From an uncultured Muribaculaceae bacterium (GTDB taxonomy: Bacteria > Bacillota_I > Bacilli_A > RF39 > UBA660): DNA of 64,000 nucleotides. The stretch covers positions 1,877 through 65,876 of the forward strand of contig CAZVUP010000005.1 of NCBI GenBank assembly GCA_964630365.1. The letters run 5' to 3'. The notes under the pieces were generated by a model, which had not been told where the DNA came from, ran no database searches, and saw nothing but the letters and a program-made list of their open reading frames with translations. Positions 1-64,000 of this stretch are shown one piece after another (position 1 is the first letter of the stretch; the number at the start of each line of letters is the position of its first letter). The translations under genes and the position numbers were made by a program.

Positions 1-208
1 AATTATAATAATCATCTTCACTTTTTAAAAGTAAATAATCTTGTCTGTATTCATTACTTATAGTCATATTTTCTAAATAAATGAAGTCCTCTTTGCCATT
101 TAGTTTATTATTTAGAATTGTTGTTAATAATAAGATTATTATTGCTAATACAACTATTATTATGAAGACTATTTCTAATATTTTTTCTGATTCAAAATTT
201 TTTTTCAT
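1..208 (-). CDS. Hypothetical membrane-anchored protein, N-terminal part; gene runs off the left edge
   Basis: Minus-strand ATG at 208 is preceded by a GGTGAT RBS. It reads MKKNFESEKILEIVFIIIVVLAIIILLLTT... (one TM helix) with no stop before position 1. Its 5' end resembles that of ORF 18509..19078. Confidence 0.45.
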   Translation of the reverse strand, partial: MKKNFESEKILEIVFIIIVVLAIIILLLTTILNNKLNGKEDFIYLENMTISNEYRQDYLLLKSEDDYYN

Positions 209-265
209 TCTATCACCTATTATAATCATATCATGTTTTAAAAAAAAGAAAAAGGCATTTTGCCT

Positions 266-412
266 TTATCGATTATGATTGCAATTTCCATTATTATTTC
301 CAAATCCCCAGAATAGGAAGAAGATAATAATTATTATTATAAAGATTGCCCACCAACTTCCAAAACCATCATTGTTTTGATTTTGATAGACTGGATAACC
401 ATATGTATACAT
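266..412 (-). CDS. Small (48 aa) membrane protein, unknown function
   Basis: Hand-translated: MYTYGYPVYQNQNNDGFGSWWAIFIIIIIIFFLFWGFGNNNGNCNHNR. GGAGA RBS lies 6 nt upstream of the ATG at 412. The stop overlaps hairpin AAAGGCA/TGCCTTT (251-267), which is followed by a T-run on the minus strand. Confidence 0.5.
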   Translation of the reverse strand: MYTYGYPVYQNQNNDGFGSWWAIFIIIIIIFFLFWGFGNNNGNCNHNR

Positions 413-471
413 AAACATTCTCCTTTCTATATATTATATTAAGAATGTCTATGATTGCTAATAATTGTTAC

Positions 472-2217
472 CTATTCTACTGTTACACTTTTAGCTAAGT
501 TTTTTGGTTTATCGATATCACAGCCACGTTTATAGGCTACATAGTAAGCTATCATTTGAAGAGCTGGTACAACTAATAGTGGTTGTAATTTTTTATGTAC
601 TTTAGGAATTATTATTTTATTAGGATAATTATTATTGAAAGTACCTACGTAGATTGGATTTGCCCCACGAGAGATAACTTCTTCTAAATTAGAAATAGTT
701 TTATCTTGAGTCTCTTCATCTGTAACTATAGCAAAAACTATCGTTCCATCCTGAACTAAAGAAATTGTTCCATGTTTTAATTCCCCTGCTTGATATGCAT
801 CACTATGAATATAGGAAATTTCTTTTAGTTTAAGGCTTCCTTCCATACTAATAGCATAATCTATTCTACGACCAATAAAGAAAACATCTTCATGTTTGTA
901 TATTTGATCAGCTATTTTTTTATAGAAGCCTGTTTTATCTAGTTGAACTTTCAATTGCTGAGGAATATTCTTTATATCTTTTAAGTATTGATCATCTTTA
1001 TTTATTTTATATGAAAGAAGGCTAAATACTAAAACTTGTAAAATATATGCTTTTGTTGTTGCTACTGCAACTTCTTTCCCAGCCTCTATCAAAACTTTAT
1101 ATGTGCACTCTCTAGCAATAGTTGAACCATCTGTATTAACGATTGCTAATGTATCAGCATTATTATCATTTGCTTTACGCATAGCTGCTATAGTATCTGC
1201 TGTTTCTCCAGATTGAGAAATTAGTATTACTAGCGTATTATCTTCATAAATTATATTACGATAACGATACTCTGAAGCGACATCTGCATCTACTTTTATA
1301 CCATCGTCTTCTAGTAAATATTTACCAACCATGCCTGCATAATAGGCTGATCCACAGCCGACTATGTGAATATGCCTATACTTTGAAAGATCTGGAAGTA
1401 GATCTAAATTATTAATATATTTATTGATTAAATTTTCCACAAGAATCGGTTCTTCCATTATTTCTTTCATCATATAATGTTCATAACCTCTAAGAGAAAT
1501 ATCTTCTGTTTTTAAATCACTAGTTTGAACTTCTCTTTTAATCTCTTTCCCATCTTTGATTATTTTATAACCTGAGTTATCAATTACTACAATTTCATTT
1601 TTTCCAAGCAGGCTATAATTTTTTGTATAATTTAGAATTGCTCCTATATCACTTGTTATAAAATATTCATCATTTCCAACACCTATTATTAATGGCGATT
1701 CACATCTAACGGCATATAGTTTATTATCATCGTCACATAGAATACCAAAGGCATAACTTCCTTGAAGTACTTTGATTGCCTTGTCTATAGCCTCAACCAT
1801 ATCACCATGATAATATTTATCAATAACTGCTGCAGCAACTTCTGTATCTGTAGAACTTGCAAATGTTACTCCTTCTTTTATTAATTCATTTCTTAGGATA
1901 GCAGCATTTTCTATGATTCCATTATGAACTAATGTTATCTTACCAACTTTATGGGGATGAGCATTTGTTTCATTTGGTTCACCATGTGTTGCCCATCTTG
2001 TATGTGCAATACCAACATTACACTCAATTAAATTTTCTTTGTTAATTTTTTCTTCAAGATTAGCAATTTTTCCTACACTTTTAATTATTTGAAGGTTTTC
2101 ATTATTTTTTAATGCCATTCCAGCAGAATCATATCCACGATATTCTAAATTTTTCAATCCATTTAATAATATTTCTTGAGGCTGCTTTTTTCCTAAATAT
2201 CCGATTATTCCGCACAT
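472..2217 (-). CDS. glmS: Glutamine--fructose-6-phosphate aminotransferase (isomerizing)
   Basis: N-terminal MCGIIGY (Ntn amidotransferase Cys2), two SIS domains, C-terminal ...AKSVTVE; 581 aa, a typical GlmS length. Confidence 0.95.
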   Translation of the reverse strand: MCGIIGYLGKKQPQEILLNGLKNLEYRGYDSAGMALKNNENLQIIKSVGKIANLEEKINKENLIECNVGIAHTRWATHGEPNETNAHPHKVGKITLVHNGIIENAAILRNELIKEGVTFASSTDTEVAAAVIDKYYHGDMVEAIDKAIKVLQGSYAFGILCDDDNKLYAVRCESPLIIGVGNDEYFITSDIGAILNYTKNYSLLGKNEIVVIDNSGYKIIKDGKEIKREVQTSDLKTEDISLRGYEHYMMKEIMEEPILVENLINKYINNLDLLPDLSKYRHIHIVGCGSAYYAGMVGKYLLEDDGIKVDADVASEYRYRNIIYEDNTLVILISQSGETADTIAAMRKANDNNADTLAIVNTDGSTIARECTYKVLIEAGKEVAVATTKAYILQVLVFSLLSYKINKDDQYLKDIKNIPQQLKVQLDKTGFYKKIADQIYKHEDVFFIGRRIDYAISMEGSLKLKEISYIHSDAYQAGELKHGTISLVQDGTIVFAIVTDEETQDKTISNLEEVISRGANPIYVGTFNNNYPNKIIIPKVHKKLQPLLVVPALQMIAYYVAYKRGCDIDKPKNLAKSVTVE

Positions 2218-2243
2218 TTTTATTTCTCCTTTATATACTATTT

Positions 2244-3497
2244 CTAACGAGTTATTTCATCTTTCTTAAAATAGAAGTTCTTTTTTGGACTTTTATTTTT
2301 TTTCATTTCAATTAATCTATCTTCTTGGATAGAATCATTGTAAATATTTGTATATGTATATTTTATATTTTGTTTTTCAGTTAGGATTTGTTTTTCTTCA
2401 TCTGTTAATGTATTCTGAACCTCTTTTTCCTGATATTCATTTATATTTTCTGTACTATTTTTATAAACAAGGTAGCCATCTTTTGCCTGATAATGCAAAT
2501 AAAAATCAATGTCCGTTTTTAAATATACATTGTATACAGAGTTTTCACCTATCTCCACTTTACATGTTGCATCAGCAATTGAACCAAAATTCTCATTCTT
2601 CTTTAAGTCCATATTTGCAAGTTTTATTAATTTAATACAAGTGGCTTTATTCTCACTATTCTCACTCCAAAACTTTGAATGCTGACTTCTGCTTACTCTG
2701 ATATTGAATAAAACAATTAATAAAAATATCAAAAACGCTAGGTATATTATTAAAGCAGCGACAAAATTAACTCCACCCTTTTTAGCACAAATATTAATTA
2801 TTTTAAAACGATCAGTATCATCTGCTTTATTTTTTATATGTTTTACTCTTTTTCTAGCAATAAAAATATAATATTTATTAAAGAAAATTCCCCAAAATAG
2901 CATTGATATAAATGCATATATCACAGTTATTATTAGTGATTTAAAGCAAACTATAATTAAGCCTGTTAAAAACAAACCAAAAGCACCTGTAAAATATATT
3001 TTCCTATAGAGAAGATAAATCCAACTAAATATGAATGCATAAATATTAAATGGTGTCTTTTTAACTATTTTATAATCTTCTCCAATATAAGCTTCTAAAA
3101 TATCTTCATCTTCATAATAAAATTCTTTTTCTTTTGATGATATTTTTTCTTTTTTTGGTTTTTCCTTTTTTTTCTCTTTTTTTTCTTTTTTTGCAATTTC
3201 ATCTTCATCAACAATATCAATTATATCATCATTTGTTTTTATTAATTCATCTAAATCAACATCTGTTTCAATCACTTCATCTTCGTCATCAGCTACATCT
3301 TGAAAATTATCTTCTTCTTTTTCATCTTCATCATCTAATAATATATCATCAATAGTTTTTAAGTCTTTTTCATTTTTTGAGCTTACAGTTTCCCAACTGC
3401 TATCATCTAAATCTGTATCTGGTTCATTGAAAAAACCACATACTGTACAGAATGTTTCATTTTGTTTTAATTTTTTTCCACATTTTTGGCAACGCAT
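2244..3497 (-). CDS. Zinc-ribbon membrane protein with acidic/lysine-rich linker, unknown function
   Basis: N-terminal CxxC...CxxC (MRCQKCGKK...FCTVCGFF), a long D/E- and K-rich low-complexity segment, about 4 predicted TM helices, and a C-terminal soluble domain. Confidence 0.6.
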   Translation of the reverse strand: MRCQKCGKKLKQNETFCTVCGFFNEPDTDLDDSSWETVSSKNEKDLKTIDDILLDDEDEKEEDNFQDVADDEDEVIETDVDLDELIKTNDDIIDIVDEDEIAKKEKKEKKKEKPKKEKISSKEKEFYYEDEDILEAYIGEDYKIVKKTPFNIYAFIFSWIYLLYRKIYFTGAFGLFLTGLIIVCFKSLIITVIYAFISMLFWGIFFNKYYIFIARKRVKHIKNKADDTDRFKIINICAKKGGVNFVAALIIYLAFLIFLLIVLFNIRVSRSQHSKFWSENSENKATCIKLIKLANMDLKKNENFGSIADATCKVEIGENSVYNVYLKTDIDFYLHYQAKDGYLVYKNSTENINEYQEKEVQNTLTDEEKQILTEKQNIKYTYTNIYNDSIQEDRLIEMKKNKSPKKNFYFKKDEITR

Positions 3498-3508
3498 TTT
3501 ATCACCCC

Positions 3509-4483
3509 TTATTCTTCACTTAAATGTTCATACTCTACAGGTTCTCCAACGCATTCTTTTATTTGATCATTAAACATTTTATCAAACTGAGGCATAGATT
3601 TAGTAATAACATCTTGATAAATGTTTTTACTAGTTACTATTGCCTGTCTTATATCCATAATATTTACTTCTTTTCTATTATCAAATAAGGCATTTGAAAA
3701 TGCTTGTTGTATTATTGTAAGGGATACATCTGGGTATCGAGAACCAATTTCATAAATTCTTTTGTACTCACTAGTTATGTCAGTTATAAATTCCATAATT
3801 CGTCTTTTTATGAAAGATGTATATAACATTTTAGCACCTGTTCTATATTCTATTTTAGGGAGTGTTCCTAATAGTATTTCAATATTTTCTTCTCTAGTTG
3901 GCTCGAATATTTCAACTTTTTGAAATCTACGAACAAATGCTTTGTCTCTAAGTATATAACGTTCATATTCTTCAGTGGTTGTTGCTCCGATTACTTTTAT
4001 ATCACCTCTGTCTAAAGCTGGTTTAAACATATTAGCAAAGTCAAGAGCTTCTCCCTTGGTTCCCATTAAAGTATGAATTTCATCTATAAATAAAATAAGC
4101 TTAGATTTATCTTTTAATTCATCAATTAATGTTTGGACTTTTGATTCGCCAGTTATTGGATCTGTACCTAGAAGTGCCGCTGTATTTAATTTTATAACTT
4201 GATAATCTTTTAAAATATCAGGTACTAGTCCCTTTTGAATACGATAAGCTAATCCTTCTACAGTCGCGGTTTTACCAACACCAGGTTTTCCTATTAAAAC
4301 TGCAGATTTATCTGGTGTTAAAAGAATTAGTATTAATTCTTTTATTTGCTTATCTCTTCCTATGGCTGGATTAGTTATATATTCGTTTTTTTGAAAATTT
4401 TCCCCATAGTTTTTAAGCATACTAATTCTTTTAGATTTTATATCAAAATTATTATTTACTTTATTATTAAATTCCTCATTCAT
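3509..4483 (-). CDS. AAA+ ATPase homologous to ClpA/ClpB/ClpC nucleotide-binding domain 1 only
   Basis: GRDKQIKELI..., Walker A LIGKPGVGKTATVEGLAYRI, Walker B LILFIDEIHTL, and GATTTEEYERYILRDKAFVRRFQKVEI are collinear with ClpB NBD1. The ORF ends after NBD1 (324 aa), with no NBD2 or N-domain. Confidence 0.8.
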   Translation of the reverse strand: MNEEFNNKVNNNFDIKSKRISMLKNYGENFQKNEYITNPAIGRDKQIKELILILLTPDKSAVLIGKPGVGKTATVEGLAYRIQKGLVPDILKDYQVIKLNTAALLGTDPITGESKVQTLIDELKDKSKLILFIDEIHTLMGTKGEALDFANMFKPALDRGDIKVIGATTTEEYERYILRDKAFVRRFQKVEIFEPTREENIEILLGTLPKIEYRTGAKMLYTSFIKRRIMEFITDITSEYKRIYEIGSRYPDVSLTIIQQAFSNALFDNRKEVNIMDIRQAIVTSKNIYQDVITKSMPQFDKMFNDQIKECVGEPVEYEHLSEE

Positions 4484-4619
4484 TTTATCACGTCCTAATC
4501 TATCAATAATTATACCATATTTTTTTATTTACTCATACTATATTTGGTATATTCACTTGACTATCTGTATAGAAAAAACTCTTTTAAATATTATTTTATA
4601 ATTCTAGTATATTTTTTTA

Positions 4620-5480
4620 TTACATTGGATTAACATGGATTACAGTTAAGTATATTTCTTCTATTTCTTTTTCTATTTCCCGCTCTAATTTATTTGCTAT
4701 TTCGTGGGAAGCAAAAGTAGTTAAATTACCATCAACAAATATTGTGAAAGATATTTGATATTTGTAACCTACTGGTGTGGCATTAAAATGATTAACTTTT
4801 TTAATTTCTTTATGTTTTTCGATTAACTTATAAACTTTATTTTTTGTTTTCTCATCCATACATTTGTCCATTAAAACATCATAGCTTTCGATAAAAATTT
4901 TAATAGCAGCATAAGCTATCCAAATAGAAATTATGATTCCAACTATAATATCAATTATATAATATCCATATAATCCAAGTATAGCAGACACTAGTGTAAG
5001 TGAAGTTAATAAACAATCATTTCTGTGATCCTTACTATTTGCTAGTAATAGAATACTATTATTATTCTTAGCTAACTTTGATGTATATAAATATAAAGAT
5101 AATTTAGTTATTATTGTAATTAATGAGACTACTACTAAATAAATGGAAAAGTTTATTTTATCATGATGAATATATGTTAAAATGCTGTTTTTTATAACAC
5201 TATAAGCTGTGAAAAGCATTACTATACTTATTAATAATGAATATATATATTCTGCTTTGCCATGGCCTAAATTGTGATCATCATCCGCTTCTTTAGAACT
5301 AATCTTATTGCCAATCATGGTCATTAGTGATGATAAGACATCTCCAAAGCTATTAAAAGCATCAGCAAGCATAGCTTGACTATTACTAATAATCGCAATT
5401 ATTCCTTTTATGACTAATAAAAACAAATTAAATATTATTCCCAAAAGACTTGCTTTATTAGTTGCTTTATATCTATTCAT
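4620..5480 (-). CDS. Cation diffusion facilitator (CDF) family metal efflux transporter
   Basis: Motifs SQAMLADAFNSFGDV and DDDHNLGHGKAEY, six TM helices, and a C-terminal cytoplasmic domain; typical CDF layout. Confidence 0.85.
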   Translation of the reverse strand: MNRYKATNKASLLGIIFNLFLLVIKGIIAIISNSQAMLADAFNSFGDVLSSLMTMIGNKISSKEADDDHNLGHGKAEYIYSLLISIVMLFTAYSVIKNSILTYIHHDKINFSIYLVVVSLITIITKLSLYLYTSKLAKNNNSILLLANSKDHRNDCLLTSLTLVSAILGLYGYYIIDIIVGIIISIWIAYAAIKIFIESYDVLMDKCMDEKTKNKVYKLIEKHKEIKKVNHFNATPVGYKYQISFTIFVDGNLTTFASHEIANKLEREIEKEIEEIYLTVIHVNPM

Positions 5481-5489
5481 AATCCACCT

Positions 5490-6608
5490 CTATAGTTTAT
5501 CAACTTTATCAATAAAAGAATTTAAGGCATGATACCAATCATATATTTTTTGCTTTTTTGTTGAATACGCTGCTATTTCTTCAAAAGTAGCATCATTTTT
5601 ATTTTCTTTATACCTCTTAATACATCTTTGATAGCAAGTATTAATACAGGTCCTGATAATTATAATATCTCCTTTTAATAATTTAGTATTTTTCATATTA
5701 CGAAACTGAGCACTATCAATTATTAACATTTTATTCTTATCTTTATAATAATTTATTATTTCCTCATATAACTCATCAAAGTTGTAACAGATATTAGGTA
5801 ATTCATGGTGTTTTTTTATTAAATAGTCATATAATTCTTGATTATTTTTATCTTTTTCCATATTTCCGAAAACTTGATCTGTATCAATTACTATACAATC
5901 TGGATTATCTTTATATTTTTGAGCTAATGTGGATTTACCACTACCACTTTCACCTGTTATATTTAAAACATTATCATCACTTAAATGTTTAATATAAGGA
6001 TCTTTATCAATGTCTTCTGTAATATATAATTCTTCTTTACGAAAATATTCCTTTAGAAAGTTTTCTTTAGTTAAACGATATTTTATTCCTTCTACTTCAT
6101 TTTCAATAAATGTATATTTCAATTTTTTTGTACCTAGTTTTTTAAAACCTAGTTTTTCTATTAGTTGCCAGCTTGGTTTATTATCTTTAGCAATTGCTGT
6201 TTCAATATATTTTATTTTTACTTCAGTAAACATATACTTTAATATTTCTAGAGCTGCTTCGTAGCAATATCCTTTTCTTTGAAAGTTTGGACTAATAAAC
6301 CAACCAATATCTCTAATTGCTAAATCATTACTTTCATCGTTTTCTTGGATACTAATTTGACCTATAACTTCATGCGTATTTTTTAATTCAATTGTCCATC
6401 TAAAAACATCTTGGTTAGTTGCTTCTTCAAGCTTTCTATATTGCCATTTTTTCTCATCTTCCCAAGAAAAGTTTATTTTTGTAGTTAAATAGTATTTATT
6501 AACTTCACTAAGACATAGTATTTTCCAGAGTGGTTTTAAATCTTTTTCTTCGGTTTTATGTAAAATTAATCTCTTTGTTTCTAGTGTTTTACTACCTAAA
6601 AAATTCAT
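5490..6608 (-). CDS. Fusion protein: RimJ/RimL-like GNAT acetyltransferase (N-terminal) plus P-loop kinase-like domain (C-terminal)
   Basis: N-terminus LETKRLILHKTEEKDL...RKGYCYEAA...LGF is GNAT-like. The C-terminal half has Walker A ITGESGSGKSTLAQKY followed by IVIDTD, resembling small NMP/zeta-type kinases. Confidence 0.6.
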   Translation of the reverse strand: MNFLGSKTLETKRLILHKTEEKDLKPLWKILCLSEVNKYYLTTKINFSWEDEKKWQYRKLEEATNQDVFRWTIELKNTHEVIGQISIQENDESNDLAIRDIGWFISPNFQRKGYCYEAALEILKYMFTEVKIKYIETAIAKDNKPSWQLIEKLGFKKLGTKKLKYTFIENEVEGIKYRLTKENFLKEYFRKEELYITEDIDKDPYIKHLSDDNVLNITGESGSGKSTLAQKYKDNPDCIVIDTDQVFGNMEKDKNNQELYDYLIKKHHELPNICYNFDELYEEIINYYKDKNKMLIIDSAQFRNMKNTKLLKGDIIIIRTCINTCYQRCIKRYKENKNDATFEEIAAYSTKKQKIYDWYHALNSFIDKVDKL

Positions 6609-7444
6609 TTTTTTGCAACTCCTCTATTATAAATAAAATATCTCTCTATCATTTGCCTGTTGACAGCAAATTTTTGTAATCTGTCTGTAACAATTTCTTC
6701 TGGTATTTCTACACCTTCTGCTTTTAGCTCGGCAAAAATTTGTTTGAGACTTTTTTCACTTATTACTGGTAACATTTCTATTAAACGTTCTGTATATATT
6801 GTGTCACTTAATTTTAAAAATTTATAAACTAAATTTTCTTGTGGATCTAAATTATAACCAAATGAGTCGCCTTTTTCTATACCCAAACAGTATTCCCCAT
6901 CAGTTATTGCTTCATAATCTAACATGCTCTCATTATCGAATAACGGGGCAAATCTTACTCCTTTATCATCAACAATTATTCCTATATTTTCATTATGACG
7001 ATCAATATTTCCAATTATAATATCGAATAGAAAGATATTTACTAATTCATCCATTAATTTTGCTGTTGTATCCTCATCAAACATCATGTCAAAGGCATAC
7101 CAAATATCTTCTAAATTGTTTTCATTATCATAGCTTTTAGAAGAGTCACTATAATATTTTCCTAATATATCAATCATTGGTATATAGTGTTTAGTATCAA
7201 ATTTTTTAGTAACAACGCCATGTGTTTTTTTATAATTTGCAGGATAATATTTGCAACAAGATACTCCTAATCTCTCAGCAATTTTTTGAGCAATTAATTC
7301 ATTATAAGCGTATTCAAAACCTTTATCAGCTTTATAATAGTAGCTATTTCCTTGATAAGTAAAAGATAAAGCTGACAATCTGTGTTCCTTTATATTAGTA
7401 ATTTCATTTTTCATTTCATTTAAATTAAAATACACTTTATGCAC
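6605..7444 (-). CDS. HipA_C / PI3-4-kinase-like protein kinase paralog 1
   Basis: Catalytic-loop-like FLFDIIIGNIDRHNENIGIIV followed by FAPLFDNE (Mg-binding Asp position in HipA). About 270 aa, so no HipA N-terminal domains. 4-nt overlap with the downstream GNAT fusion. Confidence 0.6.
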   Translation of the reverse strand: MHKVYFNLNEMKNEITNIKEHRLSALSFTYQGNSYYYKADKGFEYAYNELIAQKIAERLGVSCCKYYPANYKKTHGVVTKKFDTKHYIPMIDILGKYYSDSSKSYDNENNLEDIWYAFDMMFDEDTTAKLMDELVNIFLFDIIIGNIDRHNENIGIIVDDKGVRFAPLFDNESMLDYEAITDGEYCLGIEKGDSFGYNLDPQENLVYKFLKLSDTIYTERLIEMLPVISEKSLKQIFAELKAEGVEIPEEIVTDRLQKFAVNRQMIERYFIYNRGVAKK

Positions 7445-8230
7445 CTACTTACTATGATTAATTATTTTTTCAGGCATACTCATGGCAATCATTTCTCTGT
7501 TATATGAAAACTTATCTAAAATAGTATTTTTTATGTTTTCTGGAATTACTACTCCCTCTGTTTCCAATTCATAAAAAATATCTTCTAATGATTGTACATT
7601 TATTATAGGTAACATTGCTTGAAGACGTGCTGTATACGAAGAATCACTTTCATTCAAAAATTTATAAACTGTATTTTCTTTATCTTCTTTACTTACGCTT
7701 AAATGATAAGTTCCTTCATAAATTGATTCATTATGGAGCATACCATCATGATCAAATAGAGGTGCAAATTTCACTTTGCCATTTGATACAATTAATCCAT
7801 AGTTTTCATTATGGCGGTCCCCATTGCCAATTAAAATATCAAAAAGAAATATATTTACTAACTCATCCATTAGTTTTTTAGTAGTTTTTTCATCAAATGT
7901 TTTAGAAAAAGCATACCAGATATCTTCTAAATTATTTAGTTTATTATTATCAGTTCTATAAACTGAATACAAAATGTCTGAAATTGTAATGTAGTTTGTC
8001 ACATCAATAGCCTCTGAAGAAATTCCAATGGAACCATTATTTGTAGTCAAATAGCAATTTGCAGATGGCAATCCTAATTTTTCGGCAATTTTATGGGCAA
8101 TTAACTCATAATATGTTCTTAATTCATCTAATTGTTTATAATAGTATTCTTTCCCATCATATTCAAATACTTTTTTATTTAGACTGTTTACTTTATAATT
8201 AACTTTCATTTTATTTAAATCAAAAACCAT
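7445..8230 (-). CDS. HipA_C / PI3-4-kinase-like protein kinase paralog 2
   Basis: NNLEDIWYAF...LMDELVNIFLFDILIGNGDRHNENYGLIV...FAPLFDHD. This block is nearly identical to paralog 1, and the gene abuts paralog 1 with no gap. Confidence 0.6.
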   Translation of the reverse strand: MVFDLNKMKVNYKVNSLNKKVFEYDGKEYYYKQLDELRTYYELIAHKIAEKLGLPSANCYLTTNNGSIGISSEAIDVTNYITISDILYSVYRTDNNKLNNLEDIWYAFSKTFDEKTTKKLMDELVNIFLFDILIGNGDRHNENYGLIVSNGKVKFAPLFDHDGMLHNESIYEGTYHLSVSKEDKENTVYKFLNESDSSYTARLQAMLPIINVQSLEDIFYELETEGVVIPENIKNTILDKFSYNREMIAMSMPEKIINHSK

Positions 8231-8281
8231 AGTTACACCCTCTTTATTAGTATATCATAATTGTAAAATACAAAAACATAC

Positions 8282-9100
8282 CTATTTCGCTTTTTGGTAT
8301 GTTTTTGGTTTTTCTGTAAAATAATTTTCAATCATTTCTCTGTTAATAGCAAATTTTTTTAAAAGTTTTAATCTTATATCGATTGGAATTGTTATTCCTT
8401 CTCTTTCTAATTCAAAAAAGATTTTTTGAAGATTTTTTTTAGAGATTAATGGTAATAATTTTAATAGTCTTTCATGATAAGTTTTATCTGAAATATCTAA
8501 AAAATAGTATAACATATTTTGTCTTTCACTAATTTTATCAAATCTTAAATCATAGTAACCATCTTTAATTGTTTTATCATAAGTCATAAATTCATTATCA
8601 ATTAAAGGGGCAAATTGAGTACTATCTTCTTCTATTATTAAACCATAATTTTCTAAGTTTCGGTCTGGATTACCAATTATTGCATCAAAGAGAAAAATAT
8701 CAACTAATTTATCCATTAATCTGGCTGTTGTGGCCTCATCAAATTCACTATCTAATGCTTCCCAAATATTTTCAAATGTATTACGAATTTTTCTATGCCT
8801 AGTACGATGATTATCTAAAAAAGCTTGCATACTTTGATAATGCTCTAATTGAATTTCTTCTGATATTATACCATCTCGACCAGCAAAGCAACCTAAGTAA
8901 TAATGAGCACATGGTATTCCGGCTTGTTTAGCTATTTTTTCTGCTATAACCTCATTGTAATAGTATTCATATGTAATCATTTCTTTATAGTAGTATTTTT
9001 GACCATTGTAGGTAAATACTAATTGTCTTCTATAATATTCTTTTTTACTTTTTATTATTTCAATTGGTAGTTCATCAAGATTAAAATACATGTTGATCAC
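8282..9100 (-). CDS. HipA_C / PI3-4-kinase-like protein kinase paralog 3
   Basis: FLFDAIIGNPDRNLENYGLII...FAPLIDNE. The His of the DRH motif is replaced (DRN), so it may be a catalytically altered paralog. Confidence 0.55.
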   Translation of the reverse strand: MINMYFNLDELPIEIIKSKKEYYRRQLVFTYNGQKYYYKEMITYEYYYNEVIAEKIAKQAGIPCAHYYLGCFAGRDGIISEEIQLEHYQSMQAFLDNHRTRHRKIRNTFENIWEALDSEFDEATTARLMDKLVDIFLFDAIIGNPDRNLENYGLIIEEDSTQFAPLIDNEFMTYDKTIKDGYYDLRFDKISERQNMLYYFLDISDKTYHERLLKLLPLISKKNLQKIFFELEREGITIPIDIRLKLLKKFAINREMIENYFTEKPKTYQKAK

Positions 9101-9938
9101 CTGATATCTTTAATTTTGTTTTAGGTTTTTTATTATTTAGAAATTCTTTTATTAAATTATAGTTCATTTCAAATTTTAGTATCAACTCTAATTTTATTTG
9201 AAAGGGTATTTCTACTCCTTCTTGATTTAAAATTTTAAATATTCTTTTCAAATTTTCTGGCCTTATAACTTCAAGCATAGTCTGGAACTTCTCCCAATAC
9301 TCTATTGGTAAGGCATTAATAAATTTATGAAAAATATTTTCTTCTGAAGTATCTTCTCGTGTTGCTAAAAGTGCGTATTGTCCAAAAAAAACACTTTCTT
9401 CTGTTAATAATTTTTCATTATCAAATAATGGTGTAAATTTCACTTCATTATCTGTAATTATTAAGCCATAATTACCTGGATGACGGTCATTATTTCCAAT
9501 TATTACATCAAAGAAAAATATTTCTATTAAATCTTCTATTAATTTAGCAGCTATTTCTTGTGAGAAAAGGGATTTAAAAGCAAAACTAATATCTTCAAAA
9601 TTATTTAAATCATAAAGAATAGAAGCACTTTTTTCTACTCTTTTACTACGAATATAAAAATTTTCTAATAGCGTCTCCATGGTAATACAATTGCTGGTAT
9701 CAAAATATTCAGATACTACTCCACAAGCATTATCATGTTCACCTAACATATAATGCGCACATGGTATTCCTAAATCTTTGGCTATCATTTCAGCAATTAA
9801 TTCATTATACAATTCTTTTTCTTTACTAACTTTTTTATAGAAATATTTTTTTCCATTATATATAAATGTAAATTTAGTGGAAAACAATTCATCTATATCT
9901 ATAATTTTTATGTTCAATTTATCAAGATTAAAATACAT
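9081..9938 (-). CDS. HipA_C / PI3-4-kinase-like protein kinase paralog 4
   Basis: FFFDVIIGNNDRHPGNYGLII...FTPLFDNE. Overlaps paralog 3 by 20 nt and lies 19 nt downstream of the polyprenyl synthase gene. Confidence 0.6.
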   Translation of the reverse strand: MYFNLDKLNIKIIDIDELFSTKFTFIYNGKKYFYKKVSKEKELYNELIAEMIAKDLGIPCAHYMLGEHDNACGVVSEYFDTSNCITMETLLENFYIRSKRVEKSASILYDLNNFEDISFAFKSLFSQEIAAKLIEDLIEIFFFDVIIGNNDRHPGNYGLIITDNEVKFTPLFDNEKLLTEESVFFGQYALLATREDTSEENIFHKFINALPIEYWEKFQTMLEVIRPENLKRIFKILNQEGVEIPFQIKLELILKFEMNYNLIKEFLNNKKPKTKLKISGDQHVF

Positions 9939-9957
9939 TTTGTCCCCCTGTGTTTAA

Positions 9958-11028
9958 TTATTTTTTTCTTTCCCTTAAATATTCAATAAATCCTACAAGT
10001 ATTTCTTTTTTATCATTATCTATCCACTTAATATTATTAAGTACGTCTAAACCATCATCATATAATTCGTTCATCAATTTAAGTGATTTATCTAAAGCTT
10101 TACTTTTTATAAAAATATTCTTAACTTTATTAATGTTTTCAGTAGTTAATTCTTCTTGTCCATAATACTTTTCTAATTCTTCTATATATTTAGTATTTTT
10201 CGCATAAGAATATAATATTGTCTGCTTATATTCTTTGATATCAGAAGCTACTACTTTTCCCATTTCATCAGAAAATATTCCTAGGATATCATCTTGAATT
10301 TGAAATGCTATTCCAACTTTCTCGCCAAACTTCTCAATATCTTCTATTTTTTTAGTATCAGCTCCAGCAAGTAGTAGCCCAATTGTTAATGGACCTATTA
10401 TTGTATAATATGCTGTCTTTAACCTATAGATATTCATAATATTTTTTTCAAGATCGCGTTTTTTTATTATAGCGTTTCTACTTTCAAATGGCAAGATAAC
10501 GTCTAATAATTCACCTTTAATTGTTTTTAAGACTGTATCATTAAATGAATTAAAGACAATAGCGAGATTTTCATCATCTTTATAGTTATCAATTATTATT
10601 TTATTGGCAGAATATAGGCCATAGTCTCCTACACAAAGAGCTATGGAATTACTTAAATGCTCTACTTCTTTTGAATTATACTTTTGATATTTTTTATAAT
10701 TAGCATAATGAACTGTATCTTTACCACGACGTTTATTATCTTTATCAATAATGTCATCATGTACTAAAATAGCAGTTTGGAATACTTCATACGCTAAAGC
10801 TAATGGATAGGAATAGTTTTTATTATTTCTTAGAAGGCTATAGCCTAGATTGACAAGTGTTCCTCTAACCATTTTCCCAGATGAGTTTAAATTTTTGAAA
10901 TGCTCTAAATTTTCTCTTATTAATTGATTTTCATCTTCTGAAAAATTAGAATTATATTTATTTAATAATTTTTCCATCTCTTCTTTTTCTGATGAATAAT
11001 ATTTTTTAAAACAAGTAATATTTTCCAT
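9958..11028 (-). CDS. Polyprenyl diphosphate synthase (trans-isoprenyl diphosphate synthase family)
   Basis: First Asp-rich motif LVHDDIIDKDNKRRG and second motif FQIQDDILG. Chain-length specificity cannot be read from the sequence. Confidence 0.85.
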   Translation of the reverse strand: MENITCFKKYYSSEKEEMEKLLNKYNSNFSEDENQLIRENLEHFKNLNSSGKMVRGTLVNLGYSLLRNNKNYSYPLALAYEVFQTAILVHDDIIDKDNKRRGKDTVHYANYKKYQKYNSKEVEHLSNSIALCVGDYGLYSANKIIIDNYKDDENLAIVFNSFNDTVLKTIKGELLDVILPFESRNAIIKKRDLEKNIMNIYRLKTAYYTIIGPLTIGLLLAGADTKKIEDIEKFGEKVGIAFQIQDDILGIFSDEMGKVVASDIKEYKQTILYSYAKNTKYIEELEKYYGQEELTTENINKVKNIFIKSKALDKSLKLMNELYDDGLDVLNNIKWIDNDKKEILVGFIEYLRERKK

Positions 11029-12110
11029 TATTTATTATGACCTCCCTCAATAATACTCTCTGCTGTAGCATTTAAAATTTGATTTTCTATTTTTTCTTTT
11101 ACTGGTAATAATCTAATAGTTAGATACTCATCTATTTCGTAGGGAAATGTATCAATTACTATACTTTTATCATGATGGGCAATTCTTCTGAATGTTCTTA
11201 TTAATTTATCGGTTGCATTTTTTTGGATAAAATCATTTTTTTCTAATAATTCTGCTTCATTATTATGTCCTCTAGCAAATATCATTCTTGAAGAATATCT
11301 AAGAGGTAAGTATGTAACAATCTTTATTTTTTCAATTTTCTCTTTTTTTAATAAGGATAGAAAAATATTAAGTGCAAAAACAAATGATGGTGTAACATCA
11401 GTTATATTTTCTTCTTCTGATAATGGTTTTTCTTTTGGAGGAACGCCAGCATTTAATTTAAATAATAAGCGTTTCATCTTTTTTATATATTTTTCTTCAA
11501 CTAGTGATTTTTCATTTGATTTTTCTTTGGGGTTCATAACACTATATATATAACAGGTACCATCGCTTATTCCATAATAAATAGATGGCAGTTTATAGCT
11601 AAGATACTCACCATTTTCTTCGCTATTTAAGCTTAGTTCAATTATATTAGGTGTTTCCATTGCGACTGGGGCATTACTCTTTTTTATATGTAAACAACTA
11701 TTGTTTAGTACTTCATTTACTTCTATTTCTATACCATCAGAGAGATAGTCGAACGTTTTGTCTTGCAAATAAGCTATTCGTCTTCTAATTAATCTTTCTG
11801 GATTTAGAAAATCTTCTGTAGTAGCATTTATAAACAAATAAGACATTATCCATTTGATAGGACTTTTTTTCTTATCTAAAAAGTTAGGAATCTTTCTGTT
11901 TTTTTCTAGTTCTAATTTTATATATTCTTCTAGTAGTGAAAAAAATGTTTTTTCATCTTTTATAACTAATTCGGCAAGATTTTGTTCATTATAATAATGT
12001 ATGTTTTTTTCAAGGATTCTTGTGTTAAAGGCTATTTCAAATTTGTCATTATCTATTGTGACATTTCCTTCTTTAGCTTCCTTAATTAATTCATAAAATA
12101 TTTCTTTCAT
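11028..12110 (-). CDS. Hypothetical protein (360 aa), no recognised domain
   Basis: Long ORF translationally coupled (overlapping stops/starts) to lspA upstream and the polyprenyl synthase downstream. No motif recognised. Confidence 0.5.
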   Translation of the reverse strand: MKEIFYELIKEAKEGNVTIDNDKFEIAFNTRILEKNIHYYNEQNLAELVIKDEKTFFSLLEEYIKLELEKNRKIPNFLDKKKSPIKWIMSYLFINATTEDFLNPERLIRRRIAYLQDKTFDYLSDGIEIEVNEVLNNSCLHIKKSNAPVAMETPNIIELSLNSEENGEYLSYKLPSIYYGISDGTCYIYSVMNPKEKSNEKSLVEEKYIKKMKRLLFKLNAGVPPKEKPLSEEENITDVTPSFVFALNIFLSLLKKEKIEKIKIVTYLPLRYSSRMIFARGHNNEAELLEKNDFIQKNATDKLIRTFRRIAHHDKSIVIDTFPYEIDEYLTIRLLPVKEKIENQILNATAESIIEGGHNK

Positions 12111-12583
12111 TTTTTTTCCTCCTGCTTAGCAAAGAACATTATTATGATAAGACCTAAAGTTCCTAATGTTATAGCAATATCAGCTAAATTAAATATTGGA
12201 AACTGATACTTAAAAATAGTAAATGATAAGTAGTCAATAACTCCTTTATGAATTATCCTATCAATTAAATTTCCATATATTCCACCACTTATAATAGCAA
12301 GTAAAATTATACTTTTTTTATTGATAGTTTTATCATTATTAATATAATGATTGATAAATACTAGAACAATAACACTTAAAATTATTAATAATAAAGTATT
12401 GTTTTCTAAAATTGAAAAAGCTGCTCCTGTATTTTTGACATAATAAATGCTGAAGAACTTAGGAATAACTTTTATAGTACTATATAATTCCATATTTTTA
12501 ATAATAACAATCTTTATTATTTGATCTAATAAGAAGGTTATTGTTGTAAATATATGAACTTGCTTATTCTTCATAGTTATCAC
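12107..12583 (-). CDS. lspA: Lipoprotein signal peptidase (signal peptidase II)
   Basis: Four TM helices with NTGAAFS and FNLADIAI motifs containing the catalytic Asp residues; 158 aa. Confidence 0.85.
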   Translation of the reverse strand: MITMKNKQVHIFTTITFLLDQIIKIVIIKNMELYSTIKVIPKFFSIYYVKNTGAAFSILENNTLLLIILSVIVLVFINHYINNDKTINKKSIILLAIISGGIYGNLIDRIIHKGVIDYLSFTIFKYQFPIFNLADIAITLGTLGLIIIMFFAKQEEKK

Positions 12584-15518
12584 CTTTTAATATTTTTATT
12601 TTCTCAACAATTATTTGATATTCATCCAATCGTTTTTCAATATTACCCCTAATCTTAATAAGATTTCCTCGAGATAAGGTAGGATACTCTGAATATACTT
12701 TTGGAAAAATAATAAATTCTTTGGTAGATGTTTCGTCACTTCCAGTTAGAAAAGACATTTTTTCACCATTCTTAGTATTAATTGTTTTAATTTTTTCAAC
12801 AAGAACAAGGACATCTACCCGCTTATTAAAATTATTTTCTATTTCATTTAGTGATATACAGTATGGGTTATCTTTACGATATAGTGCTGTTGGATGGGAA
12901 GTTAAGTAAAAACCAAATACTTCTTTTTCTTTTTCTAACAAATAAGAATTTGGATATTCTTCCTGTAATTCAATAACTGGCTTCATAACGAGAGAAGGAT
13001 CAATATCTTTAGTAAGTTCTGCATAATTAAATAAACTATCTAAATTATAGATTAAAGTAGCTCTATTATAATTAAACTCTTTAAACAAATCTGCAAATAT
13101 CAATATTTCAAATGTTTTTTTACCAATACCGGCAATATACAATCTACTAAAAGCATCATAAATATTAGTGAATTTTCCTTCTTCTTTAGCCTTAGCTATT
13201 TGTTCTGATACAACTACACCAATTCCTTTAATATTTGATATTGGATAAATAATTTTATTATCTTTTACAAGGTACTTACTTTCACTATTATTTATCGTTG
13301 GCTTTTCGACATCAATATTATTTTTTTTAGCTTCCATAATATATTCATGAGTTTTGGTCTCGCTACCTATTACATTCGATAGTAAATTAGCAAAAAATAT
13401 AGTTTGATAATGACACTTTAAATAAGCCATTTTGAAGGCAATTATTGAATAAACAACAGAGTGTGATTTATTAAATCCATAACCTGCAAAATTCAAAATT
13501 AAATCAAAAAGCTTTTTAGCTTCTTCTTTTGGATGATTATGTTCAACACTTTTACTAATAAATTTATCTTCTTCTTGTTTTAATAATTCAAGCTTCTTTT
13601 TACTCATGGCTCTTCTTAGAATATCTGCTTCACCTAATGTATATCCAGCATAAAGATTAGCCACTTGCATAATTTGTTCTTGATATATTAAAAGACCATA
13701 TGTCGATTTAGTAATTTCTTCTAGAGACTTATCGAAATATGTTACTTTTTCCTCTTTATTTTTTCTTCTAATATATGTATCAATATTGATGGCTGCTCCT
13801 GGTCTAAATAAAGCGATAGCAGCTATTATATCTTCAAAAGATTTTACTTTTAATTTTTTTAAAAAGCTACGCATTCCTGAAGATTCAAATTGGAAAACAC
13901 CACTGGTATTTGCCTCTTCAAATAGTTTTAGTGTTTCTTTATCATCTAATGGGATATCATTATAATTAATTTTATTCGTTGTTAATGTGTTTATGTCATT
14001 TATGATATTATCTAATATTGATAAGTTTTTAAGGCCTAAAAAATCCATTTTTAAAAGACCAAGTTCTTCAAGATATTCCATTGAATAACCAGTTAAATAT
14101 AAATTATCTGATTTCATTAAAGGTATTACTTCATCTAGATCAACTTGACTCATTACAATACCTGCTGCATGTTGTGAAGTGTGTCTTGGAAATCCTTCTA
14201 ACTTAATAGCTATTTGTAACATTTCAGATAATAGTGTATCACTATCTATTCTGACCTTGAATGTTTGATTGTTCTTATAAATGTCTTCTAACTTTTCTTT
14301 AGACAAATTAGGGATTAATTTGCATAAAGAATCTACTTTGTAAGTTGGTACATTTAAAACACGTGACACATCTCTAATGACTTGTTTGGCTGCTAGAGTA
14401 CCAAAAGTTACTATTCCGCTTACGCGTTTTTCCCCATATTTTTCTTTGACGTAACTAATTACTTCTTCTCTTTTATCATCAGGAAAATCAGTATCAATAT
14501 CGGGCATTGTTTTTCTTTCGGGATTTAAAAATCTTTCAAATAGTAAGCCATATTCTAGAGGATCAATATCAGTTATGCCTAAGGAATAAGCAACTAATGA
14601 TCCGGCAGCACTTCCTCTTCCCGGTCCTACTAGTATATTATTTTTTTTAGCATATTTTATAAAATCATAAACAACTAAAAAATAATTAGAAAAGCCCATA
14701 TTATCGATGACTTGTAATTCATGAGTTAATCTTTTTTTATAGTCATCAGAAACATTACCTGATAAGCGTTTTTTTAATCCTAAGCGGCATAAATCAAACA
14801 AATACTTTTTAGGATCTTCACAATCATAAATTGGTAAAAGAAGTTTTGCCTCAGGAAAAACCAGATTACACTCATTAGCAATAATTTCTGTGTTATTCAA
14901 TCCTTCTAAAGTACTGAAATCTTCTAAATTACTTATTTCTAGATTATGATTGTTGACATCATAGGAAATGTCATCACTAATTGTTTTTCCATCTCTTATT
15001 CGATATAGGTATGGTAATATTTTTGAATCATTTTCTTTTAAATATAAGTTTTCTTGAAAGAATACCACTTTATCGGTGATAATTCGTGAATTTTTTTCTT
15101 CTTTTTTGTTTGTAAAACCTAAATATATATCAACATATAACTCTTTTAATTCTTCATAAACATTTTGATATAAAGCTGGGATTATTGCAATAACATTTTT
15201 TCTATATTTTTTTAAATCCGAAATATCAATTCGTCTTTCACTTTGTATTGTTGATAATTTGATTAAACATTTATAGCCTATGTAGTCTTTTGCTAATAAA
15301 ACGAATTTATAATTATCTAAAATTAATTCTAAGCCAATGATTGGTTTAATATTTTTAGTTTGGCATTTCTTAATAAATTCCATTGTTCCAAACATATTTG
15401 TATCTACTAAGGAAATAGCTGGTAATTTATTTTTTTCTGCATAATAAATAATCTCATCTATTTTTAGTAGACTAGATAATAATGTATAATTACTTTTATT
15501 AAACAATGGAATATACAT
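12564..15518 (-). CDS. dnaE: DNA polymerase III alpha subunit (DnaE type)
   Basis: N-terminal PHP domain, GPGRGSAAGSLVAYSLGITDIDP, PDIDTDF catalytic aspartates, HhH, and C-terminal OB fold; 984 aa. Confidence 0.95.
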   Translation of the reverse strand: MYIPLFNKSNYTLLSSLLKIDEIIYYAEKNKLPAISLVDTNMFGTMEFIKKCQTKNIKPIIGLELILDNYKFVLLAKDYIGYKCLIKLSTIQSERRIDISDLKKYRKNVIAIIPALYQNVYEELKELYVDIYLGFTNKKEEKNSRIITDKVVFFQENLYLKENDSKILPYLYRIRDGKTISDDISYDVNNHNLEISNLEDFSTLEGLNNTEIIANECNLVFPEAKLLLPIYDCEDPKKYLFDLCRLGLKKRLSGNVSDDYKKRLTHELQVIDNMGFSNYFLVVYDFIKYAKKNNILVGPGRGSAAGSLVAYSLGITDIDPLEYGLLFERFLNPERKTMPDIDTDFPDDKREEVISYVKEKYGEKRVSGIVTFGTLAAKQVIRDVSRVLNVPTYKVDSLCKLIPNLSKEKLEDIYKNNQTFKVRIDSDTLLSEMLQIAIKLEGFPRHTSQHAAGIVMSQVDLDEVIPLMKSDNLYLTGYSMEYLEELGLLKMDFLGLKNLSILDNIINDINTLTTNKINYNDIPLDDKETLKLFEEANTSGVFQFESSGMRSFLKKLKVKSFEDIIAAIALFRPGAAINIDTYIRRKNKEEKVTYFDKSLEEITKSTYGLLIYQEQIMQVANLYAGYTLGEADILRRAMSKKKLELLKQEEDKFISKSVEHNHPKEEAKKLFDLILNFAGYGFNKSHSVVYSIIAFKMAYLKCHYQTIFFANLLSNVIGSETKTHEYIMEAKKNNIDVEKPTINNSESKYLVKDNKIIYPISNIKGIGVVVSEQIAKAKEEGKFTNIYDAFSRLYIAGIGKKTFEILIFADLFKEFNYNRATLIYNLDSLFNYAELTKDIDPSLVMKPVIELQEEYPNSYLLEKEKEVFGFYLTSHPTALYRKDNPYCISLNEIENNFNKRVDVLVLVEKIKTINTKNGEKMSFLTGSDETSTKEFIIFPKVYSEYPTLSRGNLIKIRGNIEKRLDEYQIIVEKIKILKGDNYEE

Positions 15519-15654
15519 ATTAATGCCTCCTAAACTTATTTTAACATATATTTTAATATTATTATCATATAAATAAGCTATATTTTGTTTGACTTTCTAG
15601 TTGTTTTATGTTAAAGTTATTAAGCAGATGAAGTGATACCAAAGGAGGGATAGT

Positions 15655-15834
15655 ATGGCAGTTAATGTAAGTAAAAGAAAAGGTAATGTTAAAAACAATA
15701 GATCACATGCTCTAAATGCTACTAAGGAAAGACAAAATTTAAATCTACAAGTTTATAGATGCGAAGACGGTACTAAAGTTAGACTTTCTACAAAGGAAAT
15801 GAGAACTTTAAAGAAAAATGAAAAAGCTGCATAA
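15655..15834 (+). CDS. rpmB: 50S ribosomal protein L28
   Basis: Hand-translated 59-aa ORF below the track cutoff: MAVNVSKRKGNVKNNRSHALNATKERQNLNLQVYRCEDGTKVRLSTKEMRTLKKNEKAA. The NNRSHA.NA.K....NLQ core is the L28 signature. AAAGGAGGG RBS lies 6 nt upstream. Confidence 0.85.
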   Translation: MAVNVSKRKGNVKNNRSHALNATKERQNLNLQVYRCEDGTKVRLSTKEMRTLKKNEKAA

Positions 15835-15850
15835 TGCAGCTTTTATTTTT
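15822..15850 (+). terminator. Rho-independent terminator of rpmB (stem overlaps the stop codon); possibly bidirectional
   Basis: AAAAGCTGCA-TAA-TGCAGCTTTT hairpin followed by ATTTTT. The A-run on the left side could also serve the convergent gene 15851..16546. Confidence 0.7.
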
Positions 15851-16546
15851 TTATTCACAAGTATATCCTTGACTTTCTTTTTCTTGTTGGATTGTTTCTT
15901 TCTCGGCATTTAATTGGTAATCTAGTGCTGTTGTAAAGTGATTTTGTTGTTGTGGTGGAAGAGTTGTAACATCTAATACTTTATAATCAACTACTACTTC
16001 AGCAATAAGATTTGTACCACTTGGCGTTACTGTAATTGTATAACCTGGTACCTGATTCATAAATGGTTGATAACCAGTAACATAATTTTGGACACCAGTA
16101 GGTCCTTGAGGATTTCCTGGAGTTGGTGAGATTGTAAAAGTCTTAGTATAACCAACTAGTTTTTCTGATTCAAATTTGTAATCAACTTTATATACAGTAT
16201 CTGTACCATCTGGATTATTAATCCAAGTTAGTGTACATACTAAATCTTTGTCATCAACTTTTTTATCAGTCTTTTTCTCTTCAGTTTTACGATTCTGAGT
16301 CATTTTATTTAGAGTTTTATTTGCTGATAACATTTCAGTAATTCCAAATGTTGTTCCAAAAGTTATTGATAATATTCCTAGTAAAGCAAAAAATAATGCT
16401 GGTTTTTTGCTTGTTCTTTTTTCAAATTTAGCAACTCTTTCTACTTCTTGTAAATTTAAGACTTGTGTTTTTTGTAATTCTTCTTGAGTCATTTGTTGTT
16501 TATTAACTTGATTTTGACTATTTTGCATATTTTGATTCATACACAC
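15851..16546 (-). CDS. Hypothetical membrane-anchored protein with Q/N-rich N-terminus
   Basis: N-terminal MNQNMQNSQNQVNKQQ..., one TM helix (ALFFALLGILSITFGTTFGI), and an extracytoplasmic beta-rich C-terminal domain. Confidence 0.5.
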   Translation of the reverse strand: MCMNQNMQNSQNQVNKQQMTQEELQKTQVLNLQEVERVAKFEKRTSKKPALFFALLGILSITFGTTFGITEMLSANKTLNKMTQNRKTEEKKTDKKVDDKDLVCTLTWINNPDGTDTVYKVDYKFESEKLVGYTKTFTISPTPGNPQGPTGVQNYVTGYQPFMNQVPGYTITVTPSGTNLIAEVVVDYKVLDVTTLPPQQQNHFTTALDYQLNAEKETIQQEKESQGYTCE

Positions 16547-16593
16547 TCACCTTACCTTAATACCATTATAGCAAAGTAGAAAAAAATAGCCAA

Positions 16594-16620
16594 GAAAAAA
16601 ATAACTATTTCTAGTTATTT
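16594..16620 (-). terminator. Rho-independent terminator after typA
   Basis: AATAACTA/TAGTTATT hairpin overlaps the typA stop and is followed on the minus strand by a T7 run. Confidence 0.6.
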
Positions 16621-18428
16621 TTATTACGAGCATCAAATTTTTTTCTTTCTTCAGTATTCAAGATTCTTTTCCTCAAACGAATATTATTTGGAGTTACTTC
16701 GACTAGCTCATCAGAATTTATATAATCCAAAGCATATTCTAATGATATTGGACGTGGTCTTTTTAGGACAACTGTGTGATCAGATCCAGCAGCACGTGTA
16801 TTTGTTAATTGTTTTCCTTTAACGACGTTGACTGCTAAATCATTATCTCTATTACACTCTCCAACTATCATTCCTTCATATACTTCTGTACCAGGTTCAA
16901 TAAACATTATTCCACGGTCTTCTAAATTACCAATTGAGTATGCTGTAGCATTACCATTTTCCATCGAAACTAAAACACCTAATTTTCTTTCTCCAATAAC
17001 AACGTTTTCATATGGTTGGTAATCTTTAAAGGTATGATTCATAATACCATAACCTTTAGTTAATGTCATAAATTCTGTTGAAAAACCAATTAATCCTCTT
17101 GATGGAATGGTATATAATAATCTAACTTGATTTTCAAAATTAGTCATATTTTCCATTTTTCCACCACGAATTCCTAATTGTTCAATTACTGATCCAACTG
17201 ATTCTTCTGGTACTTCTATTTGTAATTCCTCATATGGTTCATATTTTTGGCCATCTATCTCTTTTATTATTACACTTGGTTTAGATACTTCTAATTCATA
17301 TCCTTCACGACGCATATTTTCAATTAAAATCCCTAAATGAAGTTCTCCCCTACCACTTACTAAGAATGATTCATTGGTTGCTGGTTCAACACGAAGAGAG
17401 ACATCCTTTTGAGTTTCACGCATTAGACGTTCTTCGATTTTTCTAGCTGTTACAATTTTTCCATCTCTTCCAACAAATGGTGATGAATTTGTTCCAAAAG
17501 TCATTTGTAATGTTGGTTCATCAATATGTAATTGTGGTAATGGATTAATATTATCATTATTACAAATTGTTTCTCCAACAGAAATGTCTGCAAGACCAGC
17601 TATTGCTATTATATCTCCAGCTTCTGCTTGTTCAATTTCTATTCTATTATAACCATAATAACCAAATAATTTTTGAATTCTAAATTGCTTAGTTGCTCCA
17701 TCAAGACGACAACAAGTTACCATTTCTCCTGTCTTAATAGTACCATTTTGAACTCTACCTATTCCAATTCTACCAACAAACTCATTGTAATCTAATAAGG
17801 CTGGTTGAAATTGTAAAGGTTTAGTTGCATCTCCTGTTGGTGCTGGAATAAGTTCAATAATCTTATCTAAGATTTCACTAAATCCTTCTGTTTGTGTTGA
17901 TAAATCATCACTAAGTGAACAGGTATTATTAACTGCTGATGCATAAATAACTTGAAAATCTAATTGCTCATCATCTGCACCAAGTTCAATAAATAAATCT
18001 AATACTTCATCAACAACTTGCTTGCATCTAGCACTTGGTTTATCAACTTTATTTATTACAACAATAGGTTTTACTCCAGCTTCAAAAGCCTTTTTTAAAA
18101 CAAATCTTGTCTGGGGCATTGCTCCTTCATAAGCATCTACGACTAATAAAACACCATCTACCATGTTCATTATACGCTCTACTTCTCCACCAAAATCAGC
18201 ATGCCCTGGAGTATCTAATATATTAATTCTAACTCCTTTATAATCTAGTGCTGTAGTTTTAGCAAGAATAGTTATTCCACGCTCTTTTTCTAGAGCATTT
18301 GAATCCATTGAAACATTTGAGACATCTTCATTATCTCTAAACATTCCAGAATGCTTTAAAATTCCATCTACCAATGTTGTTTTTCCATGATCAACATGAG
18401 CAATTATAGCAACATTTCTTTTTTCCAT
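16611..18428 (-). CDS. typA: Translational GTPase TypA/BipA
   Basis: [29 protein letters not shown], and NKVD G-motifs, plus the BipA C-terminal domain. Start moved to MEKRN (ATG 18428), which has a GAGGTG RBS. Confidence 0.93.
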
Positions 18429-18508
18429 ATTAATACACCTCTTTTTAAACGTCGCCAACAATTATAGCATAAAAAAAAAGAAATTACTATATATTTCTTT
18501 TTTATTTT

Positions 18509-19078
18509 TTAATATATTCTATTTCCCAAATATGCACTTTCTGCTGATATAGATATTTCCTCTATTCTAGGAATGTAATTATCATCATCAGTATAGTTAA
18601 TAATGTCCGATTTTATATAAATAATATAATCATCATATTCGAATTTAACATCACTACCATTATTTTTAGTAACTTTAAAGCCATACTTTTCAATCTTAGA
18701 AATAGATTTTTCTATTTTATCACCCACTTTTACTCCTAACAAATTATATTTCCTACTTAACAAAGTAATTGATGCTAAATAAAAGTCAGCTTCATCATTT
18801 GGATAACCATAGTATGAGAACTCAATATCTTTATTACTATAATCATCTGACATATAATTATTTATAAATTCATATTTTTTTTGATATCTATCGGAATCTT
18901 TTCTTGTCATTTTTTTCATATATTCAACAGGCAAATTGCTATTATTATTAATCGTAGTTACTATATTTTTATTTTTTTCTAATTCATTTTCATCTTTTTT
19001 TATTAGTATAAATACTATACTACTTAATATTAGAATAGTTGTTAAAAATAAAATAATAAATTTCCAATTTTTTTTCAT
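18509..19078 (-). CDS. Hypothetical membrane-anchored protein
   Basis: Probable start MKKNWKFIILFL (ATG 19078, GGTGA RBS). The poly-Ile extension in the track ORF is an upstream read-through artefact. One TM helix plus a soluble domain. Confidence 0.5.
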   Translation of the reverse strand: MKKNWKFIILFLTTILILSSIVFILIKKDENELEKNKNIVTTINNNSNLPVEYMKKMTRKDSDRYQKKYEFINNYMSDDYSNKDIEFSYYGYPNDEADFYLASITLLSRKYNLLGVKVGDKIEKSISKIEKYGFKVTKNNGSDVKFEYDDYIIYIKSDIINYTDDDNYIPRIEEISISAESAYLGNRIY

Positions 19079-19115
19079 TTTATCACCTATTATTATTATT
19101 ATTATTATAAGTTTA

Positions 19116-19715
19116 CTATTTACATTTTGCAATTAATAACTTTTTATATATAAATCTAATAATTACTATTATTAAAATTATTCTGATTGGAATTTTTAAA
19201 TAATCTATATAACTTTTAATAGTTATCCAGTTTTCACCTAAAGCATAACCAAAATAAACAAAACCTAGAGTCCAAGGTATCGAACCAATTATTGTATAGA
19301 TTAGAAATTTCCAAAAAGAAAATCGCATTATTCCAATTGGTAGAGATATTAAAGTCCTAACTATTGGAAAGTTTCTTCCTATAAGAGCAGATAACATGCC
19401 ATATTTATTAAACCACGAGTCACTTTTTTCAATATCTTCTTCTTTCATAAAAAAATATTTACCATATTTTTTAATAAATGGTTTACCGCCAAGATAACCC
19501 ATAAAGTAAATTATTATGGCACAAAAAGTGCTTCCTAAAAGCCCAATGGTAAAAGCTCCTGTAAAGGTAAAAATACCTTTACTAGCTAGAATACCACCTG
19601 TTGCTAGTATCAATTCACTAGGAATAATAATTATTACTGCTTCTAAAATCATACCTAAAAACATGCCTAAATAGCCATAACTACTTATAAGATTTAAAAC
19701 AAAGTTATCCATCAT
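19116..19715 (-). CDS. DedA family membrane protein
   Basis: GYLGMFLGMILEAVIIIIPSELIL... and the overall 4-5 TM layout of the DedA/SNARE-associated family. Confidence 0.75.
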   Translation of the reverse strand: MMDNFVLNLISSYGYLGMFLGMILEAVIIIIPSELILATGGILASKGIFTFTGAFTIGLLGSTFCAIIIYFMGYLGGKPFIKKYGKYFFMKEEDIEKSDSWFNKYGMLSALIGRNFPIVRTLISLPIGIMRFSFWKFLIYTIIGSIPWTLGFVYFGYALGENWITIKSYIDYLKIPIRIILIIVIIRFIYKKLLIAKCK

Positions 19716-19745
19716 ATCACCTAATAAATGATATGAAAAAAAGAA

Positions 19746-20444
19746 TTAATCTTGCATTAATTCTTCTATATAATCGCTTAATGATTCATATTTCTTTTTA
19801 TTTAGTTCATCTAATATAGGATGATGCTTTTTGATAATTCCTCCAGGGAACGCCTTTAGCATTTCATAGTCATTATCATTATCCCCTATTACATATAAAT
19901 CATTATAGTTAAGATGTTCAAGGTTAAATAATTTACGTAGAGCATTTTCTTTATTTACACTTTTATTAATTATATTAATGTGAGTACGACTAGCATATAT
20001 ATGAATACTAATTTTATCTTTCAACAATTTTGTCATCTTATCTTTTTCAATGTCATCATGACAATTTACAACTATCTTTACACAATCATTATAATTGTTT
20101 GTAATATTATAGCCATCATCAAGGTAATAATCACAATTGTTTTCTTCTAGAATTGGTACTGTTTTTTCGATGTCTTTTGGACTTAATAAAATAGTTTCTA
20201 TACAATAATCCATATTATTAAATATTTTTGCACCATCTTCACATATCAAATAGGAATACGGAATATTGTATTTTGTAAGTAACAATTTCAAATCAGTATA
20301 ATTTCTACCAGTAATAATACAAAAAATATTTCCTTTAGATATAAATTTTCTAATGGCATTAGCATTTTTCAAATTTTTTGCTTCATCATCTAAAAAATAC
20401 ATTGTATCATCAAAATCACTAGCTAGAACTTTCATAAGTATCAC
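19746..20444 (-). CDS. HAD-superfamily hydrolase (Cof-like phosphatase)
   Basis: Motif I ASDFDDTM and motif IV GDNDNDYEML, with a cap-domain insertion of the Cof type. Confidence 0.75.
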   Translation of the reverse strand: MILMKVLASDFDDTMYFLDDEAKNLKNANAIRKFISKGNIFCIITGRNYTDLKLLLTKYNIPYSYLICEDGAKIFNNMDYCIETILLSPKDIEKTVPILEENNCDYYLDDGYNITNNYNDCVKIVVNCHDDIEKDKMTKLLKDKISIHIYASRTHINIINKSVNKENALRKLFNLEHLNYNDLYVIGDNDNDYEMLKAFPGGIIKKHHPILDELNKKKYESLSDYIEELMQD

Positions 20445-20612
20445 CCATTTTTAGTATATAATAATTTATACTTTTATGAAAGTATTACTTTATTAATTTT
20501 GAATATGTATTTTAATTGTTAAATAATGATTTTAGCGCAAAATATTTGAATGCTGTATTTAAATATGATAAAGTATATTCATTAATTAAATATTATTTAG
20601 TGAGGTGTTTTT

Positions 20613-21950
20613 ATGGATTTAAAAGAAAAAGCAAAGTTATTTGCGATAAAAGCACATATGGGTCAAATACGCAAAAGTGAACCTGATAAACCAATGATTA
20701 TGCATCCGATTTCTGTTGGGAATTACTTAGAGAGTTTAGGTTGTGATGAAGCAGTTGTTGCCGCTGGATATTTACATGATGTTGTTGAAGATACTAGTTA
20801 TACTATCGAAGATATAAGAAAACATTTTAATGATGATATTGCGGACTTAGTTATGGTTGCTAGCGAACCTGATAAATCATTATCATGGGAAGAAAGAAAA
20901 CTGCATACAATTCAGTCGACAAGATTATTACCATTGAGAAAAAAAATGGTTATTTGTGCTGACAAAATTGATAATTTAGAAGATATAATGCTTAAAATAC
21001 AAAAAAGTGGTGTACGGGATTTTTCAGCATTTAAACGTGGTGAAGAACAACAAAAATGGTATTATACAAGCATGTATGAAAGTTTAATATATGGAGAAGA
21101 TGAAAATTTACCTATATTCAAAAAATTTAAAAGTATAATTGAGGCTGTTTTTGGTGGCTATGAAAATTCATTTTTAAGGGATACAATATTTGCTGGTAAT
21201 GATTTATATTATGAAGAATTAAAAAAATTACATGCTCAAAAATTAGAATTACAAAAATTAAGATCTTTATCTCCTTTAGCTAAACCTTTTGTTATTGAAT
21301 TTTGTGGGACACCTAGAACTGGGAAAACTACTATAATAAATAATTTATATGACTTTTTAAAAAAAGGTAATTTTAATGTCCAAATTATTGAAGAATTTAC
21401 AACTTCGAAGTATTATAGAGAAAATTTAAAAAACAACTTTAAAGAAACTGAATTAAGTATTAGAGATATTGCTATTGTTGAAGAAGTATATAAACAATTA
21501 TTAGAAGCTTTAAATTCTGGAAAAGAAATAATATTGATTGATAGATCTATAAATGATAGACAAATTTGGAACTATCGAAGATATCTAAGGGGTGAAATGT
21601 CTGAGGAACAATATCTTGATCTTAGAGAAAGGTATAGTGCCCTATCTAAAGAATTAATAGATTTTCTAGTAATAACATATGCAGATTCTTTAACTGCACT
21701 AAGAAGAGATTATAATTCAAGTTTAGCTTTGGAAAATAGAAGTTTTTTAAATATTCCAAATTTAGATGAATATAATCAATGTTTAAATGATTTGGAAGCA
21801 TTATTTGAAGGTAGCGTTGATTGTTTAGCCTTTATTGATACTAGTAATGTAGATATGGCAGATGTTTCTATTGATGTTAGTAAAAAAATAATGCCAGAAA
21901 TGAGAAAAAAATATATTAAAAATTTTAAACAAGCTTATAATTTGAAATAG
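20613..21950 (+). CDS. Fusion: SpoT/Mesh1-type HD (alarmone hydrolase-like) domain plus P-loop kinase-like domain
   Basis: N-terminal: AIKAHMGQIRKSEPDKPMIMHPISV...AAGYLHDVVEDT (RelA/SpoT HD_4 signature). C-terminal: Walker A FCGTPRTGKTTIIN, later ILIDRS (dNK/thymidylate-kinase-like DR). Confidence 0.65.
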   Translation: MDLKEKAKLFAIKAHMGQIRKSEPDKPMIMHPISVGNYLESLGCDEAVVAAGYLHDVVEDTSYTIEDIRKHFNDDIADLVMVASEPDKSLSWEERKLHTIQSTRLLPLRKKMVICADKIDNLEDIMLKIQKSGVRDFSAFKRGEEQQKWYYTSMYESLIYGEDENLPIFKKFKSIIEAVFGGYENSFLRDTIFAGNDLYYEELKKLHAQKLELQKLRSLSPLAKPFVIEFCGTPRTGKTTIINNLYDFLKKGNFNVQIIEEFTTSKYYRENLKNNFKETELSIRDIAIVEEVYKQLLEALNSGKEIILIDRSINDRQIWNYRRYLRGEMSEEQYLDLRERYSALSKELIDFLVITYADSLTALRRDYNSSLALENRSFLNIPNLDEYNQCLNDLEALFEGSVDCLAFIDTSNVDMADVSIDVSKKIMPEMRKKYIKNFKQAYNLK

Positions 21951-21973
21951 CTTAATTAGTTATTTTATAGTTT

Positions 21974-22012
21974 AAAAGAGTAGATGTTCTTTTTTAGATA
22001 TCTACTCTTTTT
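21974..22012. terminator. Bidirectional rho-independent terminator between convergent genes
   Basis: AAAAGAGTAGAT ... ATCTACTCTTTTT hairpin flanked by an A-run and a T-run. Confidence 0.7.
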
Positions 22013-22037
22013 ATATCAATTTAATTTAGATATTTAA

Positions 22038-22442
22038 TTATAATGTTTTTGCTTCCTTTTCTTTTTCTAATCTAAGTATTATAGGAACACCGTCTGGATT
22101 TAAATGCCATAAATCTTTTGAATTAGCATATAAAAAGTTTCCATTGGCAACACCTAAAGCTACTAGTTTTTCTACATCTTCTGGTTGCCCCCATTTTGTG
22201 CCATCTTTGTCTTTATCTAGTGCAAGTAATGAAGCACTTCCACTACCAGCCAACTGATTAGTTAGACTGTCAATTGTACTTGAGTGTTCCTCTATTTTAG
22301 TAGAATCAAATACATAATCTTGTTTCAATCCCTCAACCATTTTGTAATTTTCACTTACATTCTCATTATTAATAGTATATAGCTCTACTGAACAGATTGA
22401 AAATATATTATCAACATTAGTTGCTGTTAACTTAATTTCCAA
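22038..22442 (-). CDS. Hypothetical protein (134 aa)
   Basis: ORF with plausible coding composition; no recognised motif. Confidence 0.4.
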   Translation of the reverse strand: MEIKLTATNVDNIFSICSVELYTINNENVSENYKMVEGLKQDYVFDSTKIEEHSSTIDSLTNQLAGSGSASLLALDKDKDGTKWGQPEDVEKLVALGVANGNFLYANSKDLWHLNPDGVPIILRLEKEKEAKTL

Positions 22443-22491
22443 AATATCACCTCTTTCTTTAATAATACCATAAAACTATTTATTAATTATA

Positions 22492-22890
22492 TTATTTATT
22501 TGTTTTCTTTGTTGTTTTAGACTTTTTTAATACAAATGCTGAATGCTTTAAATTTACAGTATCAGTTAATGGTTCTTGCCAATACTCTTCCACACACTCT
22601 AAGTCCTCAGTTTTCTTTACTATATGGCCTGATGCAAGAAATGACAAGAAATCTTCTAGATAATATGTATTTTTTCCATATCCTTTCTCTAGTGATCTTA
22701 ACTCTATCTTATAGCCATCAGCTAATTTATATCTTTCTTCTACTATTATACATTCAACCCATTTTTCACGTGTACTACTAGATGTATACGCTATTGATCC
22801 AAATGGAGTAATAACCCCCTCTATTGGATGCATTAATATAAAGTAATGGGCATTTTTATCAATATTTTCAAATTCTCGCATTAATATCAC
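22492..22890 (-). CDS. Hypothetical protein (132 aa)
   Basis: ORF with a basic C-terminal tail; no recognised motif. Confidence 0.4.
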   Translation of the reverse strand: MILMREFENIDKNAHYFILMHPIEGVITPFGSIAYTSSSTREKWVECIIVEERYKLADGYKIELRSLEKGYGKNTYYLEDFLSFLASGHIVKKTEDLECVEEYWQEPLTDTVNLKHSAFVLKKSKTTKKTNK

Positions 22891-23056
22891 TCCTTATTGG
22901 AATTATATACTAGCATAATTCATAATATTTAGCAACAAAAACACTTTACATAGATTTTTTTCTTGTTAGGAATAATACTTTAGTTATTATAAGCTGGAGC
23001 ATTTCTTTATTTTGTAGTATAATTAGTTAGATATATTTTTAAAGGAGCGTATACAC

Positions 23057-24115
23057 ATGCATAGAAGTACATTTGTTGAGGTTAATTTAAAAAATTTAAA
23101 ATATAATGTTAAATCTTTAATTAATAAGTATAGCAATTATAAATATTATTTTGGTGTTGTTAAAGCTGACTGCTATGGGCATAGTGGATTAGAAACAGTA
23201 AAAACTATAATAGAAGCCGGTTGCAATTATCTTGCTGTTGCAACACTTGATGAGGCGTTAACTATAAGAAATGAAATAAAAGATATCCCTATATTATGTT
23301 TAAGTGTTGTAGATATTAAATTTATTCCAATATGTATAGAAAATAATATTACTATTACAATAAACAGTTATGATTATTTAAAAAATATAGATATTAATAA
23401 TAATAAATTAAAAGTTCATATTAAAATTAATACTGGTATGAATAGACTTGGTGTTAGTACAAAAGAGGAATTCAATATTGTATATGAATTAATAAGAAGA
23501 AAAGATTATGTATTAGAAGGAATATATACTCATATATATAATCCTACTGATGAAGTTGATACTTTAAAGCAGTTTAGAGAATTTGAAAAAATTACTAGTG
23601 ATATTAATTTAGCTGAAATTCCTATAGTACATGTCGGAGCAAGTGAAGCAACAGAACTTTATCCAAAAAGAGATTATGCAAATGGATGTCGATTAGGAAT
23701 TTCGATGTATGGATTAGTTGATTGTTCTGATATTGACTTTAAATCTACATTTAGTTTATATAGTAAAGTAATACAAATAAATGAAGTTGATCATGGAACT
23801 GTAGGATATAATGGTGCCTATAAAGTAAGTGGAAAAGAAAGGATAGCTGTTATTCCAATAGGATATGCTGACGGAATAATTAGAAAAAATACAGGTAGAT
23901 ATGTATATATCAATGATAAAAAATATAAAATAGTTGGTAATATTTGTATGGATATGTTATTTGTCAAAGTCGATGATTCTGTTAATATTGGGGATAAAGT
24001 TACTATTATAAGAGATATTAATCATATTAAAGAAATTGCTAAACATTTAGATACTATAACATATGAGGTAATCTGTTCTATTAGTAAAAGAGTTCCAAGA
24101 GTATATATTAAATAA
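23057..24115 (+). CDS. alr: Alanine racemase
   Basis: PLP-lysine motif GVVKADCYGHSG near the N-terminus and a C-terminal beta domain with ICMDMLFV; AAAGGAG RBS. Confidence 0.88.
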   Translation: MHRSTFVEVNLKNLKYNVKSLINKYSNYKYYFGVVKADCYGHSGLETVKTIIEAGCNYLAVATLDEALTIRNEIKDIPILCLSVVDIKFIPICIENNITITINSYDYLKNIDINNNKLKVHIKINTGMNRLGVSTKEEFNIVYELIRRKDYVLEGIYTHIYNPTDEVDTLKQFREFEKITSDINLAEIPIVHVGASEATELYPKRDYANGCRLGISMYGLVDCSDIDFKSTFSLYSKVIQINEVDHGTVGYNGAYKVSGKERIAVIPIGYADGIIRKNTGRYVYINDKKYKIVGNICMDMLFVKVDDSVNIGDKVTIIRDINHIKEIAKHLDTITYEVICSISKRVPRVYIK

Positions 24116-24116
24116 A

Positions 24117-24146
24117 AATAAAAACTAGTTAGCACTAGTTTTTCTT
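24117..24146. terminator. Bidirectional rho-independent terminator (alr / metallophosphoesterase gene)
   Basis: AAAACTAGT-TAGC-ACTAGTTTT hairpin flanked by A- and T-runs. Confidence 0.7.
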
Positions 24147-25720
24147 TATTTGTAATAAGTTAAAATATTAGATATCTCATTTTTTCTATCACTGGATTTT
24201 TGGATTGAACTAAGTATATTATGATATTCTTTATCACTTATAATGATGCGTAAGGCTTCTCCTAAAGATTTATTCATCCCAACAAAAGTTGGAACTTCAA
24301 TTTCTCTTTTTGCTAAGACTAATTCAGATTCTTTTGTTCTTTTAGAACTTTCATAAAAATATATATTTCTTAATAAAAATCTAATTAACATATTCTGTAA
24401 TTTTTCAATATCTATTTGAGAAGAGATGTCAACGCTTTCAATAATTCTATTTAGTTTTTTCAGTGCTAATATTTTCTTTTCATTATCTGTTTCGTAAATA
24501 TATTGTAAAAAGCAATTAATAATATCAGCTAATATATTAGTGGTTTGAATGCTAAATTTTGGATATCTAATTGATTCTGGATTATCTAGTCCAATTTTTG
24601 TAGCATATTTTTCTATTAGCGATTCCCCACTTGTCACTATAAAGTCATCTGATTTATAAAAGTCAGTAAGTAATATATTCATATCTAGATATCCTTTAAA
24701 TCTATTTTTCTTTGTAGCATAGATAAATGACAATATACAAATAAAATCTATCTTTTTATAAAAATCTGGATTAAATCCCTCTACTTGAACCAATTTTTCA
24801 TAAATCTCATTACTAAATTTTTTAAATAAATTTCTATTAGTTCCAACAGATTTTTTAGGATCAAATAGCTTAGTAACATCTAAGTCTGATGGATTAAAGA
24901 TTGTGTCATATTTTTTATTTAACATAAGTGATCCAAAAACTACAATTTCATTCTTGTATGGTGTTAATAATTCTAAAAGAACAGTATATAAATAGTCTGT
25001 AACTATTTTACTTTCTTGAAAGTGATTAAATTTACGCATTATCTCATGTAAAATTTCAAAAAACTCTTCTCCCAAAAATGGTTTATTGTTATTATTATAT
25101 CCTAAATATGATTTTGTTCTGCCAACTAATATCGGCCTATAATCAACCTGCTCACAAGCAACATTTTTTTCTCTTTCACCATTATTTATTAAAGTATGTT
25201 GATGGCCATGAAAATTTATCCCTGAATCTGAGTTTCTAAACTCTTCACACAAGAACTTATATAATATTGTATTAGGATGTTCATTACTTTCAACAGAAGC
25301 ATTTAATGGATAGTGAGAATAATAGTCACCATTAAATTTTACCGGAAAAAGAAATACATCTTCAAAGCCTGCTCTTAAATATATATCAGGCTTAGTTGAT
25401 ACTTCATGATTACCCATGATTAAAAACTTATGTCCATTAAGTTTTGAGACTAACTCCGCTAATCTTTCGCTTCCTACCTTAAAAGAAAAGTCTCCTAACA
25501 TAATGACAATATCATCTTCACCAACTACTTCATTGTGATTTGAAATAATATAGTCATTCATTGTTCTTAATGAAAGATCTAAATCAGTAGAGTTAAATAA
25601 TTCACTTCTTGTATGGCCGATTATATTCTTGTGGTCAAAATGTTGGTCACTTATAACAAAGACCTTTCTATCAGGATATTTACGTGCCAAAGTACTTGAA
25701 ATATCTTTAAAGTATCCCAT
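24146..25720 (-). CDS. Fusion: calcineurin-like metallophosphoesterase (N-terminal) plus Pol-beta-type nucleotidyltransferase-like domain, with a helical C-terminus
   Basis: MPE motifs VISDQHFDH, LGDFSF, GNHE, and HGHQH. Downstream: VVFGSLMLNKKYDTIFNPSDLDV (G-S...D-x-D) and YLDMNI (third acidic residue), as in minimal NTases. Confidence 0.6.
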   Translation of the reverse strand: MGYFKDISSTLARKYPDRKVFVISDQHFDHKNIIGHTRSELFNSTDLDLSLRTMNDYIISNHNEVVGEDDIVIMLGDFSFKVGSERLAELVSKLNGHKFLIMGNHEVSTKPDIYLRAGFEDVFLFPVKFNGDYYSHYPLNASVESNEHPNTILYKFLCEEFRNSDSGINFHGHQHTLINNGEREKNVACEQVDYRPILVGRTKSYLGYNNNNKPFLGEEFFEILHEIMRKFNHFQESKIVTDYLYTVLLELLTPYKNEIVVFGSLMLNKKYDTIFNPSDLDVTKLFDPKKSVGTNRNLFKKFSNEIYEKLVQVEGFNPDFYKKIDFICILSFIYATKKNRFKGYLDMNILLTDFYKSDDFIVTSGESLIEKYATKIGLDNPESIRYPKFSIQTTNILADIINCFLQYIYETDNEKKILALKKLNRIIESVDISSQIDIEKLQNMLIRFLLRNIYFYESSKRTKESELVLAKREIEVPTFVGMNKSLGEALRIIISDKEYHNILSSIQKSSDRKNEISNILTYYK

Positions 25721-25747
25721 ACCATAATCCCCCTAAATAGTGGCTAA

Positions 25748-25776
25748 ATTATACCAAAAAAATTGTATTTTGTCAA
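25748..25776 (-). promoter_or_regulatory. Consensus sigma-A-type promoter for the metallophosphoesterase-NTase gene
   Basis: Minus strand reads TTGACA (25776-25771), a 17-nt spacer, then TATAAT (25753-25748). Both hexamers match the consensus perfectly. Confidence 0.7.
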
Positions 25777-25807
25777 TTATGTAAACATGGGACAGTACTA
25801 ATGTAAA

Positions 25808-26518
25808 TTAATAATTTAATATCCATTCTATAATTAATTTTTTTATTTCATAATATTCTTGTTCTTCAAATTGCATATTTGCTATACAAAATCTTTTAGA
25901 TACTATATGTGAGCAAAACATACACTCATACAAATCAAAGCAATCCTGAATAAATAATGAATTACTTACTTTATTAGAACAAATAACATTATAACTATTA
26001 CTACAATCCTTAGAGTCGTCGCATCTAATACAGAAATTACAAGTACCAGATCTCTTTGATGCTAGTAAAAATTCACTATTACCACATGAATCACAATAAA
26101 TTATATTTTTAGAATCACTACAACCAGTACTTCTATAAACATTTTCACATCTATAAATAGTATCACTTTTTATTACATTAATAGAATCATAAACTCTTTC
26201 TGTTGTAGTTAAGTTAATCATATTCCATATATCAATTAATTCTTGTAGATTATTTATTTCTTTTTTAGGGATCATCCACCCTGTTTTTTTATCTTTCTTT
26301 TCCATATTTTTATTTGTTATAAATCTACCACTATTAATTGAATCAGCCCAAGTTATTTCATTTGTTGTTGAGTCATTTACTTGCTTAGGTAACTTAACAT
26401 CAAAGGCAAACTTTTCTAATAAAGTATCTATAGAAAAACTGTTTTCTCTTTCAAAAATACTTTTAAATATTTTATTAACAATTTCTAATGCGTATACATC
26501 ATTCATTTTTTCATACAC
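25808..26518 (-). CDS. Cysteine-rich protein of unknown function (236 aa)
   Basis: 13 Cys within about the last 100 aa, in short quasi-repeats (YCDSCGNS, CNFCIRCDDSKDCSNS, ECMFCSH). The start overlaps the upstream ATPase gene by 8 nt. Confidence 0.55.
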   Translation of the reverse strand: MYEKMNDVYALEIVNKIFKSIFERENSFSIDTLLEKFAFDVKLPKQVNDSTTNEITWADSINSGRFITNKNMEKKDKKTGWMIPKKEINNLQELIDIWNMINLTTTERVYDSINVIKSDTIYRCENVYRSTGCSDSKNIIYCDSCGNSEFLLASKRSGTCNFCIRCDDSKDCSNSYNVICSNKVSNSLFIQDCFDLYECMFCSHIVSKRFCIANMQFEEQEYYEIKKLIIEWILNY

Positions 26519-28367
26519 CTTCCTTATTGGTTGAATTAGATATTAAAATGTCTTTTAAATTTATATTACTATTTAACTTAAAACTAGCTTTAGAGTCATT
26601 GAATTTATTTTCTTTATTTCTATTTGTATTAGTATTCGTAATGTTTCTTTTAATTCTAGGAATACTTCGATAATCCAATGTATTCCCTTTAAATGCTGGT
26701 AGTAATATACCATTAGAATCTATTCTAGCAATGCATTCACGTGGTTGAAGTTCAGTTAATAATTTTATTTTTCTATCCTTAGAATCATCCAATGGTATTT
26801 TCATGTTAAAATTATCTACTAATATGTTAGCATCTAATTTTGATACTCTAAAGACGAAGTAGTTGATGACATTAGCAAATACAGAATCTTTTAATTTATC
26901 AGATATTTGATTAAAATATTGACTTGCTAATACTAAAGATAAATTATATTTGCGGGCTTCTGATAAAAATCTTGCTAAAATTGGATTTTCTACAACAGCA
27001 ACTTCATCAATAATAAATATAATATGTTGATTAATTGTTTTTTTCCCTATTATAGTTAATAATTGTTGCATTATTAATCCAGATATAGTTTTAGTAACTT
27101 TATCGCCTAGATTTGTTCTGTCTAGGGAGAATAAAGTTAAGAAATTTTCATGTATAGTATCAGTTAAATTTTTCTCATTTTGTTCTGAATTAAATACCGG
27201 TATCATTTCCATTTCATCTATAAAAGCTATGATTGGAGAGATAGCTTCACCATAAGACTTAGTTTTTAAATCATTGAAGTCTGAAAGAAAGAAATCTTTT
27301 ACACTAATTGGCAAGTCATATTTTAACTTTTTTAGTAGACTATTTCTATATTCTAAATCAAGGATTAATCTTCTTAAATTTCTGAAATTAAATGATTCAT
27401 TAATTAATAATAAGTATATAGCATGTCTTAAAACTCTTTCTAATTTTGAATTATATTGATCAGCAATTAATGATTTTAATAAATCTAATAAGAGTTCTGT
27501 TGATGCAACAACGTCTTCACTACTATTAATAAATAAATTAATACTGTCTAGACTACTTTTAAAATCAATAACCTTCCCTATACCACCTATGTCTTCTTCT
27601 AGTGCAGCATGTGGGTCAATAACTACTACTCTATATTTTGATTTGAGACTTTCATTTTTACTAATATTGTTAATTAGTAAACTGATGAATTTAGATTTAC
27701 CACATCCAGAGGAGCCTATTATAATTGAATGCTTATCAAAACTAAAATTATTCTGATTTAAATAAAACTTTCCTTGTAAATATGGAAATGTATCAACAGA
27801 TAATAAAGCATTATTAGAGTCAGTATTTAATAAGTGCAATATTTTATTTATCTCTAAGTATTTAGGTGGACTCTTATAAAAATATCTTTTATTCCCTTCA
27901 AAGTCTACCGATAATATACTTTTGGGAATAGTAAATAAACAATTATATTTTTTTATTTTATTGTTTTTAAGAAGATAAAAACTGACTTTTGATAAAATCT
28001 TATTTTCATATATTTTAAGAAATATAATTTCAAGGTATTTAAAAGCACCTTTATTTTTCACTTCACTATAGTTTATTATATCTATGATACTACTACCAAC
28101 TTTGGGTAAAGAAATTAATGTGCAAACTTGTTTAGGTTTTTTAATTCTTTTTACAGGTTTTAATAAGAAAGAATTTAAATTATTTATTGTCGATGGTAAA
28201 CTACAATTTGTTTCAACAAAATATCTTAGTTGATTTTTGTCATTTATGATAGTTATTTGCCAGTTTCTTAAAATGCCATTATAGTTTGATATAGTCTTAA
28301 TTAACTCTAACCATTCTTCTTTAGAGATATATTTCTTTGTCAAATATATTTCTGACGTTAACTCCAT
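26511..28367 (-). CDS. HerA/FtsK-superfamily P-loop ATPase (DUF87-like)
   Basis: Walker A IIIGSSGCGKSKF, VVVIDPHAALEE (compare HerA iDPhGEY), Walker B IIFIIDEVAVV, and LVLASQ, with an approximately 210-aa N-terminal beta-rich domain. Confidence 0.7.
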   Translation of the reverse strand: MELTSEIYLTKKYISKEEWLELIKTISNYNGILRNWQITIINDKNQLRYFVETNCSLPSTINNLNSFLLKPVKRIKKPKQVCTLISLPKVGSSIIDIINYSEVKNKGAFKYLEIIFLKIYENKILSKVSFYLLKNNKIKKYNCLFTIPKSILSVDFEGNKRYFYKSPPKYLEINKILHLLNTDSNNALLSVDTFPYLQGKFYLNQNNFSFDKHSIIIGSSGCGKSKFISLLINNISKNESLKSKYRVVVIDPHAALEEDIGGIGKVIDFKSSLDSINLFINSSEDVVASTELLLDLLKSLIADQYNSKLERVLRHAIYLLLINESFNFRNLRRLILDLEYRNSLLKKLKYDLPISVKDFFLSDFNDLKTKSYGEAISPIIAFIDEMEMIPVFNSEQNEKNLTDTIHENFLTLFSLDRTNLGDKVTKTISGLIMQQLLTIIGKKTINQHIIFIIDEVAVVENPILARFLSEARKYNLSLVLASQYFNQISDKLKDSVFANVINYFVFRVSKLDANILVDNFNMKIPLDDSKDRKIKLLTELQPRECIARIDSNGILLPAFKGNTLDYRSIPRIKRNITNTNTNRNKENKFNDSKASFKLNSNINLKDILISNSTNKEGV

Positions 28368-28402
28368 AATCCGTCACCTCGTAATAAAATATATCAAAAA
28401 TT

Positions 28403-28437
28403 GAAAATAAAAAACTGACTTTTTAATAATCAGTTTT
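28403..28437 (-). terminator. Rho-independent terminator after the AraC-family gene
   Basis: AAACTGA ... TCAGTTT hairpin followed on the minus strand by TTTTTTATTTT. It separates the AraC gene from the ATPase operon. Confidence 0.6.
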
Positions 28438-28443
28438 GTCAGT

Positions 28444-29238
28444 TTAAAAAATTGCAACTAAGAAATCTGTTATACCATCATGATAGTGTTCTAATTCAGG
28501 TATTTCTTTTAAATTATATTTGACTGATGGTAGAAATTCACCATAAAATTTATGGGATACTTCTTGGATATCTTTTGCATCTTGAGAATTAATTCTAAAT
28601 CTTAACCATTTACTTTTAGGTATTTTAATGTGCTCAAATTCCATAATTTCTTTATCATATAAACAGTAATATTTTTGACTTTCTTCGCGCTCAACATCAT
28701 AAGTAATCATGCCATATTGAATTCTACCATATTTATTTAGATATTTATCTTCGGTTATTTTAAAAAAGTTTGGAGCATCTTCACTAATTTTATCATTGCT
28801 TGTGGTAATACCTACTCCATATAAATTAATTTCATCAAGTGTAACTATTTCATAATCTAATTCCGTAGCAATACTTATGTCTTCATTAAAAACAATTCTA
28901 GGAAAATTTTTTAATTTAGTTTCAGTAGTGACTAGACTTGGTTTGATGCCATGAAACCGCTCAAATGCTCGTGAAAATGATGTAGCATTATCATATTGAT
29001 ATTTAACAGCAACATCTATCACTTTTAATTTACCTTCGTATAGGTCAAATCCTGCATTAGATAATCTTCTTTTTCTAATATATTCTGAGAGTGAAATACC
29101 CGCTATCATAGTAAATAATCTTTGCATAGTATAAACATTTACTCCTAACATTTTTGCTAGAATCTCATAACTAATTTCTTCTTCCAGATTATTATCAATA
29201 TACTCAGTTATTTCATTTAAACTTTTATAGATATTCAA
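28444..29238 (-). CDS. AraC-family transcriptional regulator with GyrI-like effector-binding domain
   Basis: N-terminal double HTH (LAKMLGVNVYTMQRLF...YDNATSFSRAFERFHGIKPS) and a C-terminal GyrI/SOUL-like domain. Confidence 0.8.
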   Translation of the reverse strand: MNIYKSLNEITEYIDNNLEEEISYEILAKMLGVNVYTMQRLFTMIAGISLSEYIRKRRLSNAGFDLYEGKLKVIDVAVKYQYDNATSFSRAFERFHGIKPSLVTTETKLKNFPRIVFNEDISIATELDYEIVTLDEINLYGVGITTSNDKISEDAPNFFKITEDKYLNKYGRIQYGMITYDVEREESQKYYCLYDKEIMEFEHIKIPKSKWLRFRINSQDAKDIQEVSHKFYGEFLPSVKYNLKEIPELEHYHDGITDFLVAIF

Positions 29239-29425
29239 AGTAAATCACCTATATAATATTGTATCATATTTTTTATTATTTGATTGAAATAACATTTTTT
29301 GTTTGATTATTTTTTGAAGTATATACTTTAAAGATTTATAGTAAATTATTCTTTGTATACTAGTTGCATAATATAAATTAAAGTATCTCCTTTATTAAAA
29401 ATATGTAAAATCATTGTTTGTTCGA

Positions 29426-29454
29426 TTGACTGTAGGAATTTAATATGCTATTTT
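29426..29454 (+). promoter_or_regulatory. Promoter of the small hydrophobic-peptide (toxin-like) transcript
   Basis: TTGACT (29426-29431), a 17-nt spacer, and an extended -10 TGcTATTTT (29446-29454). Confidence 0.5.
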
Positions 29455-29485
29455 GTGCTTAGGAACATTTAGTTGTTGGATGTCT

Positions 29486-29514
29486 ACCTTCTTATCTTCT
29501 AGAAGAAAGGAGGT
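29486..29514 (+). promoter_or_regulatory. Shine-Dalgarno-sequestering hairpin in the toxin-like mRNA leader
   Basis: ACCTTCTT (29486-29493) pairs with AAGGAGGT (29507-29514, one G-U) around the palindrome TCTTCTAGAAGA, which occludes the SD. Confidence 0.5.
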
Positions 29515-29522
29515 TTGATAAG

Positions 29523-29621
29523 ATGAAAGCTAAGACTTTTATTTTAAAAGTTTTAAAATTCATATGTATCATTTTATTCCTTTTAATCATTTTGATTATT
29601 GTAATAAAAAAAGGCATCTAA
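29523..29621 (+). CDS. Type I toxin-like small hydrophobic peptide (32 aa)
   Basis: Hand-translated: MKAKTFILKVLKFICIILFLLIILIIVIKKGI, a single TM helix with a basic C-terminus. AAGGAGG SD lies 9 nt upstream of the ATG. Confidence 0.5.
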   Translation: MKAKTFILKVLKFICIILFLLIILIIVIKKGI

Positions 29622-29727
29622 TCTTGATAGATTAAATGTCAACTCATTGATTGGGTAGACATTCAACTCGCAAAAACTGAATGTTCCCATTTTTATTTTA
29701 TGCAAGATTCCTTGCTACATACATAAT

Positions 29728-29806
29728 AACATAAAAAGGAACTTTTTTCAAGTTCCTTTGTCATTTCATATAGAGCGATTAAGCAACATCTTACGAACCA
29801 TAACGC
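29728..29806 (-). ncRNA. Predicted small RNA convergent with the toxin-like gene (candidate antitoxin RNA)
   Basis: Minus-strand promoter TTGAAA (29841-29836), 17-nt spacer, TATAAT (29818-29813). Hairpin AAAGGAACTT/AAGTTCCTTT (29735-29759) is followed by a U-run on the minus strand. No ORF. Confidence 0.35.
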
Positions 29807-29918
29807 AAAAATATTATATATGAAATTCTATTATATTTCAATGGGAGTATGGAGAATTTTGTTGTTTTATAGTATAATATATTCAAAATTAAACTTGATT
29901 TTATATAGGAGGTATAAA

Positions 29919-30335
29919 ATGAACGCAAATTTATGGACGCAATTACTTATAGCAATAGTTCCAGCACTTATTACTGGTGCTGGAAGTTTAATAATTGCAA
30001 TTAAGAAATGTAAAAATGAAATTAATACTCTTGAAACTAATAATAAACACGAAATAGAAAAATTAATGAAACAACATGAAATAGATCTTGAAGCATTAAA
30101 AGAAAAGCATAGACTTGATATGGAATCTAAAGAAAAAGAACATCAATTAAAAATTGAAGAAATAAAAGTCCAAAATGAACAAGAAATATTAAAAAGAGAA
30201 AAAGAATTATCTAATTCTGCAATGTATTCAATGATGGGCGATGCAACTAAGGATTTGTTTACTGGAATATTTAATTCACCAGAATTTAAAGAAGAGATGA
30301 ATAAAAAAATTAAAGAAGGATTTAATAAGAAATAG
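29919..30335 (+). CDS. Membrane-anchored coiled-coil protein, unknown function
   Basis: Start at ATG 29919 (AGGAGG RBS). One N-terminal TM helix (LLIAIVPALITGAGSLIIAI), then a K/E-rich helical region. Confidence 0.5.
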   Translation: MNANLWTQLLIAIVPALITGAGSLIIAIKKCKNEINTLETNNKHEIEKLMKQHEIDLEALKEKHRLDMESKEKEHQLKIEEIKVQNEQEILKREKELSNSAMYSMMGDATKDLFTGIFNSPEFKEEMNKKIKEGFNKK

Positions 30336-30384
30336 TGTTATATAATTATAAAAATAAGTTGGAATGGTTGGAGGTAATTATATA

Positions 30385-31131
30385 ATGAATAAAAAACAGA
30401 TTTTAGAGCAAGTTGATAAACTAATAATTATGTATAAAAATGGTGAGTTAGGTGGCGAAGTAATGCCTGAAGATGCTAATCCACATTTTGAAAAATCTAG
30501 TTTAGAAAATTATTTATATTTTACATTACCTATGGCTCTTAATTATCAAAGAAATTCTTATACTCTATGGGAAAGTGCTCTAAAAACTTATAATGATGAA
30601 GAAACAAGATTTGTATTTAATCCAAAATTATGCTTAGAGAAATCATTTGAAGAAGTACAATATGCTCTTACCAAATATAAAGTTGCTTTGCAAAAGCAAA
30701 AACAGACTGAAATATGGCTTGCATTGTGTAATACATTTGTAGAATTATTTGATGGTGATATAAGGAAATTATTTGATGAATTAGACAATGATGTTGAAAA
30801 AATTAGAGATTATATCCAGAAACAAAATAAAAAGAAATTTCCTTATTTATCTGGTACAAAAATATGTAATTATTGGATGTATGTGATATATCAATATACG
30901 GATAGAAGATATAAAAATATTGAAAAATTAACTGTTGCCCCTGATACTCATGTATGCAAGGCAACACTAAAATTAGGATTAATTAATGATGAAGAATTTA
31001 ATTCTAGTAATGTTCAATTAATCGTAATAGAAAGATGGCAAGAATTATTTAAAGGTACAAAATATAAACCAATTGATATTCATACTCCGCTTTGGTTATG
31101 GAGTAGAAATGGATTTAAGGAGGTAAAATAA
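30385..31131 (+). CDS. HhH-GPD superfamily DNA glycosylase-like protein
   Basis: FPYLSGTKICNYWMYV (HhH, G-x-K) followed by LTVAPDTHVCKATLKLGLI, which parallels endonuclease III LPGVGRKTANVVL...VDTHIFRV..R.G. No Fe-S cysteine cluster. Confidence 0.5.
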   Translation: MNKKQILEQVDKLIIMYKNGELGGEVMPEDANPHFEKSSLENYLYFTLPMALNYQRNSYTLWESALKTYNDEETRFVFNPKLCLEKSFEEVQYALTKYKVALQKQKQTEIWLALCNTFVELFDGDIRKLFDELDNDVEKIRDYIQKQNKKKFPYLSGTKICNYWMYVIYQYTDRRYKNIEKLTVAPDTHVCKATLKLGLINDEEFNSSNVQLIVIERWQELFKGTKYKPIDIHTPLWLWSRNGFKEVK

Positions 31132-31686
31132 TGAAGATGGGAAATTTAGAATTTAAACCTATAATAGAAAATAAAAATCTTGTTCCAAAGTGCATATATG
31201 ACTTAGTTAATGATTGGGATAATTTAGAAGAAAAAAAATATATTTATGGTTGCAGAAATTAATCCTAATTTTGCTGATGGAAATAAACTTTGTGAAGAAT
31301 ATAATATTGATAAAAAAATTGGGTTTAATTGTTTAATAGTTGAGTGTAAAAGAAATGAAGTTATTAAGTATTGTGCTTTAATAGTTCCTGTTGGATATAA
31401 GTATAATATGGGAAGTGTAGTTAGAAAATTTACAAACTCTAGAGTTGTATCTGTAGCTCCTCTTGATTATGTTTTAGAAAAAACACAAATGGAATATGGA
31501 AGTATCACGCCAATTGGTCTTCCAAAGGACTGGATGATATTGGTTGATCCATTAATAAAAGAACAAGAGCAAATTATAATTGGTGGAGGTTTAGTAAATT
31601 CTAAAATCTCATTACTAACAGAGTTATTTTTAAAGATTCCTAATGTTGAAATTGGTGATGGTGTTGCCAAAAAAATTATTGAGTAA
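31131..31686 (+). pseudogene. YbaK/ProX-type aminoacyl-tRNA editing domain protein, interrupted by a frameshift at an A8 tract
   Basis: ATG 31131 (overlapping TAATG with the upstream gene) opens a 43-codon frame. The +1 frame continues from the A8 run (31231-31238) as ...EINPNF...EYGSITPIGLP...IIIGGGLVNSKISL (tRNA_edit-like). Confidence 0.5.
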
Positions 31687-32071
31687 TATCTTTTATAAAG
31701 GGTATGGGAATTCCCATAGTAGAATTTATGCGGGAGTATAAATTCAGTGCTGGCTAGACAAGGGCTTTACTCCCACTTTGTGATAAATATAAAAAGAGGA
31801 TTAGATTATTTTGATAATTTTTTCCTCTTTTTAGTTAGTAAAATAAAAACTTACGAACTTTAATTAGTCCGTAAGTTGTCTTCAAATGGAGCGAGTGTCG
31901 TAGATATCTACAACTCTTTCTCTAGTGATATGATAAATATCACTCACTACTAATAATATAGCATATTTTTAGAGAATAATAAACAAAATTATAAACAAAA
32001 ATGTAAAAATTTGATATAATCATAATAGCGAATATCTTATGATATTCTCTTTTTTTATAAGGAGGGTAAAA

Positions 32072-33043
32072 ATGTTCTCGAAAAAATTTTTAGACAAAGG
32101 ATTTGTATTTTTAGGTGTAGGAATTGTCTCATTTGGAAATATATTGACAGAAATTATACTTAATTATTTTAATATTGATATTCCACAATATAATATTTAT
32201 ATTTGCTTAATTGTTGGAATCTTATTAATTATTGTTGGATTAATAATGTATTATAAGGAGTCAAAAGAAAATCATACTTTATCAATTATAGGTTTAGATA
32301 ATATGAACTATATCACCAAAATTAAAAATCCGCTTACTATTAATATAATTGATGATTGTAAAAATATTAAAACAAGTAATTCTAAATCAATAATATCTAG
32401 TTACGTTAAAAATATTAAAGAAAAAATTAGTAATTATATTTCATATAAAATTTCTTATTTTGGCGTTGCACCTTTACCTTTTGTTGCTATAGCAGGAAAA
32501 TATTATAGAAAAGTAAACATTATAAAACATTATGAATATCACCAAAAGGATGATAAAATTTTACCATTGAAGATAAAAAAATTATTTTTTAATGAAAAAC
32601 TAAAATGTGAAGAAAAGAACAATAATAGTAATATTGCAGTTATTACTATAGAAACAACAACTAGAATTAATGATGAAGATTTAAAACAATTTAGAAATGC
32701 TAATGTTTTTAAATTTTACCTAGAAGATACCAGAACTAATGCTATTACTTATGAAAAACAGCTAGAAGAATATTCAGAAACAATTGCAGATACTATTTAT
32801 AAAATTAGTAAAACAAATATTGAAAAAATTTATATATTAGGTGCATGCCAAAGTTCTTTAGTTTTTGAAGTGTTTAGAAGATTAAATGATAATAGAATTA
32901 AAGAAATAATTGTTTGCAATTACAAGGCTAAATCAAAAAATAAATACAACTGGGGGATTAGCATTTACAATGAAAATGATATTGAAAAATATGTAGAATT
33001 AGGAAGTGATATATGTGGACAAAATCAAAAATCTAATGAATAA
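32072..33043 (+). CDS. 2TM-SAVED-like CBASS effector candidate
   Basis: Start at ATG 32072 (GGAGGG RBS). Two N-terminal TM helices, then an approximately 250-aa domain with two Rossmann-like units (ISYFGVAPLPFVAIAGKYY; IYILGACQSSLVFEVFRRL), as in SAVED/CARF. Confidence 0.5.
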   Translation: MFSKKFLDKGFVFLGVGIVSFGNILTEIILNYFNIDIPQYNIYICLIVGILLIIVGLIMYYKESKENHTLSIIGLDNMNYITKIKNPLTINIIDDCKNIKTSNSKSIISSYVKNIKEKISNYISYKISYFGVAPLPFVAIAGKYYRKVNIIKHYEYHQKDDKILPLKIKKLFFNEKLKCEEKNNNSNIAVITIETTTRINDEDLKQFRNANVFKFYLEDTRTNAITYEKQLEEYSETIADTIYKISKTNIEKIYILGACQSSLVFEVFRRLNDNRIKEIIVCNYKAKSKNKYNWGISIYNENDIEKYVELGSDICGQNQKSNE

Positions 33044-34364
33044 TTTTTACTATAATGAAGTTATACTATCGAATGATAAAGTTACTGAGTTACGTGAAAA
33101 GAAAAGTATAAATATAACTAGATTAAAAGATGGAATAAATAAATATAATGAAGATAATAATACCGATTATATATTATACGAAAGTTTAGAACAAGGAAGT
33201 ATTGCAATGTCCACTGCAATTGAACCAGAATACGATGACTTTGATATAGATGTTGCGATAATATTTGAAAAAGAGAAAATACCATCATCGACTGATGAAA
33301 TGAAAGACTTAGTAATAGATTTTTTAAAACCATATAATTATTATTTTAAAGAAAATCCAAAAAAGAAAAACAACTGTATAAGAATTGAATATCAAGATAA
33401 TTATCATATAGATTTTGCTGTTTATAGAGTTTCAAATGATTATTATGAACATTGTGGTTTGAATTGGACAGAAAGGAACCCTAGAAGTATAAATAATTGG
33501 TTTCATGAACAAAACAATTTGTATGATGACAAACTAAGAAAAATCACACGATTGATAAAGTATTTTTCTAAGACTAGAAAAGATTGGGATATATGTGGTG
33601 GTTTTATAATAACTATCCTTGTAAATGAGGCATTAGCAAATATAACATTAGATGTAGATATAGATAAATTACTACTAGATGTAATAAAATCTATTTCCAA
33701 TAGGATTAATTTTAATACTTCTGTTAAAAATCCTACTAATAATCAAGAATTGATAAATGATGATAAAAACAAAAAAAGATTAAAAAACTTAAAAGAAAAA
33801 TTGGATGAACATATTAGTGATATTGAAAATGCTTATTTAAATAATGATGTTGAAGATGTAAAAAGAAAATGGAATAAGTTTTTTAAAACGAATTATTTTA
33901 CATCAGATTCTCAACAAAGAAGTAGATGTGAAGACAATGAAATGTTTATCGAAAATATATATAGTATTGATAAATTAATGCCAATAAAGTTTGAAATAAA
34001 ATGCCAAAGATATATTTCAAAAGATAACTTTAAAAACTCTACATATGTTAATTGCTTTGACAATCAAAAATTTAGTATAACTCAAAATAGAGATGAAAAA
34101 TTATGCTTTTCGATAGATACAACTATTCCTAAACCATATATTTTGTTATGGAAAATAAAAAATAATGGTAATTATGCTATAGAAAATAATAGTTTACGTG
34201 GAGAGATATACTATGGTAATAATTTAAACTCTTTTGCAGATGATCCACATAGTTTTAAACGATTTGAAAGTATATCGTTTAAAGGAAATCATTATGTAGA
34301 ATGTTATTTAATCAAAAATAATAAGTGTATTGCTAAATCACGATTTAATGTTAATATTGAATAA
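33006..34364 (+). CDS. CD-NTase (SMODS) family nucleotidyltransferase with C-terminal beta-rich extension
   Basis: LEQGSIAMSTAIEPEYDDFDIDVAIIF (G-S ... D-x-D) and NYHIDFAVY (third Asp), then RKITRLIKYFSK. The C-terminal part, LLWKIKNNGNYAIENNSLRGEIYY, is possibly an AGS-C sensor domain. Start is uncertain (GTG 33006/33015 or ATG 33036). Confidence 0.65.
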   Translation: MIYVDKIKNLMNNFYYNEVILSNDKVTELREKKSINITRLKDGINKYNEDNNTDYILYESLEQGSIAMSTAIEPEYDDFDIDVAIIFEKEKIPSSTDEMKDLVIDFLKPYNYYFKENPKKKNNCIRIEYQDNYHIDFAVYRVSNDYYEHCGLNWTERNPRSINNWFHEQNNLYDDKLRKITRLIKYFSKTRKDWDICGGFIITILVNEALANITLDVDIDKLLLDVIKSISNRINFNTSVKNPTNNQELINDDKNKKRLKNLKEKLDEHISDIENAYLNNDVEDVKRKWNKFFKTNYFTSDSQQRSRCEDNEMFIENIYSIDKLMPIKFEIKCQRYISKDNFKNSTYVNCFDNQKFSITQNRDEKLCFSIDTTIPKPYILLWKIKNNGNYAIENNSLRGEIYYGNNLNSFADDPHSFKRFESISFKGNHYVECYLIKNNKCIAKSRFNVNIE

Positions 34365-34451
34365 TTAAAGGAAATTTAGTGGTTTTTTAAGACATTTAAC
34401 ACTTTTTATGATAGAATAATACTTGAATTAATTTTCAGGAGGGATTTAGAT

Positions 34452-35993
34452 ATGAATTATTTAGCGAATATCAAAAGAATATTAGATAGTGATGCAGGAT
34501 TGATAATTGAAGATATGTCTCAACCAGATATTAAAAAAGTTGTAGATAATAGATTTTCTCTTATTAAGCAAAGTGTTGAACGAGTTGAAAATAAAGATGA
34601 TAATTTTTACACTGAATTAGTAAAATTAATAAGTAATTACATTAATGAATTATGTGATAAGAAAATTGAAGATTTTCCTATTATTGTTTTTGATGAAAAT
34701 AGTGAAGAAATTGCACAAGAATATGATGAACTTAATTCAAGTGATATGTTGAATCTAACACATGCAAATAAGGAACTATCAAAAAAATTATTTGAATATG
34801 TATGTAGTATTTTAGAAGTTAATAAAGATGTTAAGTTAGATATTGAAACATTAAAGAAACTATTAAATCGTAATCCAAAATTATTTACTTTATCGGTAGA
34901 AGAAAGTTATTTATATAGAACTTTTGATTATAAAAAATTAGTTAAGATTATCAATGAAAATGGAACATTAGAAAAATCAAATATTAGCATAGATGACATT
35001 TACCAAATATTATTTGATACTTGTCAACTTAATAATCAAGATGTTTTTTGCGGTTTAGTAACACCAGAACAATTTAGTAAAAATCACAAAAAAATAGATG
35101 AAATGTTAAGCTGTTGTAATGCAAAAGCATTTGTCGAAATAACTAATATAATAACACGTAATTTTGATAAAAAATTTGATAGATTAAGTTTTGCAAAGAA
35201 TAGAAGCAAAGATAAATTTTGTGAAAGATTAATAATTGAATTGCTACACTCTTATGTTAAAGATGAAGATTGTAATTTAATTCATCAAATTCTTACAGAT
35301 TCTGAAATTCAAATTGATTATGATAGATATTATGCAGATTATATAGGACAAACTAATTTAAAATCACTTATTGCATTAAGTAAAAATCCTATAATTATAA
35401 AAGACCTTTTAAGCAAAGAACAAAATGTGCAAGATTACTATTGGCATGGTGAATCTGGCATACAATTATTTAGATTATATGGAATTATTGGTGACTACGA
35501 GAAAGCACTAACTAATTTCAATGAAAAATATAATTATGGATGTGATTACACAGAAGACTTTGATGATGATTTTAATAGAGTTGGACATACTTATGGAGGC
35601 TGGGATTACGGAGATTCCGTTGCTGTATTTGTTAATGATGTTTGTACTTCATTTAATGAACAAAATACTGATTATTCAATGCGCAAAGCAATTATTAATA
35701 AGATTTTGAATAATGATAAAGTAAAGTATATTAATTTAGAAGAAACATTACCTGTTGTGCAAGAAGTATTATCAGATGAAGATTTTAAAGCATTATTAGA
35801 TACTTTAGTTTTAAAAAGAAATTCTGGTAATTTAGGGTTTATTGTTTCAGAAGAAAATAATGAAGATAGTTTTTTCAATCGCTATGTCATTAGATTGGCT
35901 AGTGAAGAAGAAGTTCAAGATTATTTATCATCATTGAATAAAAAAGAAAAAGCTAAAGTTTTAAGTTTAAATCCTACTAAAAAAGATGATTAG
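34452..35993 (+). CDS. Hypothetical protein (513 aa), no recognised domain
   Basis: AGGAGGG RBS and a long ORF directly downstream of the CD-NTase-like gene with no terminator between them. Its stop overlaps the convergent mob gene stop by 4 nt. Confidence 0.5.
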   Translation: MNYLANIKRILDSDAGLIIEDMSQPDIKKVVDNRFSLIKQSVERVENKDDNFYTELVKLISNYINELCDKKIEDFPIIVFDENSEEIAQEYDELNSSDMLNLTHANKELSKKLFEYVCSILEVNKDVKLDIETLKKLLNRNPKLFTLSVEESYLYRTFDYKKLVKIINENGTLEKSNISIDDIYQILFDTCQLNNQDVFCGLVTPEQFSKNHKKIDEMLSCCNAKAFVEITNIITRNFDKKFDRLSFAKNRSKDKFCERLIIELLHSYVKDEDCNLIHQILTDSEIQIDYDRYYADYIGQTNLKSLIALSKNPIIIKDLLSKEQNVQDYYWHGESGIQLFRLYGIIGDYEKALTNFNEKYNYGCDYTEDFDDDFNRVGHTYGGWDYGDSVAVFVNDVCTSFNEQNTDYSMRKAIINKILNNDKVKYINLEETLPVVQEVLSDEDFKALLDTLVLKRNSGNLGFIVSEENNEDSFFNRYVIRLASEEEVQDYLSSLNKKEKAKVLSLNPTKKDD

Positions 35994-37378
35994 AAACCTA
36001 TTTCATAATCATCTTTTTCTTTGTCTTTATTTTTATCATTTTCTTTATTCCAAATATAATCATCTTGAATTGATTGAATAGTTTTATCACTAAATATATT
36101 ATGAGTATATAAATCTTTTGAAAAATTCCAGTAATTTTCTCGTTCTTTTTCTTTACTAAACATTTTATCTTTTATAAACTTAACTAATCTATCAAATAAA
36201 TTTTCAAAGAAATTAATCGTGCTTTGTAGTTTAGAATTTTTTTCTTTAAGATCATCAATCTCATCTACTTGTTTATCTATCTTTTTTTCAAGAGATTTAA
36301 CTTTAATGTTTAAGGCATCATTGTTTTCAGTTAGTATTTTAACTTTTTCTCTGTTTTCTTTTAATTCAGTTTCAACATCATTTAAGGTAATAGATAACTT
36401 TTGCATTTTCTTATATTCTTTATTAGTTGAATCTACTTGCTGAATAAATTTATCAATTTTATCTTTATCACCTTTATTTAAAACATATTTATCTTTGTTA
36501 GTGAAAGTAGTTTTTAAATTACTAACTATATTTTTAACCTCATTAGAATTATTATCTAGTTCTAGTGATTTTTTATTGGCTATTTCTAATCGTTCTTTAT
36601 TTTTAGATAATTCTTCTTGCATTTCAATATAGTTTCCCATATCTTTAACATTTATATCTTTATTTCTACCTTTTTGTTTAGTTTTTAAAACATTATTTAA
36701 GCCATATTCTTTATTAAAACTAGCAATACATAAAGTTCTCATTTTATCTTGTAGTTCTATTAACTTTGTTTTTGTGAATACATCAGATTTACCAACTTGT
36801 TTAGACATACCATTTTTGCTTTTATATTTAATTGGAACACCAACAATATGCATATGTGGACTAGTTTCATCATAATGAATAATTGCACTTGCTATTTTAA
36901 AGTTAGGAATTAAAGTTTCTAAATCTTTAACTTGTTCTTTATATACATTAGACATTTTGTGCTTGAATTTCTCATCTTTAGTATCCCAATACTTTTTATC
37001 TCCAAGTTCAATAATAATTTCACAAGCCAAATCATTTTTAGAATTATCACTAATCTTTTTAAAGTAGTCATCTATCTTTCTATCATCTCTAGTTTGTTTA
37101 GAATTGTATTCTAATCTTGCTTCTTCAAATTCATCTTTATATAATTTTTGAACATCATTATATAGAGAAGTTGTTCCTCTAACAATTTCAATTAAGTGTT
37201 GTTTGTCATCATACTTACGATAATTATGTTTATCAACACGAGATAATTGTCTAGCATTTTGTATTGCATTATTTGATAGAGAAGTATTTCCACTAGCATT
37301 AGATTTTGCTCTTGCTCTTGATACATTTTTTCTATTCTTATCACTACCCAAATGCAGTGAGTATGCAAGTTCTGGCAT
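35990..37378 (-). CDS. MobV-family (Mob_Pre) relaxase
   Basis: Motif III HxDE..PHxH is present as IIHYDETSPHMHIVGVPI, with an N-terminal HL..D..R region and a long C-terminal coiled coil typical of MobV/Pre proteins. Confidence 0.8.
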   Translation of the reverse strand: MPELAYSLHLGSDKNRKNVSRARAKSNASGNTSLSNNAIQNARQLSRVDKHNYRKYDDKQHLIEIVRGTTSLYNDVQKLYKDEFEEARLEYNSKQTRDDRKIDDYFKKISDNSKNDLACEIIIELGDKKYWDTKDEKFKHKMSNVYKEQVKDLETLIPNFKIASAIIHYDETSPHMHIVGVPIKYKSKNGMSKQVGKSDVFTKTKLIELQDKMRTLCIASFNKEYGLNNVLKTKQKGRNKDINVKDMGNYIEMQEELSKNKERLEIANKKSLELDNNSNEVKNIVSNLKTTFTNKDKYVLNKGDKDKIDKFIQQVDSTNKEYKKMQKLSITLNDVETELKENREKVKILTENNDALNIKVKSLEKKIDKQVDEIDDLKEKNSKLQSTINFFENLFDRLVKFIKDKMFSKEKERENYWNFSKDLYTHNIFSDKTIQSIQDDYIWNKENDKNKDKEKDDYEIGF

Positions 37379-37608
37379 ATATAAATCACATCCTTTCTTT
37401 GAGCTTATTTTGTTTATGACAAAATATTTAACCCCCTAGGTATTTTGACACAAGTATCAAAATAACCTCGTGGGCTAGGGATTCCCTAGAACCCTTTTGA
37501 AACTTATTTCGTAATGTTTTAAAACTTCGTAATAAAACAAAACTACATAAGTTTATAAAATGCTATCGCCACTTTCATTTACTTCGTAAACAAAACGTGC
37601 CACGCATT

Positions 37609-39540
<1,932 letters not shown>

Positions 39541-39729
39541 TCAAAAAAAGAGAGACAAAAGTAATAGAAATATATACTACTACCTTTATCTCTCTAACTT
39601 TTACTATCAAAATAAATTTTTTTCTTATTCCCATAATGCATAACCCCCATTAATACATTTAAGAATATCTCTTTCAGTTGCTTTATATAATAATATTTTT
39701 GTCTTAAAAAGTCAATAGTTAGCGAAATA

Positions 39730-40023
39730 TCAGGCATTTAGTAGATTTTTAATATAATCTTCAAGTTCCACAAGTTGAATCTTTTTATTTAGACTACCAA
39801 CATAAATATCAGTAGAATAATTAAATGCTAGAAAAGTAGTATCTTTAACAATAATCTTATGTGGTTCTATGTAAGATAGATTAGTCTTATCAATTTTTCT
39901 AATACTACCATTTATAATAGTAGGTTTGATATGACAAAACTCACATATAAATTCTAGTCGTTGTTTAAGATTGCCTTCTATTTCTAGTTCTTGTGTAATA
40001 ATCTTAATCACTACAAACACCAT
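39730..40023 (-). CDS. Hypothetical protein (97 aa)
   Basis: Small ORF upstream of the recombinase gene, inside the element. No recognised motif. Confidence 0.35.
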   Translation of the reverse strand: MVFVVIKIITQELEIEGNLKQRLEFICEFCHIKPTIINGSIRKIDKTNLSYIEPHKIIVKDTTFLAFNYSTDIYVGSLNKKIQLVELEDYIKNLLNA

Positions 40024-40032
40024 CCTTTCTTT

Positions 40033-40110
40033 TAAGGATGACTTTTTAATAGAACTTCCAAGCTGAAACGCGAGAGTTCGACAAACAAAAAATCATCTCA
40101 ATATGAGATG
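40033..40110 (+). pseudogene. Decayed tRNA-Gly-like relic, inverted relative to the intact tRNA-Gly
   Basis: TTTAAT-AGAAC-TTCCAAGCTGA-..ACG.G.G-GTTCGA-...ATCATC matches blocks of the adjacent tRNA (TTTAATGGTAGAAC[CTCAGCC]TTCCAAGCTGACTACGTGGGTTCGATTCCCATCATC), with a 7-nt deletion and 3' decay. Confidence 0.4.
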
Positions 40111-40112
40111 AT
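40083..40112 (-). terminator. Rho-independent terminator downstream of tRNA-Gly
   Basis: ATCATCTCA-ATA-TGAGATGAT hairpin (40092-40112), followed on the minus strand by TTTTTTGTTTG. Confidence 0.65.
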
Positions 40113-40153
40113 ATCTATCGTAAATGTTCGAAAAGTTCGAACAGAAACGTCAC

Positions 40154-40227
40154 TGGAGCGGATGATGGGAATCGAACCCACGTAGTCAGCTTGGAAGGCT
40201 GAGGTTCTACCATTAAACTACATCCGC
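40154..40227 (-). tRNA. tRNA-Gly (anticodon UCC), CCA encoded
   Basis: The reverse complement folds as a cloverleaf: acceptor GCGGATG/CATCCGC, D arm GTTT-AATGGTA-GAAC, anticodon arm TCAGC-CTTCCAA-GCTGA, T arm GTGGG-TTCGATT-CCCAT, and 3' TCCA. Confidence 0.92.
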
Positions 40228-40341
40228 ATAAATTCTTTAATCGCCTTAGTACTTTCCGATTTACCAAGTCGACTAAATCAGTAGACATGTTTAATTATAA
40301 CAAAAAAATGGCTAAAGTCAATAGTTTTTAGCCATTTTTTA

Positions 40342-41526
40342 TTATGAAAGTGTTACTTCCACTTCTTTTTCTTTATATTCTCTTCCTTTTATATAACTAA
40401 TTGTTAGTTTAACTTTATCTCCTTTTTTCTTTTCATATATGATATCAGTTAAATTATCAAAGCTTTCAACTTTGTTTCCTTCAATACCAGTTATAATATT
40501 TCCTATTTCTAAACCAGCTTTATCAGCTCCACTATCTGGAGATATTTTTGAGATATAGAATCCTGTTGGCATATTATATTGTTTACTTTGAGTTTCTGTT
40601 ATCATATAACCTTCCACACCCAGTGTAGCACTACTTGTATCTTCTTCTCCATTCATTAACGCAGTTATTAACTCTTTTACATCTGTGATTGGAATAGCAA
40701 ATCCCATTCCTTCAACACTTGCTGATGTAGATGTTCCAGAAGATGAATATTTAACAGAATTTATTCCTACTACTTCACCTTTACTATTTAATAGGGCTCC
40801 ACCACTATTTCCACCATTGATTGCGGCATCTATTTGAATCATTTTACTTGTTACATTATCAACTGTAATACTTCTATTTACAGCACTTACAACACCTGTT
40901 GTTACTGACTGTCCATAACCAAGAGCATTTCCAATAGCAATAATTCCATTACCTACTTTTAAGGCATTACTATCACCTAAAGTTGCAATTTTTATTGATT
41001 CAATTGTTTCATCATCTAAATCCTTTAATTTTACAGCTATTACTGCCACGTCTTTTCTTTCAGATGTTCCTTTAATAGTTGCATCAACACTTTTTTCATT
41101 TACAAATTGAACTGATAATTCTTCAGCATCTGCAACAACATGATTATTAGTTAAAATTAATAATTCACTATCATTTTTACTGATTATTATACCTGAGCCG
41201 GCACCTTCTGCATATTGATTTTCATTACTGAAAAAAGGGCCAAAATTACCAGATGATACTAATGTCTTGCTTGTAATCGCAACAATTGATGGCATTACTT
41301 CTTCAACTACTTCGGATACATCTGTAATATAAATTCCTTCCTTTATTTTATCATTTGTTTCAGTATAATTTAATTCTGCTTTTTTACTTGGTACTTTTAT
41401 TTTATCAAATTTTAATAATCCAACATTATTAAGAGCAATTAGCATAGAAACTAATATTAACATAATAAATGCAAATACTAATAGTCTCACTAATCCACTT
41501 TTTTTCTTTCTTTCTTCTTTATTCAT
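40342..41526 (-). CDS. HtrA/DegP-family serine protease with PDZ domain
   Basis: N-terminal TM anchor, the trypsin-like catalytic triad context (TNNHVV, RKDVAVI, GNSGGALLN), and a C-terminal PDZ domain. Confidence 0.88.
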   Translation of the reverse strand: MNKEERKKKSGLVRLLVFAFIMLILVSMLIALNNVGLLKFDKIKVPSKKAELNYTETNDKIKEGIYITDVSEVVEEVMPSIVAITSKTLVSSGNFGPFFSNENQYAEGAGSGIIISKNDSELLILTNNHVVADAEELSVQFVNEKSVDATIKGTSERKDVAVIAVKLKDLDDETIESIKIATLGDSNALKVGNGIIAIGNALGYGQSVTTGVVSAVNRSITVDNVTSKMIQIDAAINGGNSGGALLNSKGEVVGINSVKYSSSGTSTSASVEGMGFAIPITDVKELITALMNGEEDTSSATLGVEGYMITETQSKQYNMPTGFYISKISPDSGADKAGLEIGNIITGIEGNKVESFDNLTDIIYEKKKGDKVKLTISYIKGREYKEKEVEVTLS

Positions 41527-41550
41527 TTTATCACCTCATTTATTATATTA

Positions 41551-42498
41551 TTAACCGTGGCGTCCTCCTCCACTACTGTGTCCTCCACCTGAAGATCCAC
41601 TATGCGAAGAGAAACTACCTCCACCACTACTGCCACTGCTTGATGATGTAGTATAGCTTGTAGTATGTGAATTTATAAAAATATCTTTACGTTTAGTAAT
41701 ATTGATTGACTGTTTATTCAAATACTCTTCAGCAAGAGTGGCTTTATAAACCATTTTGTTTCTTTTGATTAAAATTATCATTACAATAAGCGTTATTACT
41801 ATGGCTATACCTATAACTATTGGCCATGGTACCTTGTAAACCTTCGGTGGTGGGTTATATTGTAAATTACCCATATCATCAACGTAATAATATTCCATTT
41901 CTTTAGGAATACCATTTGAAATAAAGACATCTGTCCTATTAATAAAATCTTTAAAACCAGTTAAATAATTACCTGAATGCAGATTATCATATATACCATC
42001 TAAAATACTATCGTATCTATTAGGTGTAAAGTATAGTTGAGCATCACCAAAAGTATACATATCATAATATGGTTTTTCAGAATTAGAATTTCTTAGAAGT
42101 AAAATACCACTATTATTCTTAACATTCATACCAAAATCATTATAGTCGTAAAAATCAGCAGCATATTCTTCATTTTCACTATCAACTAAATATGAAAAAT
42201 TTGTTGTTACAATTACTAAATCCATATTATTTTTTTCTATAAAACTATCAATTTGATTTTTTAGTTCTTTTTCTTCTTCATCTGTTAACAATTCACTAAA
42301 ATCATATATTTTTTCACTAGCATCAACTGCTGGTGTCCGCATAACGTTATCCAAATTCTTTTCATCAATTGTCCAATTCTTTTTAACACCATAATTTTCT
42401 AATTCATTACGATTAAAAGTATTTGTGCTAGCATAACAATTAGTTATACCAAGAATAAATGTTGCAATTATTGTGAAAGTAGTTAATAATTTTTTCAT
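41551..42498 (-). CDS. TPM-domain (YgcG-like) membrane protein with G/S-rich tail
   Basis: Signal peptide, IYDFSELLTDEEEKELKNQI...DLVIVTT (TPM phosphatase-like domain), a TM helix, and a C-terminal SSSGSSGGGS...GGGRHG tail. Confidence 0.7.
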   Translation of the reverse strand: MKKLLTTFTIIATFILGITNCYASTNTFNRNELENYGVKKNWTIDEKNLDNVMRTPAVDASEKIYDFSELLTDEEEKELKNQIDSFIEKNNMDLVIVTTNFSYLVDSENEEYAADFYDYNDFGMNVKNNSGILLLRNSNSEKPYYDMYTFGDAQLYFTPNRYDSILDGIYDNLHSGNYLTGFKDFINRTDVFISNGIPKEMEYYYVDDMGNLQYNPPPKVYKVPWPIVIGIAIVITLIVMIILIKRNKMVYKATLAEEYLNKQSINITKRKDIFINSHTTSYTTSSSSGSSGGGSFSSHSGSSGGGHSSGGGRHG

Positions 42499-43622
42499 TA
42501 ATTACCACCTCCAATAAATACAAGATAACTTATTCCTATGCAAATAGCTAATGAAATAATGAATACAAGTATTGTATATAAAAAGGTCTTTCCTTTATCA
42601 AGAGGAATATTACCAATAAATTCTCCTGTTTGACCATTCATAGCAAATATGTGCATCTTATCATTATATTTTACATTAACCATCCAAACTGGCAACATAG
42701 CATAGGCTTTGTTTTTTTCTTTAACTGATAAGTTATCAGATGTTATTACTTTAGCTCCATACATTCTAGCATCATCCATTAAAACATTCTTTGCTGTATT
42801 ATGTGCTCTGTTTGTTGCTTCATCAAGTGTTTTTTCACTAGCTTCATCATATTTTTCAGCATAAAACCCTGACAAATATGCATGATTATATGGAACCATT
42901 TCTGAATAATCAAATGGTTCAATTGTATTCATAATGGCATTATCAAATCTAGTTGAAGCATCTACTGGGACATTTGCAAAATCCATTGTTCCACCTCTGG
43001 TAACTAGGAAGGTATCTGTTTTAGTATAATGTGTATCTCCACTAGTCCAAGTTTCAACTATTTCTCCATTCATAGTTACATCTCCAGAGACATTAAGATC
43101 ATACAACCAAAAAGGAATATAAACACCTCTTATTTTTTCAATGTTTTTAACATTATTAAAATTCTTTGGCATTAATGGTCTTCCTTTTGATAAGCCTTTA
43201 AATGCCGCTATAGCAGCTTCTTTTTCCTTTTTAAAAGGAATTATTTTATCTGGAGAAAATTCACCTGATAATTTACTTTTTAGGATTGCTGTATTGCCAC
43301 AGTAAACACAGAATGTAGCTGCTGTTTGTTCATCAGCTATTATTTCTGCACCACAACTTTCACAACGATAATTAACATAACCATCAAAAGTATCTTTTTT
43401 AGTTGTTTCCTTTTTATTATCCTCTTTTGTCGATGCATTATCAGAATGTTTTTGCATTTCTTCAAGTGTAAATTCACTTCCACAATAGGAACATTTCCAC
43501 TTACCTGCTGTTGGATTAAAAGAAATTGAAGCACGACATGCTGGACATCTATTTTCTAAAGCTTGTTCTTCTTTTACTTCTTTTGGTTGTTCCATATCCT
43601 TAACTTGCTCTTTCTTTTCCAT
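42498..43622 (-). CDS. Double zinc-ribbon protein with C-terminal membrane anchor
   Basis: CPACRASISF...CSYCGSEF and CESCGAEII...CVYCGN, with a C-terminal TM helix. Start set at ATG 43622 (AGGTGA RBS). 1-nt overlap with the TPM gene. Confidence 0.6.
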   Translation of the reverse strand: MEKKEQVKDMEQPKEVKEEQALENRCPACRASISFNPTAGKWKCSYCGSEFTLEEMQKHSDNASTKEDNKKETTKKDTFDGYVNYRCESCGAEIIADEQTAATFCVYCGNTAILKSKLSGEFSPDKIIPFKKEKEAAIAAFKGLSKGRPLMPKNFNNVKNIEKIRGVYIPFWLYDLNVSGDVTMNGEIVETWTSGDTHYTKTDTFLVTRGGTMDFANVPVDASTRFDNAIMNTIEPFDYSEMVPYNHAYLSGFYAEKYDEASEKTLDEATNRAHNTAKNVLMDDARMYGAKVITSDNLSVKEKNKAYAMLPVWMVNVKYNDKMHIFAMNGQTGEFIGNIPLDKGKTFLYTILVFIISLAICIGISYLVFIGGGN

Positions 43623-43664
43623 ATATTCACCTACTATAGTTCTATTATATAACAAAAGAGAAGA

Positions 43665-44261
43665 TTATTCCACTTTTAAATTACCTTCTCTTAATATATT
43701 TACTTTATTATTTTCTACTCTAACAATTGTGGAAGCAACGCCAATTGGTGATTTTCCACCATCAACTATAATATCAACTTTATCTTGAAATTCTTCTATG
43801 AAGTCATCAACTTCTATTCCTGGTGATTCACCAGATAGATTTACAGAAGTTGTTGCTAAAGGATATGGGTATTTTTTTAGTATTTCTAGAGCAATAGGAT
43901 GATTAGGAATACGAACACCTATTGTTTTTAAATTTGCTGTTAATAAATCTGGTACATTTTCTTTTTTATTTAAAATTATTGTTAAATCTCCAGGTAAATA
44001 CTTATTAATTAATTCTTGTTCTTTTGAATTTATATTTTCTGCTACTAGCTCTATCTTTTCAATACCATCTGTTAAAACATTTATTGGTTTAGATAATGGT
44101 CTATTCTTAAATGAAAACAATTTTTTTAGGGCTTTTTCAGAATAACAATTACAACCTATTCCATAAACTGTATCAGTTGGAAAAATTATAATTCCATCAT
44201 TATTTAAAACATCTACTATTACGTTTAAATTATTTTCCGTCAATTCATTTATTAGTTTCAT
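43665..44261 (-). CDS. tsaC: L-threonylcarbamoyladenylate synthase (TsaC/YwlC/Sua5 family, short form)
   Basis: IIFPTDTVYGIGCN, SKPINVL, and TSVNLSGE motifs of the YrdC domain; 198 aa. Confidence 0.8.
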   Translation of the reverse strand: MKLINELTENNLNVIVDVLNNDGIIIFPTDTVYGIGCNCYSEKALKKLFSFKNRPLSKPINVLTDGIEKIELVAENINSKEQELINKYLPGDLTIILNKKENVPDLLTANLKTIGVRIPNHPIALEILKKYPYPLATTSVNLSGESPGIEVDDFIEEFQDKVDIIVDGGKSPIGVASTIVRVENNKVNILREGNLKVE

Positions 44262-44268
44262 AATACCT

Positions 44269-45774
44269 CTATTTAATTAATGAATCACCATTTATTTCAA
44301 CAGGTATTGGTAGATTCATTAAATTAAGAACTGTTGGTGCTATGTCAGCTAGCTTTCCATGTTCTTTTAATTCAATACCATTTTTAGTAACCATAAATGG
44401 TACTGGATTAGTTGTATGTGTTGTACAAATTGTTCCATCATCATTTACCATAACATCACAATTACCATGATCAGCAGTTATTATTAATGTTCCATCTAAT
44501 TCTTTTATTTTTTTATAGACTCTTTCTAGGCATTTATCCATAAATTCTACTGCTTTAACAGCTGCTTCATAGACTCCAGTATGTCCTACCATATCTCCAT
44601 TAGCATAATTTAAAACTACGAAATCTAAATAATCTTTGTCTAATTCTTCTAATAATTTATCTGTTACTTCTTCGGCGCTCATTTCTGGTTTTAAATCATA
44701 AGTTGCTACTTTAGGTGATGGAATTAAGATTTGCTTTTTATTAGGTAAATCTATATCTTTATCACCATCAAAGAAATGCGTAACATGGGCATATTTTTCT
44801 GTTTCAGCTATTCTTAATTGTGATAGCCCTAGATTAGATAAATATTCACCTAGACCATTTAATATTTCTTGATGTTCAAAAGCAGTAAGGCCTTTTACCG
44901 TATCACAAATTGGCATCATAGATACAAACTTAATATTATTAAATGTTGTTGTCTCCATTGGGGAAGCTTCTGGATTAGTAATAGCTGTAAACATTTCGCG
45001 TAGACGATCCGGGCGATAATTCCAAACTATTATCCCATCATTATCAGCTAATTTTCCTTCATTTAAAACGCTTGGCAATATAAATTCATCTGTAATATCT
45101 CTATTATATTGATCGTCAAAAACTTCTTTTACAGAATCATATTTTTCTCCTATTCCATAGCAAATTGCATCATAGGCAAGTTTTAATCTATCATAATTAT
45201 TATCTCTATCCATTGCGTAATATCTACCTGAGATAGTTGTTATTTTACCAAGATTAGTTTCTTCCATTTTATCTTCTAATTTTTTTATCCATTCTTGAGC
45301 AGTATGGATACCAGTATCTCTTCCATCAGTAAATAGATGAAAATATATTTCTTTAATACCATTTTGTTTACACATATCAACAATTGCTAGTAAATGTGAA
45401 GTGTGCGAATGAATTCCTCCATCACTAATTAAACCCATCAAATGAAGTTTAGAATTATTTTCTTTTACATGATTCATTACTTTTAATATATTTTCATTTT
45501 GAAAAAACTCTTTTGTCTCAATGGCATGATTAATCATTTCAAGAGACTGATAAACTATTCTTCCAGCTCCAATATTCATATGTCCTACTTCACTAGTGCC
45601 CATCTGTCCTTTAGGTAGACCTACTTCTTGACCTGATGCTTCTAAAATTGTGTATGGAAAATTTTCTTTTATATAATCTAATGTTGGAGTATTAGCATTA
45701 TCAAAAGCATTATATTTACTTTTAGGTGCTATACCACATCCATCTAAAATACATAATATTAATGGTTTTTTCAT
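44269..45774 (-). CDS. gpmI: 2,3-bisphosphoglycerate-independent phosphoglycerate mutase
   Basis: LCILDGCGI, TSEVGHMNIGAGR, ADHGN, and the overall 501-aa iPGM architecture. Confidence 0.93.
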   Translation of the reverse strand: MKKPLILCILDGCGIAPKSKYNAFDNANTPTLDYIKENFPYTILEASGQEVGLPKGQMGTSEVGHMNIGAGRIVYQSLEMINHAIETKEFFQNENILKVMNHVKENNSKLHLMGLISDGGIHSHTSHLLAIVDMCKQNGIKEIYFHLFTDGRDTGIHTAQEWIKKLEDKMEETNLGKITTISGRYYAMDRDNNYDRLKLAYDAICYGIGEKYDSVKEVFDDQYNRDITDEFILPSVLNEGKLADNDGIIVWNYRPDRLREMFTAITNPEASPMETTTFNNIKFVSMMPICDTVKGLTAFEHQEILNGLGEYLSNLGLSQLRIAETEKYAHVTHFFDGDKDIDLPNKKQILIPSPKVATYDLKPEMSAEEVTDKLLEELDKDYLDFVVLNYANGDMVGHTGVYEAAVKAVEFMDKCLERVYKKIKELDGTLIITADHGNCDVMVNDDGTICTTHTTNPVPFMVTKNGIELKEHGKLADIAPTVLNLMNLPIPVEINGDSLIK

Positions 45775-45851
45775 ATTATCTCTCCTAACTATATATATTA
45801 TATAATATTTTTTGTATTTTTAATAAAAAAAGAATATCTTTTGGATATTCT

Positions 45852-46547
45852 TTAACAACTATTTTTCTGACAAGTTGTACTTTCTTCTTCTAGACAAGTT
45901 ATTAAACATTTAAATTTGTTATAAGCGTATTTTTCTATTTTAGTAGTTAATTCCATATATGGATCAGTTAATTCATCACTAATACCTGTTTCTAATTGAA
46001 TAGCTTTACCTCTTGAGACTGCTACTACATTGGGTGCATAGATTCTTTTTTCGCCTGTCTCTATTTCTTCTTCATTTTCATTAGTTAGTGTATATTCATC
46101 TAATACATCAGCCATTTTTTCAATTAGTTCCATATAACTACTATCACCTTCTGTCGTAGTTACTACCTCACCATTTTCATTTATTTCTTTTACATCTCTA
46201 ATATCTTTAACATCTACATAATAAATAGTTTCTACATTATTGTCTTTAGCAGCTTTTATTAATTGTTCAAGTACGCTTCGACACCATGGACATTCTTTAA
46301 AACCAAAGTAGACAATAAATGTTTCTTTATTATCAATTTTTTCTGATATTTCTTTAGCACTACTATAGATAAATGGATTATCATTAGTGATATTTAGACT
46401 TCTATATTCTTTACCACTTCCATTTTTCTCTCCATTAATACTTTCATATTCAGTTTTAAATTTATAAGCATCACTATTTTTATCCACACATCCTGTTAAT
46501 AAAAAGATACTTAATAATATTAGAGCTGTTGTTAATAATTTTTTCAT
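45852..46547 (-). CDS. Thioredoxin-fold lipoprotein
   Basis: Lipobox LLTGC after the signal peptide, and a CxxC active-site-like KECPWCRS in a thioredoxin-like context. Confidence 0.65.
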   Translation of the reverse strand: MKKLLTTALILLSIFLLTGCVDKNSDAYKFKTEYESINGEKNGSGKEYRSLNITNDNPFIYSSAKEISEKIDNKETFIVYFGFKECPWCRSVLEQLIKAAKDNNVETIYYVDVKDIRDVKEINENGEVVTTTEGDSSYMELIEKMADVLDEYTLTNENEEEIETGEKRIYAPNVVAVSRGKAIQLETGISDELTDPYMELTTKIEKYAYNKFKCLITCLEEESTTCQKNSC

Positions 46548-46637
46548 ATTTTCACCTACCTCTATTATTATAACTGATTACTTTATTTTTTTCCACAAAA
46601 AAGCAATCTATCTATTAATAGATAGATTGCTCTATTA

Positions 46638-47201
46638 TTATTTTGTTAATTGAGCAGGACTATCAGATATCATTCCAGAAACTACTGTACATTCATTATT
46701 AATTGTTAGGGCTCTATATAATGATAATTCTCCATTACCATCAGGACCCGTAGTATGTGGTAATGTATATAATAATAATGCATTGTCTATTATAATGTAT
46801 TTTCCACTTTCTTTATTATATTGAGTAGATTCTTCAAATGTTCCATCTTGATTAAGTTGTAGTTTCATTTCTCCATATGCTTTTTCATTAGTTCTTACAT
46901 CACTAAGTACAGGTACTTGTCCTTTAAATATACCTTCACATACTCTAGTCTTTGCACAATTATTGTTATTGTTTTCTGAGACAGGAACTTCATCCTTTAC
47001 CTCTTCAACTGCCTTATTAACTTCTTTAATACACTCTGATTTTTTATTATTAACTACAGTAATAATCTTACTTGAGCCTACTAGATAGCCTCCAGCTGCG
47101 GCTAAAACTAGTAACACAACTATTAGTGCTGTAACTAAAACTCTTAATCCTTCTTTTTTTTGTTTTGACATACTTTTTTCATTTTTATTTTTTTCTTCCA
47201 T
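46638..47201 (-). CDS. Hypothetical membrane-anchored protein
   Basis: One TM helix (VLVTALIVVLLVLAAAGGYLVG) plus a soluble domain. Followed by the strong terminator hairpin AGCAATCTATCTAT/ATAGATAGATTGCT (46591-46622). Confidence 0.5.
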   Translation of the reverse strand: MEEKNKNEKSMSKQKKEGLRVLVTALIVVLLVLAAAGGYLVGSSKIITVVNNKKSECIKEVNKAVEEVKDEVPVSENNNNNCAKTRVCEGIFKGQVPVLSDVRTNEKAYGEMKLQLNQDGTFEESTQYNKESGKYIIIDNALLLYTLPHTTGPDGNGELSLYRALTINNECTVVSGMISDSPAQLTK

Positions 47202-47298
47202 TTTATCCTCCTACTTTATTTATTTTTATTTTAGCACATAAAAAAAAGAATTTTTAGTTTGCTATAAAAATTCTTTTTTCTTTACAGTTATTTACATT

Positions 47299-48426
47299 TT
47301 ATAAATACCATAATTTTTTATTGTCTTTTCTTACTTCTTTGATGATTCCTCCACCTAAGCATTCTTCACCATTGTAGAAAACACAAGCTTGTCCTGGAGT
47401 AACAGCTTTTACGCCTTCAGGATATTTTACCAAAACTTCTCCATTTTCTTGCCATTCTAATTCTACAGGAATATCTTTTTGACGATATCTAAATTTAGCT
47501 GTACAGTTTGTTATTTTTTCTTCTTCTAAATAATTAATATTATCAACTATGCAAGATGTACTAATTAAGTAATCATTATCTTCACCTAGACATATATAGA
47601 GAACATTCTTTTTTAAATCTTTTCCAACAACAAACATTTTATCTTTTGTTCCACCAATGTTAAGTCCTTTTCTTTGACCAATTGTATAATTCATTAGTCC
47701 AATATGTTTTCCAATTACTTCATTTGTATCAATATTTACTACATCACCTGGTTGATTAGGTAAATAATTTTTCAAAAAATTTTTAAAGTTTCTTTCTCCA
47801 ATAAAACAAATACCAGTAGAATCCTTTTTCTTTGCCGTAATTAAATCATATTCTTCAGCAATCTTTCTAACATCTGGTTTTATCATATCACCTATTGGGA
47901 ATAATACATTCTTCAATTGTTCTTTTGAAACTTGAGATAAAAAGTAAGTTTGGTCTTTATTATCATCAACTGCCCTTAATAGTTTGCCATCTTTAATTCG
48001 TGCATAATGGCCTGTAGCAATATAATCAGCCCCTAGTTTTTTTGCTTCTTTCGCAAACATATCAAACTTTATATATTTATTACACATAATGTCAGGATTA
48101 GGTGTACGTCCTAGTTTTAATTCATCAAGAAAGTAAGTAAAAACGTAATCCCAATATTCTTTAACAAAATCTTTTCTATATAGTGGTATCCCTAATTTTT
48201 CACATACAGCTTTAGCATCATTATAATCCTCTTCTTGTGGACAAATTCCAGATTCAGTAGTTGGTCCATTAAACTCTCCATCTGCAAGAGAGTCCCAGTT
48301 TCGCATGAATAATCCAATTACTTCGTATCCTTGTTTTTGAAGTTCAATAGCTGCGACACTACTATCTACTCCACCACTCATTCCTATTACTACTTTTTTC
48401 AAGTTACCACTTCCTTTGACTGTCAT
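47299..48426 (-). CDS. mnmA: tRNA 2-thiouridine(34) synthase
   Basis: PP-loop [15 protein letters not shown], the [10 protein letters not shown] catalytic Cys region, and a C-terminal beta barrel. Exact start is uncertain. Confidence 0.92.
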
Positions 48427-48550
48427 ATTATAACATTTGTCACTAAATTATTCAATTATATCTTTTATATTTATTATAACATTATTCTTTTTGTTTGCTA
48501 AGTAGTATAATATTCATATTTTTGATAATACTAAAAATGGAGGAAATAAT

Positions 48551-48979
48551 ATGGATAATAATATTAATACTTTAGATGAATTAAATAAAGGTTGTTGTAT
48601 GGGAGTTGATGCTTTAGATATCATTTTAGAAAAGGTAGAAAATAAAGATTTTCAATGTCTTTTAGAAGAACAGAAAGCAGCTTATGAAGAAATGGAGATG
48701 AAAATTAGTGATTTGTATAGTGAGTATACTACTGATGAAATTCATGAAACTAGTAAAATGATTAAGGCTATGACATGGTATGGTATTCAAAAAGATACAA
48801 TTCTAGATAATAGTGTTTCAAAACTAGCTGATCTACTTATCAATGGTACTAATATGGGAATTATTGAAGGAAGAAAATTACTTAATAATAAAACTATGGA
48901 TAAAAAAGTTCACAAGATTTGTTCAGAATACGTTACTATGCAAGAGAAGTATATTGAAAAGCTAAAAGAATTTTTATAA
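48551..48979 (+). CDS. Hypothetical helical protein (142 aa)
   Basis: GGAGG RBS and predicted all-helical composition. Followed by bidirectional terminator AAAACAGTTC/GAACTGTTTT (48981-49006). Confidence 0.45.
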   Translation: MDNNINTLDELNKGCCMGVDALDIILEKVENKDFQCLLEEQKAAYEEMEMKISDLYSEYTTDEIHETSKMIKAMTWYGIQKDTILDNSVSKLADLLINGTNMGIIEGRKLLNNKTMDKKVHKICSEYVTMQEKYIEKLKEFL

Positions 48980-49001
48980 AAAACAGTTCATTGGAACTGT
49001 T

Positions 49002-50210
49002 TTATTTATTTATATTTATTTCTTCTTTATTAGCTTTATGTTTACGCATTTTTTCAAGAATTTCTTCACTTCTTACATATAATTCATCATATAGTTTTGT
49101 ATCTTCTGTTTCCACATTATTCTTTTTACGCTCAAGAACACTATAGATTTTTAGCCCCGGAAAGTTTTCATAAAATATATGGAATAAGCTATTCAATTCT
49201 TCGAAATTTTCTTTTCCAACTTCATCAAATAAAAGATTAATATTTCCTCTTCTACTAGCAAGTATTACATCTTTAAATTCTTTAAAGAAATTTCTAACTA
49301 GGAAATTTGTATAGTCATAACTTGTTGTATATGTATATTTTGAATCTTCACTATCATCAAATATAAACATACCATTTTGATGCATAATCTCACTTATTTC
49401 TTGAGCTATAAGTTCATTAATTATTTCATTAAATAATTCATAGTTTCTCTTACTCGTCTTTTTAAATGCATCAGCTTCTTTTCTTTCTTGTTGATTGAAT
49501 TCTTCTGTGAAATCATCCCAACCACAAACAAATGAGTAACTGCTTCCAATTACTTCTTGAAGAGTAAGTTCGAATAAATGATTTAATTCATGAACAATAA
49601 AATGATCTAGACTGTTACTATCTAATTTATTGAAATTAACTAGAAGTAGTGATAATAATTCATATGAATCCCCTTTTAATACAATATTAGGATTCACACA
49701 TGTTATTTTTTCAGTGTAGGCAGTAGCATCAAAACTATCATTTTTATCAAGTAAACCAGCCCTATCAATTTCTTCTCTTATTCTTTTATGTTGGGGAGTT
49801 TGTTCGTAGAATTCTCGATAAAAAGCATTTATATATTTTTCTTTTGATTTATAAAATTTCTCTACTCTTTCAGGTGTTGGCCAAACTCTTTTTACTTCTG
49901 CATCTTCTAGGTATTTAGAATAATCATCTCCATGGTTTATTCCAAAACCATTAAAATATTTAATTCTTTTCTTAATTGTTTCTTCTCTTTGCCAATCACT
50001 TAATTTTGAAAAATCATTTTTATCTTCTTTAAAAGCATCTAGAAGAGATGGTGAAGTAAGAAAATAGCCAAATATTTCATCGGTAAAAGTTCCAAAATAT
50101 TTGTATTCATCCCCACTATCTAACTCAATTAAAACTTGCTCTCTTATGCTTTCTGGTAAGATGTCAAGATTTTCTCTTATAAATTCTTCATGATATTTAT
50201 CATCAAGCAT
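49002..50210 (-). CDS. Putative zinc metalloprotease-like protein (HExxH)
   Basis: Single HExxH motif in FIVHELNHLFE. No signal peptide or TM helix. Otherwise unrecognised. Confidence 0.4.
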   Translation of the reverse strand: MLDDKYHEEFIRENLDILPESIREQVLIELDSGDEYKYFGTFTDEIFGYFLTSPSLLDAFKEDKNDFSKLSDWQREETIKKRIKYFNGFGINHGDDYSKYLEDAEVKRVWPTPERVEKFYKSKEKYINAFYREFYEQTPQHKRIREEIDRAGLLDKNDSFDATAYTEKITCVNPNIVLKGDSYELLSLLLVNFNKLDSNSLDHFIVHELNHLFELTLQEVIGSSYSFVCGWDDFTEEFNQQERKEADAFKKTSKRNYELFNEIINELIAQEISEIMHQNGMFIFDDSEDSKYTYTTSYDYTNFLVRNFFKEFKDVILASRRGNINLLFDEVGKENFEELNSLFHIFYENFPGLKIYSVLERKKNNVETEDTKLYDELYVRSEEILEKMRKHKANKEEININK

Positions 50211-50234
50211 CTGCCTTCTTTTTACTACTCTTTC

Positions 50235-50972
50235 TTATTCGGCATATAAGTCTTTATGTTCTTCTTTAAATTTTTGATATTCATCTAAAGCATCTAAGTA
50301 ACCTTTGATTAAAAGAAGCATTTTTTTATACTCTTCGCTATTAATTTTTTCTGGAAAATTATTTATTGTTGTATTAGGTATTATAGAGTTTATTAATGTC
50401 CTTGCTTTATGAAATGTTTCTTTATATTCTTCATCAATATTTGCTTCATCTAGGTAATATAAGATATTAAATTTTGTATTATCAGCTAATGAATCAAATG
50501 ATTCCGGTAGTTTTTTTGTTTTAAATATTTCTCTATACTCTTCTTCTGAAGTTTCTGGATAATGCTTTTTATATTCTTCATATCCTGCTGTAATGAACTC
50601 TTCTTTTCTACCTTCTAAACCTATTCCATGTAATCTATAAAAATCTATCATATTTTTGATTGGATGCCCATTTGAAAAATTTAAACTACTATAGTTTAAT
50701 AAATCTCTTATTGATAAATCTAGTCCTAGTTCTAATATTAGTGGAGATAGTAATTCTTCTGTTTTTTCTTTTTCAAGAGTTATAATTGAGGTTTTAATAT
50801 ATTCAGGATCTTGATAGCCAATGAATATGGCTTGAGAAAATTTTTCTTCAATTTCTTTTCTGTATTCCTCACCATAATAAGTTACAAATGCTTCAATAAA
50901 AGTTGGAATACTTTTTCTTAATTCCTCATAGCAATCAATAAATCTTAATACTCTACTTGCCATATACTTCAC
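50235..50972 (-). CDS. Hypothetical protein (245 aa)
   Basis: ORF in an apparent three-gene operon with 49002..50210 and 50953..51264. No recognised motif. Confidence 0.4.
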   Translation of the reverse strand: MKYMASRVLRFIDCYEELRKSIPTFIEAFVTYYGEEYRKEIEEKFSQAIFIGYQDPEYIKTSIITLEKEKTEELLSPLILELGLDLSIRDLLNYSSLNFSNGHPIKNMIDFYRLHGIGLEGRKEEFITAGYEEYKKHYPETSEEEYREIFKTKKLPESFDSLADNTKFNILYYLDEANIDEEYKETFHKARTLINSIIPNTTINNFPEKINSEEYKKMLLLIKGYLDALDEYQKFKEEHKDLYAE

Positions 50973-51264
50973 CTAGTAATTCTCTTAATCTTGAATAGTT
51001 AATTGGATAATTACCCTTTCCATGATATGTAGTAGTATCATTTTCAGATATAACATTTATAAAGAACTCTTCTCTATCGATTTCATTACTATTACCATAT
51101 TCATTTTTCCAACTATATAAAAGATCTTTTAATTCTTCTAAGAACTCATCAGTTACAGTATAGATTTCATCATTAATAATGCATTCTTTTGTATTATAAT
51201 TAACTGTTGCTTTTAAATCTATAATAGTCGCTCTTGTTATTAGTATTTCTATTCTTTCGATCAT
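50953..51264 (-). CDS. Hypothetical protein (103 aa)
   Basis: First ORF of the apparent three-gene operon; overlaps the next gene by 20 nt. Confidence 0.4.
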   Translation of the reverse strand: MIERIEILITRATIIDLKATVNYNTKECIINDEIYTVTDEFLEELKDLLYSWKNEYGNSNEIDREEFFINVISENDTTTYHGKGNYPINYSRLRELLGEVYGK

Positions 51265-51321
51265 TTTATCACCTATACTTATTATAACATGTTATAATAA
51301 GCCTTATAAAGAGGTTGTTTT

Positions 51322-52002
51322 ATGTATTTTATTGAAAAAAATTTAACACGACTAAATAATGGTCAACCTACTTTCTTTTTAGATCCTAAAGAATTATTAG
51401 ATATTAAAAGAAAATTAGGTAAAGAAAACTATTCTATTTATTATCCATATAAAGATAGTGAAAAAGTTATTGTTTATAAAAAGAATATTCCTGAAGTTTT
51501 ACTTTATGAAATAAAAGTAAAAGTACCTGTTCGACATCAGGATATTTTAGGAGCAATGTACTCATTAAACATAGCTAAAGAGTTATTTGGTGATATTTTA
51601 ATTATTGATAATAGATATTATATTTATATTTTACCAATAGTAAGAAATTATTTTGAATCTAATTTTTTAGCTGTTAAGAATAGTTCTGTTGAATTGAAAG
51701 AAATTAATGTCGATACTTTTAAAGATTATGAGCGAAAATATGAAAAATTAGAGCTTATTGTTTCAAGTAATAGGATTGATACAATAGTTTCTAGTATTTG
51801 TCATATATCAAGAAGTAGTATTGATGAAATGATTAAGAAGAAAGAAATAATATTAAATTATGAATATTTAAAGAATGGGTCTAATAAATTAAAAAATAAT
51901 GATACATTTAGTATTAAAAAAATTGGGAAGTTTAAATACAATGGTATTTTAAAAAGTACTAAAAGTGATCATGTAATTGTAGAAATATTAAAATACTTAT
52001 AG
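51322..52002 (+). CDS. YlmH-like RNA-binding protein with S4 domain
   Basis: N-terminal ...PTFFLDPKE..., a central RRM-like region, and a C-terminal S4 motif RIDTIVSSICHISRSSIDEMIKKKEIILNYE. Confidence 0.65.
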   Translation: MYFIEKNLTRLNNGQPTFFLDPKELLDIKRKLGKENYSIYYPYKDSEKVIVYKKNIPEVLLYEIKVKVPVRHQDILGAMYSLNIAKELFGDILIIDNRYYIYILPIVRNYFESNFLAVKNSSVELKEINVDTFKDYERKYEKLELIVSSNRIDTIVSSICHISRSSIDEMIKKKEIILNYEYLKNGSNKLKNNDTFSIKKIGKFKYNGILKSTKSDHVIVEILKYL

Positions 52003-52050
52003 TATTTTTTCTTTTTTTTAGGTATTATAGTTACTTAAGGGAGTGAAGGT

Positions 52051-52842
52051 ATGGAAAAATATGATGAATTAAATGGAAAAATTGTTGAGTTTCTTGGTCG
52101 TGATGAAGTTGTTGAGGACGAAGAAACTATTAGTGCTTATAATTTGTTTATGCTTATGGCTAGCAAATTTAATGAATTAGTATATGCTGAGGAAGAGGCA
52201 CCAAAAAAGATTAAAGAAAATGCGAATGATGCACTACGAGCTAAGTATGGATTTTCTGCAACACGCTTTAAAAAGAAAAAATCAAACACTCAACTATATG
52301 ATAGAGTTTTTACTCTTTTTAATCTAATCGGAAATAAAATGGATATGCTTTTCTATACTGCTGATGATAAGAGAGCTGCTATATCAAAAGATATAGGAGA
52401 ACCAAATTTGTATTACAGTCATGATGCAAGAGTGGATGATTGTGTCTTAGATGCTTGCATCGATGAAATTTATACAGCTTTTGGGATATTAGAAGAATTT
52501 TATTTACTATTTAGGCAAGCAGGTATTTTAGAAACTTTAGAAAAAAACTATAATGGTGTTTCACAAGATTTTTCTTTTGAAGGTTTTAAATATAGATTAA
52601 CATATAATAAGAACGGGTATGTTGGTTCTAACTTATTTTTTAGCAAGGATATTGATCCTAATGGTGTTCAAAGTAGATGTTGGTATGGTGATAGATTATC
52701 TATAGGTGATATTATTGAAGAATATGGTGATGAATTACTTAAAAGATTTCCTATTAAAGTTAGTGAACTTGATAAAGTTTCTCAAGCAATTGTTGGTGAC
52801 TATTTAAAAAGTAAGGAAAAAGCAAAAAACAATGTAAAATAA
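52051..52842 (+). CDS. Hypothetical protein (263 aa)
   Basis: GGGAG RBS and no recognised motif. Ends in bidirectional terminator AAAAAACAATGTAA/TTACATTGTTTTTT (52826-52858). Confidence 0.45.
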   Translation: MEKYDELNGKIVEFLGRDEVVEDEETISAYNLFMLMASKFNELVYAEEEAPKKIKENANDALRAKYGFSATRFKKKKSNTQLYDRVFTLFNLIGNKMDMLFYTADDKRAAISKDIGEPNLYYSHDARVDDCVLDACIDEIYTAFGILEEFYLLFRQAGILETLEKNYNGVSQDFSFEGFKYRLTYNKNGYVGSNLFFSKDIDPNGVQSRCWYGDRLSIGDIIEEYGDELLKRFPIKVSELDKVSQAIVGDYLKSKEKAKNNVK

Positions 52843-52862
52843 TTACATTGTTTTTTATTGTT

Positions 52863-54683
52863 TTAATCTATTTTTCTGAAAAATATTGTTAAAACATTGA
52901 ATATTACAAGTAGTGTTACACCAACATCTGCAAAAACTGCCAGAAGTATTGTTGTTAAGCCTAAAAGACTTAATAATAATATTATAAACTTTATAGTAAG
53001 GGCAAAAATAATACTTTCTGTTACTTTTCTTTTAGTTATTTTAGCAATATTAATTGCTTTTTTTAAATGTAATAAATTATCTTGCATTAATACAACGTCA
53101 CTTGCTTCAATGGAAGCATCACTACCAATATTTCCCATAGAGACTCCAATATCTGCCATTCTAATTACTGGAGCATCATTAATACCATCACCAACAAATA
53201 ATACCCTACCTTCTTTTTGATACTTTTTAACATAATCAACTTTATCTGTTGGTAGAAGATTTCCAAAGCTTTCTTCTACTCCTACTTTTTTAGCAACATA
53301 TTTAGTTATTTCAGTATTATCTCCAGATAGTATTACTAGATTTTTGTTAATGACCTTTTTTAATTCATTTACTCTATAACTTGATTTTTTTATTTTATCA
53401 GATATAACAATATTTCCTGCATACTTATTATCTATTGCGACATATATTATTGTTCCAATGGAAGATGATTCTTCTACTTCTATGTTATTATCTTTTAGTA
53501 GTTTTTTATTTCCTACTAGTATTGTTTTATTATCTACTTTACAACTTATTCCCTTTCCAGCTATCTCTTTATAATTACTTACTTCATATAGTTTGTTTTT
53601 ATTAGCTTCCTTTATTGCTGTTGCAATAGGATGAATTGAATTTTTTTCTGCTGAAGCTACTAGCTTTAAAAACTCTTCTTTAGGCATCTTTGTATTTACT
53701 TCAGATACTTTAAAGACACCTTCTGTTATTGTTCCCGTTTTATCTAAGATTATATAATCAATATTATTTAGATTATCTAGTTCTTTGGAACCTTTTACTA
53801 ATATTTTTTCAATTGATGCTTTACCAATACCACAAAAGTATCCTAATGGTACAGATATTACTAATGCACAAGGACAAGATGTTACTAAGAAAACTAAAGC
53901 TCTATATAGCCAACTACGAAAGTCGTGACCTAAGGCAGTTGGAATTATTACTAAAAGCAAAGCTATAAATACAACTGTTGGTGTATAAATTCTTGCAAAT
54001 TTAGTAATAAATGTTTCAGTATCAGATTTTTTCTCATTAGAGTTTTCAATTAAATCAATTATTTTTTTTGCTGTTGTTGTTTTATAAGTAGTAGTTGCTT
54101 TTATTTTTAAAACTCCATCTTTATTTATCGTACCACTTAGTACTTCATCATTTTTATTAACTTTTCTTAATTGTGATTCTCCGGTTAGTGATGAAGTATC
54201 TAAATATGAATTTCCTTCAACAATTACTCCATCTAATGGTATTTTTTCTCCTGGTAATACTATAAAAATATCATCTATTTTTGCTTTTTCTACTTTTACT
54301 TCTTTTTCTTCATTGTCAATTAGTAATCTTATTTTTTCTACTCGTAAATCCATTAATTTAGTAATTGATTCTTTACTTTTATTAACTGCTAAATCCGATA
54401 GATACTCTCCTATTTGAAAAAGTATCATTACTAAAACAGCTTCTTCATAACTTTTTATGGCAAAGGCTCCAAGAGTTGCAATTATCATTAAAACATTTTC
54501 ATCAAATATTTCTCCATCTTTTATGTTATGATATGCTTCAATATACATTTCATATGAAATAATAAAATAACTCATAACTAAAAAGATAAGTTTAAAAAAA
54601 TGATTATTAATTATTAAAGATATTAACGCAAATACTATACTAATAATTATTTTAAATAAATCTTCATTTAAATATTTTTTCAT
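52863..54683 (-). CDS. Heavy-metal (Cd/Zn/Co-type) translocating P1B-type ATPase
   Basis: TM CPC motif (TSCPCALVIS), phosphorylation site DKTGTIT, and hinge GDGINDAP. No N-terminal HMA domain is visible. Confidence 0.88.
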   Translation of the reverse strand: MKKYLNEDLFKIIISIVFALISLIINNHFFKLIFLVMSYFIISYEMYIEAYHNIKDGEIFDENVLMIIATLGAFAIKSYEEAVLVMILFQIGEYLSDLAVNKSKESITKLMDLRVEKIRLLIDNEEKEVKVEKAKIDDIFIVLPGEKIPLDGVIVEGNSYLDTSSLTGESQLRKVNKNDEVLSGTINKDGVLKIKATTTYKTTTAKKIIDLIENSNEKKSDTETFITKFARIYTPTVVFIALLLVIIPTALGHDFRSWLYRALVFLVTSCPCALVISVPLGYFCGIGKASIEKILVKGSKELDNLNNIDYIILDKTGTITEGVFKVSEVNTKMPKEEFLKLVASAEKNSIHPIATAIKEANKNKLYEVSNYKEIAGKGISCKVDNKTILVGNKKLLKDNNIEVEESSSIGTIIYVAIDNKYAGNIVISDKIKKSSYRVNELKKVINKNLVILSGDNTEITKYVAKKVGVEESFGNLLPTDKVDYVKKYQKEGRVLFVGDGINDAPVIRMADIGVSMGNIGSDASIEASDVVLMQDNLLHLKKAINIAKITKRKVTESIIFALTIKFIILLLSLLGLTTILLAVFADVGVTLLVIFNVLTIFFRKID

Positions 54684-54980
54684 CTACATCACCTCTGAAA
54701 TATGTTCTAGACCATATTTCAAAATTATTTTTATGTGATCATCCGCAATACTGTAATAGACATTCTTACCTACTTTTTCTGCTTTTACTAAATTTGATGA
54801 GCGTAAATTTTTTAATTGATGTGAAACAGCAGACTGGGAAATATCTAAGATATCACATATCTCATTTACACATAACGGTTTATTTATTAATGCATCTAAA
54901 ATGCGTAGCCTAGTTTGATCTCCAAAAATTTTATAGAATTCACTTAAGCCATATAAAAGTTCTTTACTATGTAGTTTCAT
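54684..54980 (-). CDS. ArsR/SmtB-family metalloregulator
   Basis: Winged HTH FGDQTRLRILDAL...CVNEICDILDISQSAVSHQLKNLR. The gene abuts the ATPase gene. Confidence 0.85.
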   Translation of the reverse strand: MKLHSKELLYGLSEFYKIFGDQTRLRILDALINKPLCVNEICDILDISQSAVSHQLKNLRSSNLVKAEKVGKNVYYSIADDHIKIILKYGLEHISEVM

Positions 54981-55101
54981 AGTACCTCCTTATATGAATA
55001 ATTGTTCATACATTCATATTAATATAGTATATGTAATTAGTCAATATAAATATTTTTAGTTATGTAAATTACTAATAAAAAAATGCAATAATAATTGCAT
55101 T

Positions 55102-55578
55102 TTAGTATGTTATTTTATCGTTATCTTTTTCATATCTTCGAAAAACTTCCAAAGCTTCTTCCCTATTCATTTCTTTTAGATTTAGTATTCTTTTATTTTG
55201 TTTATCATCTGAGAGTTTTTCTAAATAATCATAAATTGCATCATCTCTAAAACCAATATCAGCAGCATCTTCTTTAGTATTGCCATAATAAACTTTTTTT
55301 ATATTTGACCAAATTATGGCAGATAAACACATAGGACATGGATAACATGAAGTATATAGTTCACAACCGCTTAAATCATGTGATTTAATACTTTTACAAG
55401 CCATTCTAATCGCAACTATTTCAGCATGTGCCGTTGGGTCATTATCTTTTATTACTCTATTTATTCCTTTGCCTACTATTTTTCCATCTTTTACTACACA
55501 TGCTCCAAATGGTCCACCATAATTTTTATCGAAATTATCATCTGATAAATCGATGGCTACTTCCATAAATTCATTCAC
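55102..55578 (-). CDS. guaD: Guanine deaminase (CDA-fold, GuaD type)
   Basis: GGPFGACVVKDGKIVG...DPTAHAEIVAIR...YTSCYPCPMCLSAIIW is closely collinear with my recollection of Bacillus subtilis GuaD. Confidence 0.8.
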   Translation of the reverse strand: MNEFMEVAIDLSDDNFDKNYGGPFGACVVKDGKIVGKGINRVIKDNDPTAHAEIVAIRMACKSIKSHDLSGCELYTSCYPCPMCLSAIIWSNIKKVYYGNTKEDAADIGFRDDAIYDYLEKLSDDKQNKRILNLKEMNREEALEVFRRYEKDNDKITY

Positions 55579-55608
55579 TTTATTACTCCTTACTTAACTT
55601 TGAAATTA

Positions 55609-56733
55609 TTATAATTTTTTATTTTCTTTTTTAGGTTTTATCATTTGATAGTGAAATTTAGTTTCACCTGATGGAATAAATCCTAATCTTTTATATAATT
55701 CACTAACTTTATTACTTTTGAAGCATTGAATTTCAATATCTTTATCAATATTTTCTTCTAATTTATCTTTTAAAATTTTACTACCTATTCCTTGGCCTTG
55801 ATATTCAGGAATAATGCATATATTACCTACTTCATAGTTTCCATTTTCTAATACTTCTCCATTATAGAAACCAATTTTTTTACCATTATACATAATTATA
55901 TAGGTATTTTCTTTAACATGATTTATAAATTTATCGAAATGATTCTTTTGATCTTCTTCTATCCAAGCTCCCCAACACTCTTCAGCATATTTTTTATAGG
56001 CTTGCTTTTTTACATTATAGATAAATTCATAATCATTGTCAGTATATGGTACTAATTCAATTGGATTATAAATATGCATTTCTCCATCCTTGAATTCATA
56101 ATATGGTCTTATACCAATAAATTCTATACTTTTATCATCAATATATATTGTATCTTCTTCAGGAATTGCATATACTGGTTTTTTCTTTGATAGTTCTAAT
56201 AAGTACTCTTTACTTATTTCTATTTTTTCTTCATTTCTATTTGTATAGTGACATAATAATGAATAGCCATTAATCATATTAAAACCAGTATTATCAATTA
56301 ACCCTACTTCATTATCATCATCAGTATTGCAGGAATCTAAATCTTTTCCAAATATAATTGCACCTGCTGAGCCACCATAGACAATTCCTTCTTCTTCCGT
56401 TAAATATCTTTTTATTTTTTCAAAAGCTCCACTTTTCTTTAAACCATCTAGTAATTTATAGGTATTTCCTCCACCTATAAATATAGCACAATATTTTGAA
56501 TAATCCTTCTCTGCTAATTCTTCAAATGTTCTTACCATTTCAATAGTCGAAATTCTTGTATTAGACATTTCTTGTTTTATCCATTCAAAACAACTATCAT
56601 AAGGATGATCTTTTTCATTCATTGCTAATGGAATATATAATAATGGTTTGCTTGGATTAATTATTGTATCAAATATTTTATTAGCTTCGATAGTTTTATG
56701 TCCTGAACCACCACCACATAATAATAGTTTCAT
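55609..56733 (-). CDS. Fusion: peptidase S51 (peptidase E-like) domain plus GNAT acetyltransferase domain
   Basis: Start set at MKLLLCGGGSG (ATG 56733, GGAGA RBS). VYGGSAGAIIFG (S51 nucleophile region), and C-terminal QGQGIGSKIL...LGF (GNAT). Confidence 0.6.
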   Translation of the reverse strand: MKLLLCGGGSGHKTIEANKIFDTIINPSKPLLYIPLAMNEKDHPYDSCFEWIKQEMSNTRISTIEMVRTFEELAEKDYSKYCAIFIGGGNTYKLLDGLKKSGAFEKIKRYLTEEEGIVYGGSAGAIIFGKDLDSCNTDDDNEVGLIDNTGFNMINGYSLLCHYTNRNEEKIEISKEYLLELSKKKPVYAIPEEDTIYIDDKSIEFIGIRPYYEFKDGEMHIYNPIELVPYTDNDYEFIYNVKKQAYKKYAEECWGAWIEEDQKNHFDKFINHVKENTYIIMYNGKKIGFYNGEVLENGNYEVGNICIIPEYQGQGIGSKILKDKLEENIDKDIEIQCFKSNKVSELYKRLGFIPSGETKFHYQMIKPKKENKKL

Positions 56734-56797
56734 ATTATCATCTCCACTATTATTATAGCATAAATAATTATAAAAAATAAAAGCCAAAAGGCTTTTA

Positions 56798-57421
56798 TTA
56801 TTTTGTTCCAAATATTCTGTCTCCGGCATCACCTAGTCCTGGGCAAATATATTTATTTTCATTTAATTCTCTATCTATTTTAGTACAGAATATTTCGACA
56901 TCTGGATGCTTTTTTGTGACATTTTCTAATCCTTCAGGAGCGGCAATTATGCATAAGAACTTTATTTTCTTGACACCTTTTTCTTTTAAAAGTTCAATAG
57001 CATCACAAGCACTTCCTCCTGTTGCAAGCATTGGATCTAATAAAACTACTTCTCTTTTTTCTATTTCTTTGGGAACTTTGAAAAAGTAATTTACAGGTTC
57101 AAAAGTTTCTTCATCTCGATACATTCCAATATGCCCTATTTTGGCATTTGGTACTACAGATATTACACCATCTAACATACCAAGTCCGGCTCTTAAGATT
57201 GGAATAAAAGCATATTTATCTTCATTAATCATGCCTGTAGTCATTTCTTCTAAAGGTGTTTTTACTTTTACTTTATCTAGTTTGGCATCGCGCATAGCCT
57301 CATAGCATAAGAACATAGCAAGTTCTCCAATTAATTCACGAAATTTTTTTGTACCTGTTTTTTCATCTCTTAAGATTGCTAATTTGTGTTCTACTAAGGG
57401 ATGATTTAATTCTGTTACCAT
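56798..57421 (-). CDS. upp: Uracil phosphoribosyltransferase
   Basis: PRPP-binding loop VVLLDPMLATGGS and C-terminal YICPGLGDAGDRIFGTK; 207 aa. Confidence 0.93.
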   Translation of the reverse strand: MVTELNHPLVEHKLAILRDEKTGTKKFRELIGELAMFLCYEAMRDAKLDKVKVKTPLEEMTTGMINEDKYAFIPILRAGLGMLDGVISVVPNAKIGHIGMYRDEETFEPVNYFFKVPKEIEKREVVLLDPMLATGGSACDAIELLKEKGVKKIKFLCIIAAPEGLENVTKKHPDVEIFCTKIDRELNENKYICPGLGDAGDRIFGTK

Positions 57422-57430
57422 AAATACCTC

Positions 57431-58867
57431 CTACTTTTTCTTTTTTGTTTTATTTAACTCTTTTCTTATTTCTTCTAAAACTTCTTCTTTTAATTCAACA
57501 GTTAATTCATCTTTTATTGATTCTTTTAATTTAGTTATTTCTTTTCTTGATAAATCTCTTTCTACTACTTCTACTTTAGTAGCAATTGCTTTATCATCTT
57601 TTAAAAATAAATTTAGTAAGATACCAACTATAGATGCTAGACTCATACCAGATATTGTTACTGATAAGTCTCCACTAATGATAGAGATTGCAGCACCACC
57701 TAATCCTAAAACTAGCATTGAACTTGCTACGACAACATTTTTTGAATTTTCAAAATCGACTTGATTTTTAATTAATACTTTTAAACCATTTACGGCAATA
57801 AATCCGTATAGTAATAGTGATACTCCACCAAGAACAGCACTTGGTATTGTTGATACACAAGCAGTTACTTTTCCTAAGAAACCAATTATTATAGCAAATA
57901 TTGCAGCTAATCCTATTACTTTTACAGATGCTACTTTAGTCATGCCAACTACTGATGTATTTTCTCCGTATGTAGTATTTGCAGGTCCACCTAAGAATCC
58001 AGCAACAAATGTTGCGATACCATCACCTAATAGGGTTCTATCAAGGCCAGGATCCTTTATTAGATCTCTTCCAATGATATTTGATAGTGATGTATGATCT
58101 CCAATATGTTCACATAATGTAACTAAAGCTACTGGAGCAATAGTTACTAGAGCTGTAAATGATAAGCTATAATCTTTAAATGGAATAATAAATTTTGGCA
58201 TACTGAAGAATGATGCTTCAGCTACTGGTTTAAAGTCAATTATTCCTAAAATACAAGCAACTATATAGCCACTTACAATACCTACTAAGAATGGTATTAT
58301 TTTAAAGAATCCTTTGGCTCTAGTCATTACGATTGCAGTTACTAAAAATGATACTAAAGCTACAACTAATACTTTCCAGTCTATTGCTGTTCCATCTGCT
58401 AAACCAATTTGCGATATAGCACTTGGTGCTAGACCCAAACCAATAATCATAATCATTGGTCCTATAACTATTGGAGGTAATAATTTTTCAAGCCAAGCTT
58501 TACCAGCAAACTTAATTATAATAGCAACTATTACATAGATTAGTCCGACTGCCATTACACCAGTCATTGCTCCACTTATTCCTCCTTTTAAAAAGGCAGC
58601 AGCAATTGGTGTGATGAAAGCAAATGAGCTTCCTAAATATACTGGAGATTTTCCTTTTGTACATAAGATGTAAATCAAAGTTCCGATTCCTGATGTTACT
58701 AAGGCAACTGGTATTGTTAATACTTCTTTTCCAGCTGCAGCATTAACAAGTATTGGTACAAGAATAGTTGCACCAAACATTGCAAACAAATGTTGAAATG
58801 CTAAGACGATTGCTTCTTTTAATGGTGGCATTTCATTAATATCATATGCCATCTTTTCTCTTTTCAT
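57431..58867 (-). CDS. Uracil/xanthine permease (NCS2/NAT family) with charged C-terminal extension
   Basis: QHLFAMFGATILVP, GENTSVVGMT, and about 12-14 TM helices. Start moved to MKREKMAYD (ATG 58867, AAGGAG RBS), because the longer track ORF runs through a terminator hairpin. Confidence 0.85.
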   Translation of the reverse strand: MKREKMAYDINEMPPLKEAIVLAFQHLFAMFGATILVPILVNAAAGKEVLTIPVALVTSGIGTLIYILCTKGKSPVYLGSSFAFITPIAAAFLKGGISGAMTGVMAVGLIYVIVAIIIKFAGKAWLEKLLPPIVIGPMIMIIGLGLAPSAISQIGLADGTAIDWKVLVVALVSFLVTAIVMTRAKGFFKIIPFLVGIVSGYIVACILGIIDFKPVAEASFFSMPKFIIPFKDYSLSFTALVTIAPVALVTLCEHIGDHTSLSNIIGRDLIKDPGLDRTLLGDGIATFVAGFLGGPANTTYGENTSVVGMTKVASVKVIGLAAIFAIIIGFLGKVTACVSTIPSAVLGGVSLLLYGFIAVNGLKVLIKNQVDFENSKNVVVASSMLVLGLGGAAISIISGDLSVTISGMSLASIVGILLNLFLKDDKAIATKVEVVERDLSRKEITKLKESIKDELTVELKEEVLEEIRKELNKTKKKK

Positions 58868-58904
58868 AAAAACTCCTTTCTTCGATAGGTATAAGAATAA
58901 TGTA

Positions 58905-58935
58905 CAAAAAAGAAGAGCCAACATATAACTCTTCT
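58905..58935 (-). terminator. Terminator/attenuator hairpin in the leader of the permease-upp operon
   Basis: Minus strand: AGAAGAG-(11 nt)-CTCTTCT followed by TTTTTT, about 35 nt upstream of the permease start. It overlaps the stop of a 29-codon leader ORF. Confidence 0.45.
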
Positions 58936-59080
58936 ATTTAGTAAATATATAAGAAAATGAACAAGCAGATAGATTTTTTCTACCTTCGTTAATTACTGAT
59001 TTTAACTTTGCTTGTTTCTTCATACTTACACCCTCTTAAATTAGAATAATATAATATTCTTAAAAAGGCAAGATTTTTTA

Positions 59081-59326
59081 TTAATTTTTAATTTCTTCTA
59101 AAGCACTAGCTAATTGATCAGGACATGAGGTGTTTCTAAAACCACATTTAATTCCTTTTAATTTGTCTTTTACAGTATTTATATCTTGTCCTTCTACTAA
59201 GGCTGCAATTCCTTTTAAATTACCATTACAGCCACCAATAAATTTAAGATTATAAATTTTATTATCTTCAATATCGAAATCTATTTGTGCAGAACAAGTA
59301 CCACTAGTTTTATAAGTTTTATGCAT
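59081..59326 (-). CDS. TSCPD-domain small protein (TIGR03905-like)
   Basis: GTCSAQIDFDIEDNKIYNLKFIGGCNGNLKGIAALVEG...CGFRNTSCPDQLA pattern; 81 aa. Confidence 0.7.
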   Translation of the reverse strand: MHKTYKTSGTCSAQIDFDIEDNKIYNLKFIGGCNGNLKGIAALVEGQDINTVKDKLKGIKCGFRNTSCPDQLASALEEIKN

Positions 59327-59327
59327 A

Positions 59328-60560
59328 CTACTTTTCTCCTTTTAATTTATGAATTAATTTAAACAGTTTATAATGCCATGTTATTGGCAATTCAAATTCT
59401 CCTATTAATTCTTCGACATAGCCATTAAAGCCTCTTTTAAATTCATAAATACCATAATCTTTAGGATGAGTATTTATATCTGCTGGTATGCCATAAAAAT
59501 TGTGCTTTTTAAAGCCATGTTTAATACCATACTTTATTAACTCCCACTGTATTAAATACTGAGAATTATATCTTAAAAATTCTTCATAATTTCCACTAGA
59601 TAGATAAATAACTTCTGGTTGTATTAACATAAACATGGAACCAGATAAAGTAATAATATCTTGGCCTTTTTCTTTGATTGTCTCTTCTGATTCTTTAATT
59701 CTTTTATTAATAGCTTCAATCTCATTATTTAGGCCTTTCTTTTGGCCATCATTGTATTTAGCATCGCTTAAACTATTAAGTTTATCTTCTTTTTCTTGTT
59801 TTTCTTTTTGTAAGCGTTCAATATATTTTTTTAAATTTAATTCAGTTATAAAGAATTTAACTTCTTCTTTATCATGAAATAAATTATACATTTCTTGGAA
59901 ATATGATAATTTTCTAACAGAAAAGCCTTTTCTTTCTCCTGTTTCAACCATAATATTTTGGAATCTATCTAATTCATCATAAGATATTTCTTTAACATTA
60001 ATACCAAACTTTTCAGTTTTTCTAATAATGTTTCTTGTATTGGGTTTCATTTCTTTAAGAATTTCTTCTTCTGTTTTTCCTTCTAGACCTAGAGAGAACA
60101 TCCAACCTACTTGTTCCATATTTTCATTTTTAACTTTTTTAAATCCTAAATTGTATAAATTTTCTACTACAGATGAATTATCCACTCCACCTTCAACAAT
60201 ATTACCATCAATATCTCTTTCTTTGTAGATTACATAAGGGTCTATTCTTAAAATATAACCTTTTTTTTCTTTAACAAATTTTTTTAATTCAGCTGTAAAG
60301 AAATCTAAAAGTTCTTTGTCATTAAAATCTAATAAATATCCTCGAGGTGAATAGAACTCATATTTACCAAAGTGTCTTATATGAGAAAATAGCATTGTTG
60401 CAGCAACAACTTTATTACCTTTTTTTACTCCTACAAAGTATGTATTCCAACCGTTTTTTTCTCGTAATTTAGATATTTCTGGTGCTGATAAAAATGTTTT
60501 TAAGGGATGATTTTCCCAAAACTTTTGATATTCTTTTTCTGTTATTTCTTGGAATTTCAT
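59328..60560 (-). CDS. FemAB-family peptidoglycan interpeptide-bridge aminoacyltransferase
   Basis: Two GNAT-like lobes separated by a coiled-coil insertion (LQKEKQEKEDKLNSL...), with the typical FemX/FmhB N-terminus FLSAPE...GW. Confidence 0.8.
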   Translation of the reverse strand: MKFQEITEKEYQKFWENHPLKTFLSAPEISKLREKNGWNTYFVGVKKGNKVVAATMLFSHIRHFGKYEFYSPRGYLLDFNDKELLDFFTAELKKFVKEKKGYILRIDPYVIYKERDIDGNIVEGGVDNSSVVENLYNLGFKKVKNENMEQVGWMFSLGLEGKTEEEILKEMKPNTRNIIRKTEKFGINVKEISYDELDRFQNIMVETGERKGFSVRKLSYFQEMYNLFHDKEEVKFFITELNLKKYIERLQKEKQEKEDKLNSLSDAKYNDGQKKGLNNEIEAINKRIKESEETIKEKGQDIITLSGSMFMLIQPEVIYLSSGNYEEFLRYNSQYLIQWELIKYGIKHGFKKHNFYGIPADINTHPKDYGIYEFKRGFNGYVEELIGEFELPITWHYKLFKLIHKLKGEK

Positions 60561-60564
60561 ATTA

Positions 60565-61269
60565 TCACTCCTGTTTTTCTTTATCTTTTATTTTAAATAA
60601 CTCTTTTGTTTTTTCTAAATCCTCTTCTATTCTTTCATCTAAATTATCAACTATTTTATCTTTATCAAGTATTGTTAAAATTAATAATACTATTGCTATA
60701 AAAAGTAAAAGTGCTATTGATGATAATGTTATATTAAAATTATCTTTTCTTTTTTCTGTTGTATCTAAATAACTATTAGTTAAATATGTTTCATAGTTTT
60801 CATTTGTTATTATGATTTCATTTTCTGCTGGTATAAAATTAGAAATGTTTTTAATAGCTAAATCTTTTAAATCATTATCAACTATTTTAGGATAACCATA
60901 AACTCTAACTATCTCTGGAACTTTATCAGTTCTCTCATAGGTATAGTCAATTATATCTTTATACTTATCATAATCTTCTTCATTAATCGCAATTAAATAT
61001 GTATGCCACTGGCCAGTATTTTCTTTTTCTATAACAAAGTGAATTCCAATATTGGATTCTTCATAAAACGCAAATTTTTCAGACATTTTATAAATATCAA
61101 TGTATGTATATTCATCAACACTTTCAACTTCATTCCAAGGAGTTAGTTTATTATTTTCACTATATAATTTATATGTATATACAAATAGAATTGTTATTAC
61201 AATCAAATAAATTAGACAGGCTAACATTTTTAAAACTAATCTTTGGTCATTTTGTTTTTTCTTTTTCAT
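60565..61269 (-). CDS. Hypothetical membrane protein (two TM helices flanking a soluble domain)
   Basis: N-terminal TM helix (MLACLIYLIVITILFVY) and a second TM helix (ALLLFIAIVLLILTIL). No recognised motif. Confidence 0.45.
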   Translation of the reverse strand: MKKKKQNDQRLVLKMLACLIYLIVITILFVYTYKLYSENNKLTPWNEVESVDEYTYIDIYKMSEKFAFYEESNIGIHFVIEKENTGQWHTYLIAINEEDYDKYKDIIDYTYERTDKVPEIVRVYGYPKIVDNDLKDLAIKNISNFIPAENEIIITNENYETYLTNSYLDTTEKRKDNFNITLSSIALLLFIAIVLLILTILDKDKIVDNLDERIEEDLEKTKELFKIKDKEKQE

Positions 61270-61328
61270 AAATAATCCCTACTCTTGAATAATCATATCA
61301 TATTTTGAGAAAAGAAAAAAGAAATCTT

Positions 61329-62096
61329 TTAATTCATCTGCGTTTTACTATTTAATTTCAACATAAATTGTTCAATAAACTTATAATTATTATTTCTTAT
61401 ATGTAAACATATTAATATAGAGAAAACTAATGCTCCTAAAAAATTGACAAATAAATCTTTTATAGTGTCAACTAATCCTATATCTAAATAGCCCCCATTA
61501 ATTACTATTATGTTTTTATTATTACTATAAATAATCGTTTTATTTATATCAGTAATTAATATACCTTTATTTTCCAACTGTGGATTTAGTTTTACTGATG
61601 ATATTTTTGTTATTATTTGATCTTTTTGCATATCTTTAGTCAAATAATGATCAATAGAAAATTCTATAAATTCCCAAAATATCCCTATTAACATTGAAAA
61701 ACTAATAGATACTATAAAAGCAAATATTGGTTTGATATATTTATTTATATTATTATTTAAAATGTAAATTAGAGAATATCCAAATGCCGCAGAAATAAAA
61801 CCTGTTATAGTATGAAGAATTGTATCCCAGTAATAAATCAGATTAAAAAAGTTATATACTTCACCAAGTATTATAGATGAATAAATAAACAAATATACTA
61901 TTACTTCTAAAAAAATCGATATTTCTATATTAAGTGTTTTATTCATAGATTTGACAATAAAAAATAATAATAAAGTTAAAAGACAAAGAAAAATATTACT
62001 CCAATTATTATTTAATATTTGGAGTAATAAACATTTAATAACTAATAAATTTAAAATGATATATGTAAGAATATTTATTTTTATTCTTTTATTCAA
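61329..62096 (-). CDS. Polytopic membrane protein (possibly YjdF/DUF2238-like)
   Basis: About 6 TM helices and an IGIFWEFIEFSIDHY motif. Family assignment is tentative. Confidence 0.45.
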   Translation of the reverse strand: MNKRIKINILTYIILNLLVIKCLLLQILNNNWSNIFLCLLTLLLFFIVKSMNKTLNIEISIFLEVIVYLFIYSSIILGEVYNFFNLIYYWDTILHTITGFISAAFGYSLIYILNNNINKYIKPIFAFIVSISFSMLIGIFWEFIEFSIDHYLTKDMQKDQIITKISSVKLNPQLENKGILITDINKTIIYSNNKNIIVINGGYLDIGLVDTIKDLFVNFLGALVFSILICLHIRNNNYKFIEQFMLKLNSKTQMN

Positions 62097-62109
62097 TAAA
62101 TTTTCTCTC

Positions 62110-63030
62110 CTATTCTTCGAATAATTTGGAGATATTTTCTTTTGGAACTAGCATTTTCATACTCTGCTCAACTCTAAAATTATAATTCATTTCTGTACTT
62201 TTATATTCTTCACCATCAATACACCAAGATGTTTTTGGTCTATCAATAAATTCTATTTCAAAATTATTGGTTCGATAATACTTTATTCCTGGTATTTTTT
62301 TGACATCCATAGTACTTACTTGAACAAGCATTCTTAACATGTCTTTTTTTGTTTTTACATGTGCTAAAGCAACTTCAAACATGTTATCATCTATTTTTAC
62401 ATCATAATATATATCTGGTTGACCAGCAACACGTGATGAATTAGTTATGAAAATGAATGAATATGTTCCGCGATGAACTTCTCCATCTACTTTATATTTT
62501 ATGCTATATTCATGAATACTATTTCTTAATTGTTTAAGTCCATAAATAATATAAGCTATTTTTCCATAACGTTTTTTTAGGCTTCTAGGAGTTGCGTAAG
62601 CTAAATCAATATAATCACCAAAACAGGCAACATAAACAAATGGTGTATCATTTATGAAGCAAACATCTACTTTTTTTGCTTTTCCTTCTAATATTTTTTC
62701 TAAATTTTTATAGACAGTTTGATCAAGTCCATACATATTTCCAACATCGTTAACACTTCCTAGTGGAAGTGGAGCAACTATAAGCTTTTTTCTTCTAAGC
62801 ATGTTTCCTGAGACTATTTCATTTAATGTTCCATCTCCGCCACCACTTAATACTAAATCAACATTGTCACTAAGAGATTGAATAATATTTTTAGCATCAC
62901 CTCTAGCTTTTGTAAATATTATATCAGTGTCATAGCCATATTTTCTTAAAATATCATAGAAACCATTATATGACTTTATCTTTTTTTTCTTACCACTTTC
63001 TGGATTCATAATTATTACACATTTTTTCAT
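62110..63030 (-). CDS. Diacylglycerol/lipid kinase family protein (DagK/YegS-like)
   Basis: MNPESGK N-terminus and the LVLSGGGDGTLNE catalytic-domain motif; 306 aa. Confidence 0.85.
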   Translation of the reverse strand: MKKCVIIMNPESGKKKKIKSYNGFYDILRKYGYDTDIIFTKARGDAKNIIQSLSDNVDLVLSGGGDGTLNEIVSGNMLRRKKLIVAPLPLGSVNDVGNMYGLDQTVYKNLEKILEGKAKKVDVCFINDTPFVYVACFGDYIDLAYATPRSLKKRYGKIAYIIYGLKQLRNSIHEYSIKYKVDGEVHRGTYSFIFITNSSRVAGQPDIYYDVKIDDNMFEVALAHVKTKKDMLRMLVQVSTMDVKKIPGIKYYRTNNFEIEFIDRPKTSWCIDGEEYKSTEMNYNFRVEQSMKMLVPKENISKLFEE

Positions 63031-63125
63031 ATTATTGCCTCCTAAAAGGTACTAACTAGCTATATTATATCATTATTATTTATAAATACTACTATATAAA
63101 AAGAAAAAGTGCTAAAGCACTTTAC

Positions 63126-64000
63126 TTAGTAATAAAATAGATTCATATCAACATTTCCGGAAATACCAGGTATTTGTCCTTCTGAAGTATATTGCCATCC
63201 TTCATAAGCACCATCATATCCAATATATCCTCGCCAATCAGCAACCCAACCAACATTATTTTTGGCACTATCTGGAAATCTATTGGCTATAAATGATGTA
63301 GATGCATATACTTTGGTTTTAATACACATTGTTTTTTCTGTATTTTCTACAAATGTATTAATCATTTGACCATAGGTTTCTTTACTTATATTATTACTAC
63401 TTTCACCAGTTGATTTAATATCCCAATCTTCTAAATCATAATATATTGAGAATATATTGGTTGCAATATTTACCTTATATTCATTTGATAACTCTATAAG
63501 CCAATTAGACTCTTTTAATGCTTCATCTGCATTTTCAGCATAGCTAAATAAGTAAATTGAATAAGGTATTCCAAGTCTTTCTAATTCATTCTTATTATAT
63601 TCAAAAGTTCTGTCACGATAACCAATTCCAAATCCTATTCTTAATATAACTGCATCAACTAAGCCAGATTGTTTAACTTTATTCCAATCAATATTACCAT
63701 TATTATGTGATATATCAATTACGCGTATCTGTCTGACAATTTTTTCAAATTCACCGGTATCGTTGTTAAACTTCCAAAATTGATCAATCATATATTGAAT
63801 CCCTCTAGCCTGGGTGCCATCTGGATTATAATAATATGTTTTTCCATCAATTACTTTAAAACCCTCTAATAGCCCTGTATCATCATTAAATTTATATTGT
63901 CTATTATTAATAGTCTGTATTCCAGTTATAAAAGCACCATCTGAGCCGCCATAATAATAATCTCCATTCCAGCTTTGCCAACCATGTAATAACCTATTTG
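63126..64000 (-). CDS. GH25 muramidase with N-terminal cell-wall-binding repeats (5' end beyond the window)
   Basis: GH25: VIDISHNNGNIDWNKVKQSGLVDAVILRIGFG. The frame stays open upstream of M63791 and reads ...GWQSWNGDYYYGGSDGAFITGIQTINNRQYKFNDDTGLLEGFKVIDGKTYYYNPDGT (CW_binding-type repeats) to the window edge. Confidence 0.8.
   Translation of the reverse strand, partial: NRLLHGWQSWNGDYYYGGSDGAFITGIQTINNRQYKFNDDTGLLEGFKVIDGKTYYYNPDGTQARGIQYMIDQFWKFNNDTGEFEKIVRQIRVIDISHNNGNIDWNKVKQSGLVDAVILRIGFGIGYRDRTFEYNKNELERLGIPYSIYLFSYAENADEALKESNWLIELSNEYKVNIATNIFSIYYDLEDWDIKSTGESSNNISKETYGQMINTFVENTEKTMCIKTKVYASTSFIANRFPDSAKNNVGWVADWRGYIGYDGAYEGWQYTSEGQIPGISGNVDMNLFYY

What the first reader, a model, noticed from the sequence alone, without database searches (positions are those of the whole stretch)
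32072..34364. CBASS-like pair (2TM-SAVED-like effector plus CD-NTase-like cyclase with a sensor-like C-terminal extension) carried as cargo of a mobilizable element
Seen in sequence:
- ORF 33006..34364 has GS(x)16DFDIDV plus HIDFAV and a downstream RLIKYFSK helix, the layout of cGAS/DncV-like (SMODS) nucleotidyltransferases.
- It also has an extra ~150-aa beta-rich C-terminus (LLWKIKNNGNYAIENNSLRGEIYY). From memory I tentatively associate this with the AGS-C sensor domain.
- The upstream, overlapping ORF has two TM helices followed by two Rossmann-like repeats (GVAPLPFVAIAGKYY; ILGACQSSLVFEVF), as in SAVED.

Established knowledge: CD-NTase plus a TM-SAVED effector constitutes a minimal (type I) CBASS abortive-infection system.

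Unusual points: the effector comes first in the gene order, no Cap2/Cap3/HORMA genes are present, and the locus sits on a serine-recombinase/MobV element.
Basis: partly seen in the sequence, partly recalled or inferred. Interest (0 to 1): 0.65.

Follow-up and report, generated by a model that had tools for sequence, protein, structure and literature searches.

The report
CdnB–Cap14 CBASS on a tRNA-Gly mobile element
This is an intact two-gene anti-phage alarm system of an already characterised kind (a cGAS-like cyclase plus a membrane-channel effector), riding on a small 8.3-kb mobile element that hops between gut bacteria; it is a clean but ordinary example.

Summary
ORF 32072..33043 is a 2TM+SAVED effector (Pfam SAVED 6e-21; PADLOC '2TM effector' 7e-44, full length). 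ORF 33015..34364 is a CD-NTase fused to an AGS-C domain (PADLOC cyclase 1e-116; AGS_C 3e-26; AlphaFold pLDDT 90; best fold match BfCdnB 7LJO). Its catalytic G61-S62, D77-I78-D79 and D133 are invariant. It aligns end to end with the characterised B. thuringiensis Bt407 CdnB (32%, 4e-85), and the effector aligns with BtCap14. This is therefore a Type I CBASS of the known CdnB–Cap14 kind.

The "unusual" points are not unusual. Effector-first order holds in 49/49 related loci and in Bt407 itself. Lack of Cap2/3/HORMA defines Type I. AGS-C is near-universal in clade B.

New here is the carrier. It is an 8,267-bp serine-recombinase/MobV element (31887..40153) inserted at the 3' end of tRNA-Gly and flanked by a 7-bp TGGAGCG repeat. 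A metagenome contig joins 31886 to 40154 exactly. The element recurs at about 94-95% DNA identity in five other species-representative genomes. The downstream 513-aa gene is an independent, swappable cargo gene, not a third CBASS component. Verdict: a new member of a known kind, of low to moderate interest.

The parts
31887..31893 (+). Left-end copy of the 7-bp direct repeat TGGAGCG (attL core). Homology to sister elements starts exactly here.
   Evidence: Five species-representative genomes (L012-L016) and the first element of L001 begin their homology to the window at this heptamer. The X9 joint 31886->40154 has 7 letters fitting both sides.
31992..32065 (+). Candidate promoter (TAAACA-17-TATAAT with TG, 31992-32020) and Shine-Dalgarno AAGGAGG (32059-32065) of the CBASS operon.
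   Evidence: Consensus scan only (the number of promoter-like sites is not above the shuffles). The SD sequence was read directly from the sequence.
32072..33043 (+). cap14-like effector, 323 aa: two N-terminal TM helices (aa 12-30, 42-60) plus a C-terminal SAVED nucleotide-sensor domain.
   Evidence: Pfam SAVED 5.9e-21. PADLOC PDLC00676 '2TM effector' 6.6e-44. NCBIfam SAVED 77.9 bits against a cutoff of 33. PDB 9WQ2/9OM7 SAVED-domain proteins 2e-17/6e-14. 28% identity, E 4e-28 to the Bt407 SAVED protein. Hydropathy analysis.
33015..34364 (+). cdnB-like CD-NTase, 449 aa (GTG start; alternatives are GTG 33006 and ATG 33036). The NTase core is about aa 1-300. The AGS-C Ig-like beta domain is about aa 307-449 (nt ~33933-34361).
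   Evidence: PADLOC cyclase 1.3e-116. Pfam DncV-like_NTFase 2e-16 and AGS_C 2.7e-26. G61, S62, D77, D79 and D133 are invariant in 29 homologues. AF2 pLDDT 90.4, pTM 0.88. Foldseek top hit 7LJO BfCdnB, E 1.1e-14, TM 0.81. 32% identity, E 4e-85 over the full length to Bt407 CdnB.
34452..35993 (+). 513-aa protein of unknown fold. It occupies the variable cargo slot of the element and is not part of CBASS.
   Evidence: No Pfam or NCBIfam hit. Homologues occur in elements without CBASS (L001-L009). CBASS occurs without it (L010-L016). AF2 pLDDT 88.9 with no meaningful PDB or BFVD fold match.
35990..37378 (-). MobV/Mob_Pre-family relaxase with a coiled-coil C-terminus.
   Evidence: Pfam Mob_Pre 2.1e-13, 51 bits against a cutoff of 25.5. 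NCBIfam MobV 1.7e-08, below the equivalog cutoff.
37609..39531 (-). Large serine recombinase (integrase/excisionase of the element).
   Evidence: Pfam Resolvase 9.4e-33 and Recombinase 3.6e-19. Similar to CcrB/XisF by NCBIfam, below the equivalog cutoffs.
39730..40023 (-). 97-aa ORF of unknown function inside the right arm of the element, conserved in sister elements.
   Evidence: No family hit. The region 39527-40091 / 39887-40161 is conserved in L015 and L001.
40127..40153 (.). Right end of the element: hairpin GTTCGAA-AAG-TTCGAAC followed by AGAAACGTCAC.
   Evidence: Read from the sequence. The same end lies before TGGAGCGG in L001, and similar ends precede the left ends of L012 and L014.
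40154..40227 (-). tRNA-Gly(UCC), the integration target. Its 3' end (40154-40160, TGGAGCG) is the right-hand repeat copy.
   Evidence: ARAGORN; repeat search; joints.
29771..31886 (.). Neighbouring block that is NOT part of the CBASS element. It is a recombinase-less remnant of a second element type accreted earlier at the same tRNA site. It carries a TM coiled-coil ORF, a 255-aa ORF and a YbaK-like ORF, and ends in the hairpin 31848-31877.
   Evidence: Its left end TAGAGCGATTAAGC... matches the left end of L001's second element. Its last 47-53 bp are 100% identical to the sequence next to L001's tRNA-Gly. The X5 joint 29770->40154 skips it together with the CBASS element.

Best explanation
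The two overlapping genes are an intact Type I CBASS abortive-infection operon of the CdnB-Cap14 kind.

Shown here:
- The cyclase is a CD-NTase with a complete active site (G61-S62, D77-I78-D79, D133) fused to a C-terminal AGS-C Ig-like domain.
- The upstream gene encodes a membrane protein with two TM helices and a SAVED cyclic-nucleotide sensor domain.
- The pair is translationally coupled.
- The gene order and pairing are conserved across the family.
- The pair sits as the first cargo module of an 8,267-bp integrative mobilisable element (large serine recombinase + MobV relaxase). The element is inserted at the 3' end of tRNA-Gly(UCC) and flanked by TGGAGCG repeats.
- The element is present or absent between strains and is shared at about 94-95% DNA identity by several gut Bacilli species.

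Inferred by homology to the characterised B. thuringiensis system:
- On phage infection the cyclase, with the AGS-C domain modulating which phages are sensed, makes a cyclic dinucleotide (2',3'-cGAMP is the best guess).
- The signal binds the SAVED domain.
- The effector oligomerises or opens as an ion-conducting pore in the membrane, and the infected cell dies or arrests before phage release.
- The element spreads the system by excision via the serine recombinase and mobilisation by a co-resident conjugative element.
For: - Domain and family hits.
- Invariant catalytic residues.
- The same D77-I78-D79 as the Bt407 enzyme, whose 'DID79AIA' mutant abolishes defence: and PMC10402079.
- Full-length alignment to Bt407 CdnB (E 4e-85) and of the effector to the adjacent Bt407 SAVED protein (E 4e-28).
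- Confident model with an NTase core plus a beta-sandwich tail, and best fold hit BfCdnB.
- Best PDB sequence hits are CdnB enzymes (7LJO = BfCdnB per PMC10442399; 8YS* = DwCdnB).
- Effector upstream in 49/49 loci.
- No Cap2/Cap3/HORMA/TRIP13 domain in any neighbour.
- Element ends come from independent comparisons and from metagenome contigs that join 31886->40154 (8,267 bp skipped, 7 shared letters, still there at >=98% identity) and 29770->40154.
- A 1,537-nt metatranscriptome contig spans the effector-cyclase junction of a ~96.5% variant.
- Literature on AGS-C in clade B and on Cap14 as a 2',3'-cGAMP-gated chloride channel.
Against: - No functional data exist for this locus. The product nucleotide and the ion selectivity are extrapolated across 32% (cyclase) and 28% (effector) identity.
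- The window's cyclase sits in a separate subclade from BtCdnB.
- The cyclase scores below NCBIfam's equivalog cutoffs for 'CBASS cGAMP synthase' (103 against 150 bits).
- The effector is about 40 residues shorter at the N-terminus than BtCap14. It has two clear TM helices, whereas three putative helices are reported for BtCap14. Pfam Saf_2TM is below its gathering threshold (16.9 against 29.5 bits).
- Clade B placement rests on nearest neighbours, not on a tree with all clades A-H.
- No circular excision junction was seen.
- The X5 joint has only 27 nt on its shorter side.
- RNA contigs may contain DNA.
Confidence: 0.88

Rival explanations
1. The system has three genes: the 513-aa protein downstream is a third CBASS component (a sensor, regulator or second effector) co-transcribed with the pair.
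For: It is on the same strand, with an 87-nt gap and no predicted terminator between the cyclase and the gene. It has a large conserved family (93 homologues) restricted to the same kind of gut Bacilli. The model is confident but the fold is unrecognised.
Against: The two units assort independently. Sister elements with a 94-95% identical CBASS block carry other genes in that slot: 152 aa + NUDIX in L012, 202+193 aa in L015, 255 aa in L016. A 97.8% identical copy of the 513-aa gene sits directly after the same element left end without any CBASS in L001/L003/L004. More distant homologues are in unrelated contexts. None of 49 related CBASS loci needs it. Metatranscriptome contigs of a variant stop before it.
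Confidence: 0.04
2. The pair mainly serves the mobile element rather than the host. It could act as an addiction or stabilisation module, or as a weapon against competing mobile elements and conjugative invaders. Anti-phage defence would be secondary.
For: It is the first cargo module next to the element's left end in all sister elements. The tRNA-Gly site holds tandem arrays of competing elements in the window and in L001, L012, L014 and L015. Membrane-killing effectors can in principle act as post-segregational killers.
Against: CBASS has no antidote component, and no mechanism is known by which loss of the element would activate the cyclase. The closest characterised relative is a phage-triggered abortive-infection system (PMC10402079). 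L015 keeps CBASS although the relaxase and recombinase are gone, which suggests the host benefits from it on its own.
Confidence: 0.06
3. The locus is a decaying or silent remnant: the genes are open but no longer functional or expressed.
For: The neighbouring 29.8-31.9 kb block is clearly a decayed element, and a sister note reports a frameshifted YbaK-like gene there. L015 shows this element family does decay.
Against: Both frames are intact and all catalytic residues are conserved. The proteins are 96-97% identical across five species while the DNA is about 94-95% identical, so no decay of the frames is visible. The model is confident. RNA-derived contigs cover a close variant. The relaxase and recombinase are full length.
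Confidence: 0.03

Closest known systems
BtCBASS: CdnB-Cap14 of Bacillus thuringiensis Bt407 (plasmid BTB_502p, NC_018878.1 215501-217960); Tak et al., PMC10402079
   Same: Two-gene Type I operon with the SAVED-TM effector gene first. The cyclase is about 450 aa with a C-terminal AGS-C domain and an identical D77-I78-D79 catalytic motif. It aligns over its full length at 32% identity (E 4e-85). The effector aligns from the last TM helix to the end of SAVED at 28% identity (E 4e-28).
   Different: The window's pair belongs to a separate, well-supported subclade of gut small-genome Bacilli. The effector is 323 aa rather than 360 aa and lacks about 40 N-terminal residues, so it has two clear TM helices. 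It sits on a chromosomal mobilisable element rather than a megaplasmid. The product (2',3'-cGAMP) and the chloride selectivity are unverified here.
Bacteroides fragilis CdnB (BfCdnB, clade B04, PDB 7LJO) and Deinococcus wulumuqiensis DwCdnB (PDB 8YS*)
   Same: These are the best sequence and fold matches among solved structures (phmmer 6.9e-13; Foldseek E 1.1e-14, TM 0.81 normalised to the target).
   Different: Identity is only 17-24%. The crystallised chains (290-349 aa) match only the NTase core, and no solved structure covers the AGS-C part of the model.
Type I CBASS with AGS-C-fused CD-NTases (Richmond-Buccola et al., bioRxiv 10.1101/2023.05.21.541620)
   Same: About 40% of Type I operons have the AGS-C fusion, and clades B and H almost always do. 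The fusion is thought to tune which phages are sensed.
   Different: Those experiments used gammaproteobacterial operons in E. coli. Nothing is known for this host group.
Tn4451/Tn4453-type mobilisable elements of Clostridia (large serine recombinase TnpX/TndX + MobV relaxase TnpZ); review PMC5704250
   Same: A small element (under 10 kb) with one large serine recombinase, one MobV/Mob_Pre relaxase, no T4SS genes, very short flanking repeats and a cargo module.
   Different: Tn4451 integrates with low site specificity at a 2-bp core and carries chloramphenicol resistance. This element family is found at the 3' end of tRNA-Gly with a 7-bp shared core, forms tandem arrays there, and carries defence or unknown cargo.

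Membership tests
Type I CBASS | CD-NTase (cGAS/DncV-like) with an intact GS...[DE]x[DE]...[DE] active site | tested here: met
   Pfam DncV-like_NTFase 2e-16 and PADLOC cyclase 1.3e-116. G61/S62/D77/D79/D133 are invariant. NTase fold confirmed, top hit 7LJO.
Type I CBASS | Adjacent effector gene with a cyclic-nucleotide sensor domain fused to a killing module | tested here: met
   SAVED 5.9e-21 plus two TM helices. The genes overlap by 29 nt. The effector is adjacent in 49/49 related loci.
Type I CBASS | No ancillary Cap2/Cap3 (E1/E2/JAB), HORMA/TRIP13 or other regulator genes | tested here: met
   Pfam, PADLOC and NCBIfam scans of all ORFs from 24 to 44 kb show none.
Type I CBASS | Protects against phage by abortive infection, dependent on the cyclase active site | not testable with these tools
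   This needs phage challenge of a cloned operon and D77A/D79A mutants.
CD-NTase clade B (CdnB) | Closest characterised and solved relatives are CdnB enzymes | tested here: met
   PDB phmmer ranks 7LJO BfCdnB, then DwCdnB. Foldseek ranks 7LJO first. E 4e-85 to BtCdnB.
CD-NTase clade B (CdnB) | Falls inside clade B in a phylogeny containing references of all clades A-H | not tested
   Reference sets (Whiteley 2019 / Millman 2020) were not available. My tree contains only this family with BtCdnB inside it. Clade H, which also carries AGS-C, is not formally excluded.
CD-NTase clade B (CdnB) | C-terminal AGS-C Ig-like domain | tested here: met
   Pfam AGS_C 2.7e-26 over profile positions 2-129 of 129. 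All-beta C-terminal domain in the model, residues ~326-448.
Cap14 (Saf-2TM + SAVED effector) | C-terminal SAVED domain | tested here: met
   Pfam 75.5 bits against a cutoff of 26.2. NCBIfam 77.9 against 33.
Cap14 (Saf-2TM + SAVED effector) | N-terminal Saf-2TM membrane module | tested here: inconclusive
   Pfam Saf_2TM scores 16.9 bits, below the gathering score of 29.5. However, the PADLOC '2TM effector' and 'SAVED_TM' models match full length (6.6e-44, 1.6e-39), and two hydrophobic helices are present. The protein is about 40 aa shorter than BtCap14.
Cap14 (Saf-2TM + SAVED effector) | Binds 2',3'-cGAMP and conducts chloride | not testable with these tools
   Known only for BtCap14 (PMC10402079).
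Integrative mobilisable element with serine recombinase + MobV (Tn4451-like) | Encodes its own integrase and relaxase but no mating-pore genes | tested here: met
   Resolvase + Recombinase domains and Mob_Pre are present. No T4SS domain lies within 31887-40153.
Integrative mobilisable element with serine recombinase + MobV (Tn4451-like) | Discrete ends with short direct repeats, and presence/absence at the site | tested here: met
   TGGAGCG at 31887 and 40154. The X9 contig joins 31886->40154. The same left end is found in six other loci.
Integrative mobilisable element with serine recombinase + MobV (Tn4451-like) | Excises as a circle and is mobilised by a helper | not tested
   No 40153->31887 junction was listed in the contig data. 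Contigs cannot show absence. Raw reads or PCR are needed.

The most novel reading that the evidence does not exclude
The slot right behind the left end of this tRNA-Gly-targeting element family may be a swappable defence-cargo site. If so, the unrecognised genes that replace or follow CBASS there could be undescribed anti-phage or anti-element genes. These are the 513-aa protein of novel fold in the window, the 152-aa + NUDIX pair in L012, 202+193 aa in L015, 255 aa in L016 and the HopA1-like 427-aa protein in L001. In addition, the divergent, compact (two-TM) Cap14-like effector and its cyclase subclade may use a nucleotide signal other than 2',3'-cGAMP.
Probability: 0.25. Interest if true: 0.5.

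Novelty: new member of a known kind. Interest (0 to 1): 0.25.

Why it matters
This finding confirms that a tool-less reading of raw sequence can correctly call a CBASS operon. It extends the characterised CdnB-Cap14 system to a divergent subclade in uncultured small-genome gut Bacilli (ruminant, chicken and other gut metagenomes). It also gives a precisely delimited 8.3-kb vehicle, with exact ends, target site and an empty site, that moves the system between species.

If bacterial 2',3'-cGAMP is indeed the product, gut commensals carrying mobile copies would be relevant to the idea, raised in PMC10402079, that bacterial cGAMP could reach host STING. The element family's modular cargo slot is a practical place to look for new defence genes. 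None of this changes current understanding of CBASS.

Tried and rejected
I could not scan the window's own genome or its relatives for empty sites, and used metagenome contigs instead.
- An exact-protein look-up of the flanking HtrA-like gene gave only contigs that carry the element or break inside the tRNA, and no empty site.
- A literature search for PDB ids 9OM7, 9WQ2, 8YSC and 8YSN found nothing relevant. The identity of 8YS* came from the fold-search descriptions instead.
- Pfam and PADLOC on the variable-slot genes of sister elements gave one NUDIX hit and nothing else.
- Fold searches of the 513-aa model against PDB and BFVD gave only generic helical-repeat noise, TM <= 0.25.
- I rejected the idea that the 25.8-28.4 kb HerA/FtsK-like pair or the 29.4-31.9 kb block belongs to the CBASS element. 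Homology to sister elements and both joints place them outside.
- I first read the hairpin at 31848-31877 as the native tRNA terminator. I rejected that because it is 100% identical to L001's, while the two tRNAs are only about 84% identical. The X5 joint also puts the native flank at 29770.
- The two loci scored 'effector_downstream' (L057, L063) are artefacts of stop-to-stop ORF overlap. Their effector coordinates lie upstream.
- No circle junction was seen.
Full report
**1. What is in the sequence**

Two overlapping + strand ORFs lie at 32039/32072..33043 and 33006/33015..34364, in a ~26% G+C window. The ATG at 32072 is preceded by AAGGAGG and gives the 323-aa product that public gene calls also use. 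The cyclase most likely begins at GTG 33015 (449 aa in public calls), so the two genes overlap by 29 nt. The only slip is that GS and DFDIDV are 12 residues apart, not 16.

**2. What the proteins are**

- **Effector.** It matches Pfam SAVED (5.9e-21) and, nearly full length, the PADLOC '2TM effector' and 'SAVED_TM' models (6.6e-44, 1.6e-39). NCBIfam SAVED is above its cutoff. Two hydrophobic helices lie at residues 12-30 and 42-60. Its best solved relatives are two SAVED-domain membrane proteins, 9WQ2 and 9OM7 (2e-17, 6e-14).
- **Cyclase, sequence.** It matches Pfam DncV-like_NTFase (2e-16) and AGS_C (2.7e-26, whole profile), and a PADLOC cyclase model end to end (1.3e-116). In an alignment of 29 homologues down to 36% identity, G61, S62, D77, D79 and D133 are invariant.
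- **Cyclase, structure.** An AlphaFold2 model built on that alignment is confident (pLDDT 90.4, pTM 0.88). It shows an alpha/beta NTase core followed by an all-beta C-terminal domain. Foldseek against the PDB puts B. fragilis CdnB (7LJO) first (E 1.1e-14, TM 0.81 on the target), followed by CdnC, DwCdnB, CdnD, DncV and CdnG.

**3. Which known system**

The literature held here states three things:
- AGS-C fusions occur in about 40% of Type I CBASS operons and almost always in clades B and H (bioRxiv 10.1101/2023.05.21.541620).
- 7LJO is BfCdnB, clade B04 (PMC10442399).
- CdnB enzymes of B. thuringiensis 407 and C. botulinum make 2',3'-cGAMP, which opens Cap14, a Saf-2TM+SAVED chloride channel. 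Defence is lost in the CdnB 'DID79AIA' mutant (PMC10402079).

A tblastn search against plasmids found the Bt407 locus on plasmid BTB_502p. There a 360-aa SAVED protein immediately precedes a 454-aa cyclase. The window's cyclase aligns with it from residue 1 to the last residue, AGS-C included (32% identity, E 4e-85), and both have D77-I78-D79. The effectors align at 28% identity (E 4e-28). The window's effector is about 40 residues shorter at the N-terminus.

A maximum-likelihood tree puts the window's enzyme in a well-supported subclade of gut small-genome Bacilli. That subclade is sister to the main Firmicute clade holding BtCdnB and the C. difficile BI1 enzyme. I therefore file the pair as a Type I CBASS of the CdnB-Cap14 kind. 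Two caveats apply. Clade B placement is by nearest neighbour, not a full A-H tree. The Saf_2TM Pfam model itself is below threshold.

**4. The 'unusual points' are not unusual**

- In every one of 49 related loci where a 2TM-SAVED ORF is adjacent to the cyclase, it lies upstream on the same strand, usually overlapping it. The two rows flagged otherwise are overlap artefacts.
- Bt407 and C. difficile BI1 show the same order.
- No Cap2/Cap3/HORMA/TRIP13 domain is present nearby, which is simply the definition of Type I.

**5. The carrier element**

BLASTN of related loci against the window showed that five species-representative genomes share the CBASS block at about 94-95% DNA identity (cyclase 96-97% aa). 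They are labelled Tenericutes, Bacilli (two), Clostridium sp. CAG:451 and a probably mis-binned 'Muribaculaceae'. In all of them the homology starts at the same base, window ~31885.

An alignment of the junctions shows that all of them, and a further element in L001, begin with TGGAGCG(A)GTGTCGTAGATATCTAC. TGGAGCG occurs only twice between 29 and 41 kb: at 31887 and at 40154. The second copy is the 3' end of tRNA-Gly(UCC) on the minus strand. The right end (...GTTCGAAAAGTTCGAACAGAAACGTCAC|TGGAGCGG) is reproduced in L001, where homology stops right after TGGAGCGG. The element is therefore 31887..40153, 8,267 bp. In order, it contains:
- cap14-like and cdnB-like genes;
- a variable gene;
- a MobV/Mob_Pre relaxase;
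- a large serine recombinase;
- a 97-aa ORF.

Independent support comes from public gut metagenomes:
- **Run X9.** One contig has 31839-31886 directly followed by 40154-40622, skipping 8,267 bp with 7 letters fitting both sides. It is still there at >=98% identity.
- **Run X5.** A contig joins 29770 to 40154 at depth 47, equal to the chromosomal flanks (45-48), while the CBASS region has depth ~0 at 98%. The shorter side is only 27 nt, so this is the weaker of the two. It nevertheless coincides with the left end I had derived separately for the neighbouring block: TAGAGCGATTAAGC..., matching the left end of L001's second element.

The window thus holds a tandem array at tRNA-Gly. An older recombinase-less remnant occupies 29771-31886 and the CBASS element occupies 31887-40153. 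Same-species contigs with the identical element exist. I saw no circular junction.

The closest described element type is the Tn4451 family: serine recombinase + MobV, very short repeats (PMC5704250). Unlike this element, that family integrates with low site specificity.

**6. The 513-aa neighbour**

It has no family hit. It belongs to a family of about 93 proteins from 'Bacilli bacterium' MAGs. It folds confidently (pLDDT 88.9) but has no meaningful structural match.

It is not a CBASS component. A 97.8% identical copy follows the same element left end directly, with no CBASS, in L001/L003/L004. More distant homologues sit in unrelated contexts. Sister elements with the same CBASS block carry other genes in that slot. 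CBASS and the 513-aa gene are therefore two independently exchangeable cargo modules.

**7. Expression**

Chicken-gut metatranscriptome contigs cover a ~96.5% variant. One 1,537-nt contig spans 32602-34138, across the effector-cyclase junction, and coverage stops before the 513-aa gene. This is weak evidence for co-transcription, because DNA carry-over cannot be excluded.

**8. Mechanism: shown versus inferred**

Shown:
- domain architecture;
- an intact active site;
- conserved pairing and order;
- translational coupling by overlap;
- carriage on a delimited element that is present or absent between strains and shared between species.

Inferred from BtCBASS and general CBASS knowledge:
- phage-triggered synthesis of a cyclic dinucleotide, possibly 2',3'-cGAMP;
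- binding to SAVED;
- channel or pore opening and abortive infection;
- a role of AGS-C in tuning phage sensing;
- excision by the serine recombinase and mobilisation by a helper.

**9. Verdict**

The system is a new member of a known, experimentally characterised kind. What this work adds is:
- the exact identification as CdnB-Cap14-like;
- the demonstration that the supposed oddities are family norms;
- the precise element boundaries and target site, with an empty site;
- the exclusion of the 513-aa gene from the system.

Interest is low to moderate.

Noticed in passing
window 29771-31886: A recombinase-less remnant of a second element type accreted at the same tRNA-Gly site. Its left end TAGAGCGATTAAGC matches the left end of L001's second element. 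Its right end (hairpin 31848-31877) is 100% identical to the sequence beside L001's tRNA-Gly. It carries the TM coiled-coil, 255-aa and YbaK-like ORFs.
   Followed up: partly
window 34452-35993: A 513-aa protein in a family of ~93 members confined to uncultured gut Bacilli. It has a confident AF2 model (pLDDT 88.9), no Pfam/NCBIfam/PADLOC family, and no PDB or BFVD fold match (TM <= 0.25). It is always found on mobile elements, next to varying neighbours.
   Followed up: partly
L012:2595-3694; L015:5410-6602; L016:5415-6182: In sister elements the slot after the cyclase holds other small genes (152 aa + a NUDIX protein; 202 + 193 aa; 255 aa) instead of the 513-aa gene. Apart from NUDIX, none has a family hit. 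This is a swappable cargo slot.
   Followed up: partly
L001:9835-19341: A tandem array of two elements at tRNA-Gly in another species. The first has the same left end as the window's element, the 513-aa gene and a truncated relaxase. The second carries a 1,259-aa unknown protein, NikA-like and TnpV genes and its own serine recombinase. L012, L014 and L015 also have another element's right end just left of their CBASS element.
   Followed up: partly
L015 (Clostridium sp. CAG:451) 2868-7832: The CBASS block is retained, but the relaxase and recombinase are missing: only a 92-bp relaxase remnant is left, followed by the element's right arm. This is a decayed, immobilised copy that still keeps intact CBASS frames.
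   Followed up: no
window 29878-31698: Contigs in runs X8 and X14 (depth 82 and 32) join 29878 to 31698, skipping 1,819 bp. This is a common variant of the left-hand remnant that lacks its three cargo ORFs.
   Followed up: no
window 37577-37602: The A/T homopolymer region between the relaxase start and the recombinase stop shows many 1-2 nt length variants among metagenome contigs at high summed depth. These may be different element copies or a slippage-prone tract.
   Followed up: no
L016, L019: Contigs carrying this Firmicute-type element or cyclase are binned as 'Muribaculaceae' and 'Rickettsiales' MAGs. This is probably mis-binning of mobile DNA rather than cross-phylum transfer.
   Followed up: no
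L010:9447-17356: The 52%-identical CBASS pair in L010 sits in a defence-island-like neighbourhood: SLFN-g3 helicase-like proteins, MazG-like, NERD and AAA_21 genes.
   Followed up: no
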